From contig OX638340.1 in NCBI GenBank assembly GCA_951812955.1, positions 1,344,001 to 1,408,000 of the forward strand: a stretch of DNA of 64,000 nt. Reading direction: 5' to 3'. Within the stretch, counting starts at the first letter, position 1, and each line of letters starts with the position of its first letter. This document shows positions 1 to 64,000 of the stretch, piece after piece. A program made the translations under genes and the position numbers. Origin of the DNA: an uncultured Gemmatimonadota bacterium. Lineage in GTDB: Bacteria > JAAXHH01. Under the pieces are notes generated by a model. That model was not told where the DNA came from. It saw only the letters and a list, made by a program, of their open reading frames with translations, and did no database searches.

Positions 1-205
1 CGACGCCGATGATCAGGATCCGATACGGATTGAACCGGTCGGTGAAGGGTACGAGCAGCAGGGACGAAACGGCATAACCAGCTAGGTACGAAGAGAAGAT
101 CATTCCCGCCTGGGTATTGTTCAGTTCCCACTGCGCTCGAATAAAAGGAAGAGACGCGACGTAACTCGAGGAGGACAGCAGGATGAGAAACAGCACCCCG
201 CTCAA
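1..205 (-). CDS. MFS-type transporter, N-terminal part (gene runs off the window start)
   Basis: Minus-strand translation gives hydrophobic TM segments and an MFS-like TM2-TM3 loop (...LVPFTDRFNPYRILIIGV). In-frame stop at 347-349 upstream and no ATG, so a TTG(205) or GTG(196) start is inferred. Absent from the ORF track because it is truncated by the window edge. Confidence 0.4.
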   Translation of the reverse strand, partial: MSGVLFLILLSSSSYVASLPFIRAQWELNNTQAGMIFSSYLAGYAVSSLLLVPFTDRFNPYRILIIGV

Positions 206-431
206 CCCGGCGAGCCAGGCTATGCCCGGCCAGGAGGATGTGCCGGATTGATTTCGGTGGGTGGCTTGATCAGTTATCTCGGATGACCTCGTTGAGTCAA
301 ATGAAACGTAGTTTGAAACGCGGTTGAATGAACGGTATTGAATGAACTATGCACTTGCAAATCTTGTTCGTCTAACTATCATCCCAATAGGAATTCGCTC
401 AAGCAACCCTTAATACTGGGAGTAGTGCAAG

Positions 432-1244
432 TTGACCAAACTATTATGCTGGAACATTAATCGCGGGTCTGAAGAAAGTGATAGCTGGCGGGAAATAGCG
501 AACTCGGATGCGGACATTGCACTGTTACAGGAGGCCAGAAGACCTCCTGAAGATCTATCGAATCGTTTGCAGGTGGATCCTGAAGCATTCACTCATGGTA
601 CTTCTAGATGTGCAATCGTAAGCCTCTCCAGCAAGGTGAGCGTTCGTTTTTTAAAACCCATGCTTCTGAATGATATCGATCAAGAAGGCGACTTTACAAC
701 CACACATCAAGGGTGCATTTCAGCCGCTATCGTCAGTCCGAATAAGGGAGAGTCGTTTACTGCAGTTTCAATTTGTGCCGAATACGAGCAGCCTCGATGT
801 TCATCATGGAATGTAACTGACGCCTCGGTCCACCGCGTCATCTCCGACCTGTCCCTGTTCATTGGCAAACAGCGGGGACACCGTATCATCGCAGCGGGTG
901 ATCTCACCATCAATCGAGGCTATGGTGAAGATAAAAGCGGCTACTGGAAAGGAAGGTATGACTCGGTATTCAATCGTATGGACGCCATCGGCATGTGTTT
1001 CGTCGGTCCGCAAAACCCCCATGGCTGTTCGGCCGATCCTCGACCGCAGAACATGCCCCAAGACAGCAAAAACGTGCCTACCTACTGCAAGTCGTTTAGA
1101 AAAAACCCAGCGGCAGCATACGATCAACTGGACTACGTCTTCGTGTCGGAAAGCATGGCCGATTCCGTCAAGGTGTGCGCCTTGAACCACCCTGAAGAAT
1201 GGGGGCCAAGCGATCACTGCAGGATTAAAATTATGGTAGAGTAG
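432..1244 (+). CDS. endonuclease/exonuclease/phosphatase (EEP) family protein
   Basis: N-terminal LCWNINRG motif typical of the EEP fold and a C-terminal SDHCRI-type motif. TTG start with GGGAG about 9 nt upstream. GC visibly lower than the cas gene region. Confidence 0.6.
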   Translation: MTKLLCWNINRGSEESDSWREIANSDADIALLQEARRPPEDLSNRLQVDPEAFTHGTSRCAIVSLSSKVSVRFLKPMLLNDIDQEGDFTTTHQGCISAAIVSPNKGESFTAVSICAEYEQPRCSSWNVTDASVHRVISDLSLFIGKQRGHRIIAAGDLTINRGYGEDKSGYWKGRYDSVFNRMDAIGMCFVGPQNPHGCSADPRPQNMPQDSKNVPTYCKSFRKNPAAAYDQLDYVFVSESMADSVKVCALNHPEEWGPSDHCRIKIMVE

Positions 1245-1253
1245 AGGAAAAAC

Positions 1254-1820
1254 ATGGCTACACAAAGGAACTCGGACACAACCTACCTGGCCCTCCTGCG
1301 CGGAGTAAATGTGGGCGGAAAGAACGTGATCAAGATGGCGGATCTCAGGAACTGCTTCGAGGCCGAAGGCTTCCGCGACGTCGTCACCTATATCCAAAGC
1401 GGGAATGTGATCTTTCGTTCGCCTTCAACAGGGCTCAGCGTCCTGACAAACCGGATCGAGGAGATGCTGGCCGCGGCGTTTGACTATGAAGCGAGTGTCG
1501 TGTTACGCTCACGAAAGCAGATGCGGGCAGTGGTTTCCGAGGCGCCGGCGGAATTTGGAGAACGGCCGGAGACGTACCGCTACGACACCCTCTTCCTGAA
1601 GGCTCCCCTAACGGCAACTGCCGCCATGGAGTGCATCCCCGCCAGGCCCGGTGTGGATGAATCCTGGGCAGGAAATGGTGTGCTCTACTACTCGAGACGC
1701 ATCGACCAGGCCTCGCGTAGTTATCTCAGCCGTCTCGCGTCGATGCCCGTCTACCAGCGCATGACGGTCCGCAACTGGAACACGACGACCAGGTTGTTAG
1801 AGCTCATGGAAAGAGACTGA
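1254..1820 (+). CDS. DUF1697 family protein
   Basis: N-terminus YLALLRGVNVGGKNVIKMADLR is the hallmark of DUF1697. GAGGAAAAAC precedes the ATG. Lies 10 bp after the EEP gene, so probably co-transcribed. Confidence 0.65.
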   Translation: MATQRNSDTTYLALLRGVNVGGKNVIKMADLRNCFEAEGFRDVVTYIQSGNVIFRSPSTGLSVLTNRIEEMLAAAFDYEASVVLRSRKQMRAVVSEAPAEFGERPETYRYDTLFLKAPLTATAAMECIPARPGVDESWAGNGVLYYSRRIDQASRSYLSRLASMPVYQRMTVRNWNTTTRLLELMERD

Positions 1821-1924
1821 ATCGTGGCCAACCTGTCCGGTACCCGTGTCCGTTCCTTGCGGTCTACCAATCGCAGGTTTGAACAGTGATGTCCGGGTTG
1901 ATCGTCGCGTTAGAGGGCAAGGCG

Positions 1925-2395
1925 TCACTCGGCGATGCACCGTCCATCCTTAAACGCCAAAACCGGTGGTGCGGGAATTGAGCAGTCGGAAACGTACCCA
2001 TACAGCTCATTCATCTCAGCTTCAAAGGCGTCATACGCTGTCAGCCGAATAGCTAGTGCCGTCGAATCGGTGGACGAGACGGAGTAAACGATGTACGCCC
2101 AGGGACCGCCGCAGGGCTTGGAGCCCAGGCCCGCGTAGCGACAGTCTGCAATCGACACGCCCTCAGCTTCGCCGACGAGCGTGTCGATTTCCCGTCGCAT
2201 CTCCATTAGCTGCGCACGGTCGCCTTCCTCGGACCGTTGGTCGCCTTCCTCGGTTCGCTGTTCGCCTTCCTCGGTCTGCTGTTCGCCTTCCTCGGTCTGC
2301 TGTTCGCCATTATTGTCATCGCCAACGACAGGATCCCGGCCGTCACAACCAAGGAGTAAAACGGAGATCCATACCGCCATAACCAGGTATCGCAT
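1925..2395 (-). CDS. lipoprotein with acidic tandem repeats (hypothetical)
   Basis: Signal peptide plus lipobox (LLLGCDG) followed by EEGEQQTEEGEQQTEEGEQRTEEGDQRSEEGD. The repeats are encoded by about four 24-bp DNA tandem repeats at roughly 2221-2316. Confidence 0.5.
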   Translation of the reverse strand: MRYLVMAVWISVLLLGCDGRDPVVGDDNNGEQQTEEGEQQTEEGEQRTEEGDQRSEEGDRAQLMEMRREIDTLVGEAEGVSIADCRYAGLGSKPCGGPWAYIVYSVSSTDSTALAIRLTAYDAFEAEMNELYGYVSDCSIPAPPVLAFKDGRCIAE

Positions 2396-2608
2396 GGTCT
2401 TTCCTTTCTGTCAGAAAAGAGTCATAGTCCCCGCTATGGAGGACGCCTGGCCTCGCTAACGGTTCCACGAGCTTGACCTCTAATTGTTCGACCTTATTCT
2501 TGCCCAACGCCCTCAGTTCTTCTTCGACGGAGAGCAAATGTAGGTTGGCGAACACTTGTTGAACATCCCTACATTTCATCTCCGTTAAAAGTCCTTCGCC
2601 CCAAACCC

Positions 2609-2637
2609 TTGACACCACCATCCGATACTCCTTACTT
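2609..2637 (+). promoter_or_regulatory. putative sigma70-type promoter of the mntA-hepT operon
   Basis: TTGACA (2609-2614), a 17-nt spacer, then TTACTT (2632-2637). The same arrangement is conserved in the second repeat copy. Confidence 0.35.
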
Positions 2638-2686
2638 CCCGTTGTAAGCCCGGTTTTTGGTCGTGCCCCCAGGGATACTGGTAGCT

Positions 2687-2971
2687 ATGCACTCGATCAT
2701 CAAACAACACCGCACCGAGATCCTCGCCCTCGCCGAACTCCACGGCGTCGCCAATGTGCGCGTGTTCGGATCCATGGCAAGGGAAGATGCTGATGACTCG
2801 AGCGACGTCGATCTACTGGTGTCGCTGCCTTCTGGTAAAACAGGCCTCGCACTTGGCGCCCTGTTGATGGACGTGCAAGACCTTCTGCAACGGCGTGTGG
2901 AAGTCGTGACCGTGAAGAGTCTTCATCCTGCTCTCCGGGATAACGTGCTGAACGAGGCGCAGTCGCTATGA
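2687..2971 (+). CDS. mntA: nucleotidyltransferase-family antitoxin (MntA-like)
   Basis: GSxAR(G/E)DA...SDVDLLV minimal nucleotidyltransferase motif. 4-bp ATGA overlap with the downstream HepT gene. The ORF track starts at 2657 but an internal Met at 2687 matches the second copy's start. Confidence 0.75.
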   Translation: MHSIIKQHRTEILALAELHGVANVRVFGSMAREDADDSSDVDLLVSLPSGKTGLALGALLMDVQDLLQRRVEVVTVKSLHPALRDNVLNEAQSL

Positions 2972-3312
2972 AATCCGACGCGCGGTCCGATAGAGTGTTG
3001 CTGGAACACATCCGAGAGTGTATTGACCGTATTAGTGAATACACCGGCTGTAAGCGCTCATCGTTCTACGCCTCGCGTCTGGTTCAGGACGCAGTGGTAC
3101 GTAATCTGCAATTGCTTGCGGAGTCAACGCAACGCCTGAGTAACGCTGTTAAAGAAACCGAGACGGATATACCCTGGCGTGCCATTGCAGGATTTCGAAA
3201 CGTGCTCGTACACGGTTATCTTGAGATTGACCTCGATGCAGTTTGGAGCGTGGTTGAACAGGACCTCCCGAAGTTATCCAGGGCAATCGATCGCATGGTC
3301 CGATCCGTATGA
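2968..3312 (+). CDS. hepT: HepT-like (DUF86/HEPN) toxin
   Basis: Conserved WRAIAGFRNVLVHGYLEIDLDAVW (Rx4-6H HEPN motif). Classic MntA/HepT gene order and overlap. Confidence 0.75.
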   Translation: MKSDARSDRVLLEHIRECIDRISEYTGCKRSSFYASRLVQDAVVRNLQLLAESTQRLSNAVKETETDIPWRAIAGFRNVLVHGYLEIDLDAVWSVVEQDLPKLSRAIDRMVRSV

Positions 3313-3340
3313 TCTCTGGGATATCCCGCGCGAGTCCACC

Positions 3341-4474
3341 TCATCCCTGCCTGTCCAGCCTGCCCGTCCCCATTATCCGTTCCATGTTCCCACCCAGTAT
3401 CGCCGCCATCTCGTCCTCGTCGAGGAACGGGCAGTAGCGCCTCACATAGTCGAGGCTCTGGCGGTAGGTCCAGTGCAGCAGCACGATAGGGATGTCCGTC
3501 CCCCACAGAATACGGTCGGCGCCGAAGCATTCGACCATCTTTTCAAGGACCGGCCGCACCTGGGGCATGGGATAGTCCCAGTGCGACTGCAGGAACACGG
3601 CAAAGAGGATCTGGATGTGGAAACGGGGGTGCTCGGACGGCACGGCTTCGTATACTTCATCGGGAATGTCAAACCGGTCGCGGCCGGCGAACAACCGCCA
3701 GGGGAAGCCGTGGGTCATGATCACCTCGACCTTGGGGTAATGGTCCATCCAGGCCCGCAACGAACGTAACTCTTCTATGTAGGCGGAAGGCGATCCGACC
3801 GCGCCGAGAGTGAAGAACACCGGTATGTCCAGCTCGGCCACCGCTGCCCAGAACGGGTCGAAATCCGGCCCGGTCCATTCGGGCGACAGGCCGTAGAGCG
3901 GCCGATGGAAAGGAGCGAACTGAAGGCCAGAAAGACCGTGAACGCGGATCGCCCGTTCGAGTTTCGCAATGGCGTCGTCGGTCCTCTCCGGCATCCACCA
4001 TTCGGGGACCTGGGCCAGTCCCTGGATCCGCTCCGGATAACGCCTGCAGCATGCCGCGATGTAGCCGTCATCGAGTCCCATGTACGGCGTGCGATGCAGA
4101 AGCGCCCGGTCGATGCCCGCGTAGTCCATTTCCGCCACCAGATTCTCCGCGGAGAAGGAGAAATCCTCCGTCCATGGCGGCAGGGCCTGCTTGACAAATT
4201 CCTCGCCATCTACCGTCCACTCGGCCAGGCCGTGTTTGCCGGTGCGGAAGTTCGCGTCACGCAGGCCATCGAAGCGCCACGGAAGGTCGGGGTCGTAGAG
4301 ACCCGTGGCGTCGGCCGGAGCGCGGTCCTTACGCCGCCAGACGGGTTGCTGGCGTGCCTGGGCCATAAACATCTGCAGATGACGCCGGAATTCGGCATGG
4401 TCGTCGAAGCCGCCGATATCGCGCGGGGCGGGAAAGCAATAGGCGTGTCCGTCGTAGATCATGATATCGTCCAT
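3341..4474 (-). CDS. amidohydrolase-2 family metal-dependent hydrolase (TIM barrel)
   Basis: 377 aa with an ILWGTDIP motif near the C-terminus, typical of PF04909 amidohydrolases. Divergently oriented to fic. Confidence 0.6.
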   Translation of the reverse strand: MDDIMIYDGHAYCFPAPRDIGGFDDHAEFRRHLQMFMAQARQQPVWRRKDRAPADATGLYDPDLPWRFDGLRDANFRTGKHGLAEWTVDGEEFVKQALPPWTEDFSFSAENLVAEMDYAGIDRALLHRTPYMGLDDGYIAACCRRYPERIQGLAQVPEWWMPERTDDAIAKLERAIRVHGLSGLQFAPFHRPLYGLSPEWTGPDFDPFWAAVAELDIPVFFTLGAVGSPSAYIEELRSLRAWMDHYPKVEVIMTHGFPWRLFAGRDRFDIPDEVYEAVPSEHPRFHIQILFAVFLQSHWDYPMPQVRPVLEKMVECFGADRILWGTDIPIVLLHWTYRQSLDYVRRYCPFLDEDEMAAILGGNMERIMGTGRLDRQG

Positions 4475-4569
4475 CTAAACGCGTTGACAGGATCATGCTT
4501 GCAGAGGTATTTTTCAGCAATTAACCATACCCGTCTTCACGCGATCTTCTTCGATCCTTAAGAATCGCA

Positions 4570-6087
4570 TTGACCGTCGGAGTGGTCTCAGTGAAAAGTA
4601 CCGAAATCCGTCCAATCTGGAATCCCCGTACCGGCATTGAAGGTCTTGACGGAGATCCCAATGAACTGAGTTCTTCCGAGATCCCCGGAATAAAAGCGAG
4701 CTGGACCGAGCAGCAGGAGCGGTTGAAGGACAAGGCCCAACTTTCTGACTTCACCGAGAAGTTGAGCCGGGAATGGGCAATAGAAACCGGTATTCTTGAG
4801 AATCTATACGAAATCGACCGTGGCGTCACGCAGACTCTCATCGAGCGGGGTTTTCAATCCGAAATTCTCAGCTACGGAACGACAAATAAGCCCCGAGAAT
4901 ACGTGATCCAACTCTTGCGAGATCAGAAGGAAGCCCTGGACGGCGTATTCGCGTTCGTCAAGAACGACCGGTCCCTCACTACGTCTTACATAAAAGAACT
5001 ACACGCGGCATTACTGCGCAACCAGCACACGACCGAGGCGCTCGACAGTCTGGGTAGAACAGTTGAAGTCCCGCTCCTCAAGGGAGACTGGAAAACCCAG
5101 CCCAACTACCCCGTCCGGGATGGCGTGACGTACAGCTACTGCCCGCCGGAACAGGTTAGTTCTGAGATGGACCGGTTGCTCGAGATGCATGAGGCGCAGG
5201 TCGAAAGCGGCGTGTCTGCCGAGGTACAGGCCGCTTGGCTGCATCATCGTTTCACCCAGATCCATCCCTTTCAAGATGGAAACGGACGCGTGGTCCGTGC
5301 GATCGCTTCACTGGTGCTCGTAAAGGAAGGACTTTTCCCGCTTGTGATAAGGAGGGACGACAGGGGCAGATACCTGGAAGCCCTCGAAGCCGCCGACCTC
5401 GGCGACCTGAACCCGCTTGTCATGCTGTTCACTGGACTGCAAAGAGATCAGTTCCTGAAGGCGACCAAGATATCTGAAGAACTACGTTTGGAAGAGGACG
5501 TGCAGGTAGTCTTGGACGGGCTGGACAGGGAAGCCCGCAGAATCGCAACGGAGAGGCTCAAGGCACACAGGGAGGTATTCGGTTTGGCCAGCGCTATCGA
5601 AAATGATCTAGAAGAACGTTTGAATACGATAGCAAAAGAAGTTTCGGGAGCACTAAATCAGGTAGCGTCCGGCGCAACTACATTCGTGCGAAGATCCGAC
5701 GAGAAAACGGATTATTTCTACAGGGCGCAGATCGTCAAGATTGCAAATGAACACATTGATTATTACGCCAATACGTCCGAATACCGATCATGGGTTTCAT
5801 TAAACATGCGATGGTCGCGTCGAGGGCAGTTGGTATTCGCGCTACACGGAATCGGCAAACCATTCAACGGTGGCCTTATCTGCGCGCCATTTCTGGAATT
5901 CAGAGATTACGACGATACCGACGAGGAGCACGGCGAGCGTCAATCAAATTCAACCCTCATTCCGGTCGCCGAGGAAGGTTTCGTTTTCTTCTACAACGAG
6001 GACAAGGATCGACTTCTCGGAAGGTTCAGGCCCTGGCGGGAAAACGTCCTCAAGATTGTCATAAAAGAACTCGCGCAAAACCTCTGA
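4570..6087 (+). CDS. fic: Fic family protein (AMPylase fold) with long C-terminal extension
   Basis: Canonical Fic motif HPFQDGNGRVVRAIASLVL in the middle of a 505-aa protein. TTG start at 4570; GTG 4591 with GGAG upstream is an alternative. About 50% GC, lower than the flanks. Confidence 0.8.
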   Translation: MTVGVVSVKSTEIRPIWNPRTGIEGLDGDPNELSSSEIPGIKASWTEQQERLKDKAQLSDFTEKLSREWAIETGILENLYEIDRGVTQTLIERGFQSEILSYGTTNKPREYVIQLLRDQKEALDGVFAFVKNDRSLTTSYIKELHAALLRNQHTTEALDSLGRTVEVPLLKGDWKTQPNYPVRDGVTYSYCPPEQVSSEMDRLLEMHEAQVESGVSAEVQAAWLHHRFTQIHPFQDGNGRVVRAIASLVLVKEGLFPLVIRRDDRGRYLEALEAADLGDLNPLVMLFTGLQRDQFLKATKISEELRLEEDVQVVLDGLDREARRIATERLKAHREVFGLASAIENDLEERLNTIAKEVSGALNQVASGATTFVRRSDEKTDYFYRAQIVKIANEHIDYYANTSEYRSWVSLNMRWSRRGQLVFALHGIGKPFNGGLICAPFLEFRDYDDTDEEHGERQSNSTLIPVAEEGFVFFYNEDKDRLLGRFRPWRENVLKIVIKELAQNL

Positions 6088-6140
6088 ATCAACGATTGCC
6101 GGACCACCCAGATGTGCGATGAGGTTACGAATCCACTCCG

Positions 6141-6947
6141 ATGCATTCTCTCAGCACATGTACAGTTGACCATCCCACGGACGCCGAACGTTTTCTTTTC
6201 GATACCAACGGCTACCTGGTGTTGGAGGATTTCCTCCAGGAATCCCTTGTCGATTCGCTCAATTCCGCGCTGGAGCGGACGATAGCGCGCCGGCGCGACC
6301 CCGAATTCAAACGGACGCACGAACCGGCCTTCGCCGACAGGCTCGGTAAAGCCAATGCGCGGGTCATGCACCTGCTGGCCGAAGATCCGCTCTTTCTGGA
6401 CATGCTCGACTACGAACCGATGATGGCCTACGTGCACGGTCTGTTCAACGAGATGCCCCATCTGCATTCGACTGATGCCTTCTATGAAATCGAGCAGGAG
6501 GAATACCACGGGCAGGGCTGGCATACGGACGGAATCCAGGCCGGATTCCGCAACTTCCGGCCGCACATACCGTTGTTACAGTTCAAGGTGGGGTATTACC
6601 TGAGCGACATGTCCGAACCCAACCAGGGCAACCTGAACCTCGTTCCCGGTAGCCATAAGTCCGTGGTCGAGCCAGACACGGAGGACGGCATGCCCGGCGC
6701 CGTTCAGATCTGCGGGCGTCCCGGCACGGCCGTGCTATTCCACAACGGGGTATGGCATTCGGCCGGACCGTTCACACGTCGCGGCGGCAAACGGGTAATC
6801 CTGTACTATGGGTACGAACACCCGTGGATGCTGGCTTGTGCGGAACAGTGGCGGTACGACAGGGACTTCCTGAACAACCTCACCCCGGCGCAGCGACGCT
6901 TTTTCCACGGTTTCGTCTTCGACCCGCCCGAGTATCGCTGGGGATGA
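6141..6947 (+). CDS. phytanoyl-CoA dioxygenase (PhyH) family 2OG-Fe(II) oxygenase
   Basis: FDTNGYLVLEDFL N-terminus, GWHTDG and FHNGVWHSAGP motifs characteristic of the PhyH family. 53 bp downstream of fic on the same strand. Confidence 0.7.
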   Translation: MHSLSTCTVDHPTDAERFLFDTNGYLVLEDFLQESLVDSLNSALERTIARRRDPEFKRTHEPAFADRLGKANARVMHLLAEDPLFLDMLDYEPMMAYVHGLFNEMPHLHSTDAFYEIEQEEYHGQGWHTDGIQAGFRNFRPHIPLLQFKVGYYLSDMSEPNQGNLNLVPGSHKSVVEPDTEDGMPGAVQICGRPGTAVLFHNGVWHSAGPFTRRGGKRVILYYGYEHPWMLACAEQWRYDRDFLNNLTPAQRRFFHGFVFDPPEYRWG

Positions 6948-7088
6948 CCGGATGGGTCGGACGGACGGGATGACCGGACGATTCGAAACGAATTGCTATA
7001 AAAGTCCTGCTGGTGCCTACAGACGAAAGCCGAGTCCCGGGCAACCTGACTATCCGATTTCGTTGGCGTCCAGCGGGGATGAGCGTAA

Positions 7089-7568
7089 TCAGGCAGCCTT
7101 GCGATTCGGCAGTTTGCGCCTCATCATCACGCCTGGAAGCCGCTTCAGTCTTTCGTTGCGAGGATCGATCTCGAATCCGCCGGACTCCAGGGCCGTAACG
7201 CCAAGCAGCGGTTCCGTCCCTTCCGGGCCATACGCAATGGTCCCGCCAACGACCACGCCCTCGAATTCGATCTCGGCGACTGTTGCTTCCAGCGTGAGCT
7301 GTTTCCCGTCCGCGAGTACGTAGTCGCGACTCCCCCTCGGTTTGAGTCCAATCGCTTCGAGACGCTGCCTCGGTACGAGCGAGTCGAACGCGGCGGTATC
7401 GACAACGAACTTGCCGGTCCAGCTACGCCGTGGATCGGCGGGATTTCGGATCGTCACGTCGACATAAGTAGTCCCCATACTGAAATCCCTCCGGTGGGTA
7501 TCTCTTTCGATTGCACAAGTCAGATCTGATAATCCGTTGATCACCTTGTTAATATAGTCGTAATTCAT
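7089..7568 (-). CDS. retropepsin-like (clan AA) aspartic protease domain protein
   Basis: 159 aa with FVVDTAAFDSLVP resembling the hydrophobic-hydrophobic-D-T/S-G-A motif of bacterial retropepsin-like proteins. The Gly is replaced by Ala (DTA). Confidence 0.45.
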   Translation of the reverse strand: MNYDYINKVINGLSDLTCAIERDTHRRDFSMGTTYVDVTIRNPADPRRSWTGKFVVDTAAFDSLVPRQRLEAIGLKPRGSRDYVLADGKQLTLEATVAEIEFEGVVVGGTIAYGPEGTEPLLGVTALESGGFEIDPRNERLKRLPGVMMRRKLPNRKAA

Positions 7569-7812
7569 TTGGTATTCTATTCGGTAATTTCGCTGAAGCG
7601 CACAGCGATCGGTTCGCCGATGGATTACATTATGTCGGAGGATTGTTCACCCGATTCGTCTGGAACGCTTTGGGTGGGCCGCGAAACCGCTTCACCCGGA
7701 ATGCTTCGAATGGGTCTCGGCTCCGCCGGACTGCACGGATGACGGAGTTTTGCAGAACATTTGGTCCTTCATTCCGTCGCCGTTACCGTACCCATCCCAA
7801 ATCCTTGACACC

Positions 7813-7841
7813 GCCATCCCATTCTCCTTACTTCCCGTTGT
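7813..7841 (+). promoter_or_regulatory. putative sigma70-type promoter (copy 2)
   Basis: TTGACA (7813-7818), a 17-nt spacer, then TTACTT (7836-7841). Same arrangement as copy 1. Confidence 0.3.
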
Positions 7842-7961
7842 AAGTCCTGCCGCTGTGGTCCGGTCGGATCTGTGGCGTTGGAAGGTGGGACCAATTACGT
7901 AAGTCTTTCCTTTTGTTGAACGCACGGCATCGATCAGGTCGTACCGAAGGATAAGGTAGCT

Positions 7962-8246
7962 ATGCACGCTATAATCGAACAGAACCGCGCGGAAATCCTC
8001 GCCCTTGCCGAACGCCATGGCGTCGCCGACGTGCGCGTATTCGGGTCCATGGCGAGGGGCGACGCCGACGACGCCGGCGATGTCGACCTACTGGTGTCAC
8101 TGTCGCCTGGCAAAACAGGTCTTGCACTCGGAGCGCTGTTGATGGACGTGCAGGACCTCCTGCAACGACGTGTTGAAGTCTTAACGGAGAAAAGCCTTCA
8201 TCCTGCCCTCCGTGAAAACGTGTTGCGCGAGGCGCAGCCGTTATGA
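7962..8246 (+). CDS. mntA: nucleotidyltransferase-family antitoxin (MntA-like), second copy
   Basis: 94 aa, highly similar to 2687-2971 (GSMARGDADDAGDVDLLVSL). AGGATAAGG precedes the ATG. Confidence 0.75.
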   Translation: MHAIIEQNRAEILALAERHGVADVRVFGSMARGDADDAGDVDLLVSLSPGKTGLALGALLMDVQDLLQRRVEVLTEKSLHPALRENVLREAQPL

Positions 8247-8334
8247 AGTCAGACGCCTGGTCCGTAGAGTATCGCCCGAACACAACATTCCCGAATTAGC
8301 CAGGGCGATCGAGCGTATAGTTCATTCCACCTGA
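8243..8334 (+). pseudogene. hepT: hepT remnant (internal deletion)
   Basis: Starts ATGAAGTCAGACGCC like copy 1's hepT, then jumps to sequence matching copy 1's 3' end (CCAGGGCGATCGAGCG...TGA). Only about 30 codons remain. Confidence 0.65.
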
Positions 8335-8390
8335 TCCTTGAGAAGACCTCGCGGCCACGTGTCCTGCTGGCCGAGTGAAGGGTAATCATC

Positions 8391-8588
8391 ATGAATGTCA
8401 GTAAAGAAGAAAACACCAGACTCACTCCTTCGACAGTCAAACTCAAGCGGTTAATAGGGACCTCGCCTGCTCCTCGAATGTTGACGCCATACGAAATCAA
8501 GTTGCTGCGGCAAGCCGCGAAGGAAGTGGCCGAAGTTACGGAAGAAGTCCTCGCTGAGAAAGACAGTAGTAAGGAAGAAGGATGCTGA
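8391..8588 (+). CDS. small hypothetical protein (65 aa) overlapping the cas3 start
   Basis: ORF with about 48% GC, helical Lys/Glu-rich C-terminus. Its stop overlaps the cas3 ATG by 7 nt, suggesting translational coupling. No recognisable motif. Confidence 0.3.
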   Translation: MNVSKEENTRLTPSTVKLKRLIGTSPAPRMLTPYEIKLLRQAAKEVAEVTEEVLAEKDSSKEEGC

Positions 8589-11045
8589 CCTTCGAGCGGT
8601 TTTTCTCCACAGCGTTCGGTAAAGACGTTTGTCCTTTCGCCTATCAACAGGCTCTCGCAAAGCAGGCCTGGCCAGACGCGCTCATTGCTCCGACCGGCCT
8701 TGGCAAGACCGCCGCGGTGGTGCTTGGTTGGGCCTGGAAACACGCCGTAGTCGAATCTCCAACTCCACGTCGCCTCGTTTATTGCCTGCCTATGCGCACG
8801 CTCGTCGAGCAAACCGAGCGGAATGTCAGAGAATGGCTGCGTGAACTGGGCAAAGCAAATACGGACTGGAAATCACGCCTTCCGGACCCTGAAGCCGGAG
8901 TCCATGTCCTCATGGGCGGCATGGATGAGCCGCGCTGGTTTGAAACACCTGAACGACCGGCCATCCTGATCGGAACTCAAGATATGCTGATCAGCCGCGC
9001 CCTGATGCGGGGGTACGCCATGAGCCGCTTCCGCTGGCCAGTGGACTTCGCCTTGTTGCACAACGACGCGCAGTGGGTTTTTGACGAAGTGCAATTGATG
9101 GGAGCAGGCCTGGCGACCTCTACACAACTCGAAGGTTTTCGTCGTACGTTCGGAACGGAGATCCCTTCGTGCAGTCTCTGGGTGTCAGCGACCCTTCACC
9201 CGGACTGGCTACATACGGTTGATTTCCAGCAACGTCCTACGGTGTGGCGTGTTCCATGTGATTTCCCCGACGATATACATTCATCGCAAGTCCTCAAACT
9301 GATTAACGCGTGTAAGCCAATTCAGCCGTCGTCCGTCGCGCCGATGAGTGCCAAGAAGGCCGATCTGAACGCATACGCGACAGCGTTGGCGAAGGAAACC
9401 CGGAGTCTGCACCAAGAAAACAATACGACGCTTGTGGTACTCAATACAGTCGCCCGCGCCCAAGCCGTGCATAAAGCACTTCAGAAGATGGATGTTGCGC
9501 CTGCTTGCCTTGCTCTCATCCACTCGCGGTTTCGGCCTAAAGATCGCACCCGGCAGATGGACAAGTTGCCGCAAACCGGGGAAACAAAAAAACTGATCGT
9601 AGTCGCGACGCAGGCGATTGAAGCAGGTATCGATCTATCAGCGGCGGTCCTGCTCACCGAACTCGCGCCTCCTTCGTCCCTTACCCAGCGGTTCGGTCGG
9701 GTAAATCGCTACGGTGAGTTGAACGATTCCGGTGGCGGGACGGTCCGCTGGATAGATATCATCGGAGGCGACCTCGGTGATTCGTTGGCGGCTCCGTATG
9801 AGATTAACGAACTCAAAATCGGGCGCGAGCGGATTGCCGCGTTAAAGGACGCTCGGCCCTCTAATCTCGTGCCGCCCGCATCAGACGACTGCGCCTATCG
9901 GGGTGTGATACGATCCAGGGATATGCTGGACCTATACGACACCGATCCGGATTTGACCGGCTTTGATGTCGATATCGCTCCTTACGTCCGCGATGCTGAA
10001 GATACCGATATTCGAGTTTTCTGGCGCGATTTCGACGTGCAGTCTGGACCAGAGGACCAGACTGCACCCATGCGGGACGAGCTTTGTGCGGTTCCGATTG
10101 GGCGCGCGCGTAACTGGCTTAGGGATGTCAGAAAGAAGGAAGGGCAGCGGGTATTTCGCATAGACCCGCAGGCACGAGCTAATGGGAAGGGTAGCGTTCC
10201 GACTTGGACCGCGTTCCGAGAGGAACCGTGGCCGGGTTTGGTGTTGATGGTTCATGCGAGTGCTGGGGGTTATGCACCGGACACGGGGTTTGATCAGGGT
10301 CTAAAAACAGCAGTCGAGCCTGTGAAGCTAGGAGAGGAACAGCAGACGGCAGACGAGTCGAACGACGGCGATTCCGACAGCGAGCAGAGCAGGTGCGTGG
10401 AACTGACGGATCATCTGGACCACGTGGCTTTTGAAGCCAGATACCTATGCGATGGCCTCGACGTTTGTGAAGCTTGGAAAGCCACAATCCTCCAGGCAGC
10501 GTACTGGCACGACCTCGGTAAAGCACACCCTGAGTTTCAGGCGCGAATGGTTGCAAGTAACACGGAGGCCGACCCACCACCAGAAGGGTTGCTAGCCAAG
10601 GCTCCGAAGTACGACCGCACGAAAGGACGTGCATATTTCCGGCACGAACTTGCGTCTGCACTAGCATTTCTCACACAAGCAGGCTGGGTACGCAAGGCCG
10701 ATCTTGTTGCGTACCTGATAGCCGCCCATCACGGCAAGGTACGCCTGAACTTGCGTCCCCTACCAGCCGAAAGTCGGGTAATGGGGGAGGATGGACGGCG
10801 TTTTGCTCGCGGCGTGTGGGAGGGAGACGAGATACCGTTGGTTAGTTTGGGCAATGGGGAAACATGGACAGGGGGGCCACTCGCACTATCCGTGATGGAG
10901 TTAGGCGAGCATCCGGAAACTGGGGCAAGTTGGACCGAGCGTACGCGAAATTTGCTTTCCCAGTACGGTCCTTTTCAGCTCGCTTGGTTGGAGGCACTTG
11001 TACGTATCGCCGACTGGCGGGCATCAGCAAAAGAAGAACGAGGTC

Positions 11046-11062
<17 letters not shown>
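8582..11062 (+). CDS. cas3: Cas3 helicase-nuclease, type I-G architecture (helicase N-terminal, HD C-terminal)
   Basis: Walker A APTGLGKT near the N-terminus and a DEVQ (DExx-type) box with helicase C-motifs. The HD-nuclease motif AAYWHDLGKAHPEFQ sits at about residue 640, i.e. C-terminal as in I-G/I-U Cas3. Confidence 0.85.
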
Positions 11063-14598
<3,536 letters not shown>

Positions 14599-14605
14599 GT
14601 CTCGA

Positions 14606-16240
14606 ATGTTTGCACTTACTTTCACCTTTCCTTTGGGCCGCTATCACGCAACGCCGTGGGGGCGCCATGTCAACGAAGCCGATGTCGCTTGGCCGCCAGA
14701 GCCTTGGCGCATTCTTCGTGCGCTCGTCGCTACCTACTGGCGCAAAGGCGACCGGGTACGCTGGTCCGAGGACACACTCGCCCGTCTAGTAGACGCGCTA
14801 GCCCAGGATGCGCCGATCTATCACTTGCCCCCAGGCGTGATCCACGCACATACCCGGCATTACATGCCCACACCTAAAATGACGCTCGTCTTCGACGCCT
14901 TTGCCCACTTGTCTAAAGACGAACAGATCGTAGCGGCTTGGCCAGAACTCGAATTGGACGTCGAACTATTTGATTTGGCGGCTGATCTCGCAGAGGGGCT
15001 CGGCTACCTGGGGCGTGCCGAGAGTTGGGTTGAATGCGGAACGATAACCGACTGGAACCAAGATGTGGCAAACTGCCATCCTGTGGGCCAAAATGGGACC
15101 GCCCACGGGGAGATAGTGCGAGTGCTCACACCGCTCAGTGCTCAGGATTATATGGTGGAGCGTACGCGCCTGTTGGAGGAAGTTGACGATGCAGAGCGAG
15201 ACCGCACCGCTGCTTCCGGCAAGAGACCTCCTACCCCCAGAGCCCTTGAAAGGGCACGCAACAAAGCGTTCGGGCCGACCCTTCCTGATCGTCTGGTCGA
15301 AGCCTTGATGCTCGATACGGCCGATTACCAAAAATACCGTTGGAACCGACCGCCAGCCTCACGTGAGATTGTTTATACACGTCCGCCTCTGTCCCCTGTT
15401 CCTCGCCGTGCCCGGATTCGTGCAACAGTTGATGACCGCAGACAATTCACCGTAGCGCGCTTTCTTTTGGCCGGCCGTCCCCGACCTCGTATTGAGGATG
15501 CGGTCAAGATCGGTGAACTCATGCGGCTTGCCGCGCTTTCCAAGTTTGGTTGGGAGGACAAGAGACCCAGAGCACCGTCGGTGATATCAGGCCGGGGTTC
15601 TGATGGCCGACCATTACGCAACGGCCAGCATTCGCATGCGTTTTGGTTGCCCGAGGACGCCGATGGCGATGGCTGGATTGACCATATAACGGTTTACGCA
15701 GAGGAAGGTTTCGATGTTTCAGTGCGCGAGAAGCTGGATCGACTGACCCGTTTGTGGGTCGGTGGAGACGATTCCGGTGGAGAGGAAGGAGATAAAGAGA
15801 CCGGTCGCCAAGAGTGGCGACTGGCCTTGGAGGGCTTTGGCCGCCCGGAGGACTTTGCGGACACATCAAGGCTATTTAGCTGTTCAGATGAATGGGAAAG
15901 TGTAACACCTTTTTTGGCGTCTGGTCACTTAAAAAAGGCCGGGTATGAAGGCGAGATACATCGGCTTTGGAAGCGCAGACGAGTCACATCTGGTTCGCAT
16001 ACTGAGCCTGTACAGGTCGAAATCTTGCGCCACATCGAGATTCACGGTACTCTCCGTAGAGCAGTGCATTTTCATCGATTCCGTTCACGGGGACGAGAGA
16101 AGCAACCCGACGCGCAAGGGGCCTTGCTGCGCCTGAGTTTTAACGAGCCAGTTACAGGACCCTTAGCTCTTGGATATGCCTGCCATTTTGGTCTTGGAAT
16201 GTTCGCACGCCCAATCCTAGACGCAAAATCGGAACAATGA
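14606..16240 (+). CDS. cas5: Cas5-Cas6 fusion (Csb2/Cas5u-Cas6u family)
   Basis: 544 aa starting MFALTFTFPLGRYHATPW, the Cas5-like N-terminus of Csb2-family proteins. C-terminal half Gly-rich. Correct position for the I-G order. Confidence 0.65.
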   Translation: MFALTFTFPLGRYHATPWGRHVNEADVAWPPEPWRILRALVATYWRKGDRVRWSEDTLARLVDALAQDAPIYHLPPGVIHAHTRHYMPTPKMTLVFDAFAHLSKDEQIVAAWPELELDVELFDLAADLAEGLGYLGRAESWVECGTITDWNQDVANCHPVGQNGTAHGEIVRVLTPLSAQDYMVERTRLLEEVDDAERDRTAASGKRPPTPRALERARNKAFGPTLPDRLVEALMLDTADYQKYRWNRPPASREIVYTRPPLSPVPRRARIRATVDDRRQFTVARFLLAGRPRPRIEDAVKIGELMRLAALSKFGWEDKRPRAPSVISGRGSDGRPLRNGQHSHAFWLPEDADGDGWIDHITVYAEEGFDVSVREKLDRLTRLWVGGDDSGGEEGDKETGRQEWRLALEGFGRPEDFADTSRLFSCSDEWESVTPFLASGHLKKAGYEGEIHRLWKRRRVTSGSHTEPVQVEILRHIEIHGTLRRAVHFHRFRSRGREKQPDAQGALLRLSFNEPVTGPLALGYACHFGLGMFARPILDAKSEQ

Positions 16241-16444
16241 AACGCAGCATTTACAATGACACCTCAGTCATTGGAGTTTGTTATAGAGTTGTTTCAAGGA
16301 AGCTATAACTGTCGATCGATTCTTACATAATCTCGATGTTGTTCATACAGCCTTAAGTCGAGACGTATCCCTGGACCCACGACAGCTAAAACGTACGAAC
16401 ATTTTGCAGAACGAGTAGCCGCGAATACTTCAGCGACTCACCAC

Positions 16445-18157
16445 ATGAACCACATCCACCAACTCACGCTACCAATACCTCCGCCCCCAGTCGACGCGAA
16501 TACGCCATTGGTCCCAGCGCGCATGGTCAACGAATGGGTCTATTGCCCGCGACTGGCCTACCTGGAATGGGTTGAAGGAGAGTGGGCGGAGACGGGAGAC
16601 ACCGCCGAGGGACGGCGTACACACGTAAGGGTCGACGAAGGTGGCGGCCGTCTGCCCGGACCGGAAGAACTGGATGATGAGATGGCCCGCGCCCGGTCCG
16701 TCACGCTTTCGTCGGATCGTCTCGGCGTAATCGCCAAGATAGACGTCGTGGAAGCCGAAGAAGGAATCGTCACGCCCGTGGATTTCAAGAAAGGCAAGCG
16801 TCCCCATGTCGCCACTGGCGCCTACGAGCCCGAACGCGTCCAGATCTGCACGCAGGCCATGATCCTGGAGGACAATGGTTACAGAGTGGAGCGCGGTATG
16901 CTCTGGTACGCCGGGTCGCGTGAGCGCGTCCCGGTGATGCTTGACGATGAACTTCGATCCCTGACCCTGGCGGCAATCAGAGAATTGCGCGTCGCCGCGG
17001 CTGATGGCCGTCGGCCACCGCCTCTGGAAAACAGCCCGAAGTGCCCCCGCTGTGCCCTGGCGGGGATCTGTCTGCCCGACGAAACCAACCTGTTCCGCAA
17101 AGGGACTGCACCACGCCCGCTGAACCCATCGGATGATCCGGCCCTGCCGCTCTACGTACAGGAACCGGGGGCGCGACTGCGAAAGAGCGGTGAGCGCTTG
17201 GTGGTGGAAATCAAGGAAGAATCCGTAGAGGTACCCATAATCGACGTTTCCCAGGTCGCTCTGTTCGGCCCCGTCTCGGTGACCACACCGGCTCTGCACG
17301 CGCTGATGAACGCGGAGATTCCGGTATCGTGGTTTTCCACGGGAGGCTGGTTCCTCGGCCATACAGTAGGAACAGGGCATGGAAACGTGGCCGTTCGCGA
17401 AGCGCAATACCGCGTAGCCTTCGATAAAGGCGCTCGCCTTGCCTTCGCGCGCGATCTCGTGGCGGCTAAGGCGCGTAACGCCCGTACGATGTTGCGTCGC
17501 AACTGGCGCGTCAATATGGACGCGGAAATCAGGGATGAAGCCCTAGTCCGGCTCAGGGGAGTCGTGCGCCGCATCTCCCGCGCCACGGACGAAAGCCAAC
17601 TGCTGGGCCTGGAAGGCGAGGCCGCCGCAGTGTATTTCAACTGCTTCGAGCACATGCTTGCTAAGGATCTGGACGGCGGCGCGACGGGGTTCTCCTTCAC
17701 CAAGCGCAATCGGCGGCCTCCCACGGATCCGGTGAACGCGCTCCTGTCGCTGGCCTACGCTTTGTTGACGCGGGTATTCACTACGACCATCTCGGCGACG
17801 GGGCTCGACCCCTACATGGGCCTCTACCACCATACGCGCCACGGGCGCCCGGCGCTGTCCCTCGATCTAATGGAACCGTTCAGACCTATTGTCGCCGACT
17901 CCTGCGTTATTCAAGCCATCAACAACGGCGAAGTAAAGCTGGCCGATTTCGTGTTCAACGGGGCTGCTTGTTCGCTGAAGCCTGCTGGTCGCAAGTCCTT
18001 CATCGCCGCGTTCGAGCGGCGCATGGAGCAGGAGACCACACATCCGCTTTTCGGCTATCGCGTTTCCATGCGGCGACTTATCGAGGTACAGTCCCGATTG
18101 CTCGCCCGGCATTTTCAGGGAGAGATCGTCTCTTACCCTCATTATCTTCCCCGGTAG
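16445..18157 (+). CDS. cas4: Cas4-Cas1 fusion
   Basis: N-terminal Cas4 RecB-like domain with Cys cluster (YCPRLAYLEW ... CPRCALAGICLP). C-terminal Cas1 (GLDPYMGLYHHTRHGRPALSLDLMEPFRPIVAD). An alternative start at M26 (16520) is possible. Confidence 0.85.
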   Translation: MNHIHQLTLPIPPPPVDANTPLVPARMVNEWVYCPRLAYLEWVEGEWAETGDTAEGRRTHVRVDEGGGRLPGPEELDDEMARARSVTLSSDRLGVIAKIDVVEAEEGIVTPVDFKKGKRPHVATGAYEPERVQICTQAMILEDNGYRVERGMLWYAGSRERVPVMLDDELRSLTLAAIRELRVAAADGRRPPPLENSPKCPRCALAGICLPDETNLFRKGTAPRPLNPSDDPALPLYVQEPGARLRKSGERLVVEIKEESVEVPIIDVSQVALFGPVSVTTPALHALMNAEIPVSWFSTGGWFLGHTVGTGHGNVAVREAQYRVAFDKGARLAFARDLVAAKARNARTMLRRNWRVNMDAEIRDEALVRLRGVVRRISRATDESQLLGLEGEAAAVYFNCFEHMLAKDLDGGATGFSFTKRNRRPPTDPVNALLSLAYALLTRVFTTTISATGLDPYMGLYHHTRHGRPALSLDLMEPFRPIVADSCVIQAINNGEVKLADFVFNGAACSLKPAGRKSFIAAFERRMEQETTHPLFGYRVSMRRLIEVQSRLLARHFQGEIVSYPHYLPR

Positions 18158-18162
18158 CGACT

Positions 18163-18456
18163 ATGGCCAACGAACGTCTCTACATCGTCGCCTACGACAT
18201 ATCCGAGCCAAAGCGATGGCGGCGCGTGTACAAGCTGATGAAAGGCTATGGGCACTGGTTGCAGTTGTCGATTTTCCAGTGCAGGCTCACGGCCCGGCGA
18301 CGCGCGGAAATGACCGCTCGTCTGGAGGAATCGATCGATCTGTCGGAGGACCACATTCTGATCGTGGACATGGGTCCCGCGGACAAAGTGGATCCATTGG
18401 TAGAAAGCCTGGGCAAGGCATATGAAGCGCCGACTCGAAAAGCCACCGTCGTGTAG
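18163..18456 (+). CDS. cas2: Cas2
   Basis: 97 aa MANERLYIVAYDISEPKRWRRVYKLMKGYGHWLQLSIFQC, typical Cas2. Starts 5 nt after the cas4-cas1 stop. The ORF track's longer 17968 start is an out-of-context extension. Confidence 0.85.
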   Translation: MANERLYIVAYDISEPKRWRRVYKLMKGYGHWLQLSIFQCRLTARRRAEMTARLEESIDLSEDHILIVDMGPADKVDPLVESLGKAYEAPTRKATVV

Positions 18457-18665
18457 CCGTGCCTTTGCCGGGTCCTCCGCGAACGCTCCGGTGGAAGGGA
18501 AATGCCGGGCAGCGCTCGCGTCCTGGTATTTGTTTGTTCTGCATGGAGTTACGAGGCATTGTAACTGATTTCGGGGAGGGCGATTTGAATGTCCGTGAGA
18601 TTTTAGCAGCAGTGCTCGCAAAAGGCCTGACAAGCCTAAGTCTGCCAAAGAGTTGCTAAGGAACT
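18457..18665 (+). promoter_or_regulatory. CRISPR leader
   Basis: About 210-bp AT-richer non-coding region between cas2 and the first perfect repeat. Degenerate repeats are at the opposite end of the array. Confidence 0.5.
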
Positions 18666-21271
18666 ATTTCCGGGGCTGCGCAGCCCCGGCCTCATTGAAG
18701 CGCCGCCATATCGATCCGGATAGAAGGTTGTCCGTTCGATTTCCGGGGCTGCGCAGCCCCGGCCTCATTGAAGCACCATATGCCGGCGCGGTGATTGGGT
18801 ATTTGCGGCACGATTTCCGGGGCTGCGCAGCCCCGGCCTCATTGAAGCATCCGTCATCATAAAACCCCCGTAAATGGCCATAGGGATTTCCGGGGCTGCG
18901 CAGCCCCGGCCTCATTGAAGCCGTCGTCGCGATGGCGGTGTTCGGTGGCAACCTGTGATTTCCGGGGCTGCGCAGCCCCGGCCTCATTGAAGCCACCAGA
19001 ATACCCATGCGGCCGATAACGAGGTGCTGCTTATTTCCGGGGCTGCGCAGCCCCGGCCTCATTGAAGCCGATCCTTCCGCGAAGTGTCCGGCCTGCACCG
19101 CTCCATTTCCGGGGCTGCGCAGCCCCGGCCTCATTGAAGCATGAGTTGACGCTCCGAGATACCCAGCAGCGTCGCGAGATTTCCGGGGCTGCGCAGCCCC
19201 GGCCTCATTGAAGCCGGAAGATGTTGCTCCCCTGGCCGTCGGTGAAGAAGTTATTTCCGGGGCTGCGCAGCCCCGGCCTCATTGAAGCCGGAAGATGTTG
19301 CTCCCCTGGCCGTCGGTGAAGAAGTTATTTCCGGGGCTGCGCAGCCCCGGCCTCATTGAAGCGAGAAGATCTCCCCGGATAACGTGGACGACCCCACCGG
19401 CATTTCCGGGGCTGCGCAGCCCCGGCCTCATTGAAGCCGGTTGGCCTCCGGGTCCGGCTCGGTTTCGTGCGGTTGATTTCCGGGGCTGCGCAGCCCCGGC
19501 CTCATTGAAGCTTGGAAGCCATGATGGCCTTGGTGCCCAGGGCGAGCGCCATTTCCGGGGCTGCGCAGCCCCGGCCTCATTGAAGCTAGGCCTCCTCGCT
19601 GGCGAATCCCATCTTGTACCACTATTTCCGGGGCTGCGCAGCCCCGGCCTCATTGAAGCTCGTACACGTGGGCGGTGGTCAGCACCACCTTGGAACCGGA
19701 TTTCCGGGGCTGCGCAGCCCCGGCCTCATTGAAGCGTCGGTTTCGTCCTCGGTGTCGCGGTGACGACGCTCTATTTCCGGGGCTGCGCAGCCCCGGCCTC
19801 ATTGAAGCATCAAACACACCCTTCAAGCGTAAACATAGGCCCTGGATTTCCGGGGCTGCGCAGCCCCGGCCTCATTGAAGCCCATCAGTGTGGTCGACTG
19901 CTGCCTGCGTGTGCTGGAGAAATTTCCGGGGCTGCGCAGCCCCGGCCTCATTGAAGCCCATCAGTGTGGTCGACTGCTGCCTGCGTGTGCTGGAGAAATT
20001 TCCGGGGCTGCGCAGCCCCGGCCTCATTGAAGCATGCACATCTCGAAGTCACAGGACCAGACACAGGTGACGATTTCCGGGGCTGCGCAGCCCCGGCCTC
20101 ATTGAAGCCACGGAAGGCAGCCAGGGTCGCACCGCTGGCACCCAGATTTCCGGGGCTGCGCAGCCCCGGCCTCATTGAAGCCAAGCAATCGAACGCAAGC
20201 ACAAGCGGACGCTCGACCATTTCCGGGGCTGCGCAGCCCCGGCCTCATTGAAGCTAAGGGTATTGTCCAGGACGATGACCTGAATGAATATATTTCCGGG
20301 GCTGCGCAGCCCCGGCCTCATTGAAGCCTGTGCAAAACGCGCGGTACTTGAAATTGGCCCGTGTCATTTCCGGGGCTGCGCAGCCCCGGCCTCATTGAAG
20401 CGTGATTGATCAATTTCGAGATTAACCGTTATTTCCTCCATTTCCGGGGCTGCGCAGCCCCGGCCTCATTGAAGCAGGAACACGTGGAAGAGGTAGGAGC
20501 AGACGCGAAACCATTTCCGGGGCTGCGCAGCCCCGGCCTCATTGAAGCGAAGCTCCTGTTGAGTCTGTGAACGACTGGACGGGTTAATTTCCGGGGCTGC
20601 GCAGCCCCGGCCTCATTGAAGCGATGCAATCAGAAACCTCCTTCATCGTCGCATCCTGATATTTCCGGGGCTGCGCAGCCCCGGCCTCATTGAAGCGATT
20701 CATCGTTGGCGTTGTCGTCCACCTCCTCGGCGAGGTATTTCCGGGGCTGCGCAGCCCCGGCCTCATTGAAGCCAAGTTGACAGACATAGGAATCCAGCCT
20801 TACGCGTCCACATTTCCGGGGCTGCGCAGCCCCGGCCTCATTGAAGCTCTGAAAAAGACCTGTTGCTCCACCCCATCGAGGACGTATTTCCGGGGCTGCG
20901 CAGCCCCGGCCTCATTGAAGCGCCTTGTCGCGGATAGCCCTTGCCTGCTCCTCCAAAGCCATTTCCGGGGCTGCGCAGCCCCGGCCTCATTGAAGCCTCC
21001 AACACCAGCAACAGCACGGCAGGGTCCCTGGGCATTTCCGGGCTGCGCAGCCCCGGCCTCATTGAAGCGAATCTCCCTCCAGCGGGTTGCAGTCCTTCAG
21101 GTCCTGGGTTTCCGGGGCCGCACGGCCCCGGCCTCATTGAAGCGAGATCCCCCCGGACCCTGGTAAGGCGTCGGCGGGCAGTGTTTCCGGGGCCGCTCGG
21201 CCCCGGCCTCATTGAAGCTCGGATCCTAACTACGACCTGTTCATTATCAATTGCGTTTCCGGGCTGCGCGG
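18666..21271 (+). CRISPR. CRISPR array: 35 repeats of 36 bp (ATTTCCGGGGCTGCGCAGCCCCGGCCTCATTGAAGC) plus a partial terminal repeat; 34 spacers of 36-40 bp
   Basis: Repeats start at 18666, 18739, 18813 ... 21183 with 73-76 bp periodicity. The repeat contains the palindrome GGGGCTGCGCAGCCCC and the ATTGAAGC 3' handle typical of I-C/I-G-like repeats. Distal repeats 33-35 are mutated (GGGCTGCG, GCCGCACGGC, GCCGCTCGGC), with a repeat fragment at 21255-21271. Confidence 0.95.
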
Positions 21272-21340
21272 CGAGGATCGTGGGCCCTGATCCAGGGCTT
21301 TTAGACGTTTCGTTTCCAGACAGACTGATTTCAACGTATA

Positions 21341-24300
21341 ATGAATATCAGGAAACACCGTAACACTCATCATCCTCGACGCATTTCGCAAAGGAATTGT
21401 GCCTTGAGGTTTCTTGTCGTTCCCGTCGTCCTCTCGATCATTATCCTTCCGTCGTGCGGCAGGGAAAGCCCCACGGGACCGCCGCAGGCGGCCAGCATCA
21501 GGATATCGCCGGCCGAGGCCGTGCTGGACGCCATTGGCGCGACCGTGCAGCTCACTGCGTCGGTCCGGGACGGGAACGATCGGGAGGTACCGGACGCTGC
21601 CGTGACGTGGACCAGCGGTAACACCGAAGTGGCCAGCGTGACTGACGAGGGCCTGGTCACGGCCCGGAAGAACGGTTCCGCAGTCATCACGGCCGTTTCA
21701 GGGCAATTCCAAGCGAATGCCGCAGTCACGGTATCGCAGGCGGTCGCTAACATCGAGGTTGCGCCCGCCAGCGTGTCGCTGACGAAGACGGACGGGGCTC
21801 TGCGGGTCGACGCAGTGGTGAAAGACAGGAAAGGCAACCTGGTGGCGAACGCGCTGCTCGTCTGGACAAGCAGCGATCCCTTCGTCGTCTCAGTGAACGC
21901 CCTGGGAGTCCTCGAGGCGCGGTCGAACGGAAACGCCCGGATCACCGTGTCTTCAGGGGACGTATCGACAAGCGTGGAAGTCACGGTCTCGGGTTTCGGA
22001 CCGGATGCGCTGGACCGCGTCGCCCTGGTCGCGCTGTTCAACGAAACGGGCGGACCGGGATGGACGCTCGCCACAAACTGGTCGAGCGACTCGCCCCTGG
22101 CCGAGTGGCACGGGGTGGCGACCGATGCCGAAGGAAGGGTGATCGAATTGTTGCTCGACGGGAACGGCCTGAAGGGCGCGATCCCGGAGGAACTGGTCCG
22201 GCTGACAAGGCTCCGAGCTCTTTCCCTCGCACGCAATCAGTTGACAGGAAGCATACCCCCCGGAATCGGACGACTCGCCAGACTGGAGGTGCTGGAGGTT
22301 TCCTACAACCGTTTGACGGGAAGCATACCCCCCGAATTCGGACGACTCACCAGACTCAGGGAACTCGGCGCCAACGGCAACAACTTCTCGCCCGGGCCAT
22401 TGCCCCGGGCTATGACCAATCTCGACAACCTCGAGTTCCTGGGACTCGCGGGAACATCGCTGTGCGCGCCGCTCGACGCAGATTTCCAGGCCTGGCTCGG
22501 CGCGATAGACGACGTTGAAGTGGACAACTGCGAGGACATGGAGCGGAGCGCGCTGATCGCGTTGTACAACGCGACGGACGGAGGAAACTGGACCGAACGG
22601 GACAATTGGCTCACCGGCGTGCCCCTGAGCGCCTGGCACGGAGTTGCGACAAATGACCAGGGCCAGGTAACGGGCTTGGATCTGGCAGACAACAACCTGA
22701 GGGGAACACTGCCGACCCGACTGAGCGATCTCCGGTCTCTGAGCGGTTTGGACCTGTCCAACAACTCCGGGCTGACGGGACCGCTGCCCGTGTCGCTTGG
22801 CAGTCTCAGTCTAACGGCCCTCAAACTAGGCGGAACGGATCTATGCGCGCCGCTGGACCCCGCTTATCAGGCCTGGCTGGCCGCCATCGGGGACATACGG
22901 GTCGCTGGCTGTCCCGCCGACATCGCCCCCGACCGGGTGGCGTTGACCGCGCTATACGGCGAAACGGGCGGTGCGTACTGGAAGGAGTCCGCCAACTGGC
23001 TCGGCGAAGCGCCATTGCGAGACTGGTACGGCGTCGAGACCGACGCCGAAGGGCGTGTGACCTCCATTGACCTGAGGTACAATAACCTGAGGGGGCGGCT
23101 GCCTCCGGAATTGGCGCTGATCGACAGGCTGGAAGCGTTGCGTCTTGCCGGCAACGGCCTGACGGGGCAGATACCGCCAGAACTCGCGCGCCTCGACCGA
23201 CTCTCTGCGTTGGATCTTTCGGTGAACCTGCTGACGGGCTCCATTCCACCGGAACTGGGCCGACTGGCAGACCTCTCCGTCCTTGATCTCTCCGCCAACG
23301 GATTGACCGGGTCCGTTCCACCCCAACTGGGACGACTCGACCGACTATCCGTCCTCGACCTCCGACTCAACCGGTTACACGGCCCCGTTCCGTCCGAACT
23401 GGGGAACCTCCGCAGCCTCGGGCGACTGGCACTCTCCTCCAACGAGTTGACCGGCCGCGTGCCGCCGGAACTGGGATTATTGGCAAACCTCTCCGTCCTC
23501 GACCTCAGACTCAATCGGTTACACGGCCCCGTACCACCCGAACTGGGACGACTCGCAAACCTCAAGGAACTGAATCTCGCCAGGAACGGCTTTACGGGCC
23601 CCGTTCCACCCGAACTGGGACGGCTCCCAAACCTCGAGGATCTGGAACTCTCCACCAACGAGTTGACGGGCCCCGTTCCGCCCGAACTGGGACGACTCGC
23701 AAACCTCAAGGAACTGAATCTCGCCACCAACGGCCTGACGGGCCCCGTTCCGCCCGAACTGGGACGACTCGCAAACCTCGTCACGCTGAGCCTGGCGTCG
23801 AATCAGCTGACGGGATCGGTCCCGCCCGAACTGGGACGACTCGCAAATCTCGTCACGCTGAGTCTTTCCGGTAACGCCGCGCTGTCGGGGACGTTGCCGC
23901 GCGCGTTGCTCAACCTCGACCTGGCCTCCCTGCTCCTGGCCGGTACGCGCCTCTGCGCGTCCCGGGACGTGGAGACTCAGGCTTGGTTGCGGGATATCGA
24001 TGAAAGGCGCGTTTCCGACTGCGGCGATTCCGTCCCGCTTATTATGTCTGCGTATCTCACACAGGCGGTGCAGTCCCTCGAAAATCCAGTGCCGCTGGTT
24101 GCCGGCAAGCCCGCGCTCCTGCGCGTATTCTTAACGAACGGCGGCATGGCCGACGCCAAACGGCCGCCGGTACGCGCTACATTCTACCGGAACGACCTTC
24201 CAGTGCACACGACCGAGATATCGGGCGGAGACGATAGACTGCCGGACAGTCCGGAGGAAGGACAACTCGCGGCTTCATCCAACGCCGCGATACCGGCCGA

Positions 24301-25492
24301 AGTCGTTCGGCCGGGCCTGGAAATGGTGATAGAAATCGATCCCGGCAGCATACCGGATTCCGCTTTGGACATCGGTCGCCGCCTGCCGTCTACCGGACGG
24401 TTGGCTTTGGAGGTGGTGGAGGTGCCGCCCCTCCATCTTACCCTGGTCCCGTTTCTGTGGTCGTCGAATCCGGACCGGACGCTCGCGGATTACGCCTCGG
24501 GCCTGTCGTCCGATGACGAACTGTTCAGGATGACCCGGGAAACGTTGCCGGTTGGTGATTTCCATCTGACCGTGCGCGAGCCCGTCTGGACCTCGGTGGT
24601 ATCCGAGGCGAAGAACACCATATCGATCCTGGTTGAGGTCTATGTGGTTCGCATCCTGGACGGCGCCCGGGGACATTATATGGGTATCCTCCCTGCCGGA
24701 GAACGGGTGGGCGTTGCCGCCATCCCGGGATACTTCGGTGTGGCGGCGCTGAACGGACGCATCATTGCCCATGAACTCGGACACAACATGAACCTGGGGC
24801 ACGCGCCGTGCGGCGACCCGGCCGGGGTGGACCCCGACTACCCCTACTTCGACGGGACTACCGGCGCATGGGGCTACGACGTCCTGTCGGAATCATTGGT
24901 GTCGCCGCAAAACTTCGACTTGATGAGTTACTGCCTCCCCAATGGGATCAGTGACTTCCACTTCGTCAAGGCGCTGATTTACCGGCGGTCCGAGGAAACG
25001 CCCGTTCCAGCAGCGCGCGCCGCTTCCGCGACCAACCTGCTGCTATGGGGCGAAGTGAACGAGTTTACGGAAACCGTCCTCCATCCTGCCTTCGTGGTCG
25101 ACGCCCCGCCCGCCCTGCCGGAGACCGGCGGTCCGTATCGCATCACCGGTGAAGACGGAGCAGGGAACACGCTGTTCGCGCTGTCCTTCGGCGCGGTGGA
25201 AGTCGCGGACGGGGCCGGGAGTGTTTTCGCGTTCGTCCTTCCCGTCCAGGAGGACTGGCTCGATCGATTGCATCGGATCGCGTTATCCGGCCCGGACGGG
25301 GTGAAGACGGTAGATCGAAGAGGAGGGTCGGCCGCCGCGATCATGTTAGACCGGACGACCGGAACGGTCCGGGGCATCCTCCGAGACTGGCCCGACCAGG
25401 GCGGCTCTCAGCCGTTCGCGCGGCGCGTGCTGCCGGACGGTGATTTCGAAGTCCTGGTCAGCCACGGCATCCCAGATTCGAATCCCCGGTAA
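21341..25492 (+). CDS. large secreted lipoprotein: Big_2 Ig-like domains + about 20 plant-type LRRs + C-terminal metzincin (reprolysin-like) zinc protease
   Basis: Lipobox LPSCG. Three Ig-like Big_2 segments (VTWTSGNTEVASV...). Repeated 24-aa LRR units (LxxLxLxxNxLTGxIPPELGRLxxL) in four blocks capped by Cys motifs (LCAPLD...C). HELGHNMNLGH zinc site plus a Met-turn (DLMSYC) in the C-terminal domain. Confidence 0.75.
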   Translation: MNIRKHRNTHHPRRISQRNCALRFLVVPVVLSIIILPSCGRESPTGPPQAASIRISPAEAVLDAIGATVQLTASVRDGNDREVPDAAVTWTSGNTEVASVTDEGLVTARKNGSAVITAVSGQFQANAAVTVSQAVANIEVAPASVSLTKTDGALRVDAVVKDRKGNLVANALLVWTSSDPFVVSVNALGVLEARSNGNARITVSSGDVSTSVEVTVSGFGPDALDRVALVALFNETGGPGWTLATNWSSDSPLAEWHGVATDAEGRVIELLLDGNGLKGAIPEELVRLTRLRALSLARNQLTGSIPPGIGRLARLEVLEVSYNRLTGSIPPEFGRLTRLRELGANGNNFSPGPLPRAMTNLDNLEFLGLAGTSLCAPLDADFQAWLGAIDDVEVDNCEDMERSALIALYNATDGGNWTERDNWLTGVPLSAWHGVATNDQGQVTGLDLADNNLRGTLPTRLSDLRSLSGLDLSNNSGLTGPLPVSLGSLSLTALKLGGTDLCAPLDPAYQAWLAAIGDIRVAGCPADIAPDRVALTALYGETGGAYWKESANWLGEAPLRDWYGVETDAEGRVTSIDLRYNNLRGRLPPELALIDRLEALRLAGNGLTGQIPPELARLDRLSALDLSVNLLTGSIPPELGRLADLSVLDLSANGLTGSVPPQLGRLDRLSVLDLRLNRLHGPVPSELGNLRSLGRLALSSNELTGRVPPELGLLANLSVLDLRLNRLHGPVPPELGRLANLKELNLARNGFTGPVPPELGRLPNLEDLELSTNELTGPVPPELGRLANLKELNLATNGLTGPVPPELGRLANLVTLSLASNQLTGSVPPELGRLANLVTLSLSGNAALSGTLPRALLNLDLASLLLAGTRLCASRDVETQAWLRDIDERRVSDCGDSVPLIMSAYLTQAVQSLENPVPLVAGKPALLRVFLTNGGMADAKRPPVRATFYRNDLPVHTTEISGGDDRLPDSPEEGQLAASSNAAIPAEVVRPGLEMVIEIDPGSIPDSALDIGRRLPSTGRLALEVVEVPPLHLTLVPFLWSSNPDRTLADYASGLSSDDELFRMTRETLPVGDFHLTVREPVWTSVVSEAKNTISILVEVYVVRILDGARGHYMGILPAGERVGVAAIPGYFGVAALNGRIIAHELGHNMNLGHAPCGDPAGVDPDYPYFDGTTGAWGYDVLSESLVSPQNFDLMSYCLPNGISDFHFVKALIYRRSEETPVPAARAASATNLLLWGEVNEFTETVLHPAFVVDAPPALPETGGPYRITGEDGAGNTLFALSFGAVEVADGAGSVFAFVLPVQEDWLDRLHRIALSGPDGVKTVDRRGGSAAAIMLDRTTGTVRGILRDWPDQGGSQPFARRVLPDGDFEVLVSHGIPDSNPR

Positions 25493-25666
25493 CGAAGGTT
25501 GCCTGCCGTAGTATCCGCGACCGGTTCAAAAAACAGTTTTGGGATTCGCGCAATAGGGTATAATGATTAGGTATAGCCCGGACCGGTCGTGTCTTCCAGA
25601 TTGGGGTTACCGCCGAGACCAGTCCCTGTGTAAAACCCGGATCGACCCGGATTCCCGCCCTATTCC

Positions 25667-26626
25667 ATGAATCTTGTTCTTACCCTGGCTTTGACCGCTA
25701 TCTGCCTGGGGGGCGAGACTTTCTTCCACGCGCCGCGGGCCTATTTTGGAGATCAGGCTTTCTCGTTCCACCTCTCCGATGGGCGGGTGGCGAATGGCCA
25801 CACCCTTTTACTGGAATGCATACCTGAAGGTCCCGGCGTTGAAGCTGGTCGCGTGGCTGACCTGACCGTTTCGACGGGCACCCGGATTCATCGCCTGTAC
25901 CCTCATCCCACCGAAGTCGACAGTGTCCTGTTCACCCTGATCGGCATTCCCTATGGCACGGCGCCGGGTCCGGATACCCTGCACGTGGAGTGGACCGAAA
26001 GCGACCGGATCTTCGACCGGGAACTGCCCTTCAGCGTGGTAGCCGGTCCTTACCGGTCGGAGCAAATCCGCGGCGTGCCGCAGAATCGGGTTACGCCTTC
26101 GGCGGAGGACTTCCGCCGCATCGCGAGGGAACGGAAGATAATCGCCTCGGCGTACGAAGCGGTCCGGGATACGGCCATGATGGCGGATACGTTCAGTTAT
26201 CCCGTGGAGAAAAAAACGATTACCAGCCCCTATGGGACCCGAAGGGTATTCAATGGACAGCTTCGAAGCTTTCACGGCGGCCTCGACCTGCGGGCCTACG
26301 AAGGAACGCCCCTATACGCCGCGCAGTCCGGCGTGGTCAAGCTGGCGCAGAACCTGTTCTTTTCAGGCAACCATGTCCTGATCGAACACGGCATGGGCAT
26401 CCACACCGGGTATTCTCACATGAGCAGGCTGTACGTGAAAACCGGTGACGTGGTTACCCAGGGACAGTTATTGGGGCTGTCCGGATCCACAGGCCGGGTG
26501 ACCGCCGCGCACCTGCACTGGACGGTTAACGTAAACGGCGTGGGGGTCAGCCCGTTGCAGTTTACCGAGATCCTTTCCATGCTGTACGGGAAACCCGTTG
26601 AGGTACGTAACCGGAATGACGGCTAG
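25667..26626 (+). CDS. M23 family metallopeptidase (LytM-like)
   Basis: HGGLDL ... HxH-type motifs (SFHGGLDLRA, GNHVLIEHG, TGRVTAAHLHWTVNVNG). Hydrophobic N-terminus. Confidence 0.8.
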   Translation: MNLVLTLALTAICLGGETFFHAPRAYFGDQAFSFHLSDGRVANGHTLLLECIPEGPGVEAGRVADLTVSTGTRIHRLYPHPTEVDSVLFTLIGIPYGTAPGPDTLHVEWTESDRIFDRELPFSVVAGPYRSEQIRGVPQNRVTPSAEDFRRIARERKIIASAYEAVRDTAMMADTFSYPVEKKTITSPYGTRRVFNGQLRSFHGGLDLRAYEGTPLYAAQSGVVKLAQNLFFSGNHVLIEHGMGIHTGYSHMSRLYVKTGDVVTQGQLLGLSGSTGRVTAAHLHWTVNVNGVGVSPLQFTEILSMLYGKPVEVRNRNDG

Positions 26627-26637
26627 ACGGAGTTGCC

Positions 26638-28392
26638 ATGCGCCCTGTGATCGTCCTGATGTTCCCAGTTACGTTTCTAGCGCTCACCGTCGCTTTCGCC
26701 GTGGAAATACCCTCCAATACGTCTGAACGCGCCGATTCTGAACGCGTCAATTCCGTCGGCGTGACACTGCCTCCTGACGCCGCGCCACCCGCTCTGCAGC
26801 AACTGCATACCTTCGAACTGAACAACCGGTACATGGACCGGGCCACTTCTTCCTACCAGAAGTCCTTCGGGTTCGCCCTGACGAACGAACCACTTACCCG
26901 GGTCGATCGTAACTTCAAACTCATCCCCGCCGCCGCAACCCACTGGGAAGTGACCGAAGACGGGCACACCTGGGTTTTCCACCTCAGAAAAGACATGGTG
27001 TTCGGCGATGGCAAACCCGTTACTGCTTACGACTACGCGGACACTTTCCGGCGGTGGGCGGATCCGGACATCGGATTCGATTTCGAATGGTATTACCGGT
27101 CGATCAGGAATTGGGGCGCCGTCGTCGCACGGGAGATGCCCCTGGATTCGCTGGGCGTCAAGGCGCTGGACCGGCACGCCATTGCCTTCACCACCACCCG
27201 GCCGGCGCCCTTCGCGCCACATCTGCTCAACTACAGCTGGGTGACGCCGACACACCAGTTCGAGAAGTACGGGGCAGCGTGGTCCACCAAACCCGAAACC
27301 CACATCGGGTATGGCCCCTACCGGCTCAAGGAGTGGACCATCAACCACCGGATTGTCCTGGAGCCGAATCCTACGTATCCTGGGCCCAGCACGCCTTACC
27401 TGGAAAAGATAATCGCCCGTCTTTACAACGCGGCGGCCCAGCCACCCTTCCTCGCCTCATACGAATCGGGCGAGGTCGACTACGTTCTGCTGAACAACCC
27501 GGCCGAGATCAACCGGGTCCGGTCCGACCCGGTACTGCGAAGCCAACTGAATACCTACACCAATTTCACCACGTACTATCTCTTCATGGATACCCGGGTT
27601 CCGCCTTTCGACGACCTGCGCGTTCGCCAGGCCATCAGCCACGCCATCGACCAGCCGGCCATCATGAAATCCGCCCTGAAAGACATCGCGGTTTCGGCCG
27701 TATCCATGATGCCGTCGGGATTTCCGGCCGCCAGTCCCGAAACGCTGGGACACATACAACAATACGACCTGGAAAAGGCACGCCGTCTGCTCGCGGAAGC
27801 GGGATATCCCAATGGAAGGGGATTCCCCCCAATGGCCATGTGGCTGCGAGGCGAAGCCTACCTTAGAAAGGTGGCCGCCGAGGCCATTCAGGCCATGCTT
27901 AAGCAGAATCTGAATATTGAGATCGAGGTCCTGAACGTGGAAAGGAAAGTCTACACGGAAGCCTTGAACGCCAAAGAGATTCCATTTTCTATGCTTGCAT
28001 ATGGTTGGGATTACCTGGACCCCAGCAACCTGCTCAACTTGTGGCTGTCCCGGGGCCGACACCCCTGGCGCAACGAGCAGTTCGAGGAACTCGTGGAACG
28101 GGCCAACCACCTGGTGGGAGATCCCGAACGGCGCACCCGACTCTACCAGGAAGCAGAAGAGATCCTGGTCCGGGACGTGGGCGGTGTCTTCCTCTGGCAC
28201 GACCTGGTCAACGAGATGTGGCGTCCATACGTCCGCGGTGACGCGCTCGAACCGAACGAATCGGGATACAGGGCGTGGCGCGGGAACCAGATGCTGAACC
28301 TGATGACTACGATTTACATTACAGAGGATGTAACCCGGGAAACGACGGCACGGAAGCGCGGCGGTCCGTGGAGTTGGCTGACTGGTCGATGA
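26638..28392 (+). CDS. ABC transporter substrate-binding protein, family 5 (peptide/nickel type), paralog 1
   Basis: Signal peptide and SBP_bac_5-like length and motifs (WVFHLRKDMVFGDGKPVTAYDY). Strongly similar to the next gene. Confidence 0.7.
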   Translation: MRPVIVLMFPVTFLALTVAFAVEIPSNTSERADSERVNSVGVTLPPDAAPPALQQLHTFELNNRYMDRATSSYQKSFGFALTNEPLTRVDRNFKLIPAAATHWEVTEDGHTWVFHLRKDMVFGDGKPVTAYDYADTFRRWADPDIGFDFEWYYRSIRNWGAVVAREMPLDSLGVKALDRHAIAFTTTRPAPFAPHLLNYSWVTPTHQFEKYGAAWSTKPETHIGYGPYRLKEWTINHRIVLEPNPTYPGPSTPYLEKIIARLYNAAAQPPFLASYESGEVDYVLLNNPAEINRVRSDPVLRSQLNTYTNFTTYYLFMDTRVPPFDDLRVRQAISHAIDQPAIMKSALKDIAVSAVSMMPSGFPAASPETLGHIQQYDLEKARRLLAEAGYPNGRGFPPMAMWLRGEAYLRKVAAEAIQAMLKQNLNIEIEVLNVERKVYTEALNAKEIPFSMLAYGWDYLDPSNLLNLWLSRGRHPWRNEQFEELVERANHLVGDPERRTRLYQEAEEILVRDVGGVFLWHDLVNEMWRPYVRGDALEPNESGYRAWRGNQMLNLMTTIYITEDVTRETTARKRGGPWSWLTGR

Positions 28393-28435
28393 AAGCGGAA
28401 GCGTCACGCAGCAACAGTCTGATGGGTCCACACTC

Positions 28436-30277
28436 ATGCCAATGCAACCTGACAAACGAAACCGGAATATCCTCGAAGCGGTAGCGTCCCTGCCTCGCGC
28501 AACGGCGATCCTGCTCGGCGCAGCGGCGATCCTCCTTGCCACCATGCTGGGCGCATCAGCGCTCGGCATCGGTGCCTCGGCGCTCGGCCTCACCACCGAC
28601 GGCCCATCCGGCCAGGGGCAGCCTGCCCAGGTCAACTCCGTGGGCGTCACTCTACCTGCGGACGCCGCACCGCCGGAACACCAGCATCTACGCACATTCG
28701 AGTTAAACAACCGGTTCATGGACCGGGCCACTTCCTCCTACCAGAAGATCTTCGGTTTCGCCCTGACGAACGAGCCGTTGACACGGGTCGACCGGGATTT
28801 CAACCTGCTTCCCGCCGCCGCGACACACTGGGAAGTGACCGAAGACGGCCAGACATGGATTTTCCATCTGCAGCGGGACCTGGTTTTTGGCGACGGCCGG
28901 CCCGTCACGGCCTACGACTACTTGTCTTCGTTCCGACGCTGGGCCGATCCGAAAACCGGTTTCGATTTCGAATGGTACTACCGGCCCATCAAGAACTGGG
29001 GCGAGGTCGTGGACGGCCGTATGCCCCTGGATTCCCTGGGCGTCGAAGCCCTGGACCGGTATACGATCGCTTTCACCACGACCCAGCCGACGCCTTACAC
29101 GCCGGAACTGCTGAACTACAGTTGGGTGACCCCTACCCACCTGTACGAGAAGTACGGTCCGGCCTGGTCGACCCGGCCCGAAACCCACATGGGCAACGGT
29201 CCGTTCCGGCTCAAGGAATGGACGATTAACGACCGCATCGTCCTCGAGCCCAGTCCGACGTACCGGGGGCCCAACAAGCCCTACCTGGAACGCATCACGG
29301 CGCAGCTCTTCAACGCCGCCGCGCAGCCGCCCTACCTCGCCGCTTACGAGGCGGGCGAAGTCGACTACATCGTGCTGAGCAACCAGGCCGAGATAAACCG
29401 GGTCAATTCGATTCCTGATTTGAAGGATCACCTGAACACCTACGTGGATTTCCAGACTTTCTATCTGATGATGGATACCCACAATCCCCCCTTCAACGAT
29501 TTGAGGGTACGCCAGGCCTTCAGCCATGCCGTCGACCAGGCCTCGCTTATGAAATCCGCCCTGCGGGACATTGCGTTGCCGGCTTCCGCCATGTCGCCAC
29601 CGGGGTTCCCAGCGGCCAACCCCGAAGCGCTGGCGTCCTTCCAGGCATACGACCCGGACCTCGCGCGCAGACTCCTTGCGGAAGCGGGTTTCCCGGACGG
29701 AAAGGGATTCCCGGCCGTGAACTTGTGGCTGCGGGGAGAACCCATCGTGATCAACACGGCCGCCGAGGCGGTCCAGGCCATGTTGAAACAAAGCCTGAAC
29801 ATCGAAGTAGGCGTACGAAACGTGGAAAGGAAGGTGTTTACGGAAACGATGAACGCCAAGGAACTCACGCTGGCGCTCATCCCCTACCGTTACGACTATG
29901 TCGACGCCAGCAACCTGCTCACGCTGTGGCTGTCGAATGGACGCCATTCCTGGTACAATGAACGGTTCGAAGAACTGGTACTCAGGGCAAACGTGCTGGT
30001 GGGAGATCCGGTCCGGCGGATCGAGCTATACCAGGAAGCGGAGGAGATACTCGTCCGTGACGTAGGCGGCGTGTTCCTGTGGCACACCCTGATCAATGAA
30101 ATGTGGCGGCCCTACGTACGAGGTGCAGCGATTGAGACGAACAGGTGGGGATACAGGGCATGGCGGGGCAACCAGATGTTGAACCTGATGCCGACCCTGT
30201 ACATATCGGATGAAGTCCTGGATACGGCCGTTGAGCAGAAATCCACCGGCTTCTGGGACTGGCTGACCACGAGGTAG
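28436..30277 (+). CDS. ABC transporter substrate-binding protein, family 5, paralog 2
   Basis: Tandem paralog of 26638-28392 (same motifs NNRxMDRATSSYQK, WEVTEDG.TW.FHL). Signal peptide. Confidence 0.7.
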   Translation: MPMQPDKRNRNILEAVASLPRATAILLGAAAILLATMLGASALGIGASALGLTTDGPSGQGQPAQVNSVGVTLPADAAPPEHQHLRTFELNNRFMDRATSSYQKIFGFALTNEPLTRVDRDFNLLPAAATHWEVTEDGQTWIFHLQRDLVFGDGRPVTAYDYLSSFRRWADPKTGFDFEWYYRPIKNWGEVVDGRMPLDSLGVEALDRYTIAFTTTQPTPYTPELLNYSWVTPTHLYEKYGPAWSTRPETHMGNGPFRLKEWTINDRIVLEPSPTYRGPNKPYLERITAQLFNAAAQPPYLAAYEAGEVDYIVLSNQAEINRVNSIPDLKDHLNTYVDFQTFYLMMDTHNPPFNDLRVRQAFSHAVDQASLMKSALRDIALPASAMSPPGFPAANPEALASFQAYDPDLARRLLAEAGFPDGKGFPAVNLWLRGEPIVINTAAEAVQAMLKQSLNIEVGVRNVERKVFTETMNAKELTLALIPYRYDYVDASNLLTLWLSNGRHSWYNERFEELVLRANVLVGDPVRRIELYQEAEEILVRDVGGVFLWHTLINEMWRPYVRGAAIETNRWGYRAWRGNQMLNLMPTLYISDEVLDTAVEQKSTGFWDWLTTR

Positions 30278-30380
30278 GTCCCGGCTGTGCGTCCTCACCG
30301 AACACCCGGCGTACGTACTCACCGAACGCCTTGAAACGATTCCCCAGGACGCTTTCTCACCGCATCCATGTTCCAGCTTC

Positions 30381-31055
30381 CTACGCCGCGGCCTCCGTCA
30401 CGATGCGTCCGTCGAAGAGGCGGATGATCCGGTGGGCGTGATCGGCCAGAACCTGGTCGTGGGTCACCATGATGATGGTCGTGCCCGCCTCGTTGAGGCC
30501 GTTGAGCAGTTCCATGACCTCCGAACCGTTGGCCGAGTCCAGGTTACCCGTCGGCTCATCCGCCAGGATCAGCTTGGGATTGCCGATGACCGCCCGCGCC
30601 ACGGCCACGCGCTGCTGCTGGCCGCCGGAAAGCTGCTGCGGGAAGTGATTACGCCGGTGGGGGATCTGCATATGCTCCATCGCCGCATCCACCCGTTCCT
30701 TGCGCTCCTGCTTTGACGTGCCCAGGTAGATCAGCGGAAGCTCGATGTTCTCGTACACGGTCAGTTCGTCGATCAGGTTGAAGCTCTGGAACACGAAGCC
30801 GATGTTGTTCTTGCGCAGATTGGCTCTTTGCCGCTCGGAGTGGCCGGACACTTCCTGGTCCAGGAAATGGTATTCCCCGCCCGTGGGATTGTCGAGGAGG
30901 CCGAGGATGTTGAGCAAGGTGGACTTGCCGCAGCCCGAGGGTCCCATGACCGCCACGAACTCGCCCTGGTCCACGGCCATGCTCACGTCGTTCAACGCCG
31001 TCGTCTCCACCTCTTCGGTCGCATAGAGTTTCTGGAGATGCTCTGTCCGTATCAT
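30381..31055 (-). CDS. ABC transporter ATP-binding protein (MacB/LolD/DevA-like)
   Basis: Walker A GPSGCGKST, signature LSGGQQQRVAVARA, Walker B ILADEPTGNLD. Confidence 0.85.
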   Translation of the reverse strand: MIRTEHLQKLYATEEVETTALNDVSMAVDQGEFVAVMGPSGCGKSTLLNILGLLDNPTGGEYHFLDQEVSGHSERQRANLRKNNIGFVFQSFNLIDELTVYENIELPLIYLGTSKQERKERVDAAMEHMQIPHRRNHFPQQLSGGQQQRVAVARAVIGNPKLILADEPTGNLDSANGSEVMELLNGLNEAGTTIIMVTHDQVLADHAHRIIRLFDGRIVTEAAA

Positions 31056-31193
31056 GTTGCGCTCCCGTAATGAAATGAGGCTCTGGGCGGACCCGGCGCG
31101 AGGCTTGGTGCGCCGCTGCGCGCCGCCCTGTCCTGTCGAGAAAACCTTACCATAAGCGTCCGTACCCGCTGCTATAAGCGTCCGTACCCGCTG

Positions 31194-32528
31194 CTACTGC
31201 AACACCAGCCTTTCCATGTCGCCGAAGTTGTCGTACATGGAGGTGATGACCTGCTCGCCCTCTTCGAGGCCTTCGAGGACCTCGAAATACTGGCTGTTCT
31301 GCCTGCCGAGCCGTATCTGCCGCCGCACGGCGAACTCGCCCGCGGGATCCAGCACGTAGATCCACCGGCCGCCCGTCGTCTGGTAGAACCCGCCCCGGGG
31401 CACCTGCATGGCGTCGGCCAGCTCGCCCAGCGCGACCCGCACCTGCAGCGTCTGGCCGCGGCGAAGGCCGTCCGGCATGCCCTCGGGGAACACCATGTCC
31501 GCCTCGAACTGCCCCTCGATCACCTCGGGATATACCCGGCTGATCACCAGATCGTAGGTTCCTCCGGCGAAATCGAAGGAACCGGCCTGCCCTGTACGAA
31601 TGCGGGCGATGTAATGCTCGTCGATGGCCGCACGCACCTTGAACTCGTCCTCCACGTCGATCTGACCCAACCGGTCGCCGCGGGGCTTGGACTCGCCCAC
31701 CTCGGCGATAAGCGAGGAGAGCAGCCCCGAGATCGGCGCGCGAAGCGTCAGGTTATCCTCGTTCTGCTTGATGAGTTCCAGGTTCAGGCGCAACCGGTCG
31801 ATCGATTCTTCCAGCTGCTGAACCTGGATCGTCTGGTAAAGCGAATCCTGGCGCAGCGTCTCGACGGTAACGTCCCGGCTGCGCGTCAGGTATTCCAGGT
31901 TGTCCTTGGCCTCGTCGAATTCCTTGCGCGAGGCAAGGTCCGCCTTGAACATCTCGTCCTGGCGCGTGTATTCCCGCTCGGCTTTGCGAAACTCGAATTC
32001 CAATCGCACCAGTTCCGCACGCATGGCAAGTCTGCGCTGCTCCATGGTCACCCGCGTCTCCCGGAGGCGGTTCACCTCGCGGAAAAGCTCGGCCTCGCGC
32101 TGCATGACGTTGAGTTGCAGGTTGGCGTTGGACAGGCGCAGGATGGGCGTGCCCTCCTCGATCTTCGAGCCCTCTTCGACGAAGACCTCTTCCACGCGGC
32201 CGCCTTCCACGGCGTCCAGATAGATCGTCGTGAGCGGCATCACCTCGCCCTGCTCCACGATGTACTCGAGGAAGGGACCATGGGTGACCGGGGCCAGGGT
32301 CAGCTTCTCGGCATCCACGTTCAGCGAGGAGGGGTTGATCGTGAGCAGTTGCCAGGCGGCAAAGACGATCACCAGGGCCGCCGCGCCGTAAATGGCGATC
32401 CGCCGCGGCGTGAAGCGCTTCCGCTCGATCCTGCGGTCCATGGTGTTGTCCTGCTCACGCTGACGCTCAGCCGTGAACATCCCCACCAGGCCCTTGGGTT
32501 CTTCGCCGTTTTTCTGTTTGTCGCTCAT
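31194..32528 (-). CDS. HlyD-family periplasmic adaptor (membrane fusion protein)
   Basis: N-terminal TM segment, long coiled-coil region, and C-terminal beta-barrel-like region typical of MFP/HlyD_3. Upstream of the ABC ATPase. Confidence 0.7.
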   Translation of the reverse strand: MSDKQKNGEEPKGLVGMFTAERQREQDNTMDRRIERKRFTPRRIAIYGAAALVIVFAAWQLLTINPSSLNVDAEKLTLAPVTHGPFLEYIVEQGEVMPLTTIYLDAVEGGRVEEVFVEEGSKIEEGTPILRLSNANLQLNVMQREAELFREVNRLRETRVTMEQRRLAMRAELVRLEFEFRKAEREYTRQDEMFKADLASRKEFDEAKDNLEYLTRSRDVTVETLRQDSLYQTIQVQQLEESIDRLRLNLELIKQNEDNLTLRAPISGLLSSLIAEVGESKPRGDRLGQIDVEDEFKVRAAIDEHYIARIRTGQAGSFDFAGGTYDLVISRVYPEVIEGQFEADMVFPEGMPDGLRRGQTLQVRVALGELADAMQVPRGGFYQTTGGRWIYVLDPAGEFAVRRQIRLGRQNSQYFEVLEGLEEGEQVITSMYDNFGDMERLVLQ

Positions 32529-32532
32529 ATGG

Positions 32533-33564
32533 TCAACCCAGCGTCGTCGCCATCACCCAGAATGGCTTATCGCCTACAGTATAATCCCGGATCGGATGCA
32601 GGCTACCGTCTGACGGGTCCACGCGGTACGCCGTCATCACGCCCGCCGCCTCGCCGGCACAGTAGAGATACCGCCCGTCGGGGTCGATATTGAAGGACCG
32701 CGGACTGGCGGGAACGGAAACGTGCCCGAAGGCGCTCAGCGCGCCGTCGGCCGCCACGTCATAGCCCACGATACTGTCGTGCCCCCGGTTGGAGGCGTAA
32801 GCCCATTTTCCGTTCCGGTGCACCTCGACGTGGGCGGTGAATCCGCCCTCTTCGTAACCGTCGGGCAGTGTGGAGACGTTCTCGAAAATCGTAAGCGTTC
32901 CGCTTTCGGCGTCAAAGCGGTGTGCGGTGACCGTATTTCCCTGTTCATTGACGATATAGGCCACGTCGCCAGCCGGCCTGAAACAGATATGCCGCGGTCC
33001 CGTTTCGTCGTCCGGGGGGCTCAGCACTGCGGGGTCATTGGGCGTCAGCCGTCCCGTTTCCGCGTCGAATCGAAACTGGCAGGTCTTGTTGGTTGGACAG
33101 ACATGGGGCACGATCACGAACCGGTCCTCGACCGTCAGGTAAACGGCATGGGCCTTCTCTCCGGTGTTGATGTACTGGAGGAGTTCGCCGATCGCGCCGT
33201 CTTCTCCCAGTCGGTGCACGGTGATGCCGCCGCCCCCGTAGTATACCGTCAGGAGGAACTTGCCGCGCCGATCTGTAACGAGGTGCGCAGGTATGTCGAT
33301 GCCGGTATCCACCTTGTTGATGAGGGAGAGTTCACCGGAACGCGAATCCAGCCCATAGGCCGCAAGCGTGGTGGATTCCACATGCGCGTTGTACATGAGG
33401 TTGCCCGCAGGATGCAGGCATAGCGCCCCGGACGGACCGTGGGCGTCGCTGGTGGACCGTAGGGTCAGGGAACCCGTCTCCCGGTCCTGGTCGTAAGCCT
33501 TTATTTGCTCGTCGCCGGTTAACGAAACGAATACCATGGTGCGCCCTGACGGGGAATCAGCCAT
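32533..33564 (-). CDS. 7-bladed beta-propeller lactonase (6-phosphogluconolactonase/YbhE-like)
   Basis: 343 aa with a repeated blade pattern and an N-terminus (VFVSLTGDEQIKAYDQD...GSLTL) typical of PF10282 lactonases. Confidence 0.6.
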   Translation of the reverse strand: MADSPSGRTMVFVSLTGDEQIKAYDQDRETGSLTLRSTSDAHGPSGALCLHPAGNLMYNAHVESTTLAAYGLDSRSGELSLINKVDTGIDIPAHLVTDRRGKFLLTVYYGGGGITVHRLGEDGAIGELLQYINTGEKAHAVYLTVEDRFVIVPHVCPTNKTCQFRFDAETGRLTPNDPAVLSPPDDETGPRHICFRPAGDVAYIVNEQGNTVTAHRFDAESGTLTIFENVSTLPDGYEEGGFTAHVEVHRNGKWAYASNRGHDSIVGYDVAADGALSAFGHVSVPASPRSFNIDPDGRYLYCAGEAAGVMTAYRVDPSDGSLHPIRDYTVGDKPFWVMATTLG

Positions 33565-33902
33565 GCTTTTTCCGACCTCCTGTTTTACGTTTACGGCTTC
33601 CTTAATGAGTAAGACTCTAAAATAAACTCAGAGGTTGCGGCCTCAAAGTGTATTTTGGATTTTAGATTCCTCGTCCCTGTAATCATTCTGCACGGCCGGC
33701 ATGCAATGACGGCAGCGCTCATGGCGGGCCAGGCTCATTACAGGCCGCACTCAAGGCGGACAGCGCACATGTTTCTTCGACGGGGACAAATCCAAGACGG
33801 GACGAATCCGATACAGGAATACGTTTTTGGCATTTCCATCTGGAATTCGAATAAACGCCGTTCCGGACAGGCGGGCTGATACAAGCGAAGGAGTCGGGGC
33901 CG

Positions 33903-35102
33903 ATGCGGGTCATGATCATCGCCGGTGAAGCGTCGGGGGAAATGCATGGCGCGGGTGTTGTGGCCGCGCTCAAGGCCAGACGCCCCGGAATCGATATATT
34001 CGGAATCGGTGGGGACCGCATGCAACGGGCCGGCTGCGCGTTGATCTACCATATCGAAAAGTTCTCGGTAATGGGAATCACCGAGGTCATCCGGCATTTG
34101 CCCTTCATTCGCAGGGCATTACGGCGGATGGACGGTCTCCTCGAATCCAGGCGGCCCGACCTGATGATCCTCATCGACTATCCGGATTTCAATCTCCGGC
34201 TCGCCCGCAAGGCGCGTAAGCGGGGGATACCGGTTCTGTATTACATCAGTCCCCAGGTCTGGGCCTGGAGGGCGAGGCGTATTCACTCCATCGTCAGGCT
34301 CGTCGACTGCATGGCCGTGGTCTTTCCATTTGAAGTGGATCTGTACGAGAAAGCCGGAGGGAAGGTGGTCTTCGTCGGCCATCCCATGCTGGAAGCGCTC
34401 GAGAGCCGGCAGTCCAAAGCCGGATTCTGCGAAGGGGCCGGCCTCGATCCGGACCGGCCGATCATCGGGATGTTGCCGGGCAGCCGGGTCATGGAAGTTG
34501 AACGTATGCTCCCCGCGATGGCCGGTACCCTTAAAAAAGTGAAGCAGGACCTGCCCGCGGCCCAGGGTGTCATCGGACTGGCGCCCACCGTCGCGCGTGC
34601 CGGACTGGCAGGACATTTCGAGGGACATGCGAAAGAGATCCCCGTGGTGGAAAACAGCACCTACGAAGTCATGCGCCATGCCGACCTGTTGCTTGTCACG
34701 TCCGGAACGGCGACCCTGGAGTCTGCCTGTTTCGGCACGCCCCTGCTTGTCCTCTACCGTATGTCCCGGGTGTCCTGGTGGATCGCCCGGCGCCTGGTCA
34801 GCATTCCGGACATCGGTCTTGTGAATGTAGTCGCGGGACGGCGCATCGCACCGGAATTCCTTCAGGACGCGGTCGAGCCGAATACCCTCGCGCCCGTGGT
34901 ACTCGAGTTGCTCAGGGATCCGAAGAAACGGTTGGAGATGACGCACAGATTGAGCGAGGTAAAGGACCGCCTGGGCACGCCGGGCGCCTCGTCGCGAGTA
35001 GCCGATCTGGCCCTCGAACTGGCGGGCGGAAAGAGCAAGGATCCATTGGATGAAGAGGAAAGCGGGCGGCAGGGGAAGGGGGCGGCGGATGACGAGCAAT
35101 GA
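33903..35102 (+). CDS. lpxB: lipid-A-disaccharide synthase
   Basis: MRVMIIAGEASGEMHGAGVVAALK...IDIFGIGGDRM N-terminus and overall GT19 layout. Confidence 0.85.
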   Translation: MRVMIIAGEASGEMHGAGVVAALKARRPGIDIFGIGGDRMQRAGCALIYHIEKFSVMGITEVIRHLPFIRRALRRMDGLLESRRPDLMILIDYPDFNLRLARKARKRGIPVLYYISPQVWAWRARRIHSIVRLVDCMAVVFPFEVDLYEKAGGKVVFVGHPMLEALESRQSKAGFCEGAGLDPDRPIIGMLPGSRVMEVERMLPAMAGTLKKVKQDLPAAQGVIGLAPTVARAGLAGHFEGHAKEIPVVENSTYEVMRHADLLLVTSGTATLESACFGTPLLVLYRMSRVSWWIARRLVSIPDIGLVNVVAGRRIAPEFLQDAVEPNTLAPVVLELLRDPKKRLEMTHRLSEVKDRLGTPGASSRVADLALELAGGKSKDPLDEEESGRQGKGAADDEQ

Positions 35103-35748
35103 AGGCCCCGCGTATACCCTGGTGAGTAAACTGAGCGCCGGCGCCATATGCCTGCTGGGGCGGACGCTTTCCATCCACCTGATAGGAGAGGAATACCTGG
35201 AACGGGCCCGGGAAGGCGGGCGGAAGGTATTATACGCCTTCTGGCACGAGGGGCTGCTGGTGGCCACTTACGCCTTTCGCCGTAAGGGGATTCAGGTGCT
35301 GGTCAGCCAGCACCGGGACGGCGAGTTGATTGCCCGGGCCATCGAGCGCATGGGATACGGGACCATACGCGGATCTTCCACCCGGGGAGGTACGCGCGCC
35401 TTGTTCCGCATGGCAGCGGCCGGCGCGGCCGGCGACGACCTGGGGGTAACCGTGGATGGACCACGGGGTCCCCGGCTCCAGGTCAAACCGGGAACGCTGT
35501 TCATCGCCGGGAGATCCGGCCTTCCCATCGTGCCCTTCGCAGTTGCGTCGTGCAAGCCTTGGGTGCTCTCGAGCTGGGACCGGTTCATGGTTCCACGCCC
35601 GTTTTCCCGCACGGCGATCGCCTTCGAAGAGCCGCTGACTGTACCCGGAGACGTACCGGTCGAAGGCCTTGAGCCCTTCCGGGCAGAACTTCAGCGACGC
35701 CTGCTTGATGCGCGGGAAACCGCGCGACTTAGCCTGGAGGCGTCCTGA
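35050..35748 (+). CDS. DUF374 domain protein (lysophospholipid acyltransferase-like, lipid A associated)
   Basis: YAFWHEGLL...SQHRDGELIARAIERMGYGTIRGSSTRGG matches DUF374, which is often found next to or fused with kdtA. An alternative start at 35089 (MTSNE) is likely. Confidence 0.6.
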   Translation: MKRKAGGRGRGRRMTSNEGPAYTLVSKLSAGAICLLGRTLSIHLIGEEYLERAREGGRKVLYAFWHEGLLVATYAFRRKGIQVLVSQHRDGELIARAIERMGYGTIRGSSTRGGTRALFRMAAAGAAGDDLGVTVDGPRGPRLQVKPGTLFIAGRSGLPIVPFAVASCKPWVLSSWDRFMVPRPFSRTAIAFEEPLTVPGDVPVEGLEPFRAELQRRLLDARETARLSLEAS

Positions 35749-35809
35749 GCGCCGACGAAGAGAGCGACGTAGCCTGGCTGCGTCCTGATCATTCCAGCCG
35801 ATACCTGAC

Positions 35810-38293
35810 ATGACCTTTATCTACACCCTTTTGTTTTCCGCGCTGACCGTGCTGCTCTCGCCGATCCTGGTTTTCCTGTCCATCCTGGACCGCGTAGGGA
35901 TGCGCCAGCGGCTAAGCCAGCGGCCGCTCGTCCCCGACGGCGGGCATCGGCCGGTCGTCTGGTTCCACTGCGCGTCCGTGGGCGAAGCTACTGGCCTGTC
36001 GGCCGTGATCGGCGCATTCGTGAAACGCCATTCGGGCTTTTCAGTGCTGGTCACTACGATGACGGAAACCGGCCTGGCCTATGTCCGGAAGCACGTACCC
36101 CAGGCGCGGTTCTACGGACTGGCGCCCCTCGACGCGCCGTTCATCGTCGATCGTGTATTCGGGCGGGTACGCCCCCGCGCACTGATCCTGCTCGAGGGGG
36201 AACTCTGGCCCGCTATGCTCAATACGGCCGCCGCCCATGATTGCCCCGTGGCACTGGTCAACGGCCGCATGTCGGACCGCAGTCTCAAGCGAAACCGTTT
36301 CGTGAAGCCGCTCTTCAGGCGCATGCTGGGGCAACTGGCCGCCGTGGGTGTCCAGCACGCACTCGACGGTGAACGGCTCATCGCCTTCGGCGCGGATCCG
36401 GAACGGGTACGTGTGACAGGTAACGTCAAGTTCGACCTGGCCACCAAACAGGCCGGTTCTTCGCGGGAAGCGGCGCGCCGTTCGCTCGGCCTGTCCGCGA
36501 CCGTGCCGGTGATCATGGCGGGTTGCCCCCGGCCCGTGGAAGAGGAACGCGCCGTGCTGGCAGCCTTCTCCCGCGTACACGAACGGTATCCCGAGGTCAA
36601 ACTGATTTGGGCGCCCCGGCATCTCAACCGCATATCACGGGTCGAGCAGATGCTGAAGGAGGCGGACCTCAGGTTCGCCCATCGCACGCGGCTGGGCCGT
36701 ATGGATGGCGCGGGCCATACGGATGGTCCGGGCGGCGCGGATGATGCGGACCATGCAGGCGATGCGAGCGATCAGAGCGGCGCGGATGGTCCGGAATCTG
36801 AACAGTTCAACGTCATCATCCTGGATACCATGGGCGAACTGGCGTCCATGTATGCCGCCGCGGACATGGCCTTCGTCGGCGCCACGCTGGTTCCACTCGG
36901 CGGGCACAACCTGCTGGAGCCCGCGGCATGCGCCATACCGGTCCTGTTCGGCCCCCACACCGAAAACGTACGAGCAAGCGCCGCGGCCCTGCTACGAACC
37001 GGCGGAGGCATGGTCGTTCACGACGGCGACGAACTCGCAAGGAAGTGGCTCGAATTACTGGAAGACCCGCAAGAGCGCGCGCAGACCGGAGCGGCCGCCG
37101 TACGAGCCGTGCGCGAAAAATCAATGGCCGTGGACCGTACCCTGGACCTGCTCGACCGATGGATCCTGGATCCTGATCTGCACGGATCTGTGCCGTCGCG
37201 CCTCCCGCACGGCACGCCGTTCATAACACGATTGCTGGATCCCGGCGAACGCGCCCCGGCCATTCGTCTCGTACGCGGTGCGCTGCTTCCTCCGTCCCTG
37301 CTGCTGGGTATGGTGGTCAGGTTACGCAACGGGTTGTACGATAAGGGACTGCTGAATTCCGACCAGCTTCCGGTCCCGGTGATCAGCGTGGGCGGACTGA
37401 CCGCGGGCGGCGCGGGGAAGACGCCTGTCGTGCGGTATCTTGCCCGGAGGCTTGTTGACGCCGGTTACAGTCCCGCCGTGCTGAGCCGGGGTTACGGCAG
37501 AGATTCCCGCGCGACACGATCCGCTACGCCCGGCGCCACCTGGCAGGAGGTGGGCGACGAACCGGCCTTTCTGGCCTCGGCGCTTCCCGACGTACCGGTC
37601 GTCGTCGGCCCGAGTCGCACCGCGGCGGGACGGCTTGCCATAGATCGGTACGGCGCGAACGTGCTGCTGCTGGACGACGGATTCCAGCACAGGAGAACGG
37701 CCCGCGCGGTGGACATCGTCGTGCATGACGCCTCAAGCCGGTTAAGCCCGGGACGCCTGCTCCCCGCCGGCCCCTTCCGTGAACCGGTTTCCTCACTCGG
37801 CCGGGCACATGTACTGGTGTTGACCCGGACGGACCAGGCCGGTTCCGCGGATACCGACACGGAACGCATCAGAAGCAAGTTTCCCCACATGGCCATCATC
37901 GAAACCGCCTACGTCCCCTCCGGCCTGAGACGTATATCCGGTGGTGCGACGCTGCCGGTGGAGTGGCTGGCCGGCCGCCACGTCCTAGTCTTCTGCGGGA
38001 TCGCCAACCCCGCCTCCTTCGCGCGAACCGTCGCCGATGCCGGGGGAAGCGCGACGCGGATCCTGTCGTACCCGGATCACCACCCGTTCACTTCGTCCGA
38101 ACTGGACCGGGCGTTGTCCCTGGCGGAGGAAACCGGCGTGGACTGCATCGTCACGACAGAAAAGGACGCCGTGCGCATCCCGACTGACCACTCAATCAGA
38201 AAACACCTGGTCGCCCTGGATATCGAACTCCGGGTGATTTCGGGTGGGCACGCAGTTGACCATATTCTTTCTATGCTGGACGAAGGGTGTTGA
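35810..38293 (+). CDS. waaA: bifunctional Kdo transferase WaaA / tetraacyldisaccharide 4'-kinase LpxK fusion
   Basis: N-terminal half: WFHCASVGEATG...Kdo transferase motifs. Gly/Asp/Ala-rich low-complexity linker around residue 300-330. C-terminal half: LpxK P-loop VISVGGLTAGGAGKTP and LpxK C-domain. Confidence 0.8.
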   Translation: MTFIYTLLFSALTVLLSPILVFLSILDRVGMRQRLSQRPLVPDGGHRPVVWFHCASVGEATGLSAVIGAFVKRHSGFSVLVTTMTETGLAYVRKHVPQARFYGLAPLDAPFIVDRVFGRVRPRALILLEGELWPAMLNTAAAHDCPVALVNGRMSDRSLKRNRFVKPLFRRMLGQLAAVGVQHALDGERLIAFGADPERVRVTGNVKFDLATKQAGSSREAARRSLGLSATVPVIMAGCPRPVEEERAVLAAFSRVHERYPEVKLIWAPRHLNRISRVEQMLKEADLRFAHRTRLGRMDGAGHTDGPGGADDADHAGDASDQSGADGPESEQFNVIILDTMGELASMYAAADMAFVGATLVPLGGHNLLEPAACAIPVLFGPHTENVRASAAALLRTGGGMVVHDGDELARKWLELLEDPQERAQTGAAAVRAVREKSMAVDRTLDLLDRWILDPDLHGSVPSRLPHGTPFITRLLDPGERAPAIRLVRGALLPPSLLLGMVVRLRNGLYDKGLLNSDQLPVPVISVGGLTAGGAGKTPVVRYLARRLVDAGYSPAVLSRGYGRDSRATRSATPGATWQEVGDEPAFLASALPDVPVVVGPSRTAAGRLAIDRYGANVLLLDDGFQHRRTARAVDIVVHDASSRLSPGRLLPAGPFREPVSSLGRAHVLVLTRTDQAGSADTDTERIRSKFPHMAIIETAYVPSGLRRISGGATLPVEWLAGRHVLVFCGIANPASFARTVADAGGSATRILSYPDHHPFTSSELDRALSLAEETGVDCIVTTEKDAVRIPTDHSIRKHLVALDIELRVISGGHAVDHILSMLDEGC

Positions 38294-38363
38294 ACGGGCT
38301 ATATTGTACAACCTGTACCTTTATTTCACGACACCGGCGTTTTTTACCCCTGTAATCCATTAA

Positions 38364-39905
38364 ATGGCTGACTCGAACTGGATTGCCATCCTCGATTTCG
38401 GCGCGCAATACACGCAGCTTATTGCGCGGCGCATACGGGAAAGCCACGTCTACTGCGAGGTGTTGCCTTACGATACGCCGGCGTCCGAATTGTCGGCGCG
38501 CAACGTCAGCGGCATCATCCTTTCGGGCGGTCCGGCGAGCGTGTACGGGGAAGACGCGCCTCATCCCGATCCGGGCATCTTCGAGGTGGGCAGGCCGATC
38601 CTCGGGATTTGCTACGGCCTTCAATTGATGGGGCATTACCACGAAGGCGAGGTCGCCCACGCCGGAACCCGGGAATACGGCAATGCGCAGATTCGGACTA
38701 TAGGCGACACGCCCCTCTTCCGCGCCCTGCCCGAACGGATGACGGTCTGGATGAGTCACGGCGACGAACTCAAGTCGCCCCCGCCGGACTTCGAAGTCAT
38801 CGCCCGTTCGGACAACGGCCATATCGCCGCCGTCGAGCAGATCGATCGGCGGATCTACGGGGTGCAGTTCCACCCGGAAGTGGTGCACACGGTTCAGGGC
38901 CGCGAGATCCTGGAGAACTTCCTGTTCGCCATATGCGGATGCGAGGGAAACTGGACGCCGCGGACCTTCATCGACGAGGCCCTCGCCTCCATCCGGGAGA
39001 CCGTGGGCGAGCGGCGCGTGGCCTGCTTCGCCAGCGGCGGTGTGGATTCCTCGGTCGTGGCAGCGCTCATCGGCCGGGCCGTCGGGGACCGTCTTACGTG
39101 CGTCTTCGTGGATACGGGCATGCTCCGGAAGGACGAGGCCAGGCAGGTCGAAGAGACCTACCGCCGGACCATCAATGCCCGCTTCCGGTTCGTGGACGCG
39201 TCGGACCGTTTTCTCGGCCGGCTCAAAGGCGTGGAGGATCCTGAACAGAAACGCAAGGTCATCGGGGACGAGTTCATCCGGGTGCTCGAGCGCGAATTGA
39301 CCTCGCTGCGCGGCGTTCGTATCCTGGCCCAGGGCACGCTCTATCCCGACGTGATCGAAAGCGCCTCCGTAAAGGGTCCGGCAAGCGTCATCAAGACCCA
39401 CCACAACGTGGGCGGATTGCCGGACGACCTGGAACTGGAATTGCTTGAACCGGTCCGCAACCTGTTCAAGGACGAGGTGCGCACCGTGGGCCGGGAGCTT
39501 GGCCTGCCGGATGAGATCATCGACCGGCATCCCTTCCCCGGACCGGGCCTGGGCATCCGCGTGCTGGGAGAAGTGACCCCGGAACGGGTGGCCATGCTGC
39601 AGGACGCGGACATGATTTTCATCGACGAACTACGCAGGGCTGGCCTGTACGACGAGGTGTCCCAGGCGCTGGCCGTGCTGCTTCCGGTCAAGACCGTCGG
39701 CGTGATGGGCGATGCCCGTACCTACGAGCGCGTCATCGCCCTCCGCGCGGTGACCACGCTCGATTTCATGACGGCGGACTGGGCCCGCCTGCCCACCGAC
39801 TTCCTGGCGCACGTGTCGAACCGCATCATCAACGAAGTAAGGGGCGTGAATCGCGTGGTCTACGACCTTAGTTCGAAACCACCCGGCACCATCGAATGGG
39901 AATAA
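38364..39905 (+). CDS. guaA: GMP synthase (glutamine-hydrolysing)
   Basis: Class I glutamine amidotransferase N-terminus ([20 protein letters not shown]), ATP pyrophosphatase SGGVDSSV motif, C-terminal dimerisation domain. Confidence 0.95.
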
Positions 39906-39909
39906 TCCT

Positions 39910-41937
39910 TTGATCCTACAGGAATACCTCGCCGCCCTGCCAATGGGCGACCTGAAATCCATCGCCTACACCCTTGGCGTACAGCCTGGCATGATCTCCC
40001 GCGCCCGATTGATCCGGGAGATCACGGACCAGACTTTCCAGCCGGGTTTCATTGACCAGATTGTGGACGATCTGACTGAGGAAGCGCGGGAGGTCCTGCT
40101 GGCCGTCCTTTCGGCGGGAGCCTCGGGACGCGTCTACGACACGAGAAAGCCCGAAAACAGCGGGTTGACCGAACAGCTGCACGGATTGCTTGCCAGGGGG
40201 CTCGTGATCGGACGGCGACCTGCTTACCGCACCGTCGATTTCGTCGTGCCGGAAGATATCCGCGACATGCTGATCCGTAACTTCACGGACCGGCTGGCAG
40301 GGGTCTTTTCGACGGAAGCGGCGGGATCGAAAGACGACGAAAGCCGGGATCTCACCGCCGTCAGGAACGTCTTCGCTCTCGTGAATGGCCTGCGCCACAA
40401 TCCGGCGCGGCTCACGGACCGGGGCCTGCCCTATAAACGGGCGTTCGATGCCATGGTGGAGCGACAGGAAACCGCGACGAACGGCATGCCGGATTCAGCG
40501 GAAGACATTACAGAACAGATGCGCTTCGTCATGGAATATGCGCAGTGGCGTGGATTGACGCGCGAAGAGGACGGACGCCTCCGTGCCGGCTTCGATTTCG
40601 AATCTTGGATGGAACTGCCAACATCCGAGAAACTGGCGGACCTGTTGTGCTTCTGGCACGCACGGGAACGGGCCCGATCCCCCGCAGTTACCGCGCTGCC
40701 CGGCATCCTTCAGCTGTGCGTGGGACTCGCGCAGGTGGACCTGGACCAGATCATGCGCTGCGCGCTGAACTGTTCCTCGCCCGATGTCCGCACGGATTCC
40801 ATCAGCGAACAGGAGAGAGCGGAGATTCTTGCCGCGCTACGCGAGCTCGAATGGATCGGCCTTCTGCGTAAGTATGACGGCAAGAACGGATCCGTCGGCG
40901 GACTGGTAATCACGCCGGCGGGAAGACACGTGTTCGGGGGGCAGGACTGGCCGGACGAACAGGCATGGAGCGCGCAGTTCATCGTCCAGCCGACTTTCGA
41001 GATCATCGCGCCCAGGGATCTGAACCTGACGATACGTGAAAAGCTCGAGCTGTTTGCCGACCTCGAAAAGGTCGATCTCACGCTGACCTATAGTGTAACG
41101 CGCAATACCATCTACCGGGCCGCCAACTCGGACATGTCCGGCGAGCAGGTCATCGGTTTCCTGGAGGAACATTCCGACAAGGACGTGCCCCAGAACGTCG
41201 CGTACTCAATTCAGTCGTGGGGCGATGCATACGGCCAGGTGTATTTCATGGACGCTTTTCTCCTGCGTACCGCCAGCGCCGAAATCGCCAGCCACATCAA
41301 GGCGCACGGTGAACTCGCCCCGTACATAAAGGGCGAGGTGGCGCCCGACGCGTTGATCGTGGAGCGCAAGAGGTACAGAGAACTGATGGACCTGCTCCAG
41401 AAACAGGGTTACATGCCGAAGTCCGGGATCGTCGGATCCACGGGGGCAGCTTCGGTTTCCAACTCCGGCCAAAGAGTCCGATCCGTCGAAGGAAACGGTC
41501 CGCGGGCAGGCCAGCGAGATCGAATCGGTCCACCTGTGACCGGTGAACAGCGTACGCCGCCTTCTTCCGAACAGAAGCCGGTGCTCGGATTCGGGGACTG
41601 CCTACCCGGTTTCCAACTGCACGGGGGATCGGGCGGCGCCGACCTGAACGCACCGCACATCGAGCAGGCCGCGAACATGCAGTACCTGTCTCCGGGGCAG
41701 ACGGAAGAACTCCTGGAAATCGCGGTGAAGAACAACCACCGTGCCGTCATCGAATACTACCTGGGCAACCGAAGCCGCAGCTTCCTGCACCGGATCAAGC
41801 CCATTCGCATCGAGCGGACCCGGGGCACGCCCTTCGTCGAGTCGCACCGCATGCCCGAGGGCGACGTGCACGCCTTCAAAATCGCCAATATCAGGGCGAT
41901 CCGGATCGTATACGAGAACGAAGAGGGCGATGACTAA
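39910..41937 (+). CDS. hypothetical protein with XPB/Ssl2 N-terminal (helicase-associated) like domain
   Basis: 675 aa with no catalytic motif found. The segment FIVQPTFEIIAPRDL...TIYRA...SWGD resembles the XPB damage-recognition / helicase-associated domain. Only 5 bp after guaA. Confidence 0.35.
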   Translation: MILQEYLAALPMGDLKSIAYTLGVQPGMISRARLIREITDQTFQPGFIDQIVDDLTEEAREVLLAVLSAGASGRVYDTRKPENSGLTEQLHGLLARGLVIGRRPAYRTVDFVVPEDIRDMLIRNFTDRLAGVFSTEAAGSKDDESRDLTAVRNVFALVNGLRHNPARLTDRGLPYKRAFDAMVERQETATNGMPDSAEDITEQMRFVMEYAQWRGLTREEDGRLRAGFDFESWMELPTSEKLADLLCFWHARERARSPAVTALPGILQLCVGLAQVDLDQIMRCALNCSSPDVRTDSISEQERAEILAALRELEWIGLLRKYDGKNGSVGGLVITPAGRHVFGGQDWPDEQAWSAQFIVQPTFEIIAPRDLNLTIREKLELFADLEKVDLTLTYSVTRNTIYRAANSDMSGEQVIGFLEEHSDKDVPQNVAYSIQSWGDAYGQVYFMDAFLLRTASAEIASHIKAHGELAPYIKGEVAPDALIVERKRYRELMDLLQKQGYMPKSGIVGSTGAASVSNSGQRVRSVEGNGPRAGQRDRIGPPVTGEQRTPPSSEQKPVLGFGDCLPGFQLHGGSGGADLNAPHIEQAANMQYLSPGQTEELLEIAVKNNHRAVIEYYLGNRSRSFLHRIKPIRIERTRGTPFVESHRMPEGDVHAFKIANIRAIRIVYENEEGDD

Positions 41938-41979
41938 TTAGGTGAAACGGCAAAATGCAGACCGTCGGAATCGAGGGAA

Positions 41980-42837
41980 ATGTGCATGCATAGTACCCTG
42001 ATCGATGTCCATACGTTACACCGCCATTATCAGGACCCAGACTGGTGCGTGATCGACGCCCGATTCTCCCTGGCCGACGCGGGTCAGGGCGCACGGGAGT
42101 ACGGTGAAGGCCACGTGCCCGGTGCCGTGTACGCCCACCTGGACGATGACCTGTCCGGTCCCATCATTCGCGGTGAAACGGGCCGTCATCCGCTGCCGTC
42201 CGTGGAACGGGCCGCTACAGTCTTCTCGCGATTGGGGATCGACGAAAGCGTGCAGGTCGCGGTCTATGACGGCGCGGGAGGTTCCGTGGCCGCCAGGGTC
42301 TGGTGGATGCTACGCTGGCTGGGCCACGACGCCGTCGCCGTAGTGGACGGCGGTTGGCCGGCCTGGACTGGCGCGGGACTGCCGGTTACGCAGGATGTAC
42401 CTGAAGTGACTCCGCGCACCTTCGTGCCCAGCGTCCGCGCGCACCTGGCTACCGACGCGAACGGCGTCGATCGGCACCGGAACGATGCAGCCTGGGTGGT
42501 CCTGGATGCCCGCACTCCGGAGCGTTTCCGAGGCGAGACGGAGCCCATAGACCCCGTGGCCGGCCACATTCCCGGTGCACGGTGCGCGACATTCGATGCG
42601 AATCTGGGAGAAGACGGATGCTTTAGGGCGCCTGAGGAACTGCGGCAGAGATTCGAGGATTTGCTCGCCGGCGTCCCCGTGGAGCGCGCCGTAAACTACT
42701 GTGGCTCAGGGGTATCGGCCTGCCACAATCTCCTCGCCATCGCTCACGCGGGCCTGGGTGACGCCGTGCTGTACCCGGGGTCATGGAGCGAATGGATAAC
42801 GGATGAAAATCGGCCGATCGGGACGGGGGATGGGTGA
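41980..42837 (+). CDS. sseA: thiosulfate/3-mercaptopyruvate sulfurtransferase (tandem rhodanese)
   Basis: Two rhodanese domains, active-site Cys loop CGSGVSACHN, YGEGHVPGAVYAHLD. Confidence 0.8.
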   Translation: MCMHSTLIDVHTLHRHYQDPDWCVIDARFSLADAGQGAREYGEGHVPGAVYAHLDDDLSGPIIRGETGRHPLPSVERAATVFSRLGIDESVQVAVYDGAGGSVAARVWWMLRWLGHDAVAVVDGGWPAWTGAGLPVTQDVPEVTPRTFVPSVRAHLATDANGVDRHRNDAAWVVLDARTPERFRGETEPIDPVAGHIPGARCATFDANLGEDGCFRAPEELRQRFEDLLAGVPVERAVNYCGSGVSACHNLLAIAHAGLGDAVLYPGSWSEWITDENRPIGTGDG

Positions 42838-43011
42838 AGAAAGAATCCACAGTCAATTGAAAATATAACTCAATGATATTATTCCACTTAAGTTACTTCC
42901 TTCGACCAAGGCATATTTAAACAAAATTATGCTGGCTTCGAGATGATATGCATTCACCAAAGATCCTTCCATTGTACTAATGTTTCTTAAACGTCAGCCT
43001 TGTTAACCTAT

Positions 43012-44721
43012 TTATCGTTGAGTCAGTTGATTAGCACCCTGAGGTCGGACAATTGTTACCAAGTTACGAGCTCTGGTAATCCCAACTCTGAGAAGCCGAC
43101 GGCTACGATTGTAAGGAGGATGTTCTCGCTTTTCGTCAAAAAAACGTGATTCAAACTTGCCTTCCACTATAACGACGCCGTCGAATTCTTTGCCCTTACA
43201 CTTGTGCAAATTCATAAGCACGCATCCTTGTGGGTCACGCTCCAGCGCAAGCAGTAGTTCATGATTTAATACCTTCCGTATTGTAGCGGTTGCTTCTATG
43301 TAACTTCCAGACTCTAACCACAATTCCGATAGTGCTTTAGAAAGTACATCTGTAGCTTGAAACAAACGCACCATACTTGCTGACCGGAATACATCATTTA
43401 TCACTTTGTGTACCCTTAGAATATCTCTTGCACTACGCCAATCGGAAACTGGGTCACCGCGATATTCAATACCGTTGGATGCAATTTCTACCATATTTCT
43501 TGCAGCCTGAATACGCGGGAGGCGGCCCATTATTACCGCCTCTGATGCCTCGGCGAATTGCCGAGTTAGTTTCGAAGCAACTTTCGAATGTTGCTCGGCG
43601 TTTTTTAAGCGAAAATACCTTGAAAGGCAGGCAAGTGTATCTGAGACGGTTCTTGCATCAAATTCAGTTCGCCACTCCAATATGGATCCTACGATTTCAG
43701 CCGAGGAGGCCGATAGATTGGCATCCCATACCACATCGTGAGGTATTGGTTTTATCTCACGCTTTTTATAAACATGAGTATCTTGAAGTATCGCTGAAAG
43801 TTGCGCGACATGCCGATTGCTTTTAGTTAAGACTGCGACACACGGATTGTGAATTCCCTTCTTACGTAACAAAGCGATGGTAAAGTGAACTGCTGCATGA
43901 AAAACTGAGTCAAATCCATTCGGCCAGTAGTATTGAACTATCTTAACATTGCTAGTTTTGGGTAGCTCTTCATTGTTTAAGACAGCGTCTGCGAATGATA
44001 GGATTCCGGCTTGTGGACTTCTGTGATTGACCTTACCAAGATCGAACTCAGCGAAGCCAAGTGTAACCCTAGCTGAGTTTATCCTTTGGAAGCTTACAGT
44101 TGGTCGATAGTCAAATATGCACTGTTCCGGATCGGCTAGACATACTACATCAGTTACACTTGCCAATGATTTAATAAGTCGCCACTGGTCTTCGTCGGTA
44201 TCCTGAAACTCATCAACAATGATTAGCGGAAATCGATCGCCATACATGGATCTTACTGCTTCGCTTTCCGCGACAATCATTGCAGCTCCCTTTGCAAATT
44301 GATCAAAACAGTAGATTCCTTCTACTTGCGCAAGACGAACCTGTTCAGCCTCCCAATCTCCTTCAAAAAAAGACTTCTTCAATCGCTCACCTTTGGGAGT
44401 TAAAATACGAGTAGGGAATCCACCCAAAAGCCGCCCATGTCCTCGCAATATTTCACGACAAAAGAGATGGTAAGTCTTTACCTGAATAAGTCGACGTTCT
44501 TCATTCTTCAATAGGTCCTGACTCCTGCCTAGTATCTGGCGTATCGCTGCTCGTGAGAAGCTTAAGAACAGTATACCTTGACCGGGTTCAAGTCCCTTAC
44601 AGCGAGCTTTGGCTTTCAACAGTGCAATAGTTGTCTTGCCAGATCCAGGGCCACCCTTAACGAGCATGTGGCCTGTTTGATTGATAATAGATTGGTGGAT
44701 TTCTTTTAAATCTAGATTCAT
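43012..44721 (-). CDS. gajB: UvrD-like SF1 helicase, Gabija GajB-like
   Basis: Walker A GGPGSGKTT and Walker B/UvrD motif IIVDEFQDTDEDQW. 4-bp overlap with the upstream OLD-family gene. AT-rich. Confidence 0.7.
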   Translation of the reverse strand: MNLDLKEIHQSIINQTGHMLVKGGPGSGKTTIALLKAKARCKGLEPGQGILFLSFSRAAIRQILGRSQDLLKNEERRLIQVKTYHLFCREILRGHGRLLGGFPTRILTPKGERLKKSFFEGDWEAEQVRLAQVEGIYCFDQFAKGAAMIVAESEAVRSMYGDRFPLIIVDEFQDTDEDQWRLIKSLASVTDVVCLADPEQCIFDYRPTVSFQRINSARVTLGFAEFDLGKVNHRSPQAGILSFADAVLNNEELPKTSNVKIVQYYWPNGFDSVFHAAVHFTIALLRKKGIHNPCVAVLTKSNRHVAQLSAILQDTHVYKKREIKPIPHDVVWDANLSASSAEIVGSILEWRTEFDARTVSDTLACLSRYFRLKNAEQHSKVASKLTRQFAEASEAVIMGRLPRIQAARNMVEIASNGIEYRGDPVSDWRSARDILRVHKVINDVFRSASMVRLFQATDVLSKALSELWLESGSYIEATATIRKVLNHELLLALERDPQGCVLMNLHKCKGKEFDGVVIVEGKFESRFFDEKREHPPYNRSRRLLRVGITRARNLVTIVRPQGANQLTQR

Positions 44722-46604
44722 GAATTATCGCCATTATCAGACGCTGATGGCTGTTGGTTATCGCCATTACAATCGGCACCTTCTTCTGATGATTTAACAG
44801 GAGGATCCAATACCAAGTTTAATGCTTCCAATACTGTTCTTATGAAATCCGGTAGCATTTCTCTTTCTTTGCAGTGCTCAATCAAGTTTGCGGCATATCC
44901 ATGTGCTTCACCTTTTCGAGCCTTTAGAACTCTTTTACACAAATCTTTCACATTGTCGTCGGACATTTCCGGACTGTATTGCCGTTCCTGTGGGTAATCC
45001 GATCGATGCCTTGCCTCATTGAGAAAGCTTCTTTGAACTTCAACTGATAACTCGGTCACTAGGAGTTCTTCAATTGAATAGAAGGGGGATTCCCAACTCT
45101 CATCGTAGGATTCCATATTTCGAACATCGTCTACCGACCAAGTGTCGTTATTGGGCTTGTCATAAACTGCAAAGGCAGGTTTCCCAAGTGCTGCGAAAGC
45201 AGGTCCATATCTCGGTATGTCCCCATAGCCTCCAGCATTGAATAAAACTATACCTGCGAGATCGGGATGAGTATAGTCTTGAGTGGGTGACGTATTCTCA
45301 ATAACAGTTGCTGCTGCAGAGAAAACCGAGGCTTCGGTAGATCCTTCGACTACGAGTACTGCTCGACTCAGGACTGCTTCGGCAAACTGTCTTCTATTGG
45401 TTTTGTATGTCTTCTCTTTGATTTCTCCGATATTAACAGGATTTCCCTTTAGAATAGTCTGTTCACGCTCAAGTATAACAATATCAGCTAGCTCGAACTG
45501 CTCTATCACATAAGGAGAGTGTGAGGTTACAATTGCTTGTCCCATCTCCTGAAGCACGAATTTCGTAACCCGACGTTGTGTATGAGGAGGTAACGCTATT
45601 TCTGGTTCTTCCATCGCGAAAATAACAGAATGCCTATCCTTTAATTCAGCAATAAAAGTTAGTAGTGCGAACACAAGCACGTTTATTGTGCCAGTTCCAA
45701 GTTTTTGGAATGGAACTAAATGATCACTTTCCTTCGAAGCTAAAAAGAACTTTACCACATTTCTCAAGTCGTTTCGTGTAAGGTCCGATGCAAAAAAGCC
45801 CGTTGCGTTTTTATCATCAGCAAGTTGGACAAACCGTGCGATCCTGTCACGAACTTCAGATTGAATTTCATTAAGTTGTTGAATGTCGCCAATTGCAGGT
45901 TGAAGATTACGTAAACGATATAATGTTTCTCCCCACATCTGACTAAGACCGGTGCCACCCAATCGGATTATCGTATCGAGCAGTGATCCCCTCTGGAGGC
46001 TTAGTGCTCTGGAACCAGTACGAAGTGCCCGTAAGAACAAGAACCCACAGAAGCGCTTGTGACTCCAAGTAAAGCGTGTCCGACCACTTCCCAGGACATT
46101 CTGTTCTTCAATTTCCTGCTCATCATCATCGATCACTTCAGGGACAGGGTATGCAAAAAACGAATCACCTTCAAAATCGTCTCTTTCTAATTCGTAACGT
46201 CCAAAGAACACAACAGGTAGCGCCCAGACAACTTCAGGCCGATCCGTTACCAACGGACCTTCATCTCCTTCATCAGCATAACATTGTTCTTTTACATTCC
46301 AATGTCGCAGATGGTTCTCGCCAAACCGACGAATTGCCTCGTCTGTAAGATCAACAAGTATTGCTTCGATCTCAATTACAACAGCCTCACCGTCATTAGT
46401 GAGATAGCTGTCTCGATGAAAATCGTGTTCGTCAACTACTGGCCTGCGATTTAGTCTTTCTGGTCCGAGTACTAAGTCAAGTGCCTCGCATACAGTCGAT
46501 TTCCCGCTATTGTTACCACCTACAAGTAGAACGTTATCGCCAAAGTGGATTTCACCATGTTTTATACCGCGGAAGTTTGCCATACGAAGTCTTACTACAC
46601 GCAT
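44718..46604 (-). CDS. gajA: OLD-family ATP-dependent endonuclease (ABC ATPase + TOPRIM), Gabija GajA-like
   Basis: N-terminal MRVVRLRMANFRG...LVGGNNSGKST Walker A, C-terminal TOPRIM (VLVVEGSTE ... AVYDKPNND). Start set at ATG 46604 with a GGAGGA RBS; the ORF track's 46733 start would overlap the GT2 gene. Confidence 0.7.
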   Translation of the reverse strand: MRVVRLRMANFRGIKHGEIHFGDNVLLVGGNNSGKSTVCEALDLVLGPERLNRRPVVDEHDFHRDSYLTNDGEAVVIEIEAILVDLTDEAIRRFGENHLRHWNVKEQCYADEGDEGPLVTDRPEVVWALPVVFFGRYELERDDFEGDSFFAYPVPEVIDDDEQEIEEQNVLGSGRTRFTWSHKRFCGFLFLRALRTGSRALSLQRGSLLDTIIRLGGTGLSQMWGETLYRLRNLQPAIGDIQQLNEIQSEVRDRIARFVQLADDKNATGFFASDLTRNDLRNVVKFFLASKESDHLVPFQKLGTGTINVLVFALLTFIAELKDRHSVIFAMEEPEIALPPHTQRRVTKFVLQEMGQAIVTSHSPYVIEQFELADIVILEREQTILKGNPVNIGEIKEKTYKTNRRQFAEAVLSRAVLVVEGSTEASVFSAAATVIENTSPTQDYTHPDLAGIVLFNAGGYGDIPRYGPAFAALGKPAFAVYDKPNNDTWSVDDVRNMESYDESWESPFYSIEELLVTELSVEVQRSFLNEARHRSDYPQERQYSPEMSDDNVKDLCKRVLKARKGEAHGYAANLIEHCKEREMLPDFIRTVLEALNLVLDPPVKSSEEGADCNGDNQQPSASDNGDNS

Positions 46605-46686
46605 GCTATAGTCCTCCAAATGCAGTTTAATTTGCTTCGATATGAATACATCTTGGTTGTATTTGTAAGAATAGAAACTACCTACA

Positions 46687-47505
46687 TTATACGACATGCT
46701 CAGGATTTGACGGTTTTCTACGCCCAAACGCATACCTGAAAGTCACCCAGAGTATCTTCACTCCCGCCCGGACCGCCCCGGACAGCGTTCCCGTGATCTT
46801 GGAAACCCCGACCCGCTTCCGGTACCGCACCGGGACGTCGAGGGTGCGGTACTTCCTTTGTGCTGCCTTGATCTGCATTTCGACGGTCCAGCCAAAGTTT
46901 TGATCCGCCATTTCGAGCTCGAGCAGCCTGTCGTAGCGTATGGCCCGGAACGGTCCCAGATCGGTATATCGATGTCCGTAGAGCCAACGGATGATCCTGG
47001 GAACGAGGACGTTGCCTATCACGGCCTGGACCGGCATGGCGCCCGGCGCGCGGTGTCCCAGCATCCGTGACCCGATCACCATGTCGTAACCCGCTTCCAC
47101 GACCGGGCGCACCAGGTCTGCCAAGTCTTCTGGGTAATCGCTGTAATCGCCGTCCAGGAACACGATGACGTCCGGATCGAACCGGGCGGCCTCGGCCATG
47201 CCGCGCAGGCAGGCGGCCCCGTACCCGCGCCGGGGTTCCTTCACGACGACCGCGCCACCCTCCGCGGCCACTGCCCCGGTCCGGTCCGTCGAACCGTTGT
47301 CCACGACGATTACGGCCGTGGCCATCCCCTCCGGAATGTGTGCCAGGACCAGTCCGATCGAATCCTCTTCGTTCAGGACCGGAATGATGACCACGATGGT
47401 CTGTTTGTCCGCTGATCTTGCCATCTCGCTGTGTCGACCCCTGTTTGCCATCGGAGGAGGACCAGATACCCTGCGGTCGCCGGCAGGTTCCGCCGACCCC
47501 TCCAT
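46687..47505 (-). CDS. family 2 glycosyltransferase (Dpm1-like)
   Basis: TIVVIIPVLNEEDSI...VVDNGSTDRT motif. A start at M28 (47424) is more likely than 47505. Confidence 0.75.
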   Translation of the reverse strand: MEGSAEPAGDRRVSGPPPMANRGRHSEMARSADKQTIVVIIPVLNEEDSIGLVLAHIPEGMATAVIVVDNGSTDRTGAVAAEGGAVVVKEPRRGYGAACLRGMAEAARFDPDVIVFLDGDYSDYPEDLADLVRPVVEAGYDMVIGSRMLGHRAPGAMPVQAVIGNVLVPRIIRWLYGHRYTDLGPFRAIRYDRLLELEMADQNFGWTVEMQIKAAQRKYRTLDVPVRYRKRVGVSKITGTLSGAVRAGVKILWVTFRYAFGRRKPSNPEHVV

Positions 47506-47731
47506 TTCAGGTTCTGTTCAGGTCCCGTTCCGGCCCCGCCAAATCCCTTACGATCCGTGTTTACAGTGGTTGCCGCCCGGCCAGGCCTGCCGTACATAGT
47601 GTATAAATCGCTTGACAAACCCCTACATATACTAATATATCCACTTAATAGACTCCTGAAACCCATTTTCGATCCGATCACACTTTACCGTATTTCGAAT
47701 AGGCACTTTACGCCATCAGGATCCGTATCCG

Positions 47732-50700
47732 ATGCGTCTTTCCCATCTTGAAATGATCGGGTTCAAGTCCTTCTCCACCCGGCTGAAGGTGAAGTTCAGC
47801 GACGGCATCACGGCCGTGGTCGGCCCGAACGGCTGCGGGAAGTCAAATATCGTCGACGCCATACGCTGGGCGCTCGGGGAACACCGCGCGACTTCGCTGC
47901 GGGGCGACCGAATGGAAGACATCATCTTCAACGGGACGGCCGCCCGGAAACCGCTCGGTATGGCGGAGGTATCGCTGACGATCGACAACAGCGAGCAGAA
48001 GCTGCCCGTCGAATACAGCGAAGTCACGATCACGCGCCGTTATTTCAGATCCGGCGCGAGCGAGTACCAGATCAACAAGGTGCCCTGCCGCCTCAAGGAC
48101 ATCACCAATCTCCTGCTGGACACGGGCATGGGCGCCCACGCCTACTCGATCATCGAGCAGGGCATGGTGGAATCAGTGGTAAACGGCAGTCCATTGGAGC
48201 GGCGCCAGCTCATCGAGGAAGCTGCCGGCATCAACAAGTACAAGACCCGGCGGCGCCTGGCGCAGCGGAAGCTGGAAGGGACCGAGCACGACCTGGTACG
48301 TATAGCCGACCTCCTGGATGAAGTCGAACGCAGCGTGAGTTCGCTGCGGCGGCAGGTTCGCAAGTACGAACGGTACGACCGGCTGATGCAACAGATGAAG
48401 GACGTGGAGATCGTGGTCGCTTGTCACGCGTACCAGGATCTACGCGGACAGACCGAACCCGTCCGTGCCCGGATAAAGGAGTATGCGGACCGGAAAGAAG
48501 CCATTCAGACACGCATACGTACAGCCGAAGCCGAGGTCGAGAAGAATAAGGCCGTCCAACTGGAAAAGGCAGAAATACTGCAGAACCGGCAGGACGCGGT
48601 GAACCGGATCGACGACCAGATCAGGGCACTGGAAGAGGAACTCCTGGTTAGCAAGGAACGCCGGACCGGCCTGGAGCAGCGGGCCAGTTCCGCGTCGGGG
48701 GAGGCGGACCAGGCGGAGACCGAGCAGGAACGCATCCGGTCCCAGCTGGCACGGATCGTCGACGACCGGAAGACACTGGACACGGCGCTGGAACAGGCAC
48801 GCTCCGCGTTCGCGGAACGGGACGAAGCGTCCAGGACCTATGCCGGCCGGATCGCCGCACAGAAAGAGTCGACCCAGGCACTGCGGAACCGCAGCATGGC
48901 GTTGATTCAGAAGCACTCGGGCGAACTGGCGGAAATCAGTTCGCTCGAAGCCCGCGAAGCGTCCCATCGCAAAAGAAACGCCGATGTGGCAACCGCGCGA
49001 AAGAAACTCGCCGAAGAACTGGCATCGAAAACGGCGGCCTTCGAATCCGCGCAAAAGGAACTGCGCGGCGTCAGGCAGGTCGTGGAAGAAAACACGGCGC
49101 TGAATACGAACCTGACAGAGTCCGCCCAGGACGCGCGGGAATGCATCGAGTCGGCCCGTGACGAGTTGACCAGCCTCGAAACAACCATAACGACGGCCGA
49201 AAAGGAACACGCACTGCTCGATCGCATGCACCGGCAGTACGAAGGATACGGCCAGGGAGTCCGGACGCTGTTGACCAACGGAGCGGACATCGAAGGACTC
49301 CGCGGCGTGCTCGCGGATGGGATCACGATCGACAAGGCATACGAAAAGGTGATCGCGGCCTACCTGGACGACATGCTTCAGTACGTCGTGGCCGGACGCA
49401 CCGAAGACGCCGAGGCGGGCCTCCGCTATATTCGGGAACAGGAGGCCGGACGGGTTTCCTTCATTCTGCTGGACCGAATGAAGTCCCGCCCCGTGCCCGC
49501 GGACCTGCCGTTCGAGGATGACGGCATCATCGGCCGCGCGAGCACGATGGTCACCTCCGACAAGGCGCTGGATCCGGCGGTGACCCACCTGCTCTCCCGG
49601 GTCGTGCTCGTGAAGGACGTCGAAACGGCCTTTCGCCTGTCCCCGTTGTTCGATACCGACCAGGACTGGAGACTGTTGACTGCCGAGGGCGAAGTCGTGG
49701 ATCCGGCCGGATTGCTGACCGGTGGATCGTCCGAGACGAGCGAATCGGACCTGCTTAGTCGTGCGGAGCGGATCGCGGAGATCGAAGCGGAACTGGTAGA
49801 AAACCGCGCGGAACGCGAGAAGATCGCCGGTGAATTGGAAGGACTGGAGGCGGAACTGGCCTCGTTGACGGATCGGCAGGCTTCCGTCGAACAGGTACTC
49901 GGCGAATCCCGGCGCAAGTTGATGGAAACGGAGTCCCGGGACCGGCAGCTGGATTTCGAGCGCGCCAGGATGGCGGAACAGGACGAAGAACTCGCCCGGG
50001 AAGCGGATTCCCTGGCGGAGGAGGCGAAGGCCGCGGCCGTGGAGCGCGAGGAACGCAAAAAAGCGCTGGACTCCCTCGCGCACGACCGGACAGCGGCCGA
50101 AGAGGAAGAGCGGGGGAATCAGGATACCCTGGACGAGATGGAAGCGGAACGCCAGCGCCTGGCCGATGCGGCCAACGACGCCAGGGTCGCCCTCGTCTCC
50201 ATGGAAAGCCGGAGCAACGAACTGAGCACCACCGACGAATTCCTTACGCAGGAAAACGAGCGGCTGGCCACTCTCCTCGCGCAACGAAAAACCGAAGCGG
50301 TGGAGGCCGGCAGCCAATCGAAGGAACTGAAGAAGACCCAGGAAAGAAACGAGAAACAGCTGGAGGCGCACTATGCGTCCAGGCGGAAACGGGAGGTGGA
50401 CCGCAACGCCGTTCTCGAAGAGCACCAGAACCTGCAGGAAGAAGAACGTCAGATACAGCAGAACCTCGGCGAGAACCGGAACGCGCTGACCCAGGTGCAG
50501 GAACAGGTACACCAGGCGGAACTGGAAGACGCCGAACTGTACATGAAGAGCAACGAGATCCGGCGGCAGTTGATGGAGAAACACGGCACCGATCCCGAGG
50601 GCATGGACAAACTGCCGCAGATCGAGGAACTGGACGAATACACGCCCGACGCCGCACAGACCCTGCGGATGGGGCTCCAGCGCAAGGTGGACGAACTGGG

Positions 50701-51361
50701 TCCCATCAACATGGCCGCGGTGGAAGAGTACCGGGCGGGCAAGGAGCGGCTCGACTTCCTCCAGCAGCAGCAGAATGACCTCATTGAGGCCAAAGACAAC
50801 CTGGAGAAGACCATCGTCAAGATGAACAAGGCCGCCCGTTCCCGATTCATGACCACCTTCGAAGAGGTCCGGACCAATTTCATGACCACGTTCCAGGCGC
50901 TTTTTGAAGGCGGTGAGGCAGACCTAATGCTCGAAGAAGGGGACCCCCTCGAAACGGGTATAGAAATCATGGCGCGGCCCGAAGGAAAGCGGCTGCAGAG
51001 CCTGGCCCTGCTATCCGGCGGCGAGACGGCCCTCACGGCCATCGCCCTGCTCTTCGCTATCTATCTCGTGAAGCCCAGTCCCTTCTGCGTGTTCGACGAA
51101 GTGGACGCGCCGCTGGACGACGCAAACGTGAAACGATTCGCCGGCGCCCTGCGCCAGTTCACCAGCAACACACAGTTCCTGGTGGTCACCCACAACAAGC
51201 GGACCATGGAAGCCGCCGATTACCTCTACGGCATAACCATGGAAGAACCCGGCCTGTCCAAGATGGTCTCCGTGCGCCTCGAGGATGCCGAATCTGAAGT
51301 GCTGGAACCCGCGGCCACTCCGGGCGAACAGGCAAACGGCGCCGGTACGGTCGGGGTATAG
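47732..51361 (+). CDS. smc: chromosome segregation protein SMC
   Basis: N-terminal MRLSHLEMIGFKSF...VVGPNGCGKSN Walker A, long coiled coils, hinge, C-terminal LSGGE signature and Walker B (CVFDEVDAPLDDAN). 1209 aa. Confidence 0.95.
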   Translation: MRLSHLEMIGFKSFSTRLKVKFSDGITAVVGPNGCGKSNIVDAIRWALGEHRATSLRGDRMEDIIFNGTAARKPLGMAEVSLTIDNSEQKLPVEYSEVTITRRYFRSGASEYQINKVPCRLKDITNLLLDTGMGAHAYSIIEQGMVESVVNGSPLERRQLIEEAAGINKYKTRRRLAQRKLEGTEHDLVRIADLLDEVERSVSSLRRQVRKYERYDRLMQQMKDVEIVVACHAYQDLRGQTEPVRARIKEYADRKEAIQTRIRTAEAEVEKNKAVQLEKAEILQNRQDAVNRIDDQIRALEEELLVSKERRTGLEQRASSASGEADQAETEQERIRSQLARIVDDRKTLDTALEQARSAFAERDEASRTYAGRIAAQKESTQALRNRSMALIQKHSGELAEISSLEAREASHRKRNADVATARKKLAEELASKTAAFESAQKELRGVRQVVEENTALNTNLTESAQDARECIESARDELTSLETTITTAEKEHALLDRMHRQYEGYGQGVRTLLTNGADIEGLRGVLADGITIDKAYEKVIAAYLDDMLQYVVAGRTEDAEAGLRYIREQEAGRVSFILLDRMKSRPVPADLPFEDDGIIGRASTMVTSDKALDPAVTHLLSRVVLVKDVETAFRLSPLFDTDQDWRLLTAEGEVVDPAGLLTGGSSETSESDLLSRAERIAEIEAELVENRAEREKIAGELEGLEAELASLTDRQASVEQVLGESRRKLMETESRDRQLDFERARMAEQDEELAREADSLAEEAKAAAVEREERKKALDSLAHDRTAAEEEERGNQDTLDEMEAERQRLADAANDARVALVSMESRSNELSTTDEFLTQENERLATLLAQRKTEAVEAGSQSKELKKTQERNEKQLEAHYASRRKREVDRNAVLEEHQNLQEEERQIQQNLGENRNALTQVQEQVHQAELEDAELYMKSNEIRRQLMEKHGTDPEGMDKLPQIEELDEYTPDAAQTLRMGLQRKVDELGPINMAAVEEYRAGKERLDFLQQQQNDLIEAKDNLEKTIVKMNKAARSRFMTTFEEVRTNFMTTFQALFEGGEADLMLEEGDPLETGIEIMARPEGKRLQSLALLSGGETALTAIALLFAIYLVKPSPFCVFDEVDAPLDDANVKRFAGALRQFTSNTQFLVVTHNKRTMEAADYLYGITMEEPGLSKMVSVRLEDAESEVLEPAATPGEQANGAGTVGV

Positions 51362-51368
51362 GTGAGAC

Positions 51369-51962
51369 TTGATCGTCATCGGAGTAGCCGGCGGCATTGC
51401 ATCGGGTAAGTCGACGGTAGCCCGGGTTTTCGAGCGACTCGGCGCCCGCATCCTGGACGCCGACGCCATCGGCCACGATCAGTTGCGAACCGAGAGGCTG
51501 CGCGAAGGCATCCGGGATGCCTTCGGCGAGGGTGCCCTGACGGCGGAGGGGGAGGTGGACCGGCGGGCCCTCGGCCGCCTGGTCTTCAGCGACGAGCGGG
51601 CCAGGCAGAGACTGAACCGCCTGGTCAGACCCGCCATCCGCGCAGAAATTCGACGTCGGATCGCCGAAATGCGCAGCGAAGGCTACGACGGAGTCGTCGT
51701 GGTCGACGCGCCTCTGCTGGTCGACACCGGTCCCACCGACCTTGCCGACAGGGTCATCCTGGTGACCGCGCCGGCCGACGCCAGGAAAGATCGGATCGTC
51801 CTTCGCAACGGCCTGACCGAGCACGAGGCCGAGCAGCGCATCGCCGCCCAGGTGTCCGACACGAAACAGGCGAGATGGGCGGATTTCGTTCTGGAAAACA
51901 ACGGGACCGAGGATGAGTTGACCAATTCTGCAGAAGCGCTCTGGAAACGGATCTTTTCCTGA
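51369..51962 (+). CDS. coaE: dephospho-CoA kinase
   Basis: IVIGVAGGIASGKST P-loop at the N-terminus, about 197 aa. TTG start. Confidence 0.85.
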   Translation: MIVIGVAGGIASGKSTVARVFERLGARILDADAIGHDQLRTERLREGIRDAFGEGALTAEGEVDRRALGRLVFSDERARQRLNRLVRPAIRAEIRRRIAEMRSEGYDGVVVVDAPLLVDTGPTDLADRVILVTAPADARKDRIVLRNGLTEHEAEQRIAAQVSDTKQARWADFVLENNGTEDELTNSAEALWKRIFS

Positions 51963-51991
51963 ATCTCAACTCGCTGCGCCGCCTGTGCCGC

Positions 51992-52603
51992 CTATTCCCC
52001 GCACGCCGCACGATCACTGTAGAGTCTATGTTCTTCGATGTAATCCGCCACTTCACCTGGAACCATGTGGGAAATGGGAAGTCCTATTCCCGCGCGACGG
52101 CGAATGTCCGTAGACGAGATATCGATCTCGGGGAGCTGGATGGTGACTACGTGGTCCCTCCAGCGCGGATCCACCCCGGCGAGGTCTTTGCCGGGCCTGG
52201 GAACCGTCACGACCGTTGCCAGTTCGAATAACCGTTCCGGCGCATGCCAGGTGTCGATTTCGAGCAGACTGTCCGCCCCGATGACGAGGTAGACTTCGCA
52301 CGTCGCACCGTATATCCTCCGCAGCGCATCCAGCGTGTCCACGGTGTAGGACAGCCCGGGTCGGTTTATCTCCAGGTCCGAAACCTCGAGCCGGGGATCC
52401 TGCCGTGCGGCCAACTGCGCCATGAGATACCGGTCATCCGCGGGGGCGATGGCATGCCCCTGCTTGTGTGGAGGGCGGGCGGACGGAACGAACAGGAGCC
52501 GGTCGAGGGCGCAATGATCGACAACGCCCCGGGCAATGACCAGATGGCCGGTGTGTATCGGGTCGAACGTTCCCCCGTAAACGCCAAGCCGATGGGTTTT
52601 CAC
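51992..52603 (-). CDS. nadD: nicotinate-nucleotide adenylyltransferase
   Basis: LGVYGGTFDPIHTGHL (H/T)xGH motif at the N-terminus, about 200 aa. Confidence 0.85.
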   Translation of the reverse strand: MKTHRLGVYGGTFDPIHTGHLVIARGVVDHCALDRLLFVPSARPPHKQGHAIAPADDRYLMAQLAARQDPRLEVSDLEINRPGLSYTVDTLDALRRIYGATCEVYLVIGADSLLEIDTWHAPERLFELATVVTVPRPGKDLAGVDPRWRDHVVTIQLPEIDISSTDIRRRAGIGLPISHMVPGEVADYIEEHRLYSDRAACGE

Positions 52604-53547
52604 GGTGAGTTGCCGCTCTTGGATTCGCCCTGCGAGGACTCGTCCGTGGCAGCCGGGCCGGGCCGGGCATTCCCGTAATCCACGGGCGGACCAGGCGGAC
52701 CAGGCGAGTCAGAGGGACCAGGCGGACCAGGCGAGTCAGAGGGACCAGGCGGACCAGGCGGACCGGAAAGCGCCTCGTATTCGGTTCTCAATTCCACAAG
52801 ACGCTTACCGGCCTCCGCCGACAGTTCGTTTGTCGGATAACTCTGGATGAAGATTTCGAACTGTTCGATGGCTTCGCTGTATTTCTCTTCCCTCGCATAG
52901 CTTTCAGCGATTTCGTATTGCGCCCGAGAGGCCCAGTTGCTCATGGGATACGTTTCCAGCAGTTCACCAAAGTAGAGACGGGCCGCTTCCCAGTCTTTCA
53001 TCTTGTAGTAGAGGTTGCCAATCCGATAATCCTTCTCGGCCACCTTGTCGAAACACTCCTGAAGCAATTCGTGGACCTGCATGGTCCATTCGCTATCGGG
53101 ATACACATCGAGAAAGTACTGGAGCTCGCGGATGGCTTCGAAGGTCTTGTCCTGCGTGAGATGGGGCGGATTGGACTGCAGAAACGTGGCATAGGCCAAC
53201 TGGTACTGGCTTTCATCGCTGTAAGGGCTTTGGGGGAAATCACTGATCAATCGGCGGAACACGAGTACAGCGAGCGGGTATTCCTTCAGCTCGATGTGCA
53301 TCTGGCCCTGGTGGTACAGGGCATCGTCCACGATGTCGTTGCCGGAATGACTGAGGGTGATGGCCCGGAATGCGTCCATGGCATCCAGCCAGTCTTCCTG
53401 TTCCAATCGCTCCATCCCGTAATCGTATAGTTCCTCCGCCGTCCAGTCCGGATCGAAATCGGGCGGGCTGCACGACGGAAGCACGAAAAGGGCGAGGAAG
53501 ATCCCCGTAATCGGGATCCTGTAGCGTGGAAGGCGAGGAATGATCAT
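52600..53547 (-). CDS. bamD: outer membrane protein assembly factor BamD-like TPR lipoprotein with collagen-like C-terminal repeat
   Basis: Lipobox LPSCS, TPR repeats with a BamD/YfiO-like pattern (LISDFPQSPYSDESQYQLAY). C-terminus PGPPGPSDSPGPPGPSDSPGPPGPP encoded by a 27-bp tandem repeat (~52678-52760). Confidence 0.6.
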   Translation of the reverse strand: MIIPRLPRYRIPITGIFLALFVLPSCSPPDFDPDWTAEELYDYGMERLEQEDWLDAMDAFRAITLSHSGNDIVDDALYHQGQMHIELKEYPLAVLVFRRLISDFPQSPYSDESQYQLAYATFLQSNPPHLTQDKTFEAIRELQYFLDVYPDSEWTMQVHELLQECFDKVAEKDYRIGNLYYKMKDWEAARLYFGELLETYPMSNWASRAQYEIAESYAREEKYSEAIEQFEIFIQSYPTNELSAEAGKRLVELRTEYEALSGPPGPPGPSDSPGPPGPSDSPGPPGPPVDYGNARPGPAATDESSQGESKSGNSP

Positions 53548-54962
53548 GCCGGTGTTCCGAATAGCGCGGGAAACGTCTGCCGGTCCTGGCCGCCGGGCTG
53601 GGGAACTCCCGACGAAACCACGCCGACCAGGTCGTATTCCATGGCATCTGTGATGTCCACGGACACAATGTCTCCGGGCACCAGGTCGCCGCCGGAGACC
53701 AGCACCTCGTTGTCGACCTCCGGCGCATCCGCGGCGGTTCGCCCGGTGTAATTCCCTTCATCCGCCTCTTCGTCGATCAGTACGTCGATCGTCTTCCCCA
53801 CGAAGGCCTGGTTGCGGTCGAGGGAAATCTCGCGCTGGAGCGCCATGAGCCGGTTGTACCGCTCCTGCTTGACGGTATCGGGAACCTGCCCGTCGTACCT
53901 GGCTGCCGGCGTATGCTCTTCCCTCGAATACATGAAGACGCCCATGCGGTCGAATCGCGTTTCTTCCACGAAGTCGTAAAGCGATTCAAAGTCCGCATCG
54001 GTCTCTCCCGGAAAGCCCACAATGAAGGTGGTTCGCAGCGTCGCCTCCGGAATCCGGGCGCGGATCCGTTTCAGTAGCGCGCGTGTATCCTTCGAGGTCG
54101 TCTCGCGGTTCATGCACTCGAGCATGGGATCCGAAATGTGTTGCAGCGGCATATCGATGTAGTTGCAGACCTGTTCCAGGTCGGCGAAGGCGTCGATCAA
54201 CGTGTCGGTGAAACGCACGGGATGGTTGTACAGCGCGCGGATCCAGCGGACGCCCTCCACGGTGTTCAGCGCGGCAAGCAGGTCTTCCAGCCTGGCCGGT
54301 TCCGCCAGGTCCTTGCCGTACCAGGTGGTGTCCTGCGAGATCAGGTTCAATTCGACGGCGCCCTGGTCCGCAAGCGTCCGGGCCTCTTCCACCAGGGAGT
54401 CCACGGTGCGGCTACGCTGGCTGCCCCGTATGGCCGGGATGATGCAGAACGTGCATCTGCGGTCGCACCCCTCGGCGATCTTGAGGTATACCGAATGGCG
54501 GGGCGTGGTGATGACCCTGGGATAGGAAAAGTCGGTGGGCAGCGGCTGCCTGCGTATTTCCCGCAAGGTCTCGTGCCGGTCATTCAGGCGGTCCAGCAGT
54601 TGGACGATGTGCGGATATTGATGCACGCCGATGACGGCATCCACTTCGGGCATCCCGGCGACCACGTCGTGGGCGTACCGCTGCGCCATGCAACCCGTGA
54701 CTACGAGGGACGTGCACTGGCCGTCTTCCTTGAACCGCGCGAGGTCCAGTATGGTTTCGATGGACTCTTCCTTGGCGGGACCGATAAACGCGCAGGTGTT
54801 CACGACAATGACGTCCGCGTCCCCGTGGTCGTTCACCACGGTGTAGCCGGCCCGGGTGAGTTGGCCCAGCATGACTTCGGAATCCACCAGGTTCTTCGAG
54901 CAGCCCAGGCTGGCGAGACTGATATTGGGCAAGTCCTTACTCCATTTTCTAGCCGGCGTCAT
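53544..54962 (-). CDS. rimO: ribosomal protein S12 methylthiotransferase
   Basis: ISLASLGCSKNLVDSEVMLG N-terminus is the RimO signature. Radical-SAM CxxxCxxC (CDRRCTFC). TRAM domain at the C-terminus. Confidence 0.8.
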   Translation of the reverse strand: MTPARKWSKDLPNISLASLGCSKNLVDSEVMLGQLTRAGYTVVNDHGDADVIVVNTCAFIGPAKEESIETILDLARFKEDGQCTSLVVTGCMAQRYAHDVVAGMPEVDAVIGVHQYPHIVQLLDRLNDRHETLREIRRQPLPTDFSYPRVITTPRHSVYLKIAEGCDRRCTFCIIPAIRGSQRSRTVDSLVEEARTLADQGAVELNLISQDTTWYGKDLAEPARLEDLLAALNTVEGVRWIRALYNHPVRFTDTLIDAFADLEQVCNYIDMPLQHISDPMLECMNRETTSKDTRALLKRIRARIPEATLRTTFIVGFPGETDADFESLYDFVEETRFDRMGVFMYSREEHTPAARYDGQVPDTVKQERYNRLMALQREISLDRNQAFVGKTIDVLIDEEADEGNYTGRTAADAPEVDNEVLVSGGDLVPGDIVSVDITDAMEYDLVGVVSSGVPQPGGQDRQTFPALFGTPA

Positions 54963-55622
54963 TCAACGCAGGTCGACCCATTCGACGTCGTCGGGCGTCG
55001 TCATCCTGAACAGCCCGGGATCGAGCTTCGCGTTCAGCCGGTAATCCTTGAAACGCAGGGTGGTTTCGGATCCCATATCGTCAGCGTACTTCACTTTATT
55101 GGTAAGCCAGGTTTCCGCGTCCACCCATATGCGCAACTCGGGAATGGCTTCGGCCGAAGCGACGGCGGTAAGCCTGAGCAGGAAGCTTGGCGTGCCATCG
55201 ACCTGTTCCCTGCCTTCCAGCTCATACCGGTAACGGTTCGAGTAATTGAAAATAAAATCGTCTGGCCGGCCTTGCCGCGCGCCCGAAGCGTCTTCCCGCG
55301 CCGGCGACACGATCACCTGCCGGTTGCCGGGCACGTAGGTCCATAGAGACTCACCGTCGGATACAATGGTCTGACCGGCTTCTTCCAGGCGCAGGCGGTT
55401 CTCGTCTCTCTCCAGATAAAGTCTGCCCTCGGTTTCGTTTCGCTGGTCGAGCACAGCCGCATACGTCGAGACGGAATACCGGACCTCCAGGGACCTGACG
55501 CCGTCGAGATGCTGACGCATCTTGCCCGTGACTGTTTCGGTCGTATGAAGCGCATCTTGCGGTCCGTATCCCAGAAACGCCACCAGGCCGGTCAACACGC
55601 AGAAACTGAAATGCGCGGTCAA
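54963..55622 (-). CDS. LolA-like outer-membrane lipoprotein carrier family protein
   Basis: Signal peptide, then DGESLWTYVPGNRQVIV resembling the LolA core (DGKTLWIYDP..QVTI). About 219 aa. Confidence 0.5.
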   Translation of the reverse strand: MTAHFSFCVLTGLVAFLGYGPQDALHTTETVTGKMRQHLDGVRSLEVRYSVSTYAAVLDQRNETEGRLYLERDENRLRLEEAGQTIVSDGESLWTYVPGNRQVIVSPAREDASGARQGRPDDFIFNYSNRYRYELEGREQVDGTPSFLLRLTAVASAEAIPELRIWVDAETWLTNKVKYADDMGSETTLRFKDYRLNAKLDPGLFRMTTPDDVEWVDLR

Positions 55623-55833
55623 GTCTCCTCCCCTTGCGGATCACCCATGCGTACCACCGCGGTCGCAAGCCCCGAAATATGCACCGAAAATGGGCCTGCG
55701 TCAAGTTTTACCACCGGTAACGGGGCTGTGTACATCTGCTGAAATAGCTGCACTGATATAAAGAACGGGGAAAGCCCCCTTGGGTTCCCTCCCCGCTCCC
55801 TGCGCTGCTGGTTTTCCTTCGAGCAACCTTCCT

Positions 55834-57540
55834 TTACGGCATCGCGGCCCGCCCTCTTTCGTACCGCACTTTCCCGTCCACGATGGTATACAGGATTTCC
55901 GTATCCAGGATCTGGTTCTCGGGCACGGTCATGATGTCTTTGGACAGCACGGTGAAATCGGCGAGTTTGCCCGGCTCTATGGATCCGAGCAGGTCTTCGT
56001 GAAAGGAGCCGAACGCGGCGTCCAGGGTATAGGATCTCAGGGCTTCGTGGCGCGACATGCGCTGGTCGCCGAACATCCCGCCTTCGGGCGTCCCGTCCGG
56101 GCGCTCACGGGTCACGCTGGCGTAGAAGGACGCGATGGGGCTGATGTCTTCGACCGGCGCGTCGGTCCCGTTGATGATCTTCACGCCTTCCTTGAGCAGC
56201 TTCTGCCAGACATAGCCGCCTTCCTCCGTGCGGGCGTGGCCGAGACGATCCGGCGCCCAGGGTAGATCCGAGGTCGCGTGGATCCCCTGCATCGACGCGA
56301 TCACGCCCAGCCTGGCGAACCGGGGGATATCGGCCTCGTCCAGGATCTGGGTGTGCTCGTCGCGGAACCTGTGGTCCTTCACGTGGGGGAATTCCTTCAT
56401 CGCCTTCTCGTACATGTCGAGCATCATGCGGTTGCCGCGGTCACCGATGGCGTGGGTGCAGACTTGCCAGCCGTGCTCCAGGCCGTACCGCGCGGCCTCG
56501 TAGATCGAGTCGGGCGGCGTGGTATAAAATCCCGAATTGCCCGGGTCGTCATGGTAAGGTTCCAGCAGCCATGCGCCGCGAGACCCGAGCGCCCCGTCGC
56601 CGTACATCTTGACGGCGCGGACGCTCAGGAACCCATCGGCGTGTGACCATGGTTTTTGAAGGGCGCGCATGGTATGCAGATTCGAGGCCATCACGTAGAC
56701 CCGCATGTCCAGCTTGCCCTGGTCCGCGTATTCCTTGTACAGTTCAATGCCGTCCAGGCCGACCCCGGCGTCGTCGAACATGGTGATGCCGTTGGCCAGG
56801 CATTCCTGGATGCCGAGTTCAAGAGCCTGCCGCCGCTGGTTGTCGGTAAACGAAGGGACGTTGACCAGGCCCATGGCTTTGTCCACCAGTATGCCCGTGG
56901 GGTTGCCGTCGGCATCCTTGATGACGTCTCCGCCTTCCGGAGACTGCGTGTCCCGGTCGATCCCCATCAATTCCATGGTCCGGGCGTTGGCGAATGCGGC
57001 ATGGCCATCGGCCCTGCGCAGAAAGACCGGAATATCGGGCACGGCCTCGCTCAACCTGTGATGGGTCATGAACCCGCGGACCGTGAGCGAACTGCGGTCC
57101 GACCACTTCTCCTCGTGCCACCCCCGGCCGGTGATCCACTCCCCTTCCTCGATGCCCTCGGCCGCCGCCAGCACCCGTTCGATGAGTTCGTCGTAACCCG
57201 AAATACCGACCAGGTCGACCGTCATTTTCGCGACCCCTATGCCCATGAGGTGGCCATGGCTTTCCTTCAACCCGGGTACCATGGCCTGGCCTTCGAGATC
57301 GATCACCCGGGTATCGGGTCCGATGAACGGCTCCACGTCTTCATTGACCCCCACTACGGCGATCCGGTTTCCTATGACCGCCACGGCCTGCGCCTTGGGC
57401 CGGCTGCCGTCCATCGTGTATACCGTGCCGTTGATGAGCGCCAGGTCCGCCGATGACTTGCGCACCTGGGCCTCACCGCCGGCAAACCAAACCATTGTCA
57501 TGATTCCCGCAATGATCACCGCGAATACTGACTTCCGCAT
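55834..57540 (-). CDS. amidohydrolase-3 family protein
   Basis: Signal peptide. INGTVYTMDG...AVAVIGNRIAVVG N-terminal pattern and metal-binding His pairs typical of Amidohydro_3. Confidence 0.7.
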   Translation of the reverse strand: MRKSVFAVIIAGIMTMVWFAGGEAQVRKSSADLALINGTVYTMDGSRPKAQAVAVIGNRIAVVGVNEDVEPFIGPDTRVIDLEGQAMVPGLKESHGHLMGIGVAKMTVDLVGISGYDELIERVLAAAEGIEEGEWITGRGWHEEKWSDRSSLTVRGFMTHHRLSEAVPDIPVFLRRADGHAAFANARTMELMGIDRDTQSPEGGDVIKDADGNPTGILVDKAMGLVNVPSFTDNQRRQALELGIQECLANGITMFDDAGVGLDGIELYKEYADQGKLDMRVYVMASNLHTMRALQKPWSHADGFLSVRAVKMYGDGALGSRGAWLLEPYHDDPGNSGFYTTPPDSIYEAARYGLEHGWQVCTHAIGDRGNRMMLDMYEKAMKEFPHVKDHRFRDEHTQILDEADIPRFARLGVIASMQGIHATSDLPWAPDRLGHARTEEGGYVWQKLLKEGVKIINGTDAPVEDISPIASFYASVTRERPDGTPEGGMFGDQRMSRHEALRSYTLDAAFGSFHEDLLGSIEPGKLADFTVLSKDIMTVPENQILDTEILYTIVDGKVRYERGRAAMP

Positions 57541-57613
57541 GTACCCCTCCTGGTTTTATACTCGTACATCGCGACCGGATCTCCGGGACAGTCCGCCCCG
57601 TGACCGGCGCGGG

Positions 57614-58030
57614 CTAAATCTCATCCGCCACGCGTCGGCGGGCCACTTCCTCGTTAATGTAGGCGATGATGTCCCGCGTCGACGTACCTGGGCCGAACAG
57701 TTTGCCCACGCCCAGCTTCGCGAGTTCATCCCCATCGGATTTCGGGATGATTCCTCCGCCGGTGAGGAGCATGTGGTCGACGCCTCTTTCCCGCAGCAGG
57801 TCCATTACGCGGGGGAAGATAGTCATGTGGGCGCCCGAAAGGATGCTCAGAGCGACCACGTCCACGTCTTCCTGTACGGCCGCTTCCGCGATCATTTCCG
57901 GCGTCTGGCGCAGCCCGGTGTAGATCACTTCCATACCGGCATCGCGCAAGGCGCCGGCCACCACCTTGGCGCCCCGATCATGTCCGTCGAGACCCGGTTT
58001 GGCTACGAGAACACGTATGTTGTCTGTCAT
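57614..58030 (-). CDS. cobalamin (B12)-binding domain protein (methylmalonyl-CoA mutase small subunit-like)
   Basis: [21 protein letters not shown]...DVDVVALS is the DxHxxG B12-binding motif. 138 aa. Confidence 0.8.
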
Positions 58031-58124
58031 GATCGACCTTGCTCTCTCAATCAGCGCAGCCGAAGCCGCGGCGGCGGGACAGGCACCAGCCGCGAGGGCG
58101 GAACCGCCGCTTCAGACCGTCGCG

Positions 58125-59063
58125 TCAGACCGAAAGTTCGTCCATCAACTCGCCGGCGGCCGCAAGGGGATGGATCTCCCTGCGGGCGACGCGTTCGGAC
58201 AGGCGGTCCATGGTGCAGTCGGCGTCCCGGAGTTTCGTCAGCCTGCCGCGCCACATTTCACCGAGCGCTTTTTCGATCGCCGAACGGCCCTGGCGCATCC
58301 GGCGCCTCCGCAGCCTTCCTTCTCCGGCGAGGTAGTCTCCGTGCGCGTCGAGTTTTTCGTATAGTCCGTCCATACCGGTGTTATCACGCGCGCTGACACT
58401 GAGGACGGGCGGTTTCCAGCCTTCCTCCCACCGTCCCAGGTCCACGATCGTCCTCAGTTCCGCGGCGAACCGGTCAGCGCCTTCCCGGTCGGCCTTATTG
58501 ACGACCAGGACGTCGGCGATCTCCATCAGACCGGCCTTCATGGCCTGTATGCTGTCGCCCGACTCCGGCGTGAGCAGGACAACGGTGGTATCGCTGACGT
58601 CGGAAACGTCGAGCGTGGACTGGCCTACGCCCACGGTCTCCACAATGATAACATCTTTACCGAAGGCGTCAAGAGCCGTCATCGCGTGGGGAGTCGCCTC
58701 CGACAGTCCGCCGGTATGGCTTCGGTCGGCCAGGCTGCGCAGGAAGACCTGCGGGTCGTCCCAGGATCCCTGCATGCGTAGCCGGTCACCGAGTAAAGCT
58801 CCTCCGGTAAAGGGGCTGGTCGGATCCACCGCGATGATGCCTACCGTGCGTCCGCTGATTCTCAACTGTTTGGTGAGGCGGTCCGTGAGGGTACTCTTGC
58901 CTGAGCCGGGCGGCCCCGTAATACCGATGCGACGGGCATTTCCTGAACGGGGATACAGCCGGTCCAATATCGCGGATCTCCGGTTCCGGTCGTTTTCCAG
59001 CAGCGTAATCACGCGGGACAGGGCAATCCGGTCGCCGTCAAGAAAACGGTCGAGTAGTTTCAT
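58125..59063 (-). CDS. meaB: methylmalonyl-CoA mutase-associated GTPase MeaB/ArgK
   Basis: GITGPPGSGKSTL P-loop and ...VVNKADR G4 motif. True start at internal MKLLDRF (ATG 59063); the ORF track's upstream extension is Arg/Pro-rich non-coding. Confidence 0.8.
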   Translation of the reverse strand: MKLLDRFLDGDRIALSRVITLLENDRNRRSAILDRLYPRSGNARRIGITGPPGSGKSTLTDRLTKQLRISGRTVGIIAVDPTSPFTGGALLGDRLRMQGSWDDPQVFLRSLADRSHTGGLSEATPHAMTALDAFGKDVIIVETVGVGQSTLDVSDVSDTTVVLLTPESGDSIQAMKAGLMEIADVLVVNKADREGADRFAAELRTIVDLGRWEEGWKPPVLSVSARDNTGMDGLYEKLDAHGDYLAGEGRLRRRRMRQGRSAIEKALGEMWRGRLTKLRDADCTMDRLSERVARREIHPLAAAGELMDELSV

Positions 59064-59077
59064 AACGTGCTCGGAGG

Positions 59078-60739
59078 CTAAACCGTACCGGGTTTTATGT
59101 CTTTTATTCTCAATTGGAGGCTGGTCTCGCCCCGAAAGGTGTTTTCCTCGAGGTTGTAAGCCAGGTCCAGGCGGTCCCGGCTGTCGTTCAGTTGATCGGC
59201 GAAGTGCGCCATTCCGAAACCGATCGCATCCATGACGCGGCCATTCTGCTTTACCCGGAATCTCAGGTGATTTTTGCCCTTCCCAATGATCCTGGGTTTT
59301 CCGACGACGCTCAGGTCGCGCGACACGAGCACGGGGTGGTGGTTCGCCGGTCCAAAAGGCCCAAGCATTTTCATCAGCTGGACCATGCGCGGGGTCATCT
59401 CGTCGAGTTCGATTTCCGCGTCTATTTCGAGCCTGGGTATGAAATCGGCCGGTGTCGCGCGCGCCGCGACCACCTCGTGAAACTTCTGCGTGAACGCCTC
59501 GATGCGGCCCTTTTCGATGGAAAGGCCCGCCGCGTGGTGATGGCCGCCGAATTGAATGAGCAGGTCGGAGCATTCCTTGATGGCGTTATACAGGTGGAAA
59601 TCGCCCACGGTGCGCGCCGAGCCCCGTCCGTTCTCTCCCTTGGTCGAGATCATCACGACCGGGCGGTTGAAGGCTTCCACCATGCGGGAAGCGACAATGC
59701 CGATGATGCCGGGATGCCAGGAGTCCGAAGCGAGAACGAGACCCTTTGCCTCCCGGAGGAACGGGTCATTCTCGACGATTTCCCTGGCCGCTTCGAACGT
59801 GAGCTTATCCTCTTTGCGCCGTCTCTGGTTCTCCTCGTCCAATTCTTCGGCCAGTTGCGCCGCTTCCTGCTGGTCTTCCGTGATCAGCAGATCGACCACG
59901 CGTGTGGCGTCGCCCATACGGCCGGCGGCATTGATGCGGGGCGCGAGCATGAAGAGCATGTGTCCCGTCGACAGTTCCTTCTCCCTCAGGCCCGCCACTT
60001 CGAGCAGCGCCTGCAGACCCGACTTGTCCGTCTGCTGCATCATGTCCAGTCCGTACTTGGTCAGCACCCGGTTCTCGTCGCGCAGGGGGACGATATCCGC
60101 CGTCGTGCCCAGGGCCACGAGGTCCATGTGCGTGTACACCGCGTTCTCCGGCAGTCCCACGTGCTCGGCCAGCGCCTGCGCCACCTTGTACGCCAGTCCG
60201 ACGCCGCAAAGCTCCTTGAACGGGTATTCGCAGTCTGCCCGCTTCGGATTCAGAATGGCGACGCTGTTCGGCAGAATATCGCCCGGAACATGGTGATCGA
60301 TGATGACGACATCGATGCCCATTTCGCGGGCCTGGTCCACTTCCACATTGGCCGTTATCCCGCAGTCGACGGCAAGAATCAGCGTTACCCCGCGGCTTCT
60401 GGCTTCCTGCAGGCCTTCGATGGACAGTCCGTAACCATCGGTCATCCGGTTGGGTATGTAGGAGGAAATCCGTTCCGTCAGCAACTTGATCGTGAGGTAC
60501 AGCAACGTGGTAGCTGTAGTCCCGTCCACATCGTAGTCGCCGAAGACCATGATGTGTTCCTTGCTTTCGATGGCGGCGGCGATCCGTTCCACGGCCAGAT
60601 CCATGTCCGCCATGAGGAACGGACTGTGCAGATCGTCCAGCGTGGGCTTCAGGAAATACCTTGCGTCGTCGAAGGTCGAAACGCCCCTGTTGAGCAGAAT
60701 CTGCGCGATCACGCGCGGTACGTTGATCTGCTCCATCAT
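59078..60739 (-). CDS. recJ: single-stranded-DNA-specific exonuclease RecJ
   Basis: DHH motifs (VFGDYDVDGTTAT, IIDHH) and DHHA1 region. Start taken at MMEQINV (60739) because the 60871 start would overlap the 3' end of rnpB. Confidence 0.8.
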   Translation of the reverse strand: MMEQINVPRVIAQILLNRGVSTFDDARYFLKPTLDDLHSPFLMADMDLAVERIAAAIESKEHIMVFGDYDVDGTTATTLLYLTIKLLTERISSYIPNRMTDGYGLSIEGLQEARSRGVTLILAVDCGITANVEVDQAREMGIDVVIIDHHVPGDILPNSVAILNPKRADCEYPFKELCGVGLAYKVAQALAEHVGLPENAVYTHMDLVALGTTADIVPLRDENRVLTKYGLDMMQQTDKSGLQALLEVAGLREKELSTGHMLFMLAPRINAAGRMGDATRVVDLLITEDQQEAAQLAEELDEENQRRRKEDKLTFEAAREIVENDPFLREAKGLVLASDSWHPGIIGIVASRMVEAFNRPVVMISTKGENGRGSARTVGDFHLYNAIKECSDLLIQFGGHHHAAGLSIEKGRIEAFTQKFHEVVAARATPADFIPRLEIDAEIELDEMTPRMVQLMKMLGPFGPANHHPVLVSRDLSVVGKPRIIGKGKNHLRFRVKQNGRVMDAIGFGMAHFADQLNDSRDRLDLAYNLEENTFRGETSLQLRIKDIKPGTV

Positions 60740-60864
60740 CTGGGGAACCTGGGGATGTTCGTCGTGTAGGACCCAGCGGCTGTTCATGCAATCATTCGTA
60801 TGTTGAGGGTGATCGTGCGCAGAAGATGGAGGAAAGGCCGTGCAAAATCCAAGGTACCGTAAAA

Positions 60865-61237
60865 CGTCCAAGCCGACCGTAAGCCGAGTTCTGTACCTTC
60901 GCGGTGAAGGTGGCGATCATCTATCTGGGACGGCTGTCGCCAGCCGCCTCGTGCGACCTAACCCGAGAGTCTCCGGTTTCCCGGCGGTCGAGACGGGCCG
61001 TCTCTCCTCTCCTATTCGGTCTTGCACCGGATGGGGTTTGTCCTGCCGGACCGGTTACCCGGACCGCGGTGAGCTCTTACCTCGCCTTTTCACCTTTGCC
61101 TCCCCGAAGGGATCGGCCGTGTGTTTTCTGTGACACTTTCCGTGGCATCACTGCCCCCTGCCGTTAGCAGGCATCCCGCCCTGTGGTGCTCGGACTTTCC
61201 TCGTCCGCGCGATGGCGAACGCGATCGCCTGGACGAC
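60865..61237 (-). ncRNA. rnpB: RNase P RNA (bacterial type A)
   Basis: Minus-strand sequence contains GAGGAAAGTCCGAGC (P4 5' strand), GGTGAAAAGGCGAGGTAAGAGCTCACCGCGG, ACAGAACTCGGCTTACGGTC (P4 3' strand), all collinear with E. coli M1 RNA. Ends estimated from P1 pairing. Confidence 0.85.
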
Positions 61238-61311
61238 TTGTGACGTTTTACATCCGTTAATATACTACACTACTCGGCCAGGTTCAACCCCGTTGGTTAC
61301 GGAATCGCGCG

Positions 61312-61440
61312 TCGGGCTGCGCGCGTCGGCCGGACTGCGCGTTGTGGCCGGGCTGCGCGTTGCGGCCGGGTTGCGCGTTGCGGCCGGGTTGCGCGTTGCG
61401 GCCGGGTTGCGCGTTGCGGCCGGGTTGCGCGTTGCGGCCG
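61312..61440. repeat. 18-bp tandem repeat (GCGCGTTGCGGCCGGGTT) x ~7
   Basis: Near-perfect head-to-tail copies between the zinc-ribbon gene stop and rnpB. It generates the artefactual ORFs with PGCALR / NPAATR repeats. Confidence 0.85.
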
Positions 61441-61448
61441 GGCGGATC

Positions 61449-62165
61449 TCAGTGCTCCAGGCCTTCTTCCACGACCAGGATCCTGCCGCAGCTTTCACAG
61501 GACACCAGTCTCCGCCCCTGGCGGATCTGCAGCATGATTTGCAGTGGTATAATATGGAAACAGCCGGAGCAGGCCCCTTTCTTCACCGGTACGACGGTCA
61601 TCCCATGCAGGTTCCGCCGAATACGGTTGTATACCTTCAGGACCGGGTTCTCCACGCGCATGGCCATTCTCTTGCGCTCGTCCATTTTGACGGCGACGTC
61701 TTCGTCTACTGCCGAAAGCCTGGACTCGAGCGCCTTGCGCTCTTCGCTCAGGCGCTCGACGAGTGATTCGGTTTCACCGCGCATGGTCTCCAGCGCCTCT
61801 TGCTCGGACTCGGACTCGGAGATCAACTGCAGAATCGCGTCTTCGAGTTCGGAGATGAGGTTCTTCTGAGCCTGGATCTCGGTCTGAAGGGCGTCGTATT
61901 CCTTATTGGTTTTTACGCTGTAGAGCTGGCCCTGGTATTTTTGGACCCGTTCCTGCGCGATCTGCAGGTCCTGTTCGCGCTGACGCCTGTTTTTCTCGAT
62001 TTCCGCGACCTTCGTTACCTGGTCTGCGAGCCTGGTCTCCGCCTCGGACTGGACGGTTTCCATATCCTCCAGCTTATTGGGTATGTCTACCTTGTACTGT
62101 TCAAGGTCGTGCAGGCCCCGATCCGTTTCTTGTAATTCCAAAAGCGCTCTCAAGCTTTCCTGCAT
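61449..62165 (-). CDS. zinc-ribbon domain protein with N-terminal coiled coil (COG1579/DUF164-like)
   Basis: Long heptad-rich N-terminus and C-terminal C4 zinc ribbon (CSGC ... CESCGRIL). Confidence 0.6.
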   Translation of the reverse strand: MQESLRALLELQETDRGLHDLEQYKVDIPNKLEDMETVQSEAETRLADQVTKVAEIEKNRRQREQDLQIAQERVQKYQGQLYSVKTNKEYDALQTEIQAQKNLISELEDAILQLISESESEQEALETMRGETESLVERLSEERKALESRLSAVDEDVAVKMDERKRMAMRVENPVLKVYNRIRRNLHGMTVVPVKKGACSGCFHIIPLQIMLQIRQGRRLVSCESCGRILVVEEGLEH

Positions 62166-62209
62166 GCGACCAAAGCCCTCCCTGGAGATGAAAAGGCGGA
62201 CAAAAAAAA

Positions 62210-62234
62210 ATGCACGCTAATCGTGCATTTTTCT
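62210..62234. terminator. hairpin flanked by A- and T-tracts (terminator-like)
   Basis: AAAAAAAAA-ATGCACG-CTAAT-CGTGCAT-TTTTCT. 7-bp stem, 5-nt loop, U-tract on both sides. Confidence 0.3.
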
Positions 62235-62414
62235 TAGTCTCAATCTGGTTTTGCCGTGCCCCGGGTCCGAAGAGGCAACTGAAGTCGGACCTTCAAGACA
62301 ATCGGGCACATAGACATATCCATCCTTTTCCCAATACTACTTGATTTATTCGATCATAGGACATAAAGATACTGCCTGAGGCATGTTGTGTCAACCAAAA
62401 TCAGGGAGGTTATC

Positions 62415-62942
62415 ATGGGCTCGACCATACCGACCATACGATTCAGGGGCGGTAGAAAAGAAGAAGGTTTCGAACTGAACATCATGGTTTCCAAATGGCT
62501 GTTCGCCGGCTTCGCAGCGCTGGTCGTCGCCGCCATGTCGCTGGGTTACGCCGTGCTGCCCGCCCAATCGCAGGACGACCGGGGCCGCAAGGCCATCGCA
62601 CCCGGCCAGAACTACAGCGAGGCCATCGAGGCGGGAGACTTCGTGTTCCTTTCTGGTAAGATCGCGGCAGTTCGGGGCCGCATCATCCCGGGAGGCATTC
62701 AGGCGGAAACCAAGATGGTCATGGACAACCTGCAAGCGGCTCTGGCCAAGTCAGGGCTGACGATGGATGACGTCGTCAAGGCCACGGTGTTTCTTGGTGA
62801 CCTGGAGGACTTTTCCGCCATGAATGAAGTGTACCGATCCTACTACACGGGCGATCCGCCTGCCCGTTCTACCATCCAGTCGGGTGTCGTCCTCAACGCC
62901 GGCATCGAGATCGACCTGATCGCCTACCGTGGCGGACAATAG
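62415..62942 (+). CDS. ridA: RidA/YjgF/TdcF family protein with signal peptide
   Basis: C-terminal 120 aa match the RidA fold (GDFVFLSGKIA...TVFLGDLEDFSAMNEVY). Start at ATG 62415 preceded by GGGAGG. Confidence 0.7.
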   Translation: MGSTIPTIRFRGGRKEEGFELNIMVSKWLFAGFAALVVAAMSLGYAVLPAQSQDDRGRKAIAPGQNYSEAIEAGDFVFLSGKIAAVRGRIIPGGIQAETKMVMDNLQAALAKSGLTMDDVVKATVFLGDLEDFSAMNEVYRSYYTGDPPARSTIQSGVVLNAGIEIDLIAYRGGQ

Positions 62943-62967
62943 AAGTCGGACCTGCCGGGAAAGGCGA

Positions 62968-63987
62968 ATGAAAGAAAAAACGACCGTCGGCGTGATCGGC
63001 CTGGGGCTGGGACAGGCCCATCTCGCCGGCTATCTGAAGGACGAGCGGACCGAGGTCATCGGACTGGCCGACCTCGATGCCGGGTTGGTCGAGGATACCG
63101 CATTGCGGCACGGCGTGCCCCACGCGTTCACCGACTACCGGGACCTGGCCGCCCTGGGACCCGATCTGGTCAGCGTCTGCCTCCCAAATTTTCTCCACGC
63201 TCCCGTGACCATCGACGTGCTTGACGCCGGCGCTCACGTACTGTGCGAAAAGCCCATGGCGCTGAACGCGGGTCAGGCGCGGGACATGGCCTTCGCCGCC
63301 CGGCGCAACGGCCGGTACCTGATGATCGCCCTGAACAACCGGTTCCGCGCGGAGACCCGGATCCTGAAGAAGCTCATCGAGCAGGAAGTGCTGGGCGAGA
63401 TCTACTATGCCAGGACCGGCTGGTTGAGGCGGAGCGGCATTCCGGGACCCGGGACCTGGTTTACACGCAAGTCCCAGGCCGGCGGCGGTCCACTGATCGA
63501 TCTCGGCGTCCACATGATCGATCTCACGCGCTGGCTGATGGGCAACCCCCGGCCCGTTTCCGTGGTGGGCGCTACCTATTCCCGGCTCAGCGACTCGGTG
63601 GAAGGCGTTTTCGACGTGGAAGATCTCGGTGCCGCCTTCATCCGGTTCGAGGGCGACGCCACGCTCGTCGCGGAGACGAGCTGGGCCTCCCACGTGCCCT
63701 CCGAGGGATCGTACGTCAAGCTGATGGGTACCCGGGGCGGCGCCGAGATCACCGGGAACGACCTGACCGTCTATACCGACCTGCACGGCGAGCAGGTGAA
63801 TATCACGCCCGCCTACGCTCCGCGGGAATGGTCGGAATGCGTCGCCGCCGAGATCGCCCATTTCGTGGACTGCATCCAGGCCGGCCGCACGCCCATGTCA
63901 ACGGGCGAGCAGGGCGTCGAAATCATGCAGATCCTGGATGGCATCTACGAATCGGCCGCGGGCAATCGGATGGTCCACATCGATTAG
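62968..63987 (+). CDS. Gfo/Idh/MocA family NAD(P)-dependent oxidoreductase
   Basis: Rossmann N-terminus TVGVIGLGLGQAHLAGY, EKPMAL motif. Start at MKEKTT (62968) with a GGAAAGG RBS rather than 62929. Confidence 0.75.
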   Translation: MKEKTTVGVIGLGLGQAHLAGYLKDERTEVIGLADLDAGLVEDTALRHGVPHAFTDYRDLAALGPDLVSVCLPNFLHAPVTIDVLDAGAHVLCEKPMALNAGQARDMAFAARRNGRYLMIALNNRFRAETRILKKLIEQEVLGEIYYARTGWLRRSGIPGPGTWFTRKSQAGGGPLIDLGVHMIDLTRWLMGNPRPVSVVGATYSRLSDSVEGVFDVEDLGAAFIRFEGDATLVAETSWASHVPSEGSYVKLMGTRGGAEITGNDLTVYTDLHGEQVNITPAYAPREWSECVAAEIAHFVDCIQAGRTPMSTGEQGVEIMQILDGIYESAAGNRMVHID

Positions 63988-64000
63988 CGCGCCGCGGGGA

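Follow-up and report, generated by a model that had tools for sequence, protein, structure and literature searches.

Type I-G (formerly I-U) is, to our knowledge, the least studied type I CRISPR-Cas subtype. An earlier note on the 64-kb stretch of DNA analysed here (the window) had claimed a complete locus of this subtype with an apparently actively acquiring array, raising the questions of whether the effector genes truly belong to I-G, whether the locus is a functional system or a relic, and whether it differs from characterised I-G systems. Its host is an uncultured Gemmatimonadota-like bacterium, in keeping with the "uncultured lineage" of that note, as the genome nearest to it was assembled from a metagenome and belongs to an uncultured Gemmatimonadota.

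Gene content and subtype of the locus

The locus spans window positions 8582-21271 on the + strand, in the order cas3g, cas8g/csx17, cas7g/csb1, csb2, cas4g/cas1g, cas2, leader and CRISPR array, with the open reading frames lying where the earlier note had placed them. Each of the six Cas proteins surpassed the curated cut-off of its best-scoring NCBIfam model (five of these models are I-G-specific, the Cas2 model is generic), and PADLOC called six of six cas genes as subtype g. The claimed gene order agrees with that of the I-U/I-G operon of Geobacter sulfurreducens PCA (GSU0051-GSU0058; PMC6547450, PMC9638904), which has the same cas3-cas8u2-cas7-cas5/6-cas4/1-cas2-leader-array architecture, and the NCBIfam and Pfam models named for GSU0051, GSU0053 and GSU0054 all match window proteins. 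We hold with high confidence that this is a complete, apparently intact class 1 type I-G adaptive immunity locus.

The first interference gene, cas3g (8582-11062, + strand; 826 aa), encodes a helicase-nuclease whose SF2 helicase is N-terminal and whose HD nuclease is C-terminal (TIGR02621, 748 bits, cut-off 400; PADLOC Cas3g, 884 bits). Profile searches place the helicase at residues 4-588 and HD at residues 608-815, Pfam matches comprise DEAD, Helicase_C, Cas3-like_C_2 and Cas3_HD (residues 630-817), and the motifs PTGLGKT37, DEVQ168, SAT202, QRFGR369, H611, H643-D644 and H716-H717 are present; the C-terminal position claimed for HD was thus borne out by both profile and motif inspection. The end of cas3 is overlapped by the start of cas8g (csx17, cas8u2; 11052 (or 11046)-13652, + strand; 866 aa), which encodes the large subunit (TIGR04113 (Csx17/Cas8g), 611 bits, cut-off 150; PADLOC Cas8g). 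A mechanical open reading frame list began both cas8g and cas2 further upstream, at a TTG; the shorter starts were set by profile alignments and by a product of 866 aa on record for the same genome (P0001), that of cas2 being read from the sequence. The backbone subunit is encoded by cas7g (csb1; 13642-14598, + strand; 318 aa; TIGR02570, 118 bits, cut-off 38; Pfam Cas_GSU0053 (PF09617), 148 bits; PADLOC Cas7g), followed by csb2 (14606-16240, + strand; 544 aa), a Cas5-Cas6 fusion (TIGR02165, 172 bits, cut-off 45; PADLOC Cas56g, 496 bits).

The operon is contiguous, its sole gap being the 204 bp (16241-16444, + strand) between the interference and adaptation modules, where a terminator-like hairpin lies at 16254-16273. 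The cas4g/cas1g fusion (16445-18157, + strand; 570 aa), for spacer selection and integration, matches NF049935 (766 bits, cut-off 560) and Pfam Cas_Cas4 and Cas_Cas1, and retains the Cas4 Fe-S/RecB and Cas1 motifs that were checked (Cys34/200/203/209, D100, K115, E390, H462 and D474/E477). Next to it, cas2 (18163-18456, + strand; 97 aa) matches PADLOC Cas2g (101 bits), Pfam CRISPR_Cas2 (64 bits) and TIGR01573.

Could the effector genes stem from another type I subtype (I-C, I-B or I-E-like), the locus being I-G-like in gene order only? Cas1, Cas4 and the Cas3 helicase core do match I-C, I-D and I-B models more weakly, as expected of shared domains, but the I-G models lie far ahead and above cut-off: Cas4g/Cas1g scores 766 bits against 293 bits for Cas1c (cut-off 385). 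In the NCBIfam profile search Cas8g, Cas7g and Csb2 matched I-G models alone, with TIGR04113, TIGR02570 and TIGR02165 all above cut-off, so that the middle genes are I-G rather than I-C or other. Cas8g moreover resembles the solved I-G large subunit (8b2x_M, E = 3e-161), and the operon holds no separate cas5, cas6 or cas11 gene; nor has evidence been reported for an internal cas11 within cas8g in I-G (PMC9638904). We rejected an origin from another subtype on the I-G-specific profile scores, and give it practically no chance.

The closest Cas8g relatives raise a different prospect, that of a composite type I-G and type III-A system served by one array. One related locus (L003) carries cas10, csm2, csm3, csm4 and csm6, a type III-A module, between csb2 and cas4/cas1, while at that junction L004 and L006 show a cas10-like N-terminus and a multi-kb gap; several kb separate the two genes in all three. 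The window junction, by contrast, measures just 204 bp, and no type III gene matched at E < 0.05 within 64 kb of the 3.8-Mb genome, making a composite system very improbable here. A type I-G system alone is the reading that we retain. Its classification in itself brings nothing new, as about 5,800 Csx17 homologues are already in public data and standard models recognise all genes; the locus is a further complete, intact I-G example, from an uncultured Gemmatimonadota-like genome.

Leader, array and predicted crRNA processing

The leader (18457-18665, + strand) measures 209 bp, compared with 205 bp in G. sulfurreducens (PMC6547450), and shows a mean column identity of 91% over three orthologous loci: that of the window, L001 (with L002, from GCA_964655785.1, an uncultured Gemmatimonadota) and L083 (LXNJ01005410.1), the latter assemblies being metagenome-derived. 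Across the whole cas operon L001 and the window are 89.6% identical in nucleotide sequence, and for L083 the figure is 85% across cas4/1, cas2 and leader; L001 also has the window's upstream genes (Fic, PhyH, MNT/HepT) and L083 its downstream gene. A promoter scan, which may not suit the host phylum, revealed no sigma-70-like promoter upstream of cas3 or in the leader.

The array (18666-21218, + strand) comprises exactly the 35 repeats that had been claimed, each of 36 nt (ATTTCCGGGGCTGCGCAGCCCCGGCCTCATTGAAGC), and 34 spacers. These measure 36-40 nt, much as in G. sulfurreducens, where 36 nt is typical. Orthologous loci carry almost the same repeat, apart from its first base (G or GT vs A). 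As the earlier note described, repeats near the leader are perfect and distal ones decayed: repeats 1-32 are identical, and decay is confined to repeats 33-35 at the end distal to the leader. Repeat 33, compared without gaps, shows 4 differing positions, which we read as the loss of one G from the GGGG run, whilst repeats 34 and 35 carry 4 substitutions each, including a compensating stem pair (U-A to C-G) that keeps the stem. Beyond the last repeat lies a terminal segment (21219-21272, + strand) consisting of a spacer-like stretch (21219-21254) and the stub of a degenerate 36th repeat (GTTTCCGGGCTGCGCGGC..., from 21255), which explains why the array had previously been ended at 21271. As the L082 array ends in the same stub (GTTTCCGGGCT), this array boundary is ancestral. 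Spacers 8 and 9 (units 19179-19326) and 17 and 18 (units 19846-19997) are exact tandem duplicates, leaving 32 distinct spacers (33 with the one before the stub); adjacent duplications of this kind suggest recombination or slippage rather than new acquisition.

The repeats match Rfam CRISPR-DR16 on the + strand, and their predicted fold consists of an 8-bp stem and 4-nt loop, then CCUC, then an 8-nt AUUGAAGC handle, in exact agreement with the geometry reported for Csb2 cleavage (PMC9638904); cleavage at this site is here a prediction. The likeness to the I-G system of Thioalkalivibrio sulfidiphilus HL-EbGr7 (PDB 8b2x; PMC9638904) extends to a 36-nt repeat in which 4 nt separate the hairpin from an 8-nt handle, the absence of a cas11 gene and the effector genes cas3, cas8g, cas7 and csb2. 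In the window these are joined by cas4/cas1 and cas2, arranged as in I-G, and its host is Gemmatimonadota-like, whereas T. sulfidiphilus belongs to the Gammaproteobacteria.

By homology to the Thioalkalivibrio and Geobacter systems, the array would be transcribed from the leader on the + strand, and Csb2, the presumed pre-crRNA endoribonuclease by analogy with its described role (PMC9638904), would cut 4 nt downstream of the 8-bp hairpin in each repeat, yielding crRNAs with the 8-nt AUUGAAGC 5' handle and a 3' hairpin. Each crRNA would then be assembled with about seven Cas7g subunits, Csb2 and Cas8g, and Cas3g would be recruited to this complex through Cas8g. Upon R-loop formation beside a PAM, probably 5'-TTN, Cas3g would unwind the target DNA and degrade it with its C-terminal HD nuclease. 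Prespacers containing a PAM would be trimmed by Cas4g/Cas1g and Cas2 and integrated at the repeat nearest the leader. A TTN PAM and priming have been demonstrated experimentally in Geobacter (PMC6547450); for the window TTN is assumed by homology.

Spacer targets and activity of the system

Spacers are present, as expected of the "record of invaders" that the earlier note had proposed, but this record cannot be read so far, because none had a convincing target in the collections searched. Sensitive blastn of the whole array against 50,697 phage records and 72,556 plasmids returned only chance-level matches and other CRISPR arrays, and exact-word scans of IMG/VR with spacers 1, 2, 3, 14 (both halves), 16 and 22 gave zero matches. 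A 17-mer common to the array and L083 had six IMG/VR matches, none extending past the 17-mer. The sole related match, of spacer 14 to a Caulobacter phage HNH gene, was rejected as a homologue rather than a target. Self-targets were also sought within the window, where no match went beyond 15 nt with one mismatch. Should viromes of the source habitat become available, the spacers may prove useful.

The missing targets bear on whether the locus, although I-G in sequence, is now an inactive relic that keeps its genes and array with no ongoing acquisition or interference. The lack of a spacer match in the phages, plasmids and IMG/VR contigs tested would fit such a relic, as would the two tandem duplications, which arise by recombination, and the decay of the locus in related genomes, where L090 retains a truncated cas3 only, L093-L095 cas3 fragments only, and L091 the small open reading frame described below without any cas3 match. 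Missing protospacers are, however, expected for an uncultured host-associated lineage whose viruses are poorly sampled. In the window, six genes are full length with the checked catalytic motifs present, 32 repeats are identical, the leader is conserved and no spacer is common to the three orthologous loci; we regard a relic as unlikely.

A presumably functional type I-G system is preferred, and as judged from sequence it is plausible that it is "actively acquiring": the adaptation genes and the leader are intact, the repeats are uniform and no spacer is shared with the two orthologous loci, all of which is compatible with that claim. Despite having the same flanking genes as the window, the L001 and L083 arrays contain entirely different spacers, which documents turnover on an evolutionary time scale rather than acquisition today. 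That the locus is expressed, interferes and acquires spacers at present, and which PAM it uses, we infer by analogy with the characterised systems.

The Cas8g insertion and a small open reading frame joined to cas3

The window Cas8g differs from that of T. sulfidiphilus by an insertion of about 115 aa in the N-terminal domain (11436-11780, + strand; about residues 129-243), situated between residues about 92 and 122 of the 8b2x_M chain. It is missing from 8b2x_M and most homologues and confined to a small clade, being shared by L001. AlphaFold2 predicts it to be all-beta, with 8 strands and a per-block pLDDT of ~50-90, and its GC content is 46.8%, compared with 56.7% in the remainder of cas8g. 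A Pfam search with the insertion gave no match, and an origin as a copy of the neighbouring Ig-like/LRR protein was rejected, as no similarity was found elsewhere in the window. A second insertion relative to T. sulfidiphilus, of ~40 aa (residues about 612-651), is predicted by AlphaFold2 with low confidence.

Within Cascade, PAM sensing generally falls to the Cas8 large subunit. Since Cas8g additionally holds Cas3 in I-G (PMC9638904), the beta insertion could alter target recognition or help to evade anti-CRISPR proteins.

Another difference from T. sulfidiphilus is an unannotated 65-aa open reading frame (8391-8588, + strand) joined to the start of cas3, its TGA stop overlapping the cas3 ATG (ATGCTGA). 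It has a conserved core, G-x-SPAPRMLTPYEI-x-LLR, and belongs to a family for which a word search gave 35 clusters and a profile search 199 representatives; in related loci it lies directly upstream of cas3g or cas3 remnants. It is also present in L001, at 54% amino-acid identity to the window, a divergence far greater than that of the cas genes. In its own frame, 62% of the codon differences that involve a single base are synonymous, a share that falls to 26% and 16% in the two shifted frames. Conservation as a DNA or RNA regulatory element was rejected, as substitutions concentrate at third codon positions in this frame only. The product matched nothing in Pfam, NCBIfam, PADLOC or PHROGs, so it was placed in no known family, and a fold search against the PDB gave only insignificant helical-hairpin matches. 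Fusion to Cas3 in some genomes was unsupported, none of the best 150 of 199 matches exceeding 233 aa.

The 65-aa open reading frame is a member of an unannotated, CRISPR-linked small-protein family, and a conserved small protein so placed, at the 5' end of cas3g, would qualify as a candidate regulator or accessory factor. As neither it nor the Cas8g insertion has a counterpart in characterised I-G systems, details of assembly or regulation may differ here. More tentatively, and with the balance against it, the small protein could be a dedicated, unrecognised component of an I-G sub-clade (for example a cas3 regulator or Cas3-binding partner), marking together with the beta insertion a structurally and regulatorily distinct I-G variant among Gemmatimonadota and other lineages, whose relatives here come from sponge and coral bins. 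The small open reading frame persists beside cas3 remnants in decayed loci.

Subtype assignment and relatives of the locus

The locus comprises six co-directional genes, all on the + strand, with a repeat array downstream. By combining junction reading with profile alignments, we placed cas3 at 8582-11062 (826 aa), cas8g at 11052-13652 (866 aa), cas7g at 13642-14598 (318 aa) and csb2 at 14606-16240 (544 aa); after a 204-bp gap (16241-16444) follow cas4/cas1 at 16445-18157 (570 aa), cas2 at 18163-18456 (97 aa), a 209-bp leader (18457-18665) and the array of 35 repeats (18666-21218). At both ends cas8g overlaps a neighbour: its start runs into the 3' end of cas3 and its stop into the beginning of cas7g. 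The 866-aa Cas8g is 100% identical to P0001, the protein recorded for the same genome on a 3.81-Mb contig.

With their best NCBIfam models, all six Cas proteins exceeded the curated cut-offs: Cas3g (TIGR02621, 748 bits, cut-off 400 bits), Cas8g/Csx17 (TIGR04113, 611 bits, cut-off 150 bits), Cas7g/Csb1 (TIGR02570, 118 bits, cut-off 38 bits), Csb2 (TIGR02165, 172 bits, cut-off 45 bits), Cas4g/Cas1g (NF049935, 766 bits, cut-off 560 bits) and Cas2 (TIGR01573, 40 bits, cut-off 24.5 bits). Five of these six models are I-G-specific, and PADLOC independently assigned subtype g to all six genes. With models of other subtypes, matches were confined to cores that the subtypes have in common (Cas1, Cas4 and helicase) and stayed under cut-off. 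Cas8g aligns with the solved I-G large subunit of Thioalkalivibrio sulfidiphilus (8b2x_M) at E = 3e-161. In Cas3, the helicase (residues 4-588) precedes the HD domain (608-815), which is the I-G arrangement. Direct reading located helicase motifs I, II, III and VI (PTGLGKT37, DEVQ168, SAT202, QRFGR369) and the HD-domain residues H611, H643-D644 and H716-H717, as well as cysteines 34, 200, 203 and 209 with D100 and K115 in the Cas4 part, and E390, H462 and D474/E477 in the Cas1 part. At the level of sequence, the locus has every defining feature of type I-G. The earlier note had proposed this subtype, with a C-terminal Cas3 HD domain and six genes followed by 35 repeats; profile matches of the middle genes, domain order, ORFs, repeat matching and Rfam all agree with it, and neither outcome that the note named as counter-evidence, middle genes of another subtype or an N-terminal HD domain, was observed. 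This core finding is correct and ordinary, and two extras, a small ORF and a Cas8g insertion, lend it modest added interest. Compared with characterised I-G systems, the locus differs only by insertions in Cas8g and by the small upstream ORF.

The nearest genome is also an uncultured Gemmatimonadota. Beyond this sister genome, the nearest Cas8g relatives are about 71-75% identical and lie in other phyla, which implies horizontal transfer; many other close Cas8g loci belong to uncultured Latescibacterota, Vicinamibacterales, Binatia, Spirochaetia and Candidatus Palauibacter bins, several of whose names presumably go back to microbiome studies of sponges and corals. Locus L003, among the closest Cas8g relatives, carries a type III-A module (cas10, csm2, csm3, csm4, csm6; 14786-19690) between csb2 and cas4/cas1. 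At the same junction, where the window has 204 bp, L004 and L006 show a multi-kb gap together with a cas10-like N-terminus. These three look like composite I-G/III-A loci with one common adaptation module.

We infer by homology all steps of the pathway, from crRNA assembly through acquisition: the system would produce crRNAs in complex with Csb2, Cas8g and about seven copies of Cas7g, Cas3g would be held via Cas8g, DNA adjoining a TTN PAM would be degraded, and Cas4/1-Cas2 would acquire spacers (PMC9638904; PMC6547450).

Array structure, turnover and spacer content

Fuzzy matching found exactly 35 copies of the 36-nt repeat unit ATTTCCGGGGCTGCGCAGCCCCGGCCTCATTGAAGC and none elsewhere in the window, and Rfam CRISPR-DR16 matches the repeats on the + strand; their agreement confirms the 35-repeat array. 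A degenerate repeat stub at 21255, after one further 36-nt spacer-like stretch, accounts for the end at 21271 given by the earlier note. Repeats 1-32 are identical, repeat 33 differs at four positions in a gap-free comparison, which we read as loss of one G from a GGGG run, and repeats 34 and 35 carry four substitutions apiece, bearing out the description of uniform leader-proximal and decayed distal copies. As decay is confined to the far end, the polarity runs from cas2 through the leader and the newest spacers to the oldest. The leader is 85-91% conserved across three orthologous loci, and its length (209 bp) is close to the 205 bp of the Geobacter sulfurreducens leader (PMC6547450). In the predicted fold of the repeat RNA, an 8-bp stem closes a 4-nt loop, and CCUC and AUUGAAGC follow in that order. 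Csb2 of T. sulfidiphilus cuts 4 nt on the 3' side of the hairpin base and so produces an 8-nt handle (PMC9638904), a geometry that the predicted fold fits exactly; in the two most decayed repeats, a compensating change of U-A to C-G preserves the stem.

Orthologous loci were found in L001/L002, a metagenome-assembled genome of an uncultured Gemmatimonadota (89.6% identity across the cas operon, with upstream genes in common), and in contig L083 (85% identity across cas4/1-cas2 and 94.7% across the downstream gene). In both, repeat and leader are almost those of the window, and neither was found to have a spacer in common with it. The window also shares the terminal stub GTTTCCGGGCT with contig L082. 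The orthologous arrays and the shared stub indicate that the array has been at this site since before the lineages split, and the lack of common spacers that its content has completely turned over. Such turnover fits an active adaptation module and leaves the last acquisition undated. Active acquisition, as suggested by the earlier note, is plausible. The duplications in the array are of the recombination type: spacers 8 and 9 (19179-19326) and 17 and 18 (19846-19997) are exact tandem duplicates of whole repeat-spacer units, leaving 32 distinct spacers. They would have arisen by recombination or slippage, or may stem from assembly. At the trailer ends in L082 (reverse strand) and L083 (5270-5500), half-repeats keep only the 3' part CCCCGGCCTCATTGAAGC, with short spacers between them.

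The spacers had also been taken as a record of invaders; no credible protospacer was found in phage or plasmid collections, in eight exact-word scans of IMG/VR (spacers 1, 2, 3, 14, 16, 22 and a shared 17-mer), or as a self-target in the rest of the window. Spacer GC (58%) is close to the host-region value. The strongest lead comes from spacer 14 (19660-19699). Its reverse complement translates to GSKVVLTTAHVY, and 34 of its 40 nt match the HNH motif region in an HNH endonuclease gene of Caulobacter phages, gp052 in phage TMCBR4. The match suggests that spacer 14 was taken from a type of gene that occurs in phages. The Caulobacter phage gene itself, a homologue with a 34/40 nt match, was rejected as the target. 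Spacer 16 (19809-19845) and L083 spacer 1 (4398-4433) have the exact 17-mer CAAACACACCCTTCAAG in common within unrelated flanks (chance expectation about 2e-5, a rough estimate), and none of the IMG/VR matches to it extends past the 17-mer.

A small ORF joined to cas3g and an insertion in Cas8g

Directly 5' of cas3g lies an unannotated 65-aa ORF (8391-8588, + strand), whose TGA stop overlaps the cas3 ATG. Its family comprises 35 clusters by word search and 199 representatives by exhaustive profile search, with an invariant core G-x-SPAPRMLTPYEI-x-LLR; nearly all of the matches listed (150 of the 199) are 40-120 aa long. When 15 homologous loci are compared, the share of single-base codon differences that are synonymous is 62% in the ORF frame, against 26% and 16% in the shifted frames, an excess in its own frame only that marks the ORF as coding for a protein under purifying selection. 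The window and L001 versions share 54% of their amino acids, a much greater divergence than in the adjacent cas genes. The exact sequence is absent from the protein collection, which we read as the ORF being uncalled in this genome or called with a different start. Searches of Pfam, NCBIfam, PADLOC and PHROGs gave no match. In the AlphaFold2 model (pLDDT 79) a conserved loop joins a short helix to a long one, and a PDB fold search with this model returned no significant neighbour.

The ORF is carried by 10 of the 80 I-G loci sampled. It stands directly upstream of cas3g in L001-L006 and L092, adjoins a truncated cas3 in L090 and short cas3 fragments in L093-L095, and is present in L091 with no cas3 match detected nearby. 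In L031 it lies about 1.5 kb upstream of cas3, in the interval that separates cas3 from divergently transcribed cas4/1-cas2, and in L035, L048, L050 and L052 elsewhere in the I-G locus, in L050 just upstream of a CARF-domain gene. The family adjoins cas3g or cas3 remnants in several phyla, and these neighbourhoods link it to CRISPR loci. We favour, with low confidence, a role as a regulator or Cas3-associated factor.

Residues about 129-243 of Cas8g (11436-11780), roughly 115 aa in the N-terminal domain, have no counterpart in 8b2x_M or most homologues. The insertion has no Pfam match, is predicted to form eight beta strands (per-block pLDDT about 50-90), and its DNA has a GC content of 46.8% vs 56.7%. 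It occurs only in a small clade (homologues P0002-P0007, P0033, P0068 and P0069; L002 among genome representatives). The site is a hotspot for variation, since other lineages are expanded there by about 30 aa of helix. A second insertion, predicted with low confidence, spans residues about 612-651.

Flanking genes

Upstream of the locus, the stretch 7962-8300 carries an MNT-type nucleotidyltransferase antitoxin gene (7962-8246) and after it an apparent truncated HepT remnant; L001 has an intact MNT/HepT pair at the same site, and the window contains DNA resembling this pair at about 2680-3297 as well. A 505-aa Fic/DOC-domain protein (4570-6087, + strand), also upstream, is syntenic in L001. 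Immediately 3' of the array, 21341-25492 (+ strand) encodes a 1383-aa eukaryote-like repeat protein that combines Big_2 Ig-like domains with many leucine-rich repeats, matches M66 peptidase weakly and is conserved in position in L082 and L083; eukaryote-like repeat proteins have been reported in host-associated bacteria. A low-GC island (43012-46733, - strand; about 44% vs 60%) encodes a Gabija-like defence pair, an OLD-type ATPase/TOPRIM protein (671 aa) and a UvrD-like helicase (569 aa), and was probably acquired horizontally. An RNase P RNA of bacterial class A (275 bits) is encoded at 60865-61240 (- strand), beside an 18-nt tandem repeat, CGGCCGGGTTGCGCGTTG, in about 6-7 copies (61313-61443).

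Follow-up and report, generated by a model that had tools for sequence, protein, structure and literature searches.

A probable lipid-anchored metzincin protease with plant-type leucine-rich repeats from a large family of marine-sponge symbionts

The window analysed here, 64,000 nucleotides of DNA from an uncultured Gemmatimonadota bacterium, contains on its plus strand an open reading frame of 1383 codons (21341..25492), just as the first-pass annotation had described it. Upstream lies a CRISPR array with a 36-nt repeat, which extends from 18666 to about 21290 and consists of 35 repeats and a decayed remnant (21255-21290), so that the array ends 50 bp before the ATG at 21341. Downstream follow a gene for an M23 peptidase and two SBP_bac_5 (oligopeptide-binding) genes. 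The host is diderm, with genes for LpxB and LpxK/KdtA present within the window.

Two start codons are available to the reading frame, ATG 21341 and, 21 residues further on, TTG 21404. The true start is most likely the TTG, giving a coding sequence of 21404..25492 (plus strand, stop codon counted) and a protein of 1362 aa, so that the length of 1383 aa first given is probably 21 residues too long. This preference rests on ortholog starts and lengths: the roughly 45 ortholog clusters (76-92% identical) are nearly all exactly 1362 aa long, the relatives L001-L004 have an ATG at the codon homologous to TTG 21404, and the closest ortholog (P0266, 92% identical with no gaps, on MKWU01015731.1 from an Aplysina aerophoba metagenome) is called from the same TTG. 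A Shine-Dalgarno-like AAAGGAA (21390..21396, plus strand) is positioned 7 nt before TTG 21404 and is conserved in L001, L004 and L082. The mature protein is unchanged whichever start is used. A chance reading frame or pseudogene is ruled out by gap-free full-length orthologs and a dN/dS well below 1.

The promoter had been expected close to the decayed end of the array, and a sigma-70-like match (TTTCCA-18-TATAAT, 21313..21342, plus strand, 10/12 matches) does lie less than 50 bp from it, with its -10 element overlapping ATG 21341. Ortholog contig L082 has exactly this sequence, and L002-L004 preserve it only in part. The site is a match to the consensus and no more, and read-through from the array is equally possible because no terminator-like site lies between array and gene. 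The same features (same strand, a distance of 50-113 bp from the end of the array trailer, no intervening terminator-like site), together with an array near the gene in L002 also, would suit a functional tie to CRISPR-Cas, either as co-transcribed cargo of the island or in a role in phage or inter-bacterial conflict. Comparison of related loci makes such a tie highly improbable. The type I-G island is absent from the syntenic L001, L003 and L004, which keep the order PhyH, LRR-protease, M23 without cas genes or array, and it is placed differently in L002, where a homolog of the gene at 7089-7568 of the window intervenes between array and protease gene. None of the other related loci retrieved shows a link of this kind, and no relatives were found among IMG/VR viral contigs. 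The position immediately after the array, to which the first-pass annotation had drawn attention, is thus incidental: three syntenic relatives lack the island and a fourth has it in a different place. Judged from these alignments, the adjacency is an apparent insertion of the island upstream and is without functional meaning.

Bacterial lipoproteins usually carry a short basic n-region, a hydrophobic core and a lipobox of the form [LVI][ASTVI][GAS]C. The protein begins with a lipoprotein-type signal peptide, (M)RFLVVPVVLSIIILPS-C (21404..21457, plus strand), in which the predicted lipidated Cys is encoded by 21455-21457. This Cys and the hydrophobic core are conserved in orthologs, and the Cys is retained in the family consensus. 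The lipobox itself reads L-P-S-C, with a non-canonical Pro at -2 that falls outside the usual set, and those of the orthologs read LASC (L001), LSTC (L004) and LSSC (P0266). The lipoprotein signal proposed earlier is plausible, though with a Pro at -2 in this copy. Neither Pfam nor NCBIfam reported sorting signals, including a type IX secretion C-terminal sorting domain. Next in order are two Big_2 Ig-like domains (21491..21991, plus strand; aa 51-217), which match Pfam PF02368 in two stretches (E 1.8e-16, 60.3 bits against a gathering score of 22.8) and form two beta-sandwiches in the structure model. A homologous pair is present in 47/80 related loci.

The central part of the protein is made up of about 21 leucine-rich repeat (LRR) units of 24 residues in three separately capped blocks, each ending in LCAPLD/LCASRD...C and all on the plus strand. 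Block 1 (22004..22531) has an N-cap helix, 4 repeats and a cap repeat, closed by a two-Cys C-cap (LCAPLD...C); block 2 (22535..22912) has an N-cap, 2 repeats, a cap repeat and a two-Cys C-cap; and block 3 (22919..24022) has an N-cap and 12 plant-type repeats of 24 residues, followed by a cap repeat and a two-Cys C-cap (LCASRD...C). Pfam assigns the region to LRR_1, LRR_8, LRR_4 and LRR_14 (E 1e-42 to 3e-26). The block 3 consensus residues L1, L4, L6, N9, L11, G13, P16, L19 and L22 each occur in 10-12 of the 12 repeats, and the tandem unit LxxLxLxxNxLxGxIPxxLGxLxxL with a period of 24 places the repeats in the plant-specific LRR class. Consistent with this, the sequence matches in the PDB are plant receptor ectodomains (GSO1, 3e-159; FLS2, 1.6e-134), as are all of the top 50 Foldseek matches of the N-terminal model (pLDDT 90.8). 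Variability at the x positions of LxxLxLxxNxL reaches 2.7-3.1 bits, compared with 0.2-0.7 bits at scaffold positions, a pattern to be expected in any LRR protein.

With plant LRR ectodomains (GSO1, FLS2, MIK2, ERL1, BRI1) the window protein shares the 24-residue repeat LxxLxLxxNxLTGxIPxELGxLxxL and an N-terminal capping helix in which a W..GV motif is conserved. It differs from the plant receptors in having no transmembrane or kinase part, in an N-cap without the Cys pair of plants (Pfam gave no LRRNT_2 match), in a C-cap, LCAPxD..FQxWL....C, that is specific to this protease family, and in forming three short solenoids where the plant proteins form one long superhelix. The best NCBIfam matches of the LRR region are XopAC (4e-41) and XopAE (7e-40). 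The Xanthomonas type III effectors XopL, XopAC/AvrAC and XopAE are likewise bacterial proteins in which plant-type LRRs are joined to an enzymatic domain; however, the score of the window protein is far under the cut-offs of these families (141 vs 450 bits), and whereas the effectors, which bear E3-ligase or Fic domains, are injected into the cytoplasm of the host, the window protein carries a Sec/lipoprotein signal and a protease.

The protease module comprises the C-terminal 488 aa (24026..25489, plus strand), in which a metzincin catalytic domain stands between an N-terminal and a C-terminal beta-sandwich (model pLDDT 88.7). The zinc-binding motif HELGHNMNLGH (24770..24802, plus strand; aa 1144-1154) conforms to the metzincin pattern HExxHxx(G/N)xxH, and 96/96 family copies keep its three His and its Glu. 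At position 8 the window protein has Asn; of the 96 copies, 45 have Ser there, 33 Asn and 7 Gly. Asn at this position is tolerated in metzincins. The motif has been written with Gly at position 8 (PMC7542363). The Met-turn LMSYC (24920..24934, plus strand; aa 1194-1198) retains its Met in 95, its Tyr in 94 and its Cys in 94 of the 96 copies. The predicted structure has the metzincin catalytic fold, and with motif, Met-turn and fold all present the C-terminal metzincin that had been proposed holds; the Ig-like, plant-type LRR and protease domains are thus all present by sequence and predicted fold.

Pfam Peptidase_M66 (PF10462) matches aa 1139-1189, scoring 26.5 bits with the full protein and 28.3 bits with the module where the gathering score is 20.6; the match spans only profile positions 193-244, i.e. 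52 of 306. Of 51 family members, 49 match Pfam M66 (best E 1.4e-10) and 24 match Reprolysin_3, and some relatives are named 'M66 family metalloprotease' by NCBI. Structurally the module matches StcE (family M66) best and has a StcE-like three-dimensional arrangement; only 16% of residues are identical when the two structures are aligned. At the level of sequence, no homology to StcE was found across the catalytic domain as a whole: a profile of the 51 relatives searched against all PDB sequences at E<=10 did not retrieve StcE and retrieved only adamalysins, at E 0.011 or weaker, and the single protein sequence found nothing. A Foldseek search with the whole three-domain module was uninformative (best match fragilysin-type MPII, E 1e-3, TM ~0.2).

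StcE of E. coli O157 and TagA of V. cholerae are mucin-type O-glycoproteases of MEROPS family M66. The Pfam match of the window protein to this family is confined to the region of the active-site helix, the zinc motif has at position 8 not Gly but Asn (mostly Ser or Asn in the family), and the StcE-type insertion domain is missing. StcE and TagA are moreover listed as type II secretion substrates, whereas the window protein has a lipoprotein signal, along with modules of the Big_2 and LRR types. Glycoproteases are indistinguishable from ordinary proteases by sequence (PMC7542363). Because the likeness to StcE is only structural and the M66 match covers 52/306 positions, a StcE-like glycoprotein specificity is not to be assumed. 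Compared with the adamalysin/reprolysin-type metzincins (M12B: snake-venom metalloproteinases, ADAM, ADAMTS), the window protein has no recognised prodomain or cysteine switch and no disintegrin or Cys-rich domains, its third His is followed by Ala-Pro rather than Asp, and the Met-turn context is LMSY with a Tyr that is near-invariant in the family.

Within marine-sponge symbionts the gene belongs to a very large and so far uncharacterised family, of which it is an ordinary representative. The protease module alone recovers 2,193 cluster representatives at E<=1e-30, and genomes carry several, often tandem, copies. The full architecture (signal, Big_2 pair, capped LRR blocks, C-terminal protease) recurs in the majority of 79 related loci and, across databases, in thousands of proteins; it had at first been taken as unusual and is in fact common in the lineage. 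The first-pass annotation had named a common housekeeping family as counting against its reading, and of this the first half applies: the family is common but not housekeeping. Metagenome-assembled genomes (MAGs) that carry it are labelled Latescibacterota, Gemmatimonadota, Acidobacteriota, Chloroflexota and Gammaproteobacteria, the closest relatives being labelled Latescibacterota or Gemmatimonadota in public records, and the phyla are intermixed in the family tree. Besides P0266, whose sponge origin is established, relatives include Ca. Palauibacter irciniicola and the SB06xx, IRC and RHO bins, the sponge link of many being implied by names and bin labels. The contact with a eukaryotic host suggested earlier fits this origin. 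More distant homologs of the protease module also occur outside sponges, as on a Thermus thermophilus plasmid, which at 32% identity was the one distant match found among plasmids.

LRR proteins have been reported to be enriched in sponge MAGs and laterally transferred (PMC8163846), and to be abundant in the Latescibacterota, Acidobacteriota and Gemmatimonadota of sponges (PMC8163846, PMC12993501). The ecology and taxa of these eukaryotic-like repeat proteins of the LRR class agree with those of the present family; surveys of them counted repeat domains only, whereas here the LRRs are joined to a protease. In the literature library searched, we found no paper tying sponge-symbiont LRR proteins to an M66 or metzincin domain, nor anything of relevance that combined M66, StcE or metzincins with symbionts of sponges.

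Selection on the gene is purifying and comparatively relaxed, its dN/dS of 0.31-0.33 (~0.32) being the highest in the neighbourhood (0.04-0.23 in nine neighbouring genes). Calculated by part of the protein, dN/dS is 0.29-0.36, purifying selection being the same on the protease module as on the remainder, and this module is the most conserved, defining part of the family. These values bear on the idea that the protein is an adhesin or immune-evasion decoy, in which LRR and Ig-like domains serve attachment to, or recognition by, sponge cells, a role already suggested for other eukaryotic-like repeat proteins, and the protease is inactive or secondary. Orthologs are named by NCBI only as 'Ig-like domain-containing protein', and sponge-symbiont repeat proteins are reported, in work cited in PMC8163846, to let E. 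coli evade phagocytosis. Intact zinc ligands and catalytic Glu in every copy, a Met-turn retained in all copies but one and equal selection on the most conserved module nevertheless render a decoy improbable.

The downstream genes raise the further alternative that the protein is a nutritional protease, which would digest mesohyl or filtered-food proteins for uptake of the peptides by the family-5 solute-binding proteins, with the LRRs as generic sticky or spacer elements. The arrangement of an M23 peptidase gene followed by two SBP_bac_5 genes is shared by the window, L001, L003 and L004, and sponge symbionts are thought to use host-derived organic matter (PMC8163846); the oligopeptide-binding proteins just downstream would suit a purely nutritional role no less well. 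However, linkage to the M23 and SBP_5 genes as a conserved operon is confined to the orthologous loci, these neighbours being found in none of the other 76 related loci nor in L002, the closest GTDB relative; the M23 protein is of the peptidoglycan endopeptidase type and no peptide ABC permease is adjacent. An enzyme of bulk digestion would also be unusual in having three capped LRR modules, heavily diversified paralogs and a raised dN/dS. A nutritional role appears unlikely, if less so than a decoy.

The reading we favour, and consider probable, is that the gene encodes an exported, lipid-anchored zinc metalloprotease of an uncultured Gram-negative marine-sponge symbiont, whose LRRs bind and whose protease cleaves what are probably host (glyco)proteins. 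Sec export and lipidation, as predicted from the signal peptide, would tether the N-terminus by lipid, with the outer membrane or cell surface as the probable site, and the Ig domains may form a stalk. The LRRs, by their variable concave faces, could then bind particular extracellular proteins or glycoproteins, most plausibly components of the sponge cell surface or mesohyl matrix, and the protease module would cleave the targets so bound. By analogy, this mode of working would resemble that of StcE, TagA or the ADAM sheddases, with LRRs providing the targeting in place of glycan-binding or disintegrin domains. Should the LRRs direct cleavage of host proteins, a class of eukaryotic-like proteins, whose part in sponge symbiosis has hitherto been deduced mainly from domain counts, would gain a concrete, testable activity.

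More tentatively, many of the 'LRR eukaryotic-like proteins' of sponge symbionts might be LRR-guided metzincin proteases, forming a diversifying, laterally exchanged arsenal in which paralogs cleave different sponge surface, matrix or immune (glyco)proteins. If true, such an arsenal might enable symbionts to avoid phagocytosis or remodel the mesohyl, and would represent a bacterial, lipid-anchored counterpart of the ADAM sheddases built on plant-type LRRs. The family merits attention for its size, its multiple copies in several sponge-symbiont phyla and an active site intact in all copies examined. With only a short, weak match to Pfam M66, and with many database entries bearing no name beyond 'Ig-like domain-containing' or 'hypothetical', the protease domain is readily overlooked.

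The open reading frame at 21341..25492 (+) is present as the longest of its region, and the first-pass annotation had described it correctly as a lipoprotein with Ig-like, plant-type LRR and metzincin parts. Its start most likely lies downstream of ATG 21341, a codon common only to L002, one of four close relatives (L001-L004), and to the ortholog contig L082. The ortholog in L001 begins ATG-CGG-TTT-CTT (MRFLVV...) in alignment with window TTG 21404, which is preceded by AAAGGAA at a spacing of 7 nt, and the homologous codon is ATG in L002-L004 too. Counted from TTG 21404 the protein has 1362 residues, the exact length of nearly all of the ~45 ortholog clusters (76-92% identity) obtained with the N-terminal 862 residues as query, while the best ortholog (P0266: 92% identity, 1362/1362 residues, gapless) also has its start called at a TTG. 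The mature protein is unaffected by the choice, its first residue being the Cys of ...IILPS-C-GRES, where the Pro at -2 is atypical of a lipobox (LASC, LSTC or LSSC in the orthologs). At the other end, alignment of the family (A1) shows a highly conserved extreme C-terminus (...SRGIPDxAxWxR, Trp near-invariant) that could have a structural role or serve as a sorting signal; the window protein (25447-25489) and its closest ortholog end in ...S(H/R)GIPDSNPR, without the family Trp. One extra base relative to the window (L001 9692) splits the L001 ortholog into 703-aa and 673-aa genes, which points to recent pseudogene formation or else to a mistake in the assembly.

Two Big_2 domains (Pfam, aa 51-217) precede strong LRR matches over aa ~260-870, for which the top NCBIfam matches are the plant-type LRR effectors XopAC and XopAE of Xanthomonas, far under their cut-offs. 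Repeat parsing gives ~21 units that recur strictly every 24 residues (LxxLxLxxNxLTGxIPPELGRLxx) and fall into three blocks (5, 3 and 13 units), every block opened by DRxAL.AL...W...NW...PL..W.GV and closed by L.L.GT.LCAPLD..FQAWL......V..C. Compared by sequence with solved structures, aa 222-895 match plant LRR receptor ectodomains best (GSO1, 3e-159; FLS2, 1.6e-134; then MIK2, BRL2, PEPR1, PSKR1 and BRI1), whereas the bacterial LRR proteins of Leptospira score far lower. The predicted model of aa 39-900 (pLDDT 90.8) consists of two beta-sandwiches and three solenoids, each solenoid with a capping helix at its N-terminal and C-terminal ends, and all 50 of the 50 best Foldseek matches to the PDB are plant receptor ectodomains. 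Among orthologs and paralogs the LRR scaffold positions are fixed, nearly all variation falling at the x positions of LxxLxLxxNxL and at a few convex positions, a pattern expected of LRRs and compatible with variable ligand surfaces.

For the C-terminal module, searching solved structures by sequence gave almost nothing, and Pfam Peptidase_M66 scores above its gathering score in a short match (aa 1139-1189) around HELGHNMNLGH. An AlphaFold2 model from a 51-sequence alignment is confident (pLDDT 88.7, pTM 0.90) and shows an alpha/beta catalytic domain between an N-terminal and a C-terminal beta-sandwich; the M66 match recurs in 49/51 relatives and Reprolysin_3 in 24/51. Across 96 copies drawn from 80 loci, none of the three His nor the Glu varies (96/96), and the Met-turn Met (95/96) and the next Tyr and Cys (94/96 each) are nearly as constant. 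The modelled fold, the M66 and Reprolysin_3 matches and the conserved zinc site with its Met-turn thus bear out the metzincin assignment, for which 'M66-like' is the best label; beyond the fold and the active-site helix, no homology to the E. coli O157 glycoprotease StcE can be seen. That the active site is perfectly conserved also speaks against a role as adhesin only.

The combination of domains had been thought unusual; it is standard for the family, since it recurs across loci and cluster representatives. Searched with the protease module alone, proteins clustered at 50% identity yield 8,678 representatives at E<=1e-3, of which 2,193 remain at E<=1e-30; among the 150 best (all E below 1e-204, 510-2750 aa) the module is C-terminal in every one. 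At least 552 stretches of GTDB species representatives encode relatives. The ORFs in the 79 loci kept are mostly 900-2500 aa, with numerous plant-type repeats and 1-5 Cys caps, and the Big_2 pair is found in 47/80 loci. When the protease module was the query, a word-indexed protein search, which scores only 8,000 candidates, missed the close orthologs that the N-terminal query recovered, so in a family of this size a match not listed is no evidence of absence. The window gene, though real, is an ordinary member of a family that is large and unstudied. Tandem copies are frequent among the related loci and single chromosomes yield three or more loci; arrays of 2 to at least 5 copies occur at L011, L021, L025, L030, L035/L080, L036 and L067, on several Gemmatimonadota, Acidobacteriota and unclassified sponge-MAG chromosomes.

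The window groups with L001-L004, of which L003 and L004 bear the label Candidatus Latescibacterota; some other orthologs have the NCBI label Gemmatimonadetes. P0266 lies on MKWU01015731.1, and its WGS project, MKWU00000000, is an Aplysina aerophoba metagenome (Horn et al. 2016). Other relatives come from Ca. Palauibacter irciniicola and ramosifaciens, Longimicrobiales, and Acidobacteriota, Chloroflexota and Gammaproteobacteria MAGs; read from the labels alone, the bin names SB06xx, IRC and RHO resemble sponge-host series. More distant homologs occur elsewhere, e.g. on a Thermus thermophilus plasmid, where the homolog (32% identity) is named 'M66 family metalloprotease'. In a rough neighbour-joining tree, Acidobacteriota, Gammaproteobacteria, Chloroflexota and one Latescibacterota copy are nested among Gemmatimonadota copies, which agrees with published work: sponge MAGs are enriched in genes for LRR and other eukaryote-like repeats and these genes are passed on laterally, as is also the case for CRISPR-Cas (PMC8163846). 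Our literature search found no paper tying these LRR proteins to an M66 or metzincin domain.

Most economically, the protein is read as a lipid-anchored, LRR-targeted metzincin, which would act outside the cell of a sponge symbiont and whose LRR modules would choose its targets; StcE and TagA of V. cholerae, both M66 enzymes, target glycoproteins (PMC7542363). The main rival is a nutritional role. Downstream lie a peptidoglycan-type M23 peptidase and two family-5 solute-binding proteins, neighbours found only in orthologous loci, and farther on LpxB and a KdtA-LpxK fusion, which make the organism a diderm.

Coding-sequence comparisons show that the gene is functional and that its protein evolves faster than those of its neighbours. 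Overall dN/dS is 0.32-0.41 against L082 and L002-L004, alike in the LRR and protease parts; against L001, L003 and L004 it is the highest of the neighbourhood (0.31-0.33, compared with 0.04-0.23 for nine neighbouring genes). Surface and interaction proteins often evolve fast at the protein level. In the latter comparisons dN is highest or near-highest, and dS (0.37-0.39) is below that of most neighbours (0.40-0.66), possibly through gene conversion or recombination, or because codon choice is constrained in the repeats.

Finally, the position immediately after a CRISPR array comes from a lineage-specific insertion, because L001, L003 and L004 are without the island and in L002 it is placed differently. 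The array (36-nt repeats, 18666 to ~21290, terminal repeats decaying) follows a complete type I-G system at 8582-18456 (Cas3g, Cas8g1/Csx17, Csb1, Csb2, Cas4g/Cas1g, Cas2). L001, ~85% identical at the DNA level, has 135 bp in place of the 14.4-kb stretch that holds the cas genes and array (6956-21379), with the order Amidohydro_2, PhyH, LRR-protease, M23, two SBP_5, ABC, HlyD, lactonase and LpxB kept; no CRISPR is present at the L003 and L004 loci. L002 has the same repeat array, with a clan-AA aspartic protease gene, homologous to window 7089-7568, and a PhyH remnant between array and LRR-protease gene. Insertions seem to recur in this intergenic region. A CRISPR-related role for the gene is excluded by synteny. 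In L002 the type I-G locus, differently placed, appears to truncate PhyH.

A possible promoter, a TTTCCA-18-TATAAT match (21313-21342), is identical in L082 but preserved only in part in L002-L004; with it the leader would be ~55 nt long and include the Shine-Dalgarno sequence. Three features suggest that the array is transcribed towards the gene: the 3' end of the repeat (ATTGAAGC), the decaying last repeats and the order of the cas genes. Because no terminator-like site lies between the two, read-through may occur.

A retropepsin-like clan-AA aspartic protease gene (7089-7568, (-)) has conserved counterparts adjoining the LRR-protease gene in L002-L004, and an MntA-like nucleotidyltransferase antitoxin (7962-8246, (+); under the NCBIfam cut-off) directly precedes cas3. 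A second indel places a 505-aa Fic-domain gene (4570-6087) between Amidohydro_2 and PhyH where L001 carries a small DUF2283 gene. Within the array, two pairs of adjacent repeat-spacer units have identical spacers (D1, 19179-19326; D2, 19846-19995) and are tandem duplications of a unit.

Follow-up and report, generated by a model that had tools for sequence, protein, structure and literature searches.

The sequence between an sseA-like rhodanese gene and a family-2 glycosyltransferase (GT2) gene of an uncultured bacterium raises two questions: what do the two AT-rich genes at this locus encode, and how did they come to lie among core genes? The initial annotation had read them as a Gabija-like gajA/gajB pair that was recently acquired horizontally. 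In this study, we examined the locus within a 64-kb window (the whole stretch of DNA analysed) and in related contigs. The data indicate that, very probably, the two genes form a complete Gabija anti-phage system, read as a single minus-strand operon, and that the site they occupy is variable, lacks an integrase and takes up, loses and exchanges defence cargo.

Composition and boundaries of the island

The drop in GC content previously judged by eye is real, the value being 0.434 at positions 42838–46686 against 0.601 in the remainder of the window. When measured in 500-bp steps, GC was 0.42–0.46 within ~42750–46750 and 0.60–0.68 to either side, and the lowest value of any other 1-kb block in the window was 0.497. 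GC3 was 0.348 for gajA and 0.368 for gajB versus 0.73–0.82 for sseA, GT2, smc, guaA and a gene with a Helicase_C_3 domain. This shift (GC 0.434 versus 0.601; GC3 0.35 versus 0.75), together with a presence/absence polymorphism in which five relatives have an empty site, marks the island as horizontally acquired.

The right boundary, initially put at 46686, actually lies ~36 bp further right, at ~46722, where homology to the empty sites of relatives restarts with CCCAAACGCATACC (46723). Because homology restarts only there, the GT2 ORF ends in 10 island-derived codons, reading ...YAFG followed by RRKPSNPEHVV*, while the empty-site relatives have the native ...YAFGK* (Table 1).

No integrase was found among the nine neighbouring genes scanned, all of which are core genes, and no tRNA gene was found in the 64-kb window. 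A search of the flanks for direct or inverted repeats turned up no att-like pair, its short matches being at the level expected by chance, in agreement with the initial annotation, which had seen neither an integrase nor flanking repeats. An integrase-mediated genomic island was rejected on these three grounds. The core genes around the locus include guaA, smc, coaE, bamD and a miaB-like gene, and the GT2–smc arrangement is syntenic in relatives.

Table 1. Features of the locus (positions refer to the window)
Feature	Position	Strand	Basis or remark
sseA-like two-domain rhodanese, core gene; left flank and hotspot anchor	41980..42837	+	Pfam Rhodanese 4e-26
Low-GC island, ~3.9 kb	42838..46722	.	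From sseA stop codon to GT2 penultimate codon; GC and empty-site comparison
3' spacer, AT-rich, 174 bp, gajB stop to sseA stop	42838..43011	-	Sequence read
gajB, predicted 569-aa UvrD/PcrA/Rep-like SF1 helicase	43012..44721	-	PADLOC, Pfam, PDB matches
gajA, predicted 628-aa OLD-family nuclease	44718..46604	-	PADLOC, Pfam, Foldseek, alignment
Operon 5' leader, AT-rich	46605..46722	-	GGAGGA ribosome-binding site 7 nt 5' of ATG
GT2 remodelled 3' end	46687..46722	-	10 codons and new stop from island DNA; GT2 in the window ends YAFGRRKPSNPEHVV*
GT2, native part; right flank	46723..47505	-	Pfam Glycos_transf_2 9e-19
smc, beyond GT2	47732-51361	+	Pfam SMC_N 3.5e-69

Operon layout

According to the ORF list, the island contains gajA and gajB only. 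Both are on the minus strand, and the gajA stop overlaps the gajB start by 4 bp (ATGA); the 628-aa and 569-aa ORFs, this overlap and the four motifs quoted in the initial annotation were all found where it had placed them. The mechanically called gajA ORF extends to 46733, and the start was set at the ATG at 46604, preceded by GGAGGA, from the homologues, which begin at MRV. The promoter presumably lies in the 5' leader, a placement that we infer because a sigma-70 consensus scan gave no match upstream of gajA (counts at or below those in shuffled sequence). Neither a terminator-like hairpin nor an Rfam family was found in the 174-bp spacer 3' of gajB, and a terminator consensus scan, with match counts likewise at or below those in shuffled sequence, gave none after this gene. 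In all of the relatives examined (L001, L002, L083, L084 and L085), the two genes lie together as a pair.

Identity of the two proteins

The definition of Gabija used here was that of PADLOC, namely GajA and GajB profile matches in adjacent genes. Such matches were found in the adjacent genes, both over the full length: the first protein matched the GajA profile PDLC00086 (3.4e-221, 734 bits, protein 1–613, profile 1–589 of 600) and the second the GajB profile PDLC00104 (1.1e-183, 610 bits, protein 4–564, profile 3–568 of 574).

GajA has Pfam matches to AAA_15, AAA_21 and OLD-like_TOPRIM (PF20469). Its N-terminal ABC-type ATPase is followed by a middle region (193–326) and, at the C terminus, by a Toprim plus a helical domain. 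The ATPase residues are Walker A K35 (GGNNSGKST, 29–37), E332/E333 and H-loop H362 (TSHSP, 360–364), and the Toprim motif VVEGSTE occupies 418–424. In an alignment of 26 homologues, K35 and H362 are invariant, as are the C-terminal residues E420, E424, D482, E512, D536 and K564. In an AlphaFold2 model of moderate overall confidence (pLDDT 70), the Toprim region reached 80–95, the middle region was poorly modelled, and the acidic C-terminal tail (601–628) was disordered (pLDDT <50). Toprim strands were placed at 415–419, 452–456, 477–481 and 502–505, with E420 directly after the first. Using this model, Foldseek returned solved GajA chains as the best matches (8u7i_A and 8sm3_A, ~1.4e-17, TM 0.45–0.59), followed by the OLD structure 6p74; the fold alignment to solved GajA has 11–14% identity. 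By phmmer against the PDB, the studied GajA was matched at 4.6e-6 and the class 1 OLD of Thermus scotoductus (TsOLD, 6p74) was the best single-sequence match (3e-9).

GajB has Pfam matches to UvrD-helicase (2.9e-27), UvrD_C and UvrD_C_2, and carries GGPGSGKTT at 23–31 (Walker A K29), VDEFQDTD at 169–176 (DEFQD 170–174) and motif VI VGITRAR at 546–552. Its sequence matches in the PDB were PcrA, UvrD and GajB (8jqb, 9e-10). In the alignment to B. cereus GajA, E420 = E379 and H362 = H320. Direct similarity to the only GajA and GajB studied biochemically is low (phmmer 4.6e-6 and 9e-10), which counts against the assignment.

The closest structural match is the GajA of Bacillus cereus VD045, whose Gabija system (8sm3, 8u7i, 8jq9, 8j4t) shares the nuclease-first, helicase-second operon, the ABC-type ATPase plus Toprim in GajA (with K35, H362 and E420, aligned with its catalytic E379, kept), and the Walker A and DEXQD box in GajB. 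However, beyond the low identity of the fold alignment, it belongs to a different PADLOC sub-profile. As the initial annotation had noted, both proteins here are longer than the Bacillus prototypes: GajA has 628 versus 578 aa (+50) and GajB 569 versus 494–499 aa (+~70–75). The acidic disordered tail of GajA is a further difference. The class 2 nucleases BpOLD and XccOLD (PMC6755086) have the same OLD ATPase plus Toprim and a UvrD-like gene immediately 3', E420/E424, four residues apart, correspond to E400/E404 of BpOLD, and the first Asp of DxD is kept as well; the structures of the C-terminal regions of BpOLD and XccOLD were not retrieved by sequence search.

The pair belongs to an already catalogued GajA/GajB subfamily (PDLC00086/PDLC00104) with >5000 homologues, matched at 734 and 610 bits with no structural difference. 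Thousands of these homologues are 55–60% identical and come from Acidobacterium, Afipia, Xanthobacter, Devosia, Inquilinus and many metagenomes, and the nearest relative of the pair outside the clade is at most 67% identical.

A variable site in relatives

In L001, a homologous cassette occupies the same two junctions (GajA 85% and GajB 83% protein identity; island DNA 80.6%). It has diverged as far as the housekeeping genes on either side (75–91% protein identity), and its GC content is 44–47%. In L010, a close relative of L001 with flank DNA 94–96% identical, the site is empty. Empty junctions, in which the two genes are 17–67 bp apart or overlap by 2 bp, were found in L006, L007, L010, L015 and L017. 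Other relatives carry a 62–64% identical Gabija in a variable region adjoining the same rhodanese gene, which is itself 83–89% identical across relatives L003–L019. Different cargo adjoins sseA elsewhere, comprising SspB/C/D (L004), SspC/D (L014), Mokosh-like MkoA/MkoB (L011), a DndB-like protein (L003 and L013), a Big_2 surface protein (L009) and, in L083, a more divergent Gabija with SspC/SspD-like genes (PAPS_reduct) next to it.

These findings identify the sseA/GT2 junction as an integrase-free defence hotspot in this uncultured clade. Integrase-free defence hotspots between core genes are also known from Pseudomonas, Vibrio and E. coli. Like them, the present site has fixed core-gene flanks, variable low-GC cargo that consists mostly of defence systems, and empty alleles, with no integrase or att repeats; unlike them, it belongs to uncultured bacteria that carry the label Latescibacterota or Gemmatimonadota. 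Homologous recombination in the conserved flanks would be the likeliest route of exchange. A rise in identity between the window and L001 next to the junctions, which would betray flank DNA transferred with the cassette, was looked for and not seen; this weighs against the proposed route. We also considered the window and L001 as sisters sharing one inherited insertion, and rejected this since the smc and sseA trees group L001 with the empty-site L010 and not with the window.

Of the earlier reading of recent horizontal acquisition, the horizontal part stands, given the foreign composition and the empty sites, but the recency is not well supported. The low GC does not date the insertion, because the L001 cassette is as diverged as its flanks and nevertheless still at 44–47% GC. 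Sequence comparison instead suggests that the cassette has long been circulating in the clade as a presence/absence polymorphism.

The Toprim DxD motif

In B. cereus GajA the Toprim DxD motif is D432/D434, and in BpOLD it is D455/D457. Here it reads D482-K483-P484: the first Asp is invariant and directly follows strand 477–481, the next residue is invariantly basic (D-[K/R]-x), and the second Asp is absent, position 484 being P, R, L or Q in 26 of 26 homologues and never acidic. D482 fell on the first DxD Asp in two alignments, one by profile with B. cereus-type GajA fragments and one by phmmer with TsOLD; the fragment search had returned partial proteins only, which sufficed for the profile alignment across DxD. 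The missing second Asp is a property of the whole catalogued GajA subfamily. By spacing and predicted helices only, E512 and K564 (52 residues apart) may correspond to the metal-B ligand and catalytic lysine of the BpOLD helical domain, E508/K562 (54 apart; PMC6755086), and D536 and K564 (28 apart) to the BcGajA pair D511/K541 (30 apart).

Conservation of D457 of BpOLD is reported to be absolute among class 2 OLD nucleases (PMC6755086). The BpOLD D457A mutation alone had no discernible effect, and D457 reaches metal A only through water (PMC6755086). As this single mutant is active, the incomplete DxD does not exclude the pair from Gabija as operationally defined; as the second Asp is replaced, the nuclease chemistry of this GajA may differ from that of BcGajA and BpOLD.

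Alternative explanations

The chance that the pair is a different system, its first protein being a non-OLD defence ATPase (PARIS AriA or Septu/retron PtuA), is practically nil. The AriA profile did give a partial match (3.4e-23), but only over its last ~85 positions and residues 271–367, with 81 bits against 734 bits over 1–613 for GajA; likewise, the NCBIfam PtuA match (7e-8) is confined to residues 3–45 and, at 31.8 bits, falls far below the cut-off of 500, and PtuA structures stand lower in the Foldseek list (~3e-9, TM 0.27). GajA moreover carries its own Toprim (PF20469), absent from AriA and PtuA, and its partner is a UvrD-like helicase, neither AriB (Toprim) nor PtuB (HNH), with no HNH gene in the island. 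Profile coverage and domain architecture thus refute this assignment, one of the two outcomes that the initial annotation had named as overturning its reading; the other, a lack of any compositional shift, did not occur either. The full-length PADLOC matches (3.4e-221 and 1.1e-183) uphold Gabija. It is also extremely unlikely that we are dealing with a class 1 stand-alone or class 3 retron-linked OLD nuclease beside an unrelated helicase. TsOLD is the best single-sequence PDB match and retron Eco8 OLD structures are among the fold matches of GajA; against this stand the 4-bp overlap, the retention of the pair at 62–85% identity in five other contigs, and the full-length match of the helicase to GajB profiles. 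The ORF list shows no reverse transcriptase in the island, and no Rfam RNA family was found there. OLD/UvrD pairs also look like repair enzymes and the locus lies among core genes, as would suit a host DNA-repair or housekeeping nuclease–helicase module rather than an anti-phage one. This is very unlikely, however, given the strongly foreign composition (GC3 0.35 versus 0.75), the several close relatives that lack the pair and have the site empty and intact, and the recognised defence systems (Ssp and Mokosh-like) carried at the same site elsewhere.

An altered nuclease within a Gabija-like system is a further alternative. Given that D482 is placed on the first DxD Asp and position 484 is never acidic, and that in BpOLD nicking survives a partial loss of metal sites but processive cleavage does not (PMC6755086), the nuclease could be nicking-only or inactive, with the system acting mainly through NTP hydrolysis by GajB or as a sensor. 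We regard this as unlikely, as the harmless D457A mutation and the water-mediated contact of D457 in BpOLD speak against it, and the invariance of E420, E424, D482, E512, D536 and K564 points to an active site that works and is under selection.

Proposed mechanism and implications

For the favoured reading, a complete Gabija operon, a mechanism can be proposed by analogy with the Bacillus cereus and Pseudomonas systems. GajA and GajB would form a hetero-octamer (GajA4:GajB4), in which the GajA Toprim would nick or cleave DNA, restrained by cellular NTPs on the ABC-type ATPase domain, and GajB would work on the resulting DNA ends and hydrolyse (d)ATP/(d)GTP. The outcome may be nucleotide depletion with abortive infection, as reported for Gabija (PMC8136825; bioRxiv 10.1101/2023.05.02.539174), or a block to the circularisation of linear phage DNA lacking RecBCD protection, which has also been reported (PMC12407980).

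Gabija is among the commonest anti-phage systems, so one more adds little for annotation. Two further points are of modest value. The locus shows that low GC is no proof of recent arrival, since a cassette 19% diverged in DNA at the same junctions in another lineage is still AT-rich. It also makes the sseA/GT2 junction of a little-known clade recognisable as a defence hotspot, where the unannotated cargo of relatives, such as a 270-aa protein shared by L005, L083 and L084, can be mined. The second DxD Asp missing from the subfamily poses a cheap, testable biochemical question.

Finally, we offer a broader proposal that is possible but doubtful: the PDLC00086 GajA subfamily would have a single-Asp Toprim, D-[K/R]-x, and the sseA/GT2 junction would be a recombination-driven, integrase-free hotspot with a long-persisting Gabija of ~44% GC. 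If this is true, the single-Asp DxD would make the metal-A site, and perhaps the balance of nicking versus cleavage, unlike the BcGajA and BpOLD models, and the Gabija alleles at sseA/GT2 would have stayed at ~44% GC without drifting towards the 60–65% of the host.

Results

The low-GC insertion between sseA (rhodanese) and a family-2 glycosyltransferase gene (GT2) holds two long ORFs and no others; both lie on the minus strand, and they overlap by ATGA. The start of gajA was set at the ATG at 46604 because a GGAGGA ribosome-binding site precedes it and homologues share this MRV start. The products of gajA (protein 1) and gajB (protein 2) match the corresponding PADLOC profiles end to end (GajA, PDLC00086, 3.4e-221, residues 1–613; GajB, PDLC00104, 1.1e-183, residues 4–564), and they carry the Pfam domains AAA_15, AAA_21 and OLD-like_TOPRIM, and UvrD-helicase, UvrD_C and UvrD_C_2, respectively; neither has an NCBIfam equivalog. 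These PADLOC results, suggested as a check in the initial annotation, together with the domains and the fold matches below bear out its assignment of the pair to Gabija, and all motifs that it quoted were found again.

Protein 1 might instead have been a non-OLD ATPase such as AriA or PtuA, one of two outcomes that the initial annotation named as refuting its call. Its best non-Gabija PADLOC matches (Old, 7e-24; AriA, 3e-23; mad3) are all partial, that to AriA being limited to the last ~85 profile positions, and NCBIfam PtuA covers residues 3–45 only. Sequence hits to solved structures, though weak, point in the right direction. Those of protein 1 include Thermus scotoductus OLD (TsOLD, 6p74) at 3e-9 and Bacillus cereus GajA (BcGajA) at 4.6e-6; those of protein 2 include PcrA, UvrD and Rep (1e-11 to 1e-13) and GajB (9e-10). 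A profile from a 26-sequence GajA family alignment raised the match to GajA to 3.7e-10. The AlphaFold2 model built on the same alignment has a mean pLDDT of 70, with the ATPase lobe and residues ~350–600 at 80–95 and low values in the middle region (193–326) and the tail (601–628). Among PDB entries, Foldseek ranks the GajA chains 8u7i_A and 8sm3_A first for this model (~1.4e-17, TM 0.45–0.59), followed by 6p74 and then retron Eco8 OLD, while PtuA and Rad50 matches are confined to the ATPase. Given the end-to-end GajA profile, the partial nature of the others and GajA chains as the best fold matches, a non-OLD ATPase was rejected.

Across the 26 sequences, Walker A K35, H-loop H362, E512, D536 and K564 of GajA are invariant. 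H362 aligns with BcGajA H320, which has been tied to nucleotide sensing (PMC8136825). E420, just past predicted strand 415–419, aligns with BcGajA E379, and E424 matches E404 of the class 2 OLD nuclease BpOLD by position. D482, just past predicted strand 477–481, is the first Asp of the DxD motif in two independent alignments (phmmer against TsOLD; hhalign against B. cereus-type GajA fragments carrying KTDND). The second Asp, D434 in BcGajA (PMC10781630) and D457 in BpOLD (PMC6755086), is replaced here by P484; none of the 26 homologues has an acidic residue at position 484, where P, R, L or Q stands instead, and all have K or R at position 483. D457 has been called absolutely conserved among class 2 OLDs (PMC6755086). 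Because the BpOLD single mutant D457A cleaved normally and D457 reaches metal A only via water (PMC6755086), we treat the missing Asp as a subfamily peculiarity and not as a sign of inactivity. The spacing of E512/D536/K564 resembles that of BpOLD E508/K562 and BcGajA D511/K541, and spacing and predicted helices suggest that these residues may be equivalent. GajB retains Walker A (K29), DEFQD (170–174) and motif VI.

The GC drop reported by the initial annotation is real: GC is 0.434 across 42838–46686 and 0.601 in the remainder of the window, which excludes the absence of a compositional shift, its other refuting outcome. In sliding 500-bp windows it is 0.42–0.46 from ~42750 to 46750 and 0.60–0.68 in the flanks, and every other 1-kb block of the 64-kb window is at or above 0.497. 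Third-codon-position GC is 0.348 in gajA and 0.368 in gajB, against 0.73–0.82 in sseA, GT2, smc, guaA and the adjacent Helicase_C_3-domain gene. The search for repeats flanking the insertion gave nothing meaningful and no integrase was found among the nine neighbouring genes scanned, as had been claimed; the window contains no tRNA.

Scanning species-representative genomes with the sseA protein yielded ~17 relatives at 82–89% identity, all MAGs, labelled Candidatus Latescibacterota, Gemmatimonadetes, Gammaproteobacteria (one case) or "bacterium". Contigs carrying related loci are designated by L numbers. In five (L006, L007, L010, L015 and the more distant L017) the site is empty, with sseA and GT2 separated by 17–67 bp or overlapping by 2 bp and GT2 ending in YAFGK-stop. 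By comparison with these, the left limit first proposed, just past the sseA stop, stands, and the right edge moves from 46686 to ~46722. The window GT2 has exchanged its terminal K and stop for a 10-codon island-derived tail (RRKPSNPEHVV).

The closest GajA homologue (P0002, 85% identity) lies on metagenome contig L001 between the same two genes, at the same two junction positions; GT2 there has a different replaced end (YAFGS-stop). GajB is 83% identical, and both values lie inside the 75–91% span of the flanking housekeeping proteins; DNA identity is 80.6% in the island and ~81–88% in the flanks, and no raised flank identity was seen beside the junctions. In smc and sseA trees L001 pairs with L010 (94–96% flank DNA identity), whose site is empty, and in the smc tree the window is closer to L015, also empty; by these phylogenies, L001 and the window do not come from sister hosts. 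In the same clade, L083 (sseA 86% identical) and L084 carry a 62–64% identical Gabija near sseA in the same variable region, flanked in L083 by a helicase/HATPase/PLD trio with SspC/SspD-like genes and by a 270-aa protein. That protein (~83% identical between loci) directly follows gajB in L083 and L084 and occurs without Gabija in L005. Neither Pfam nor PADLOC recognises it in L005, and the L083 and L084 copies have no recorded Pfam hit; it may be an accessory gene or an uncharacterised cargo gene of the hotspot.

Other relatives carry different low-GC genes after sseA: SspB (4e-106), SspC (E = 0) and SspD (1e-136) with NsnA-like and HATPase proteins (L004); SspC/SspD with a PLD, MzaB-like and helicase trio (L014); Mokosh-like MkoA (9e-226) and MkoB (3e-49) with the same trio (L011); DndB-like proteins (L003, L013); a 622-aa Big_2 surface protein (L009, L018), so that the cargo is not all defence; and small unannotated ORFs (L005, L012). 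The PLD, MzaB-like/HATPase and helicase trio thus recurs, and gene content across relatives marks the sseA–GT2 junction as a variable, mostly low-GC defence hotspot.

Elsewhere in the window, a second defence system lies ~22 kb from Gabija, a complete type I-G CRISPR-Cas locus at GC 0.53–0.58, somewhat below the core, with Cas3g (2.5e-224), Cas8g/Csx17 (5e-183), Cas7g/Csb1, Csb2 and a Cas4g/Cas1g fusion (2e-230). The array after the cas genes has 37-nt repeats (Rfam CRISPR-DR16); since 17 score above threshold at a spacing of ~73 nt, the true count is probably ~34. The leucine-rich-repeat protein directly past it could be a eukaryote-like repeat protein, a kind frequent in host-associated bacteria.

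Features of the window and of related contigs
Feature	Contig	Position	Strand	Description
Insertion	window	42838–~46722		Foreign DNA
gajB	window	43012–44721	-	569 aa
gajA	window	44718–46604	-	628 aa; mechanical ORF 44718–46733
GajA C-terminus	window	44718–44801	-	Residues 601–628, an acidic stretch of low complexity (…SSEEGADCNGDNQQPSASDNGDNS) with predicted disorder (pLDDT ~30); homologues mostly ~615 aa
GT2 tail	window	46687–46722	-	Island-derived
Fic protein	window	4570–6087		505 aa, in lower-GC left part; weak similarity to 'mobile mystery protein B' and Fic adenylyltransferases
Type I-G CRISPR-Cas	window	8582–18157, 18738–21218
Leucine-rich-repeat protein	window	21341–25492		1383 aa; repeats resemble type III effectors XopAC, XopAE, XopL and internalins (4e-41, below family cut-offs)
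Kdo transferase–LpxK fusion	window	35810–38293		One 827-aa ORF; Glycos_transf_N, 8e-53; tetraacyldisaccharide 4'-kinase, 2e-89
RNase P RNA	window	60865–61240	-	Bacterial class A (Rfam RF00010, 274.8 bits)
270-aa protein	L083	11823–12635
270-aa protein	L084	5908–6720
270-aa protein	L005	11643–12455

Discussion

These comparisons are most simply read as a presence/absence polymorphism of long standing at one fixed site, between whose lineages cassettes have passed. They therefore do not establish that the window copy was acquired recently, as first proposed, and low GC is no measure of recency here: the diverged copy at the same junctions in L001 is still at 44–47% GC. Because the junctions are identical and a recombinase is absent, homologous recombination in the flanks seems the likeliest means of exchange.

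More than 5000 proteins match GajA at E <= 1e-10, and the exact window protein is already present in NCBI/ENA. Dozens of homologues at 55–60% identity, named OLD-family or ATP-dependent endonucleases, come from Acidobacterium, Afipia, Xanthobacter, Devosia, Inquilinus, Syntrophorhabdus and many metagenomes. Gabija is found in >15% of sequenced genomes (PMC10781630). It ranks among the commonest defence systems, and the subfamily to which the pair belongs is already catalogued.

Given the gene content, domain architecture and conserved catalytic residues observed here, and the fold of the predicted model, the pair would be expected to act as the Gabija systems in the literature do. There, GajA and GajB assemble as a 4:4 complex (PMC10781630, PMC10822852); the GajA Toprim domain nicks or cleaves DNA, and the ATPase domain senses NTPs, which at physiological levels inhibit GajA (PMC8136825); and GajB answers DNA ends by (d)ATP/(d)GTP hydrolysis (bioRxiv 10.1101/2023.05.02.539174). 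In a newer Pseudomonas model, Gabija attacks linear DNA ends not occupied by RecBCD, blocking phage genome circularisation (PMC12407980). The sequence favours none of these models over another. What the locus adds is modest: its hotspot setting, and a single-aspartate Toprim motif common to a large GajA subfamily.
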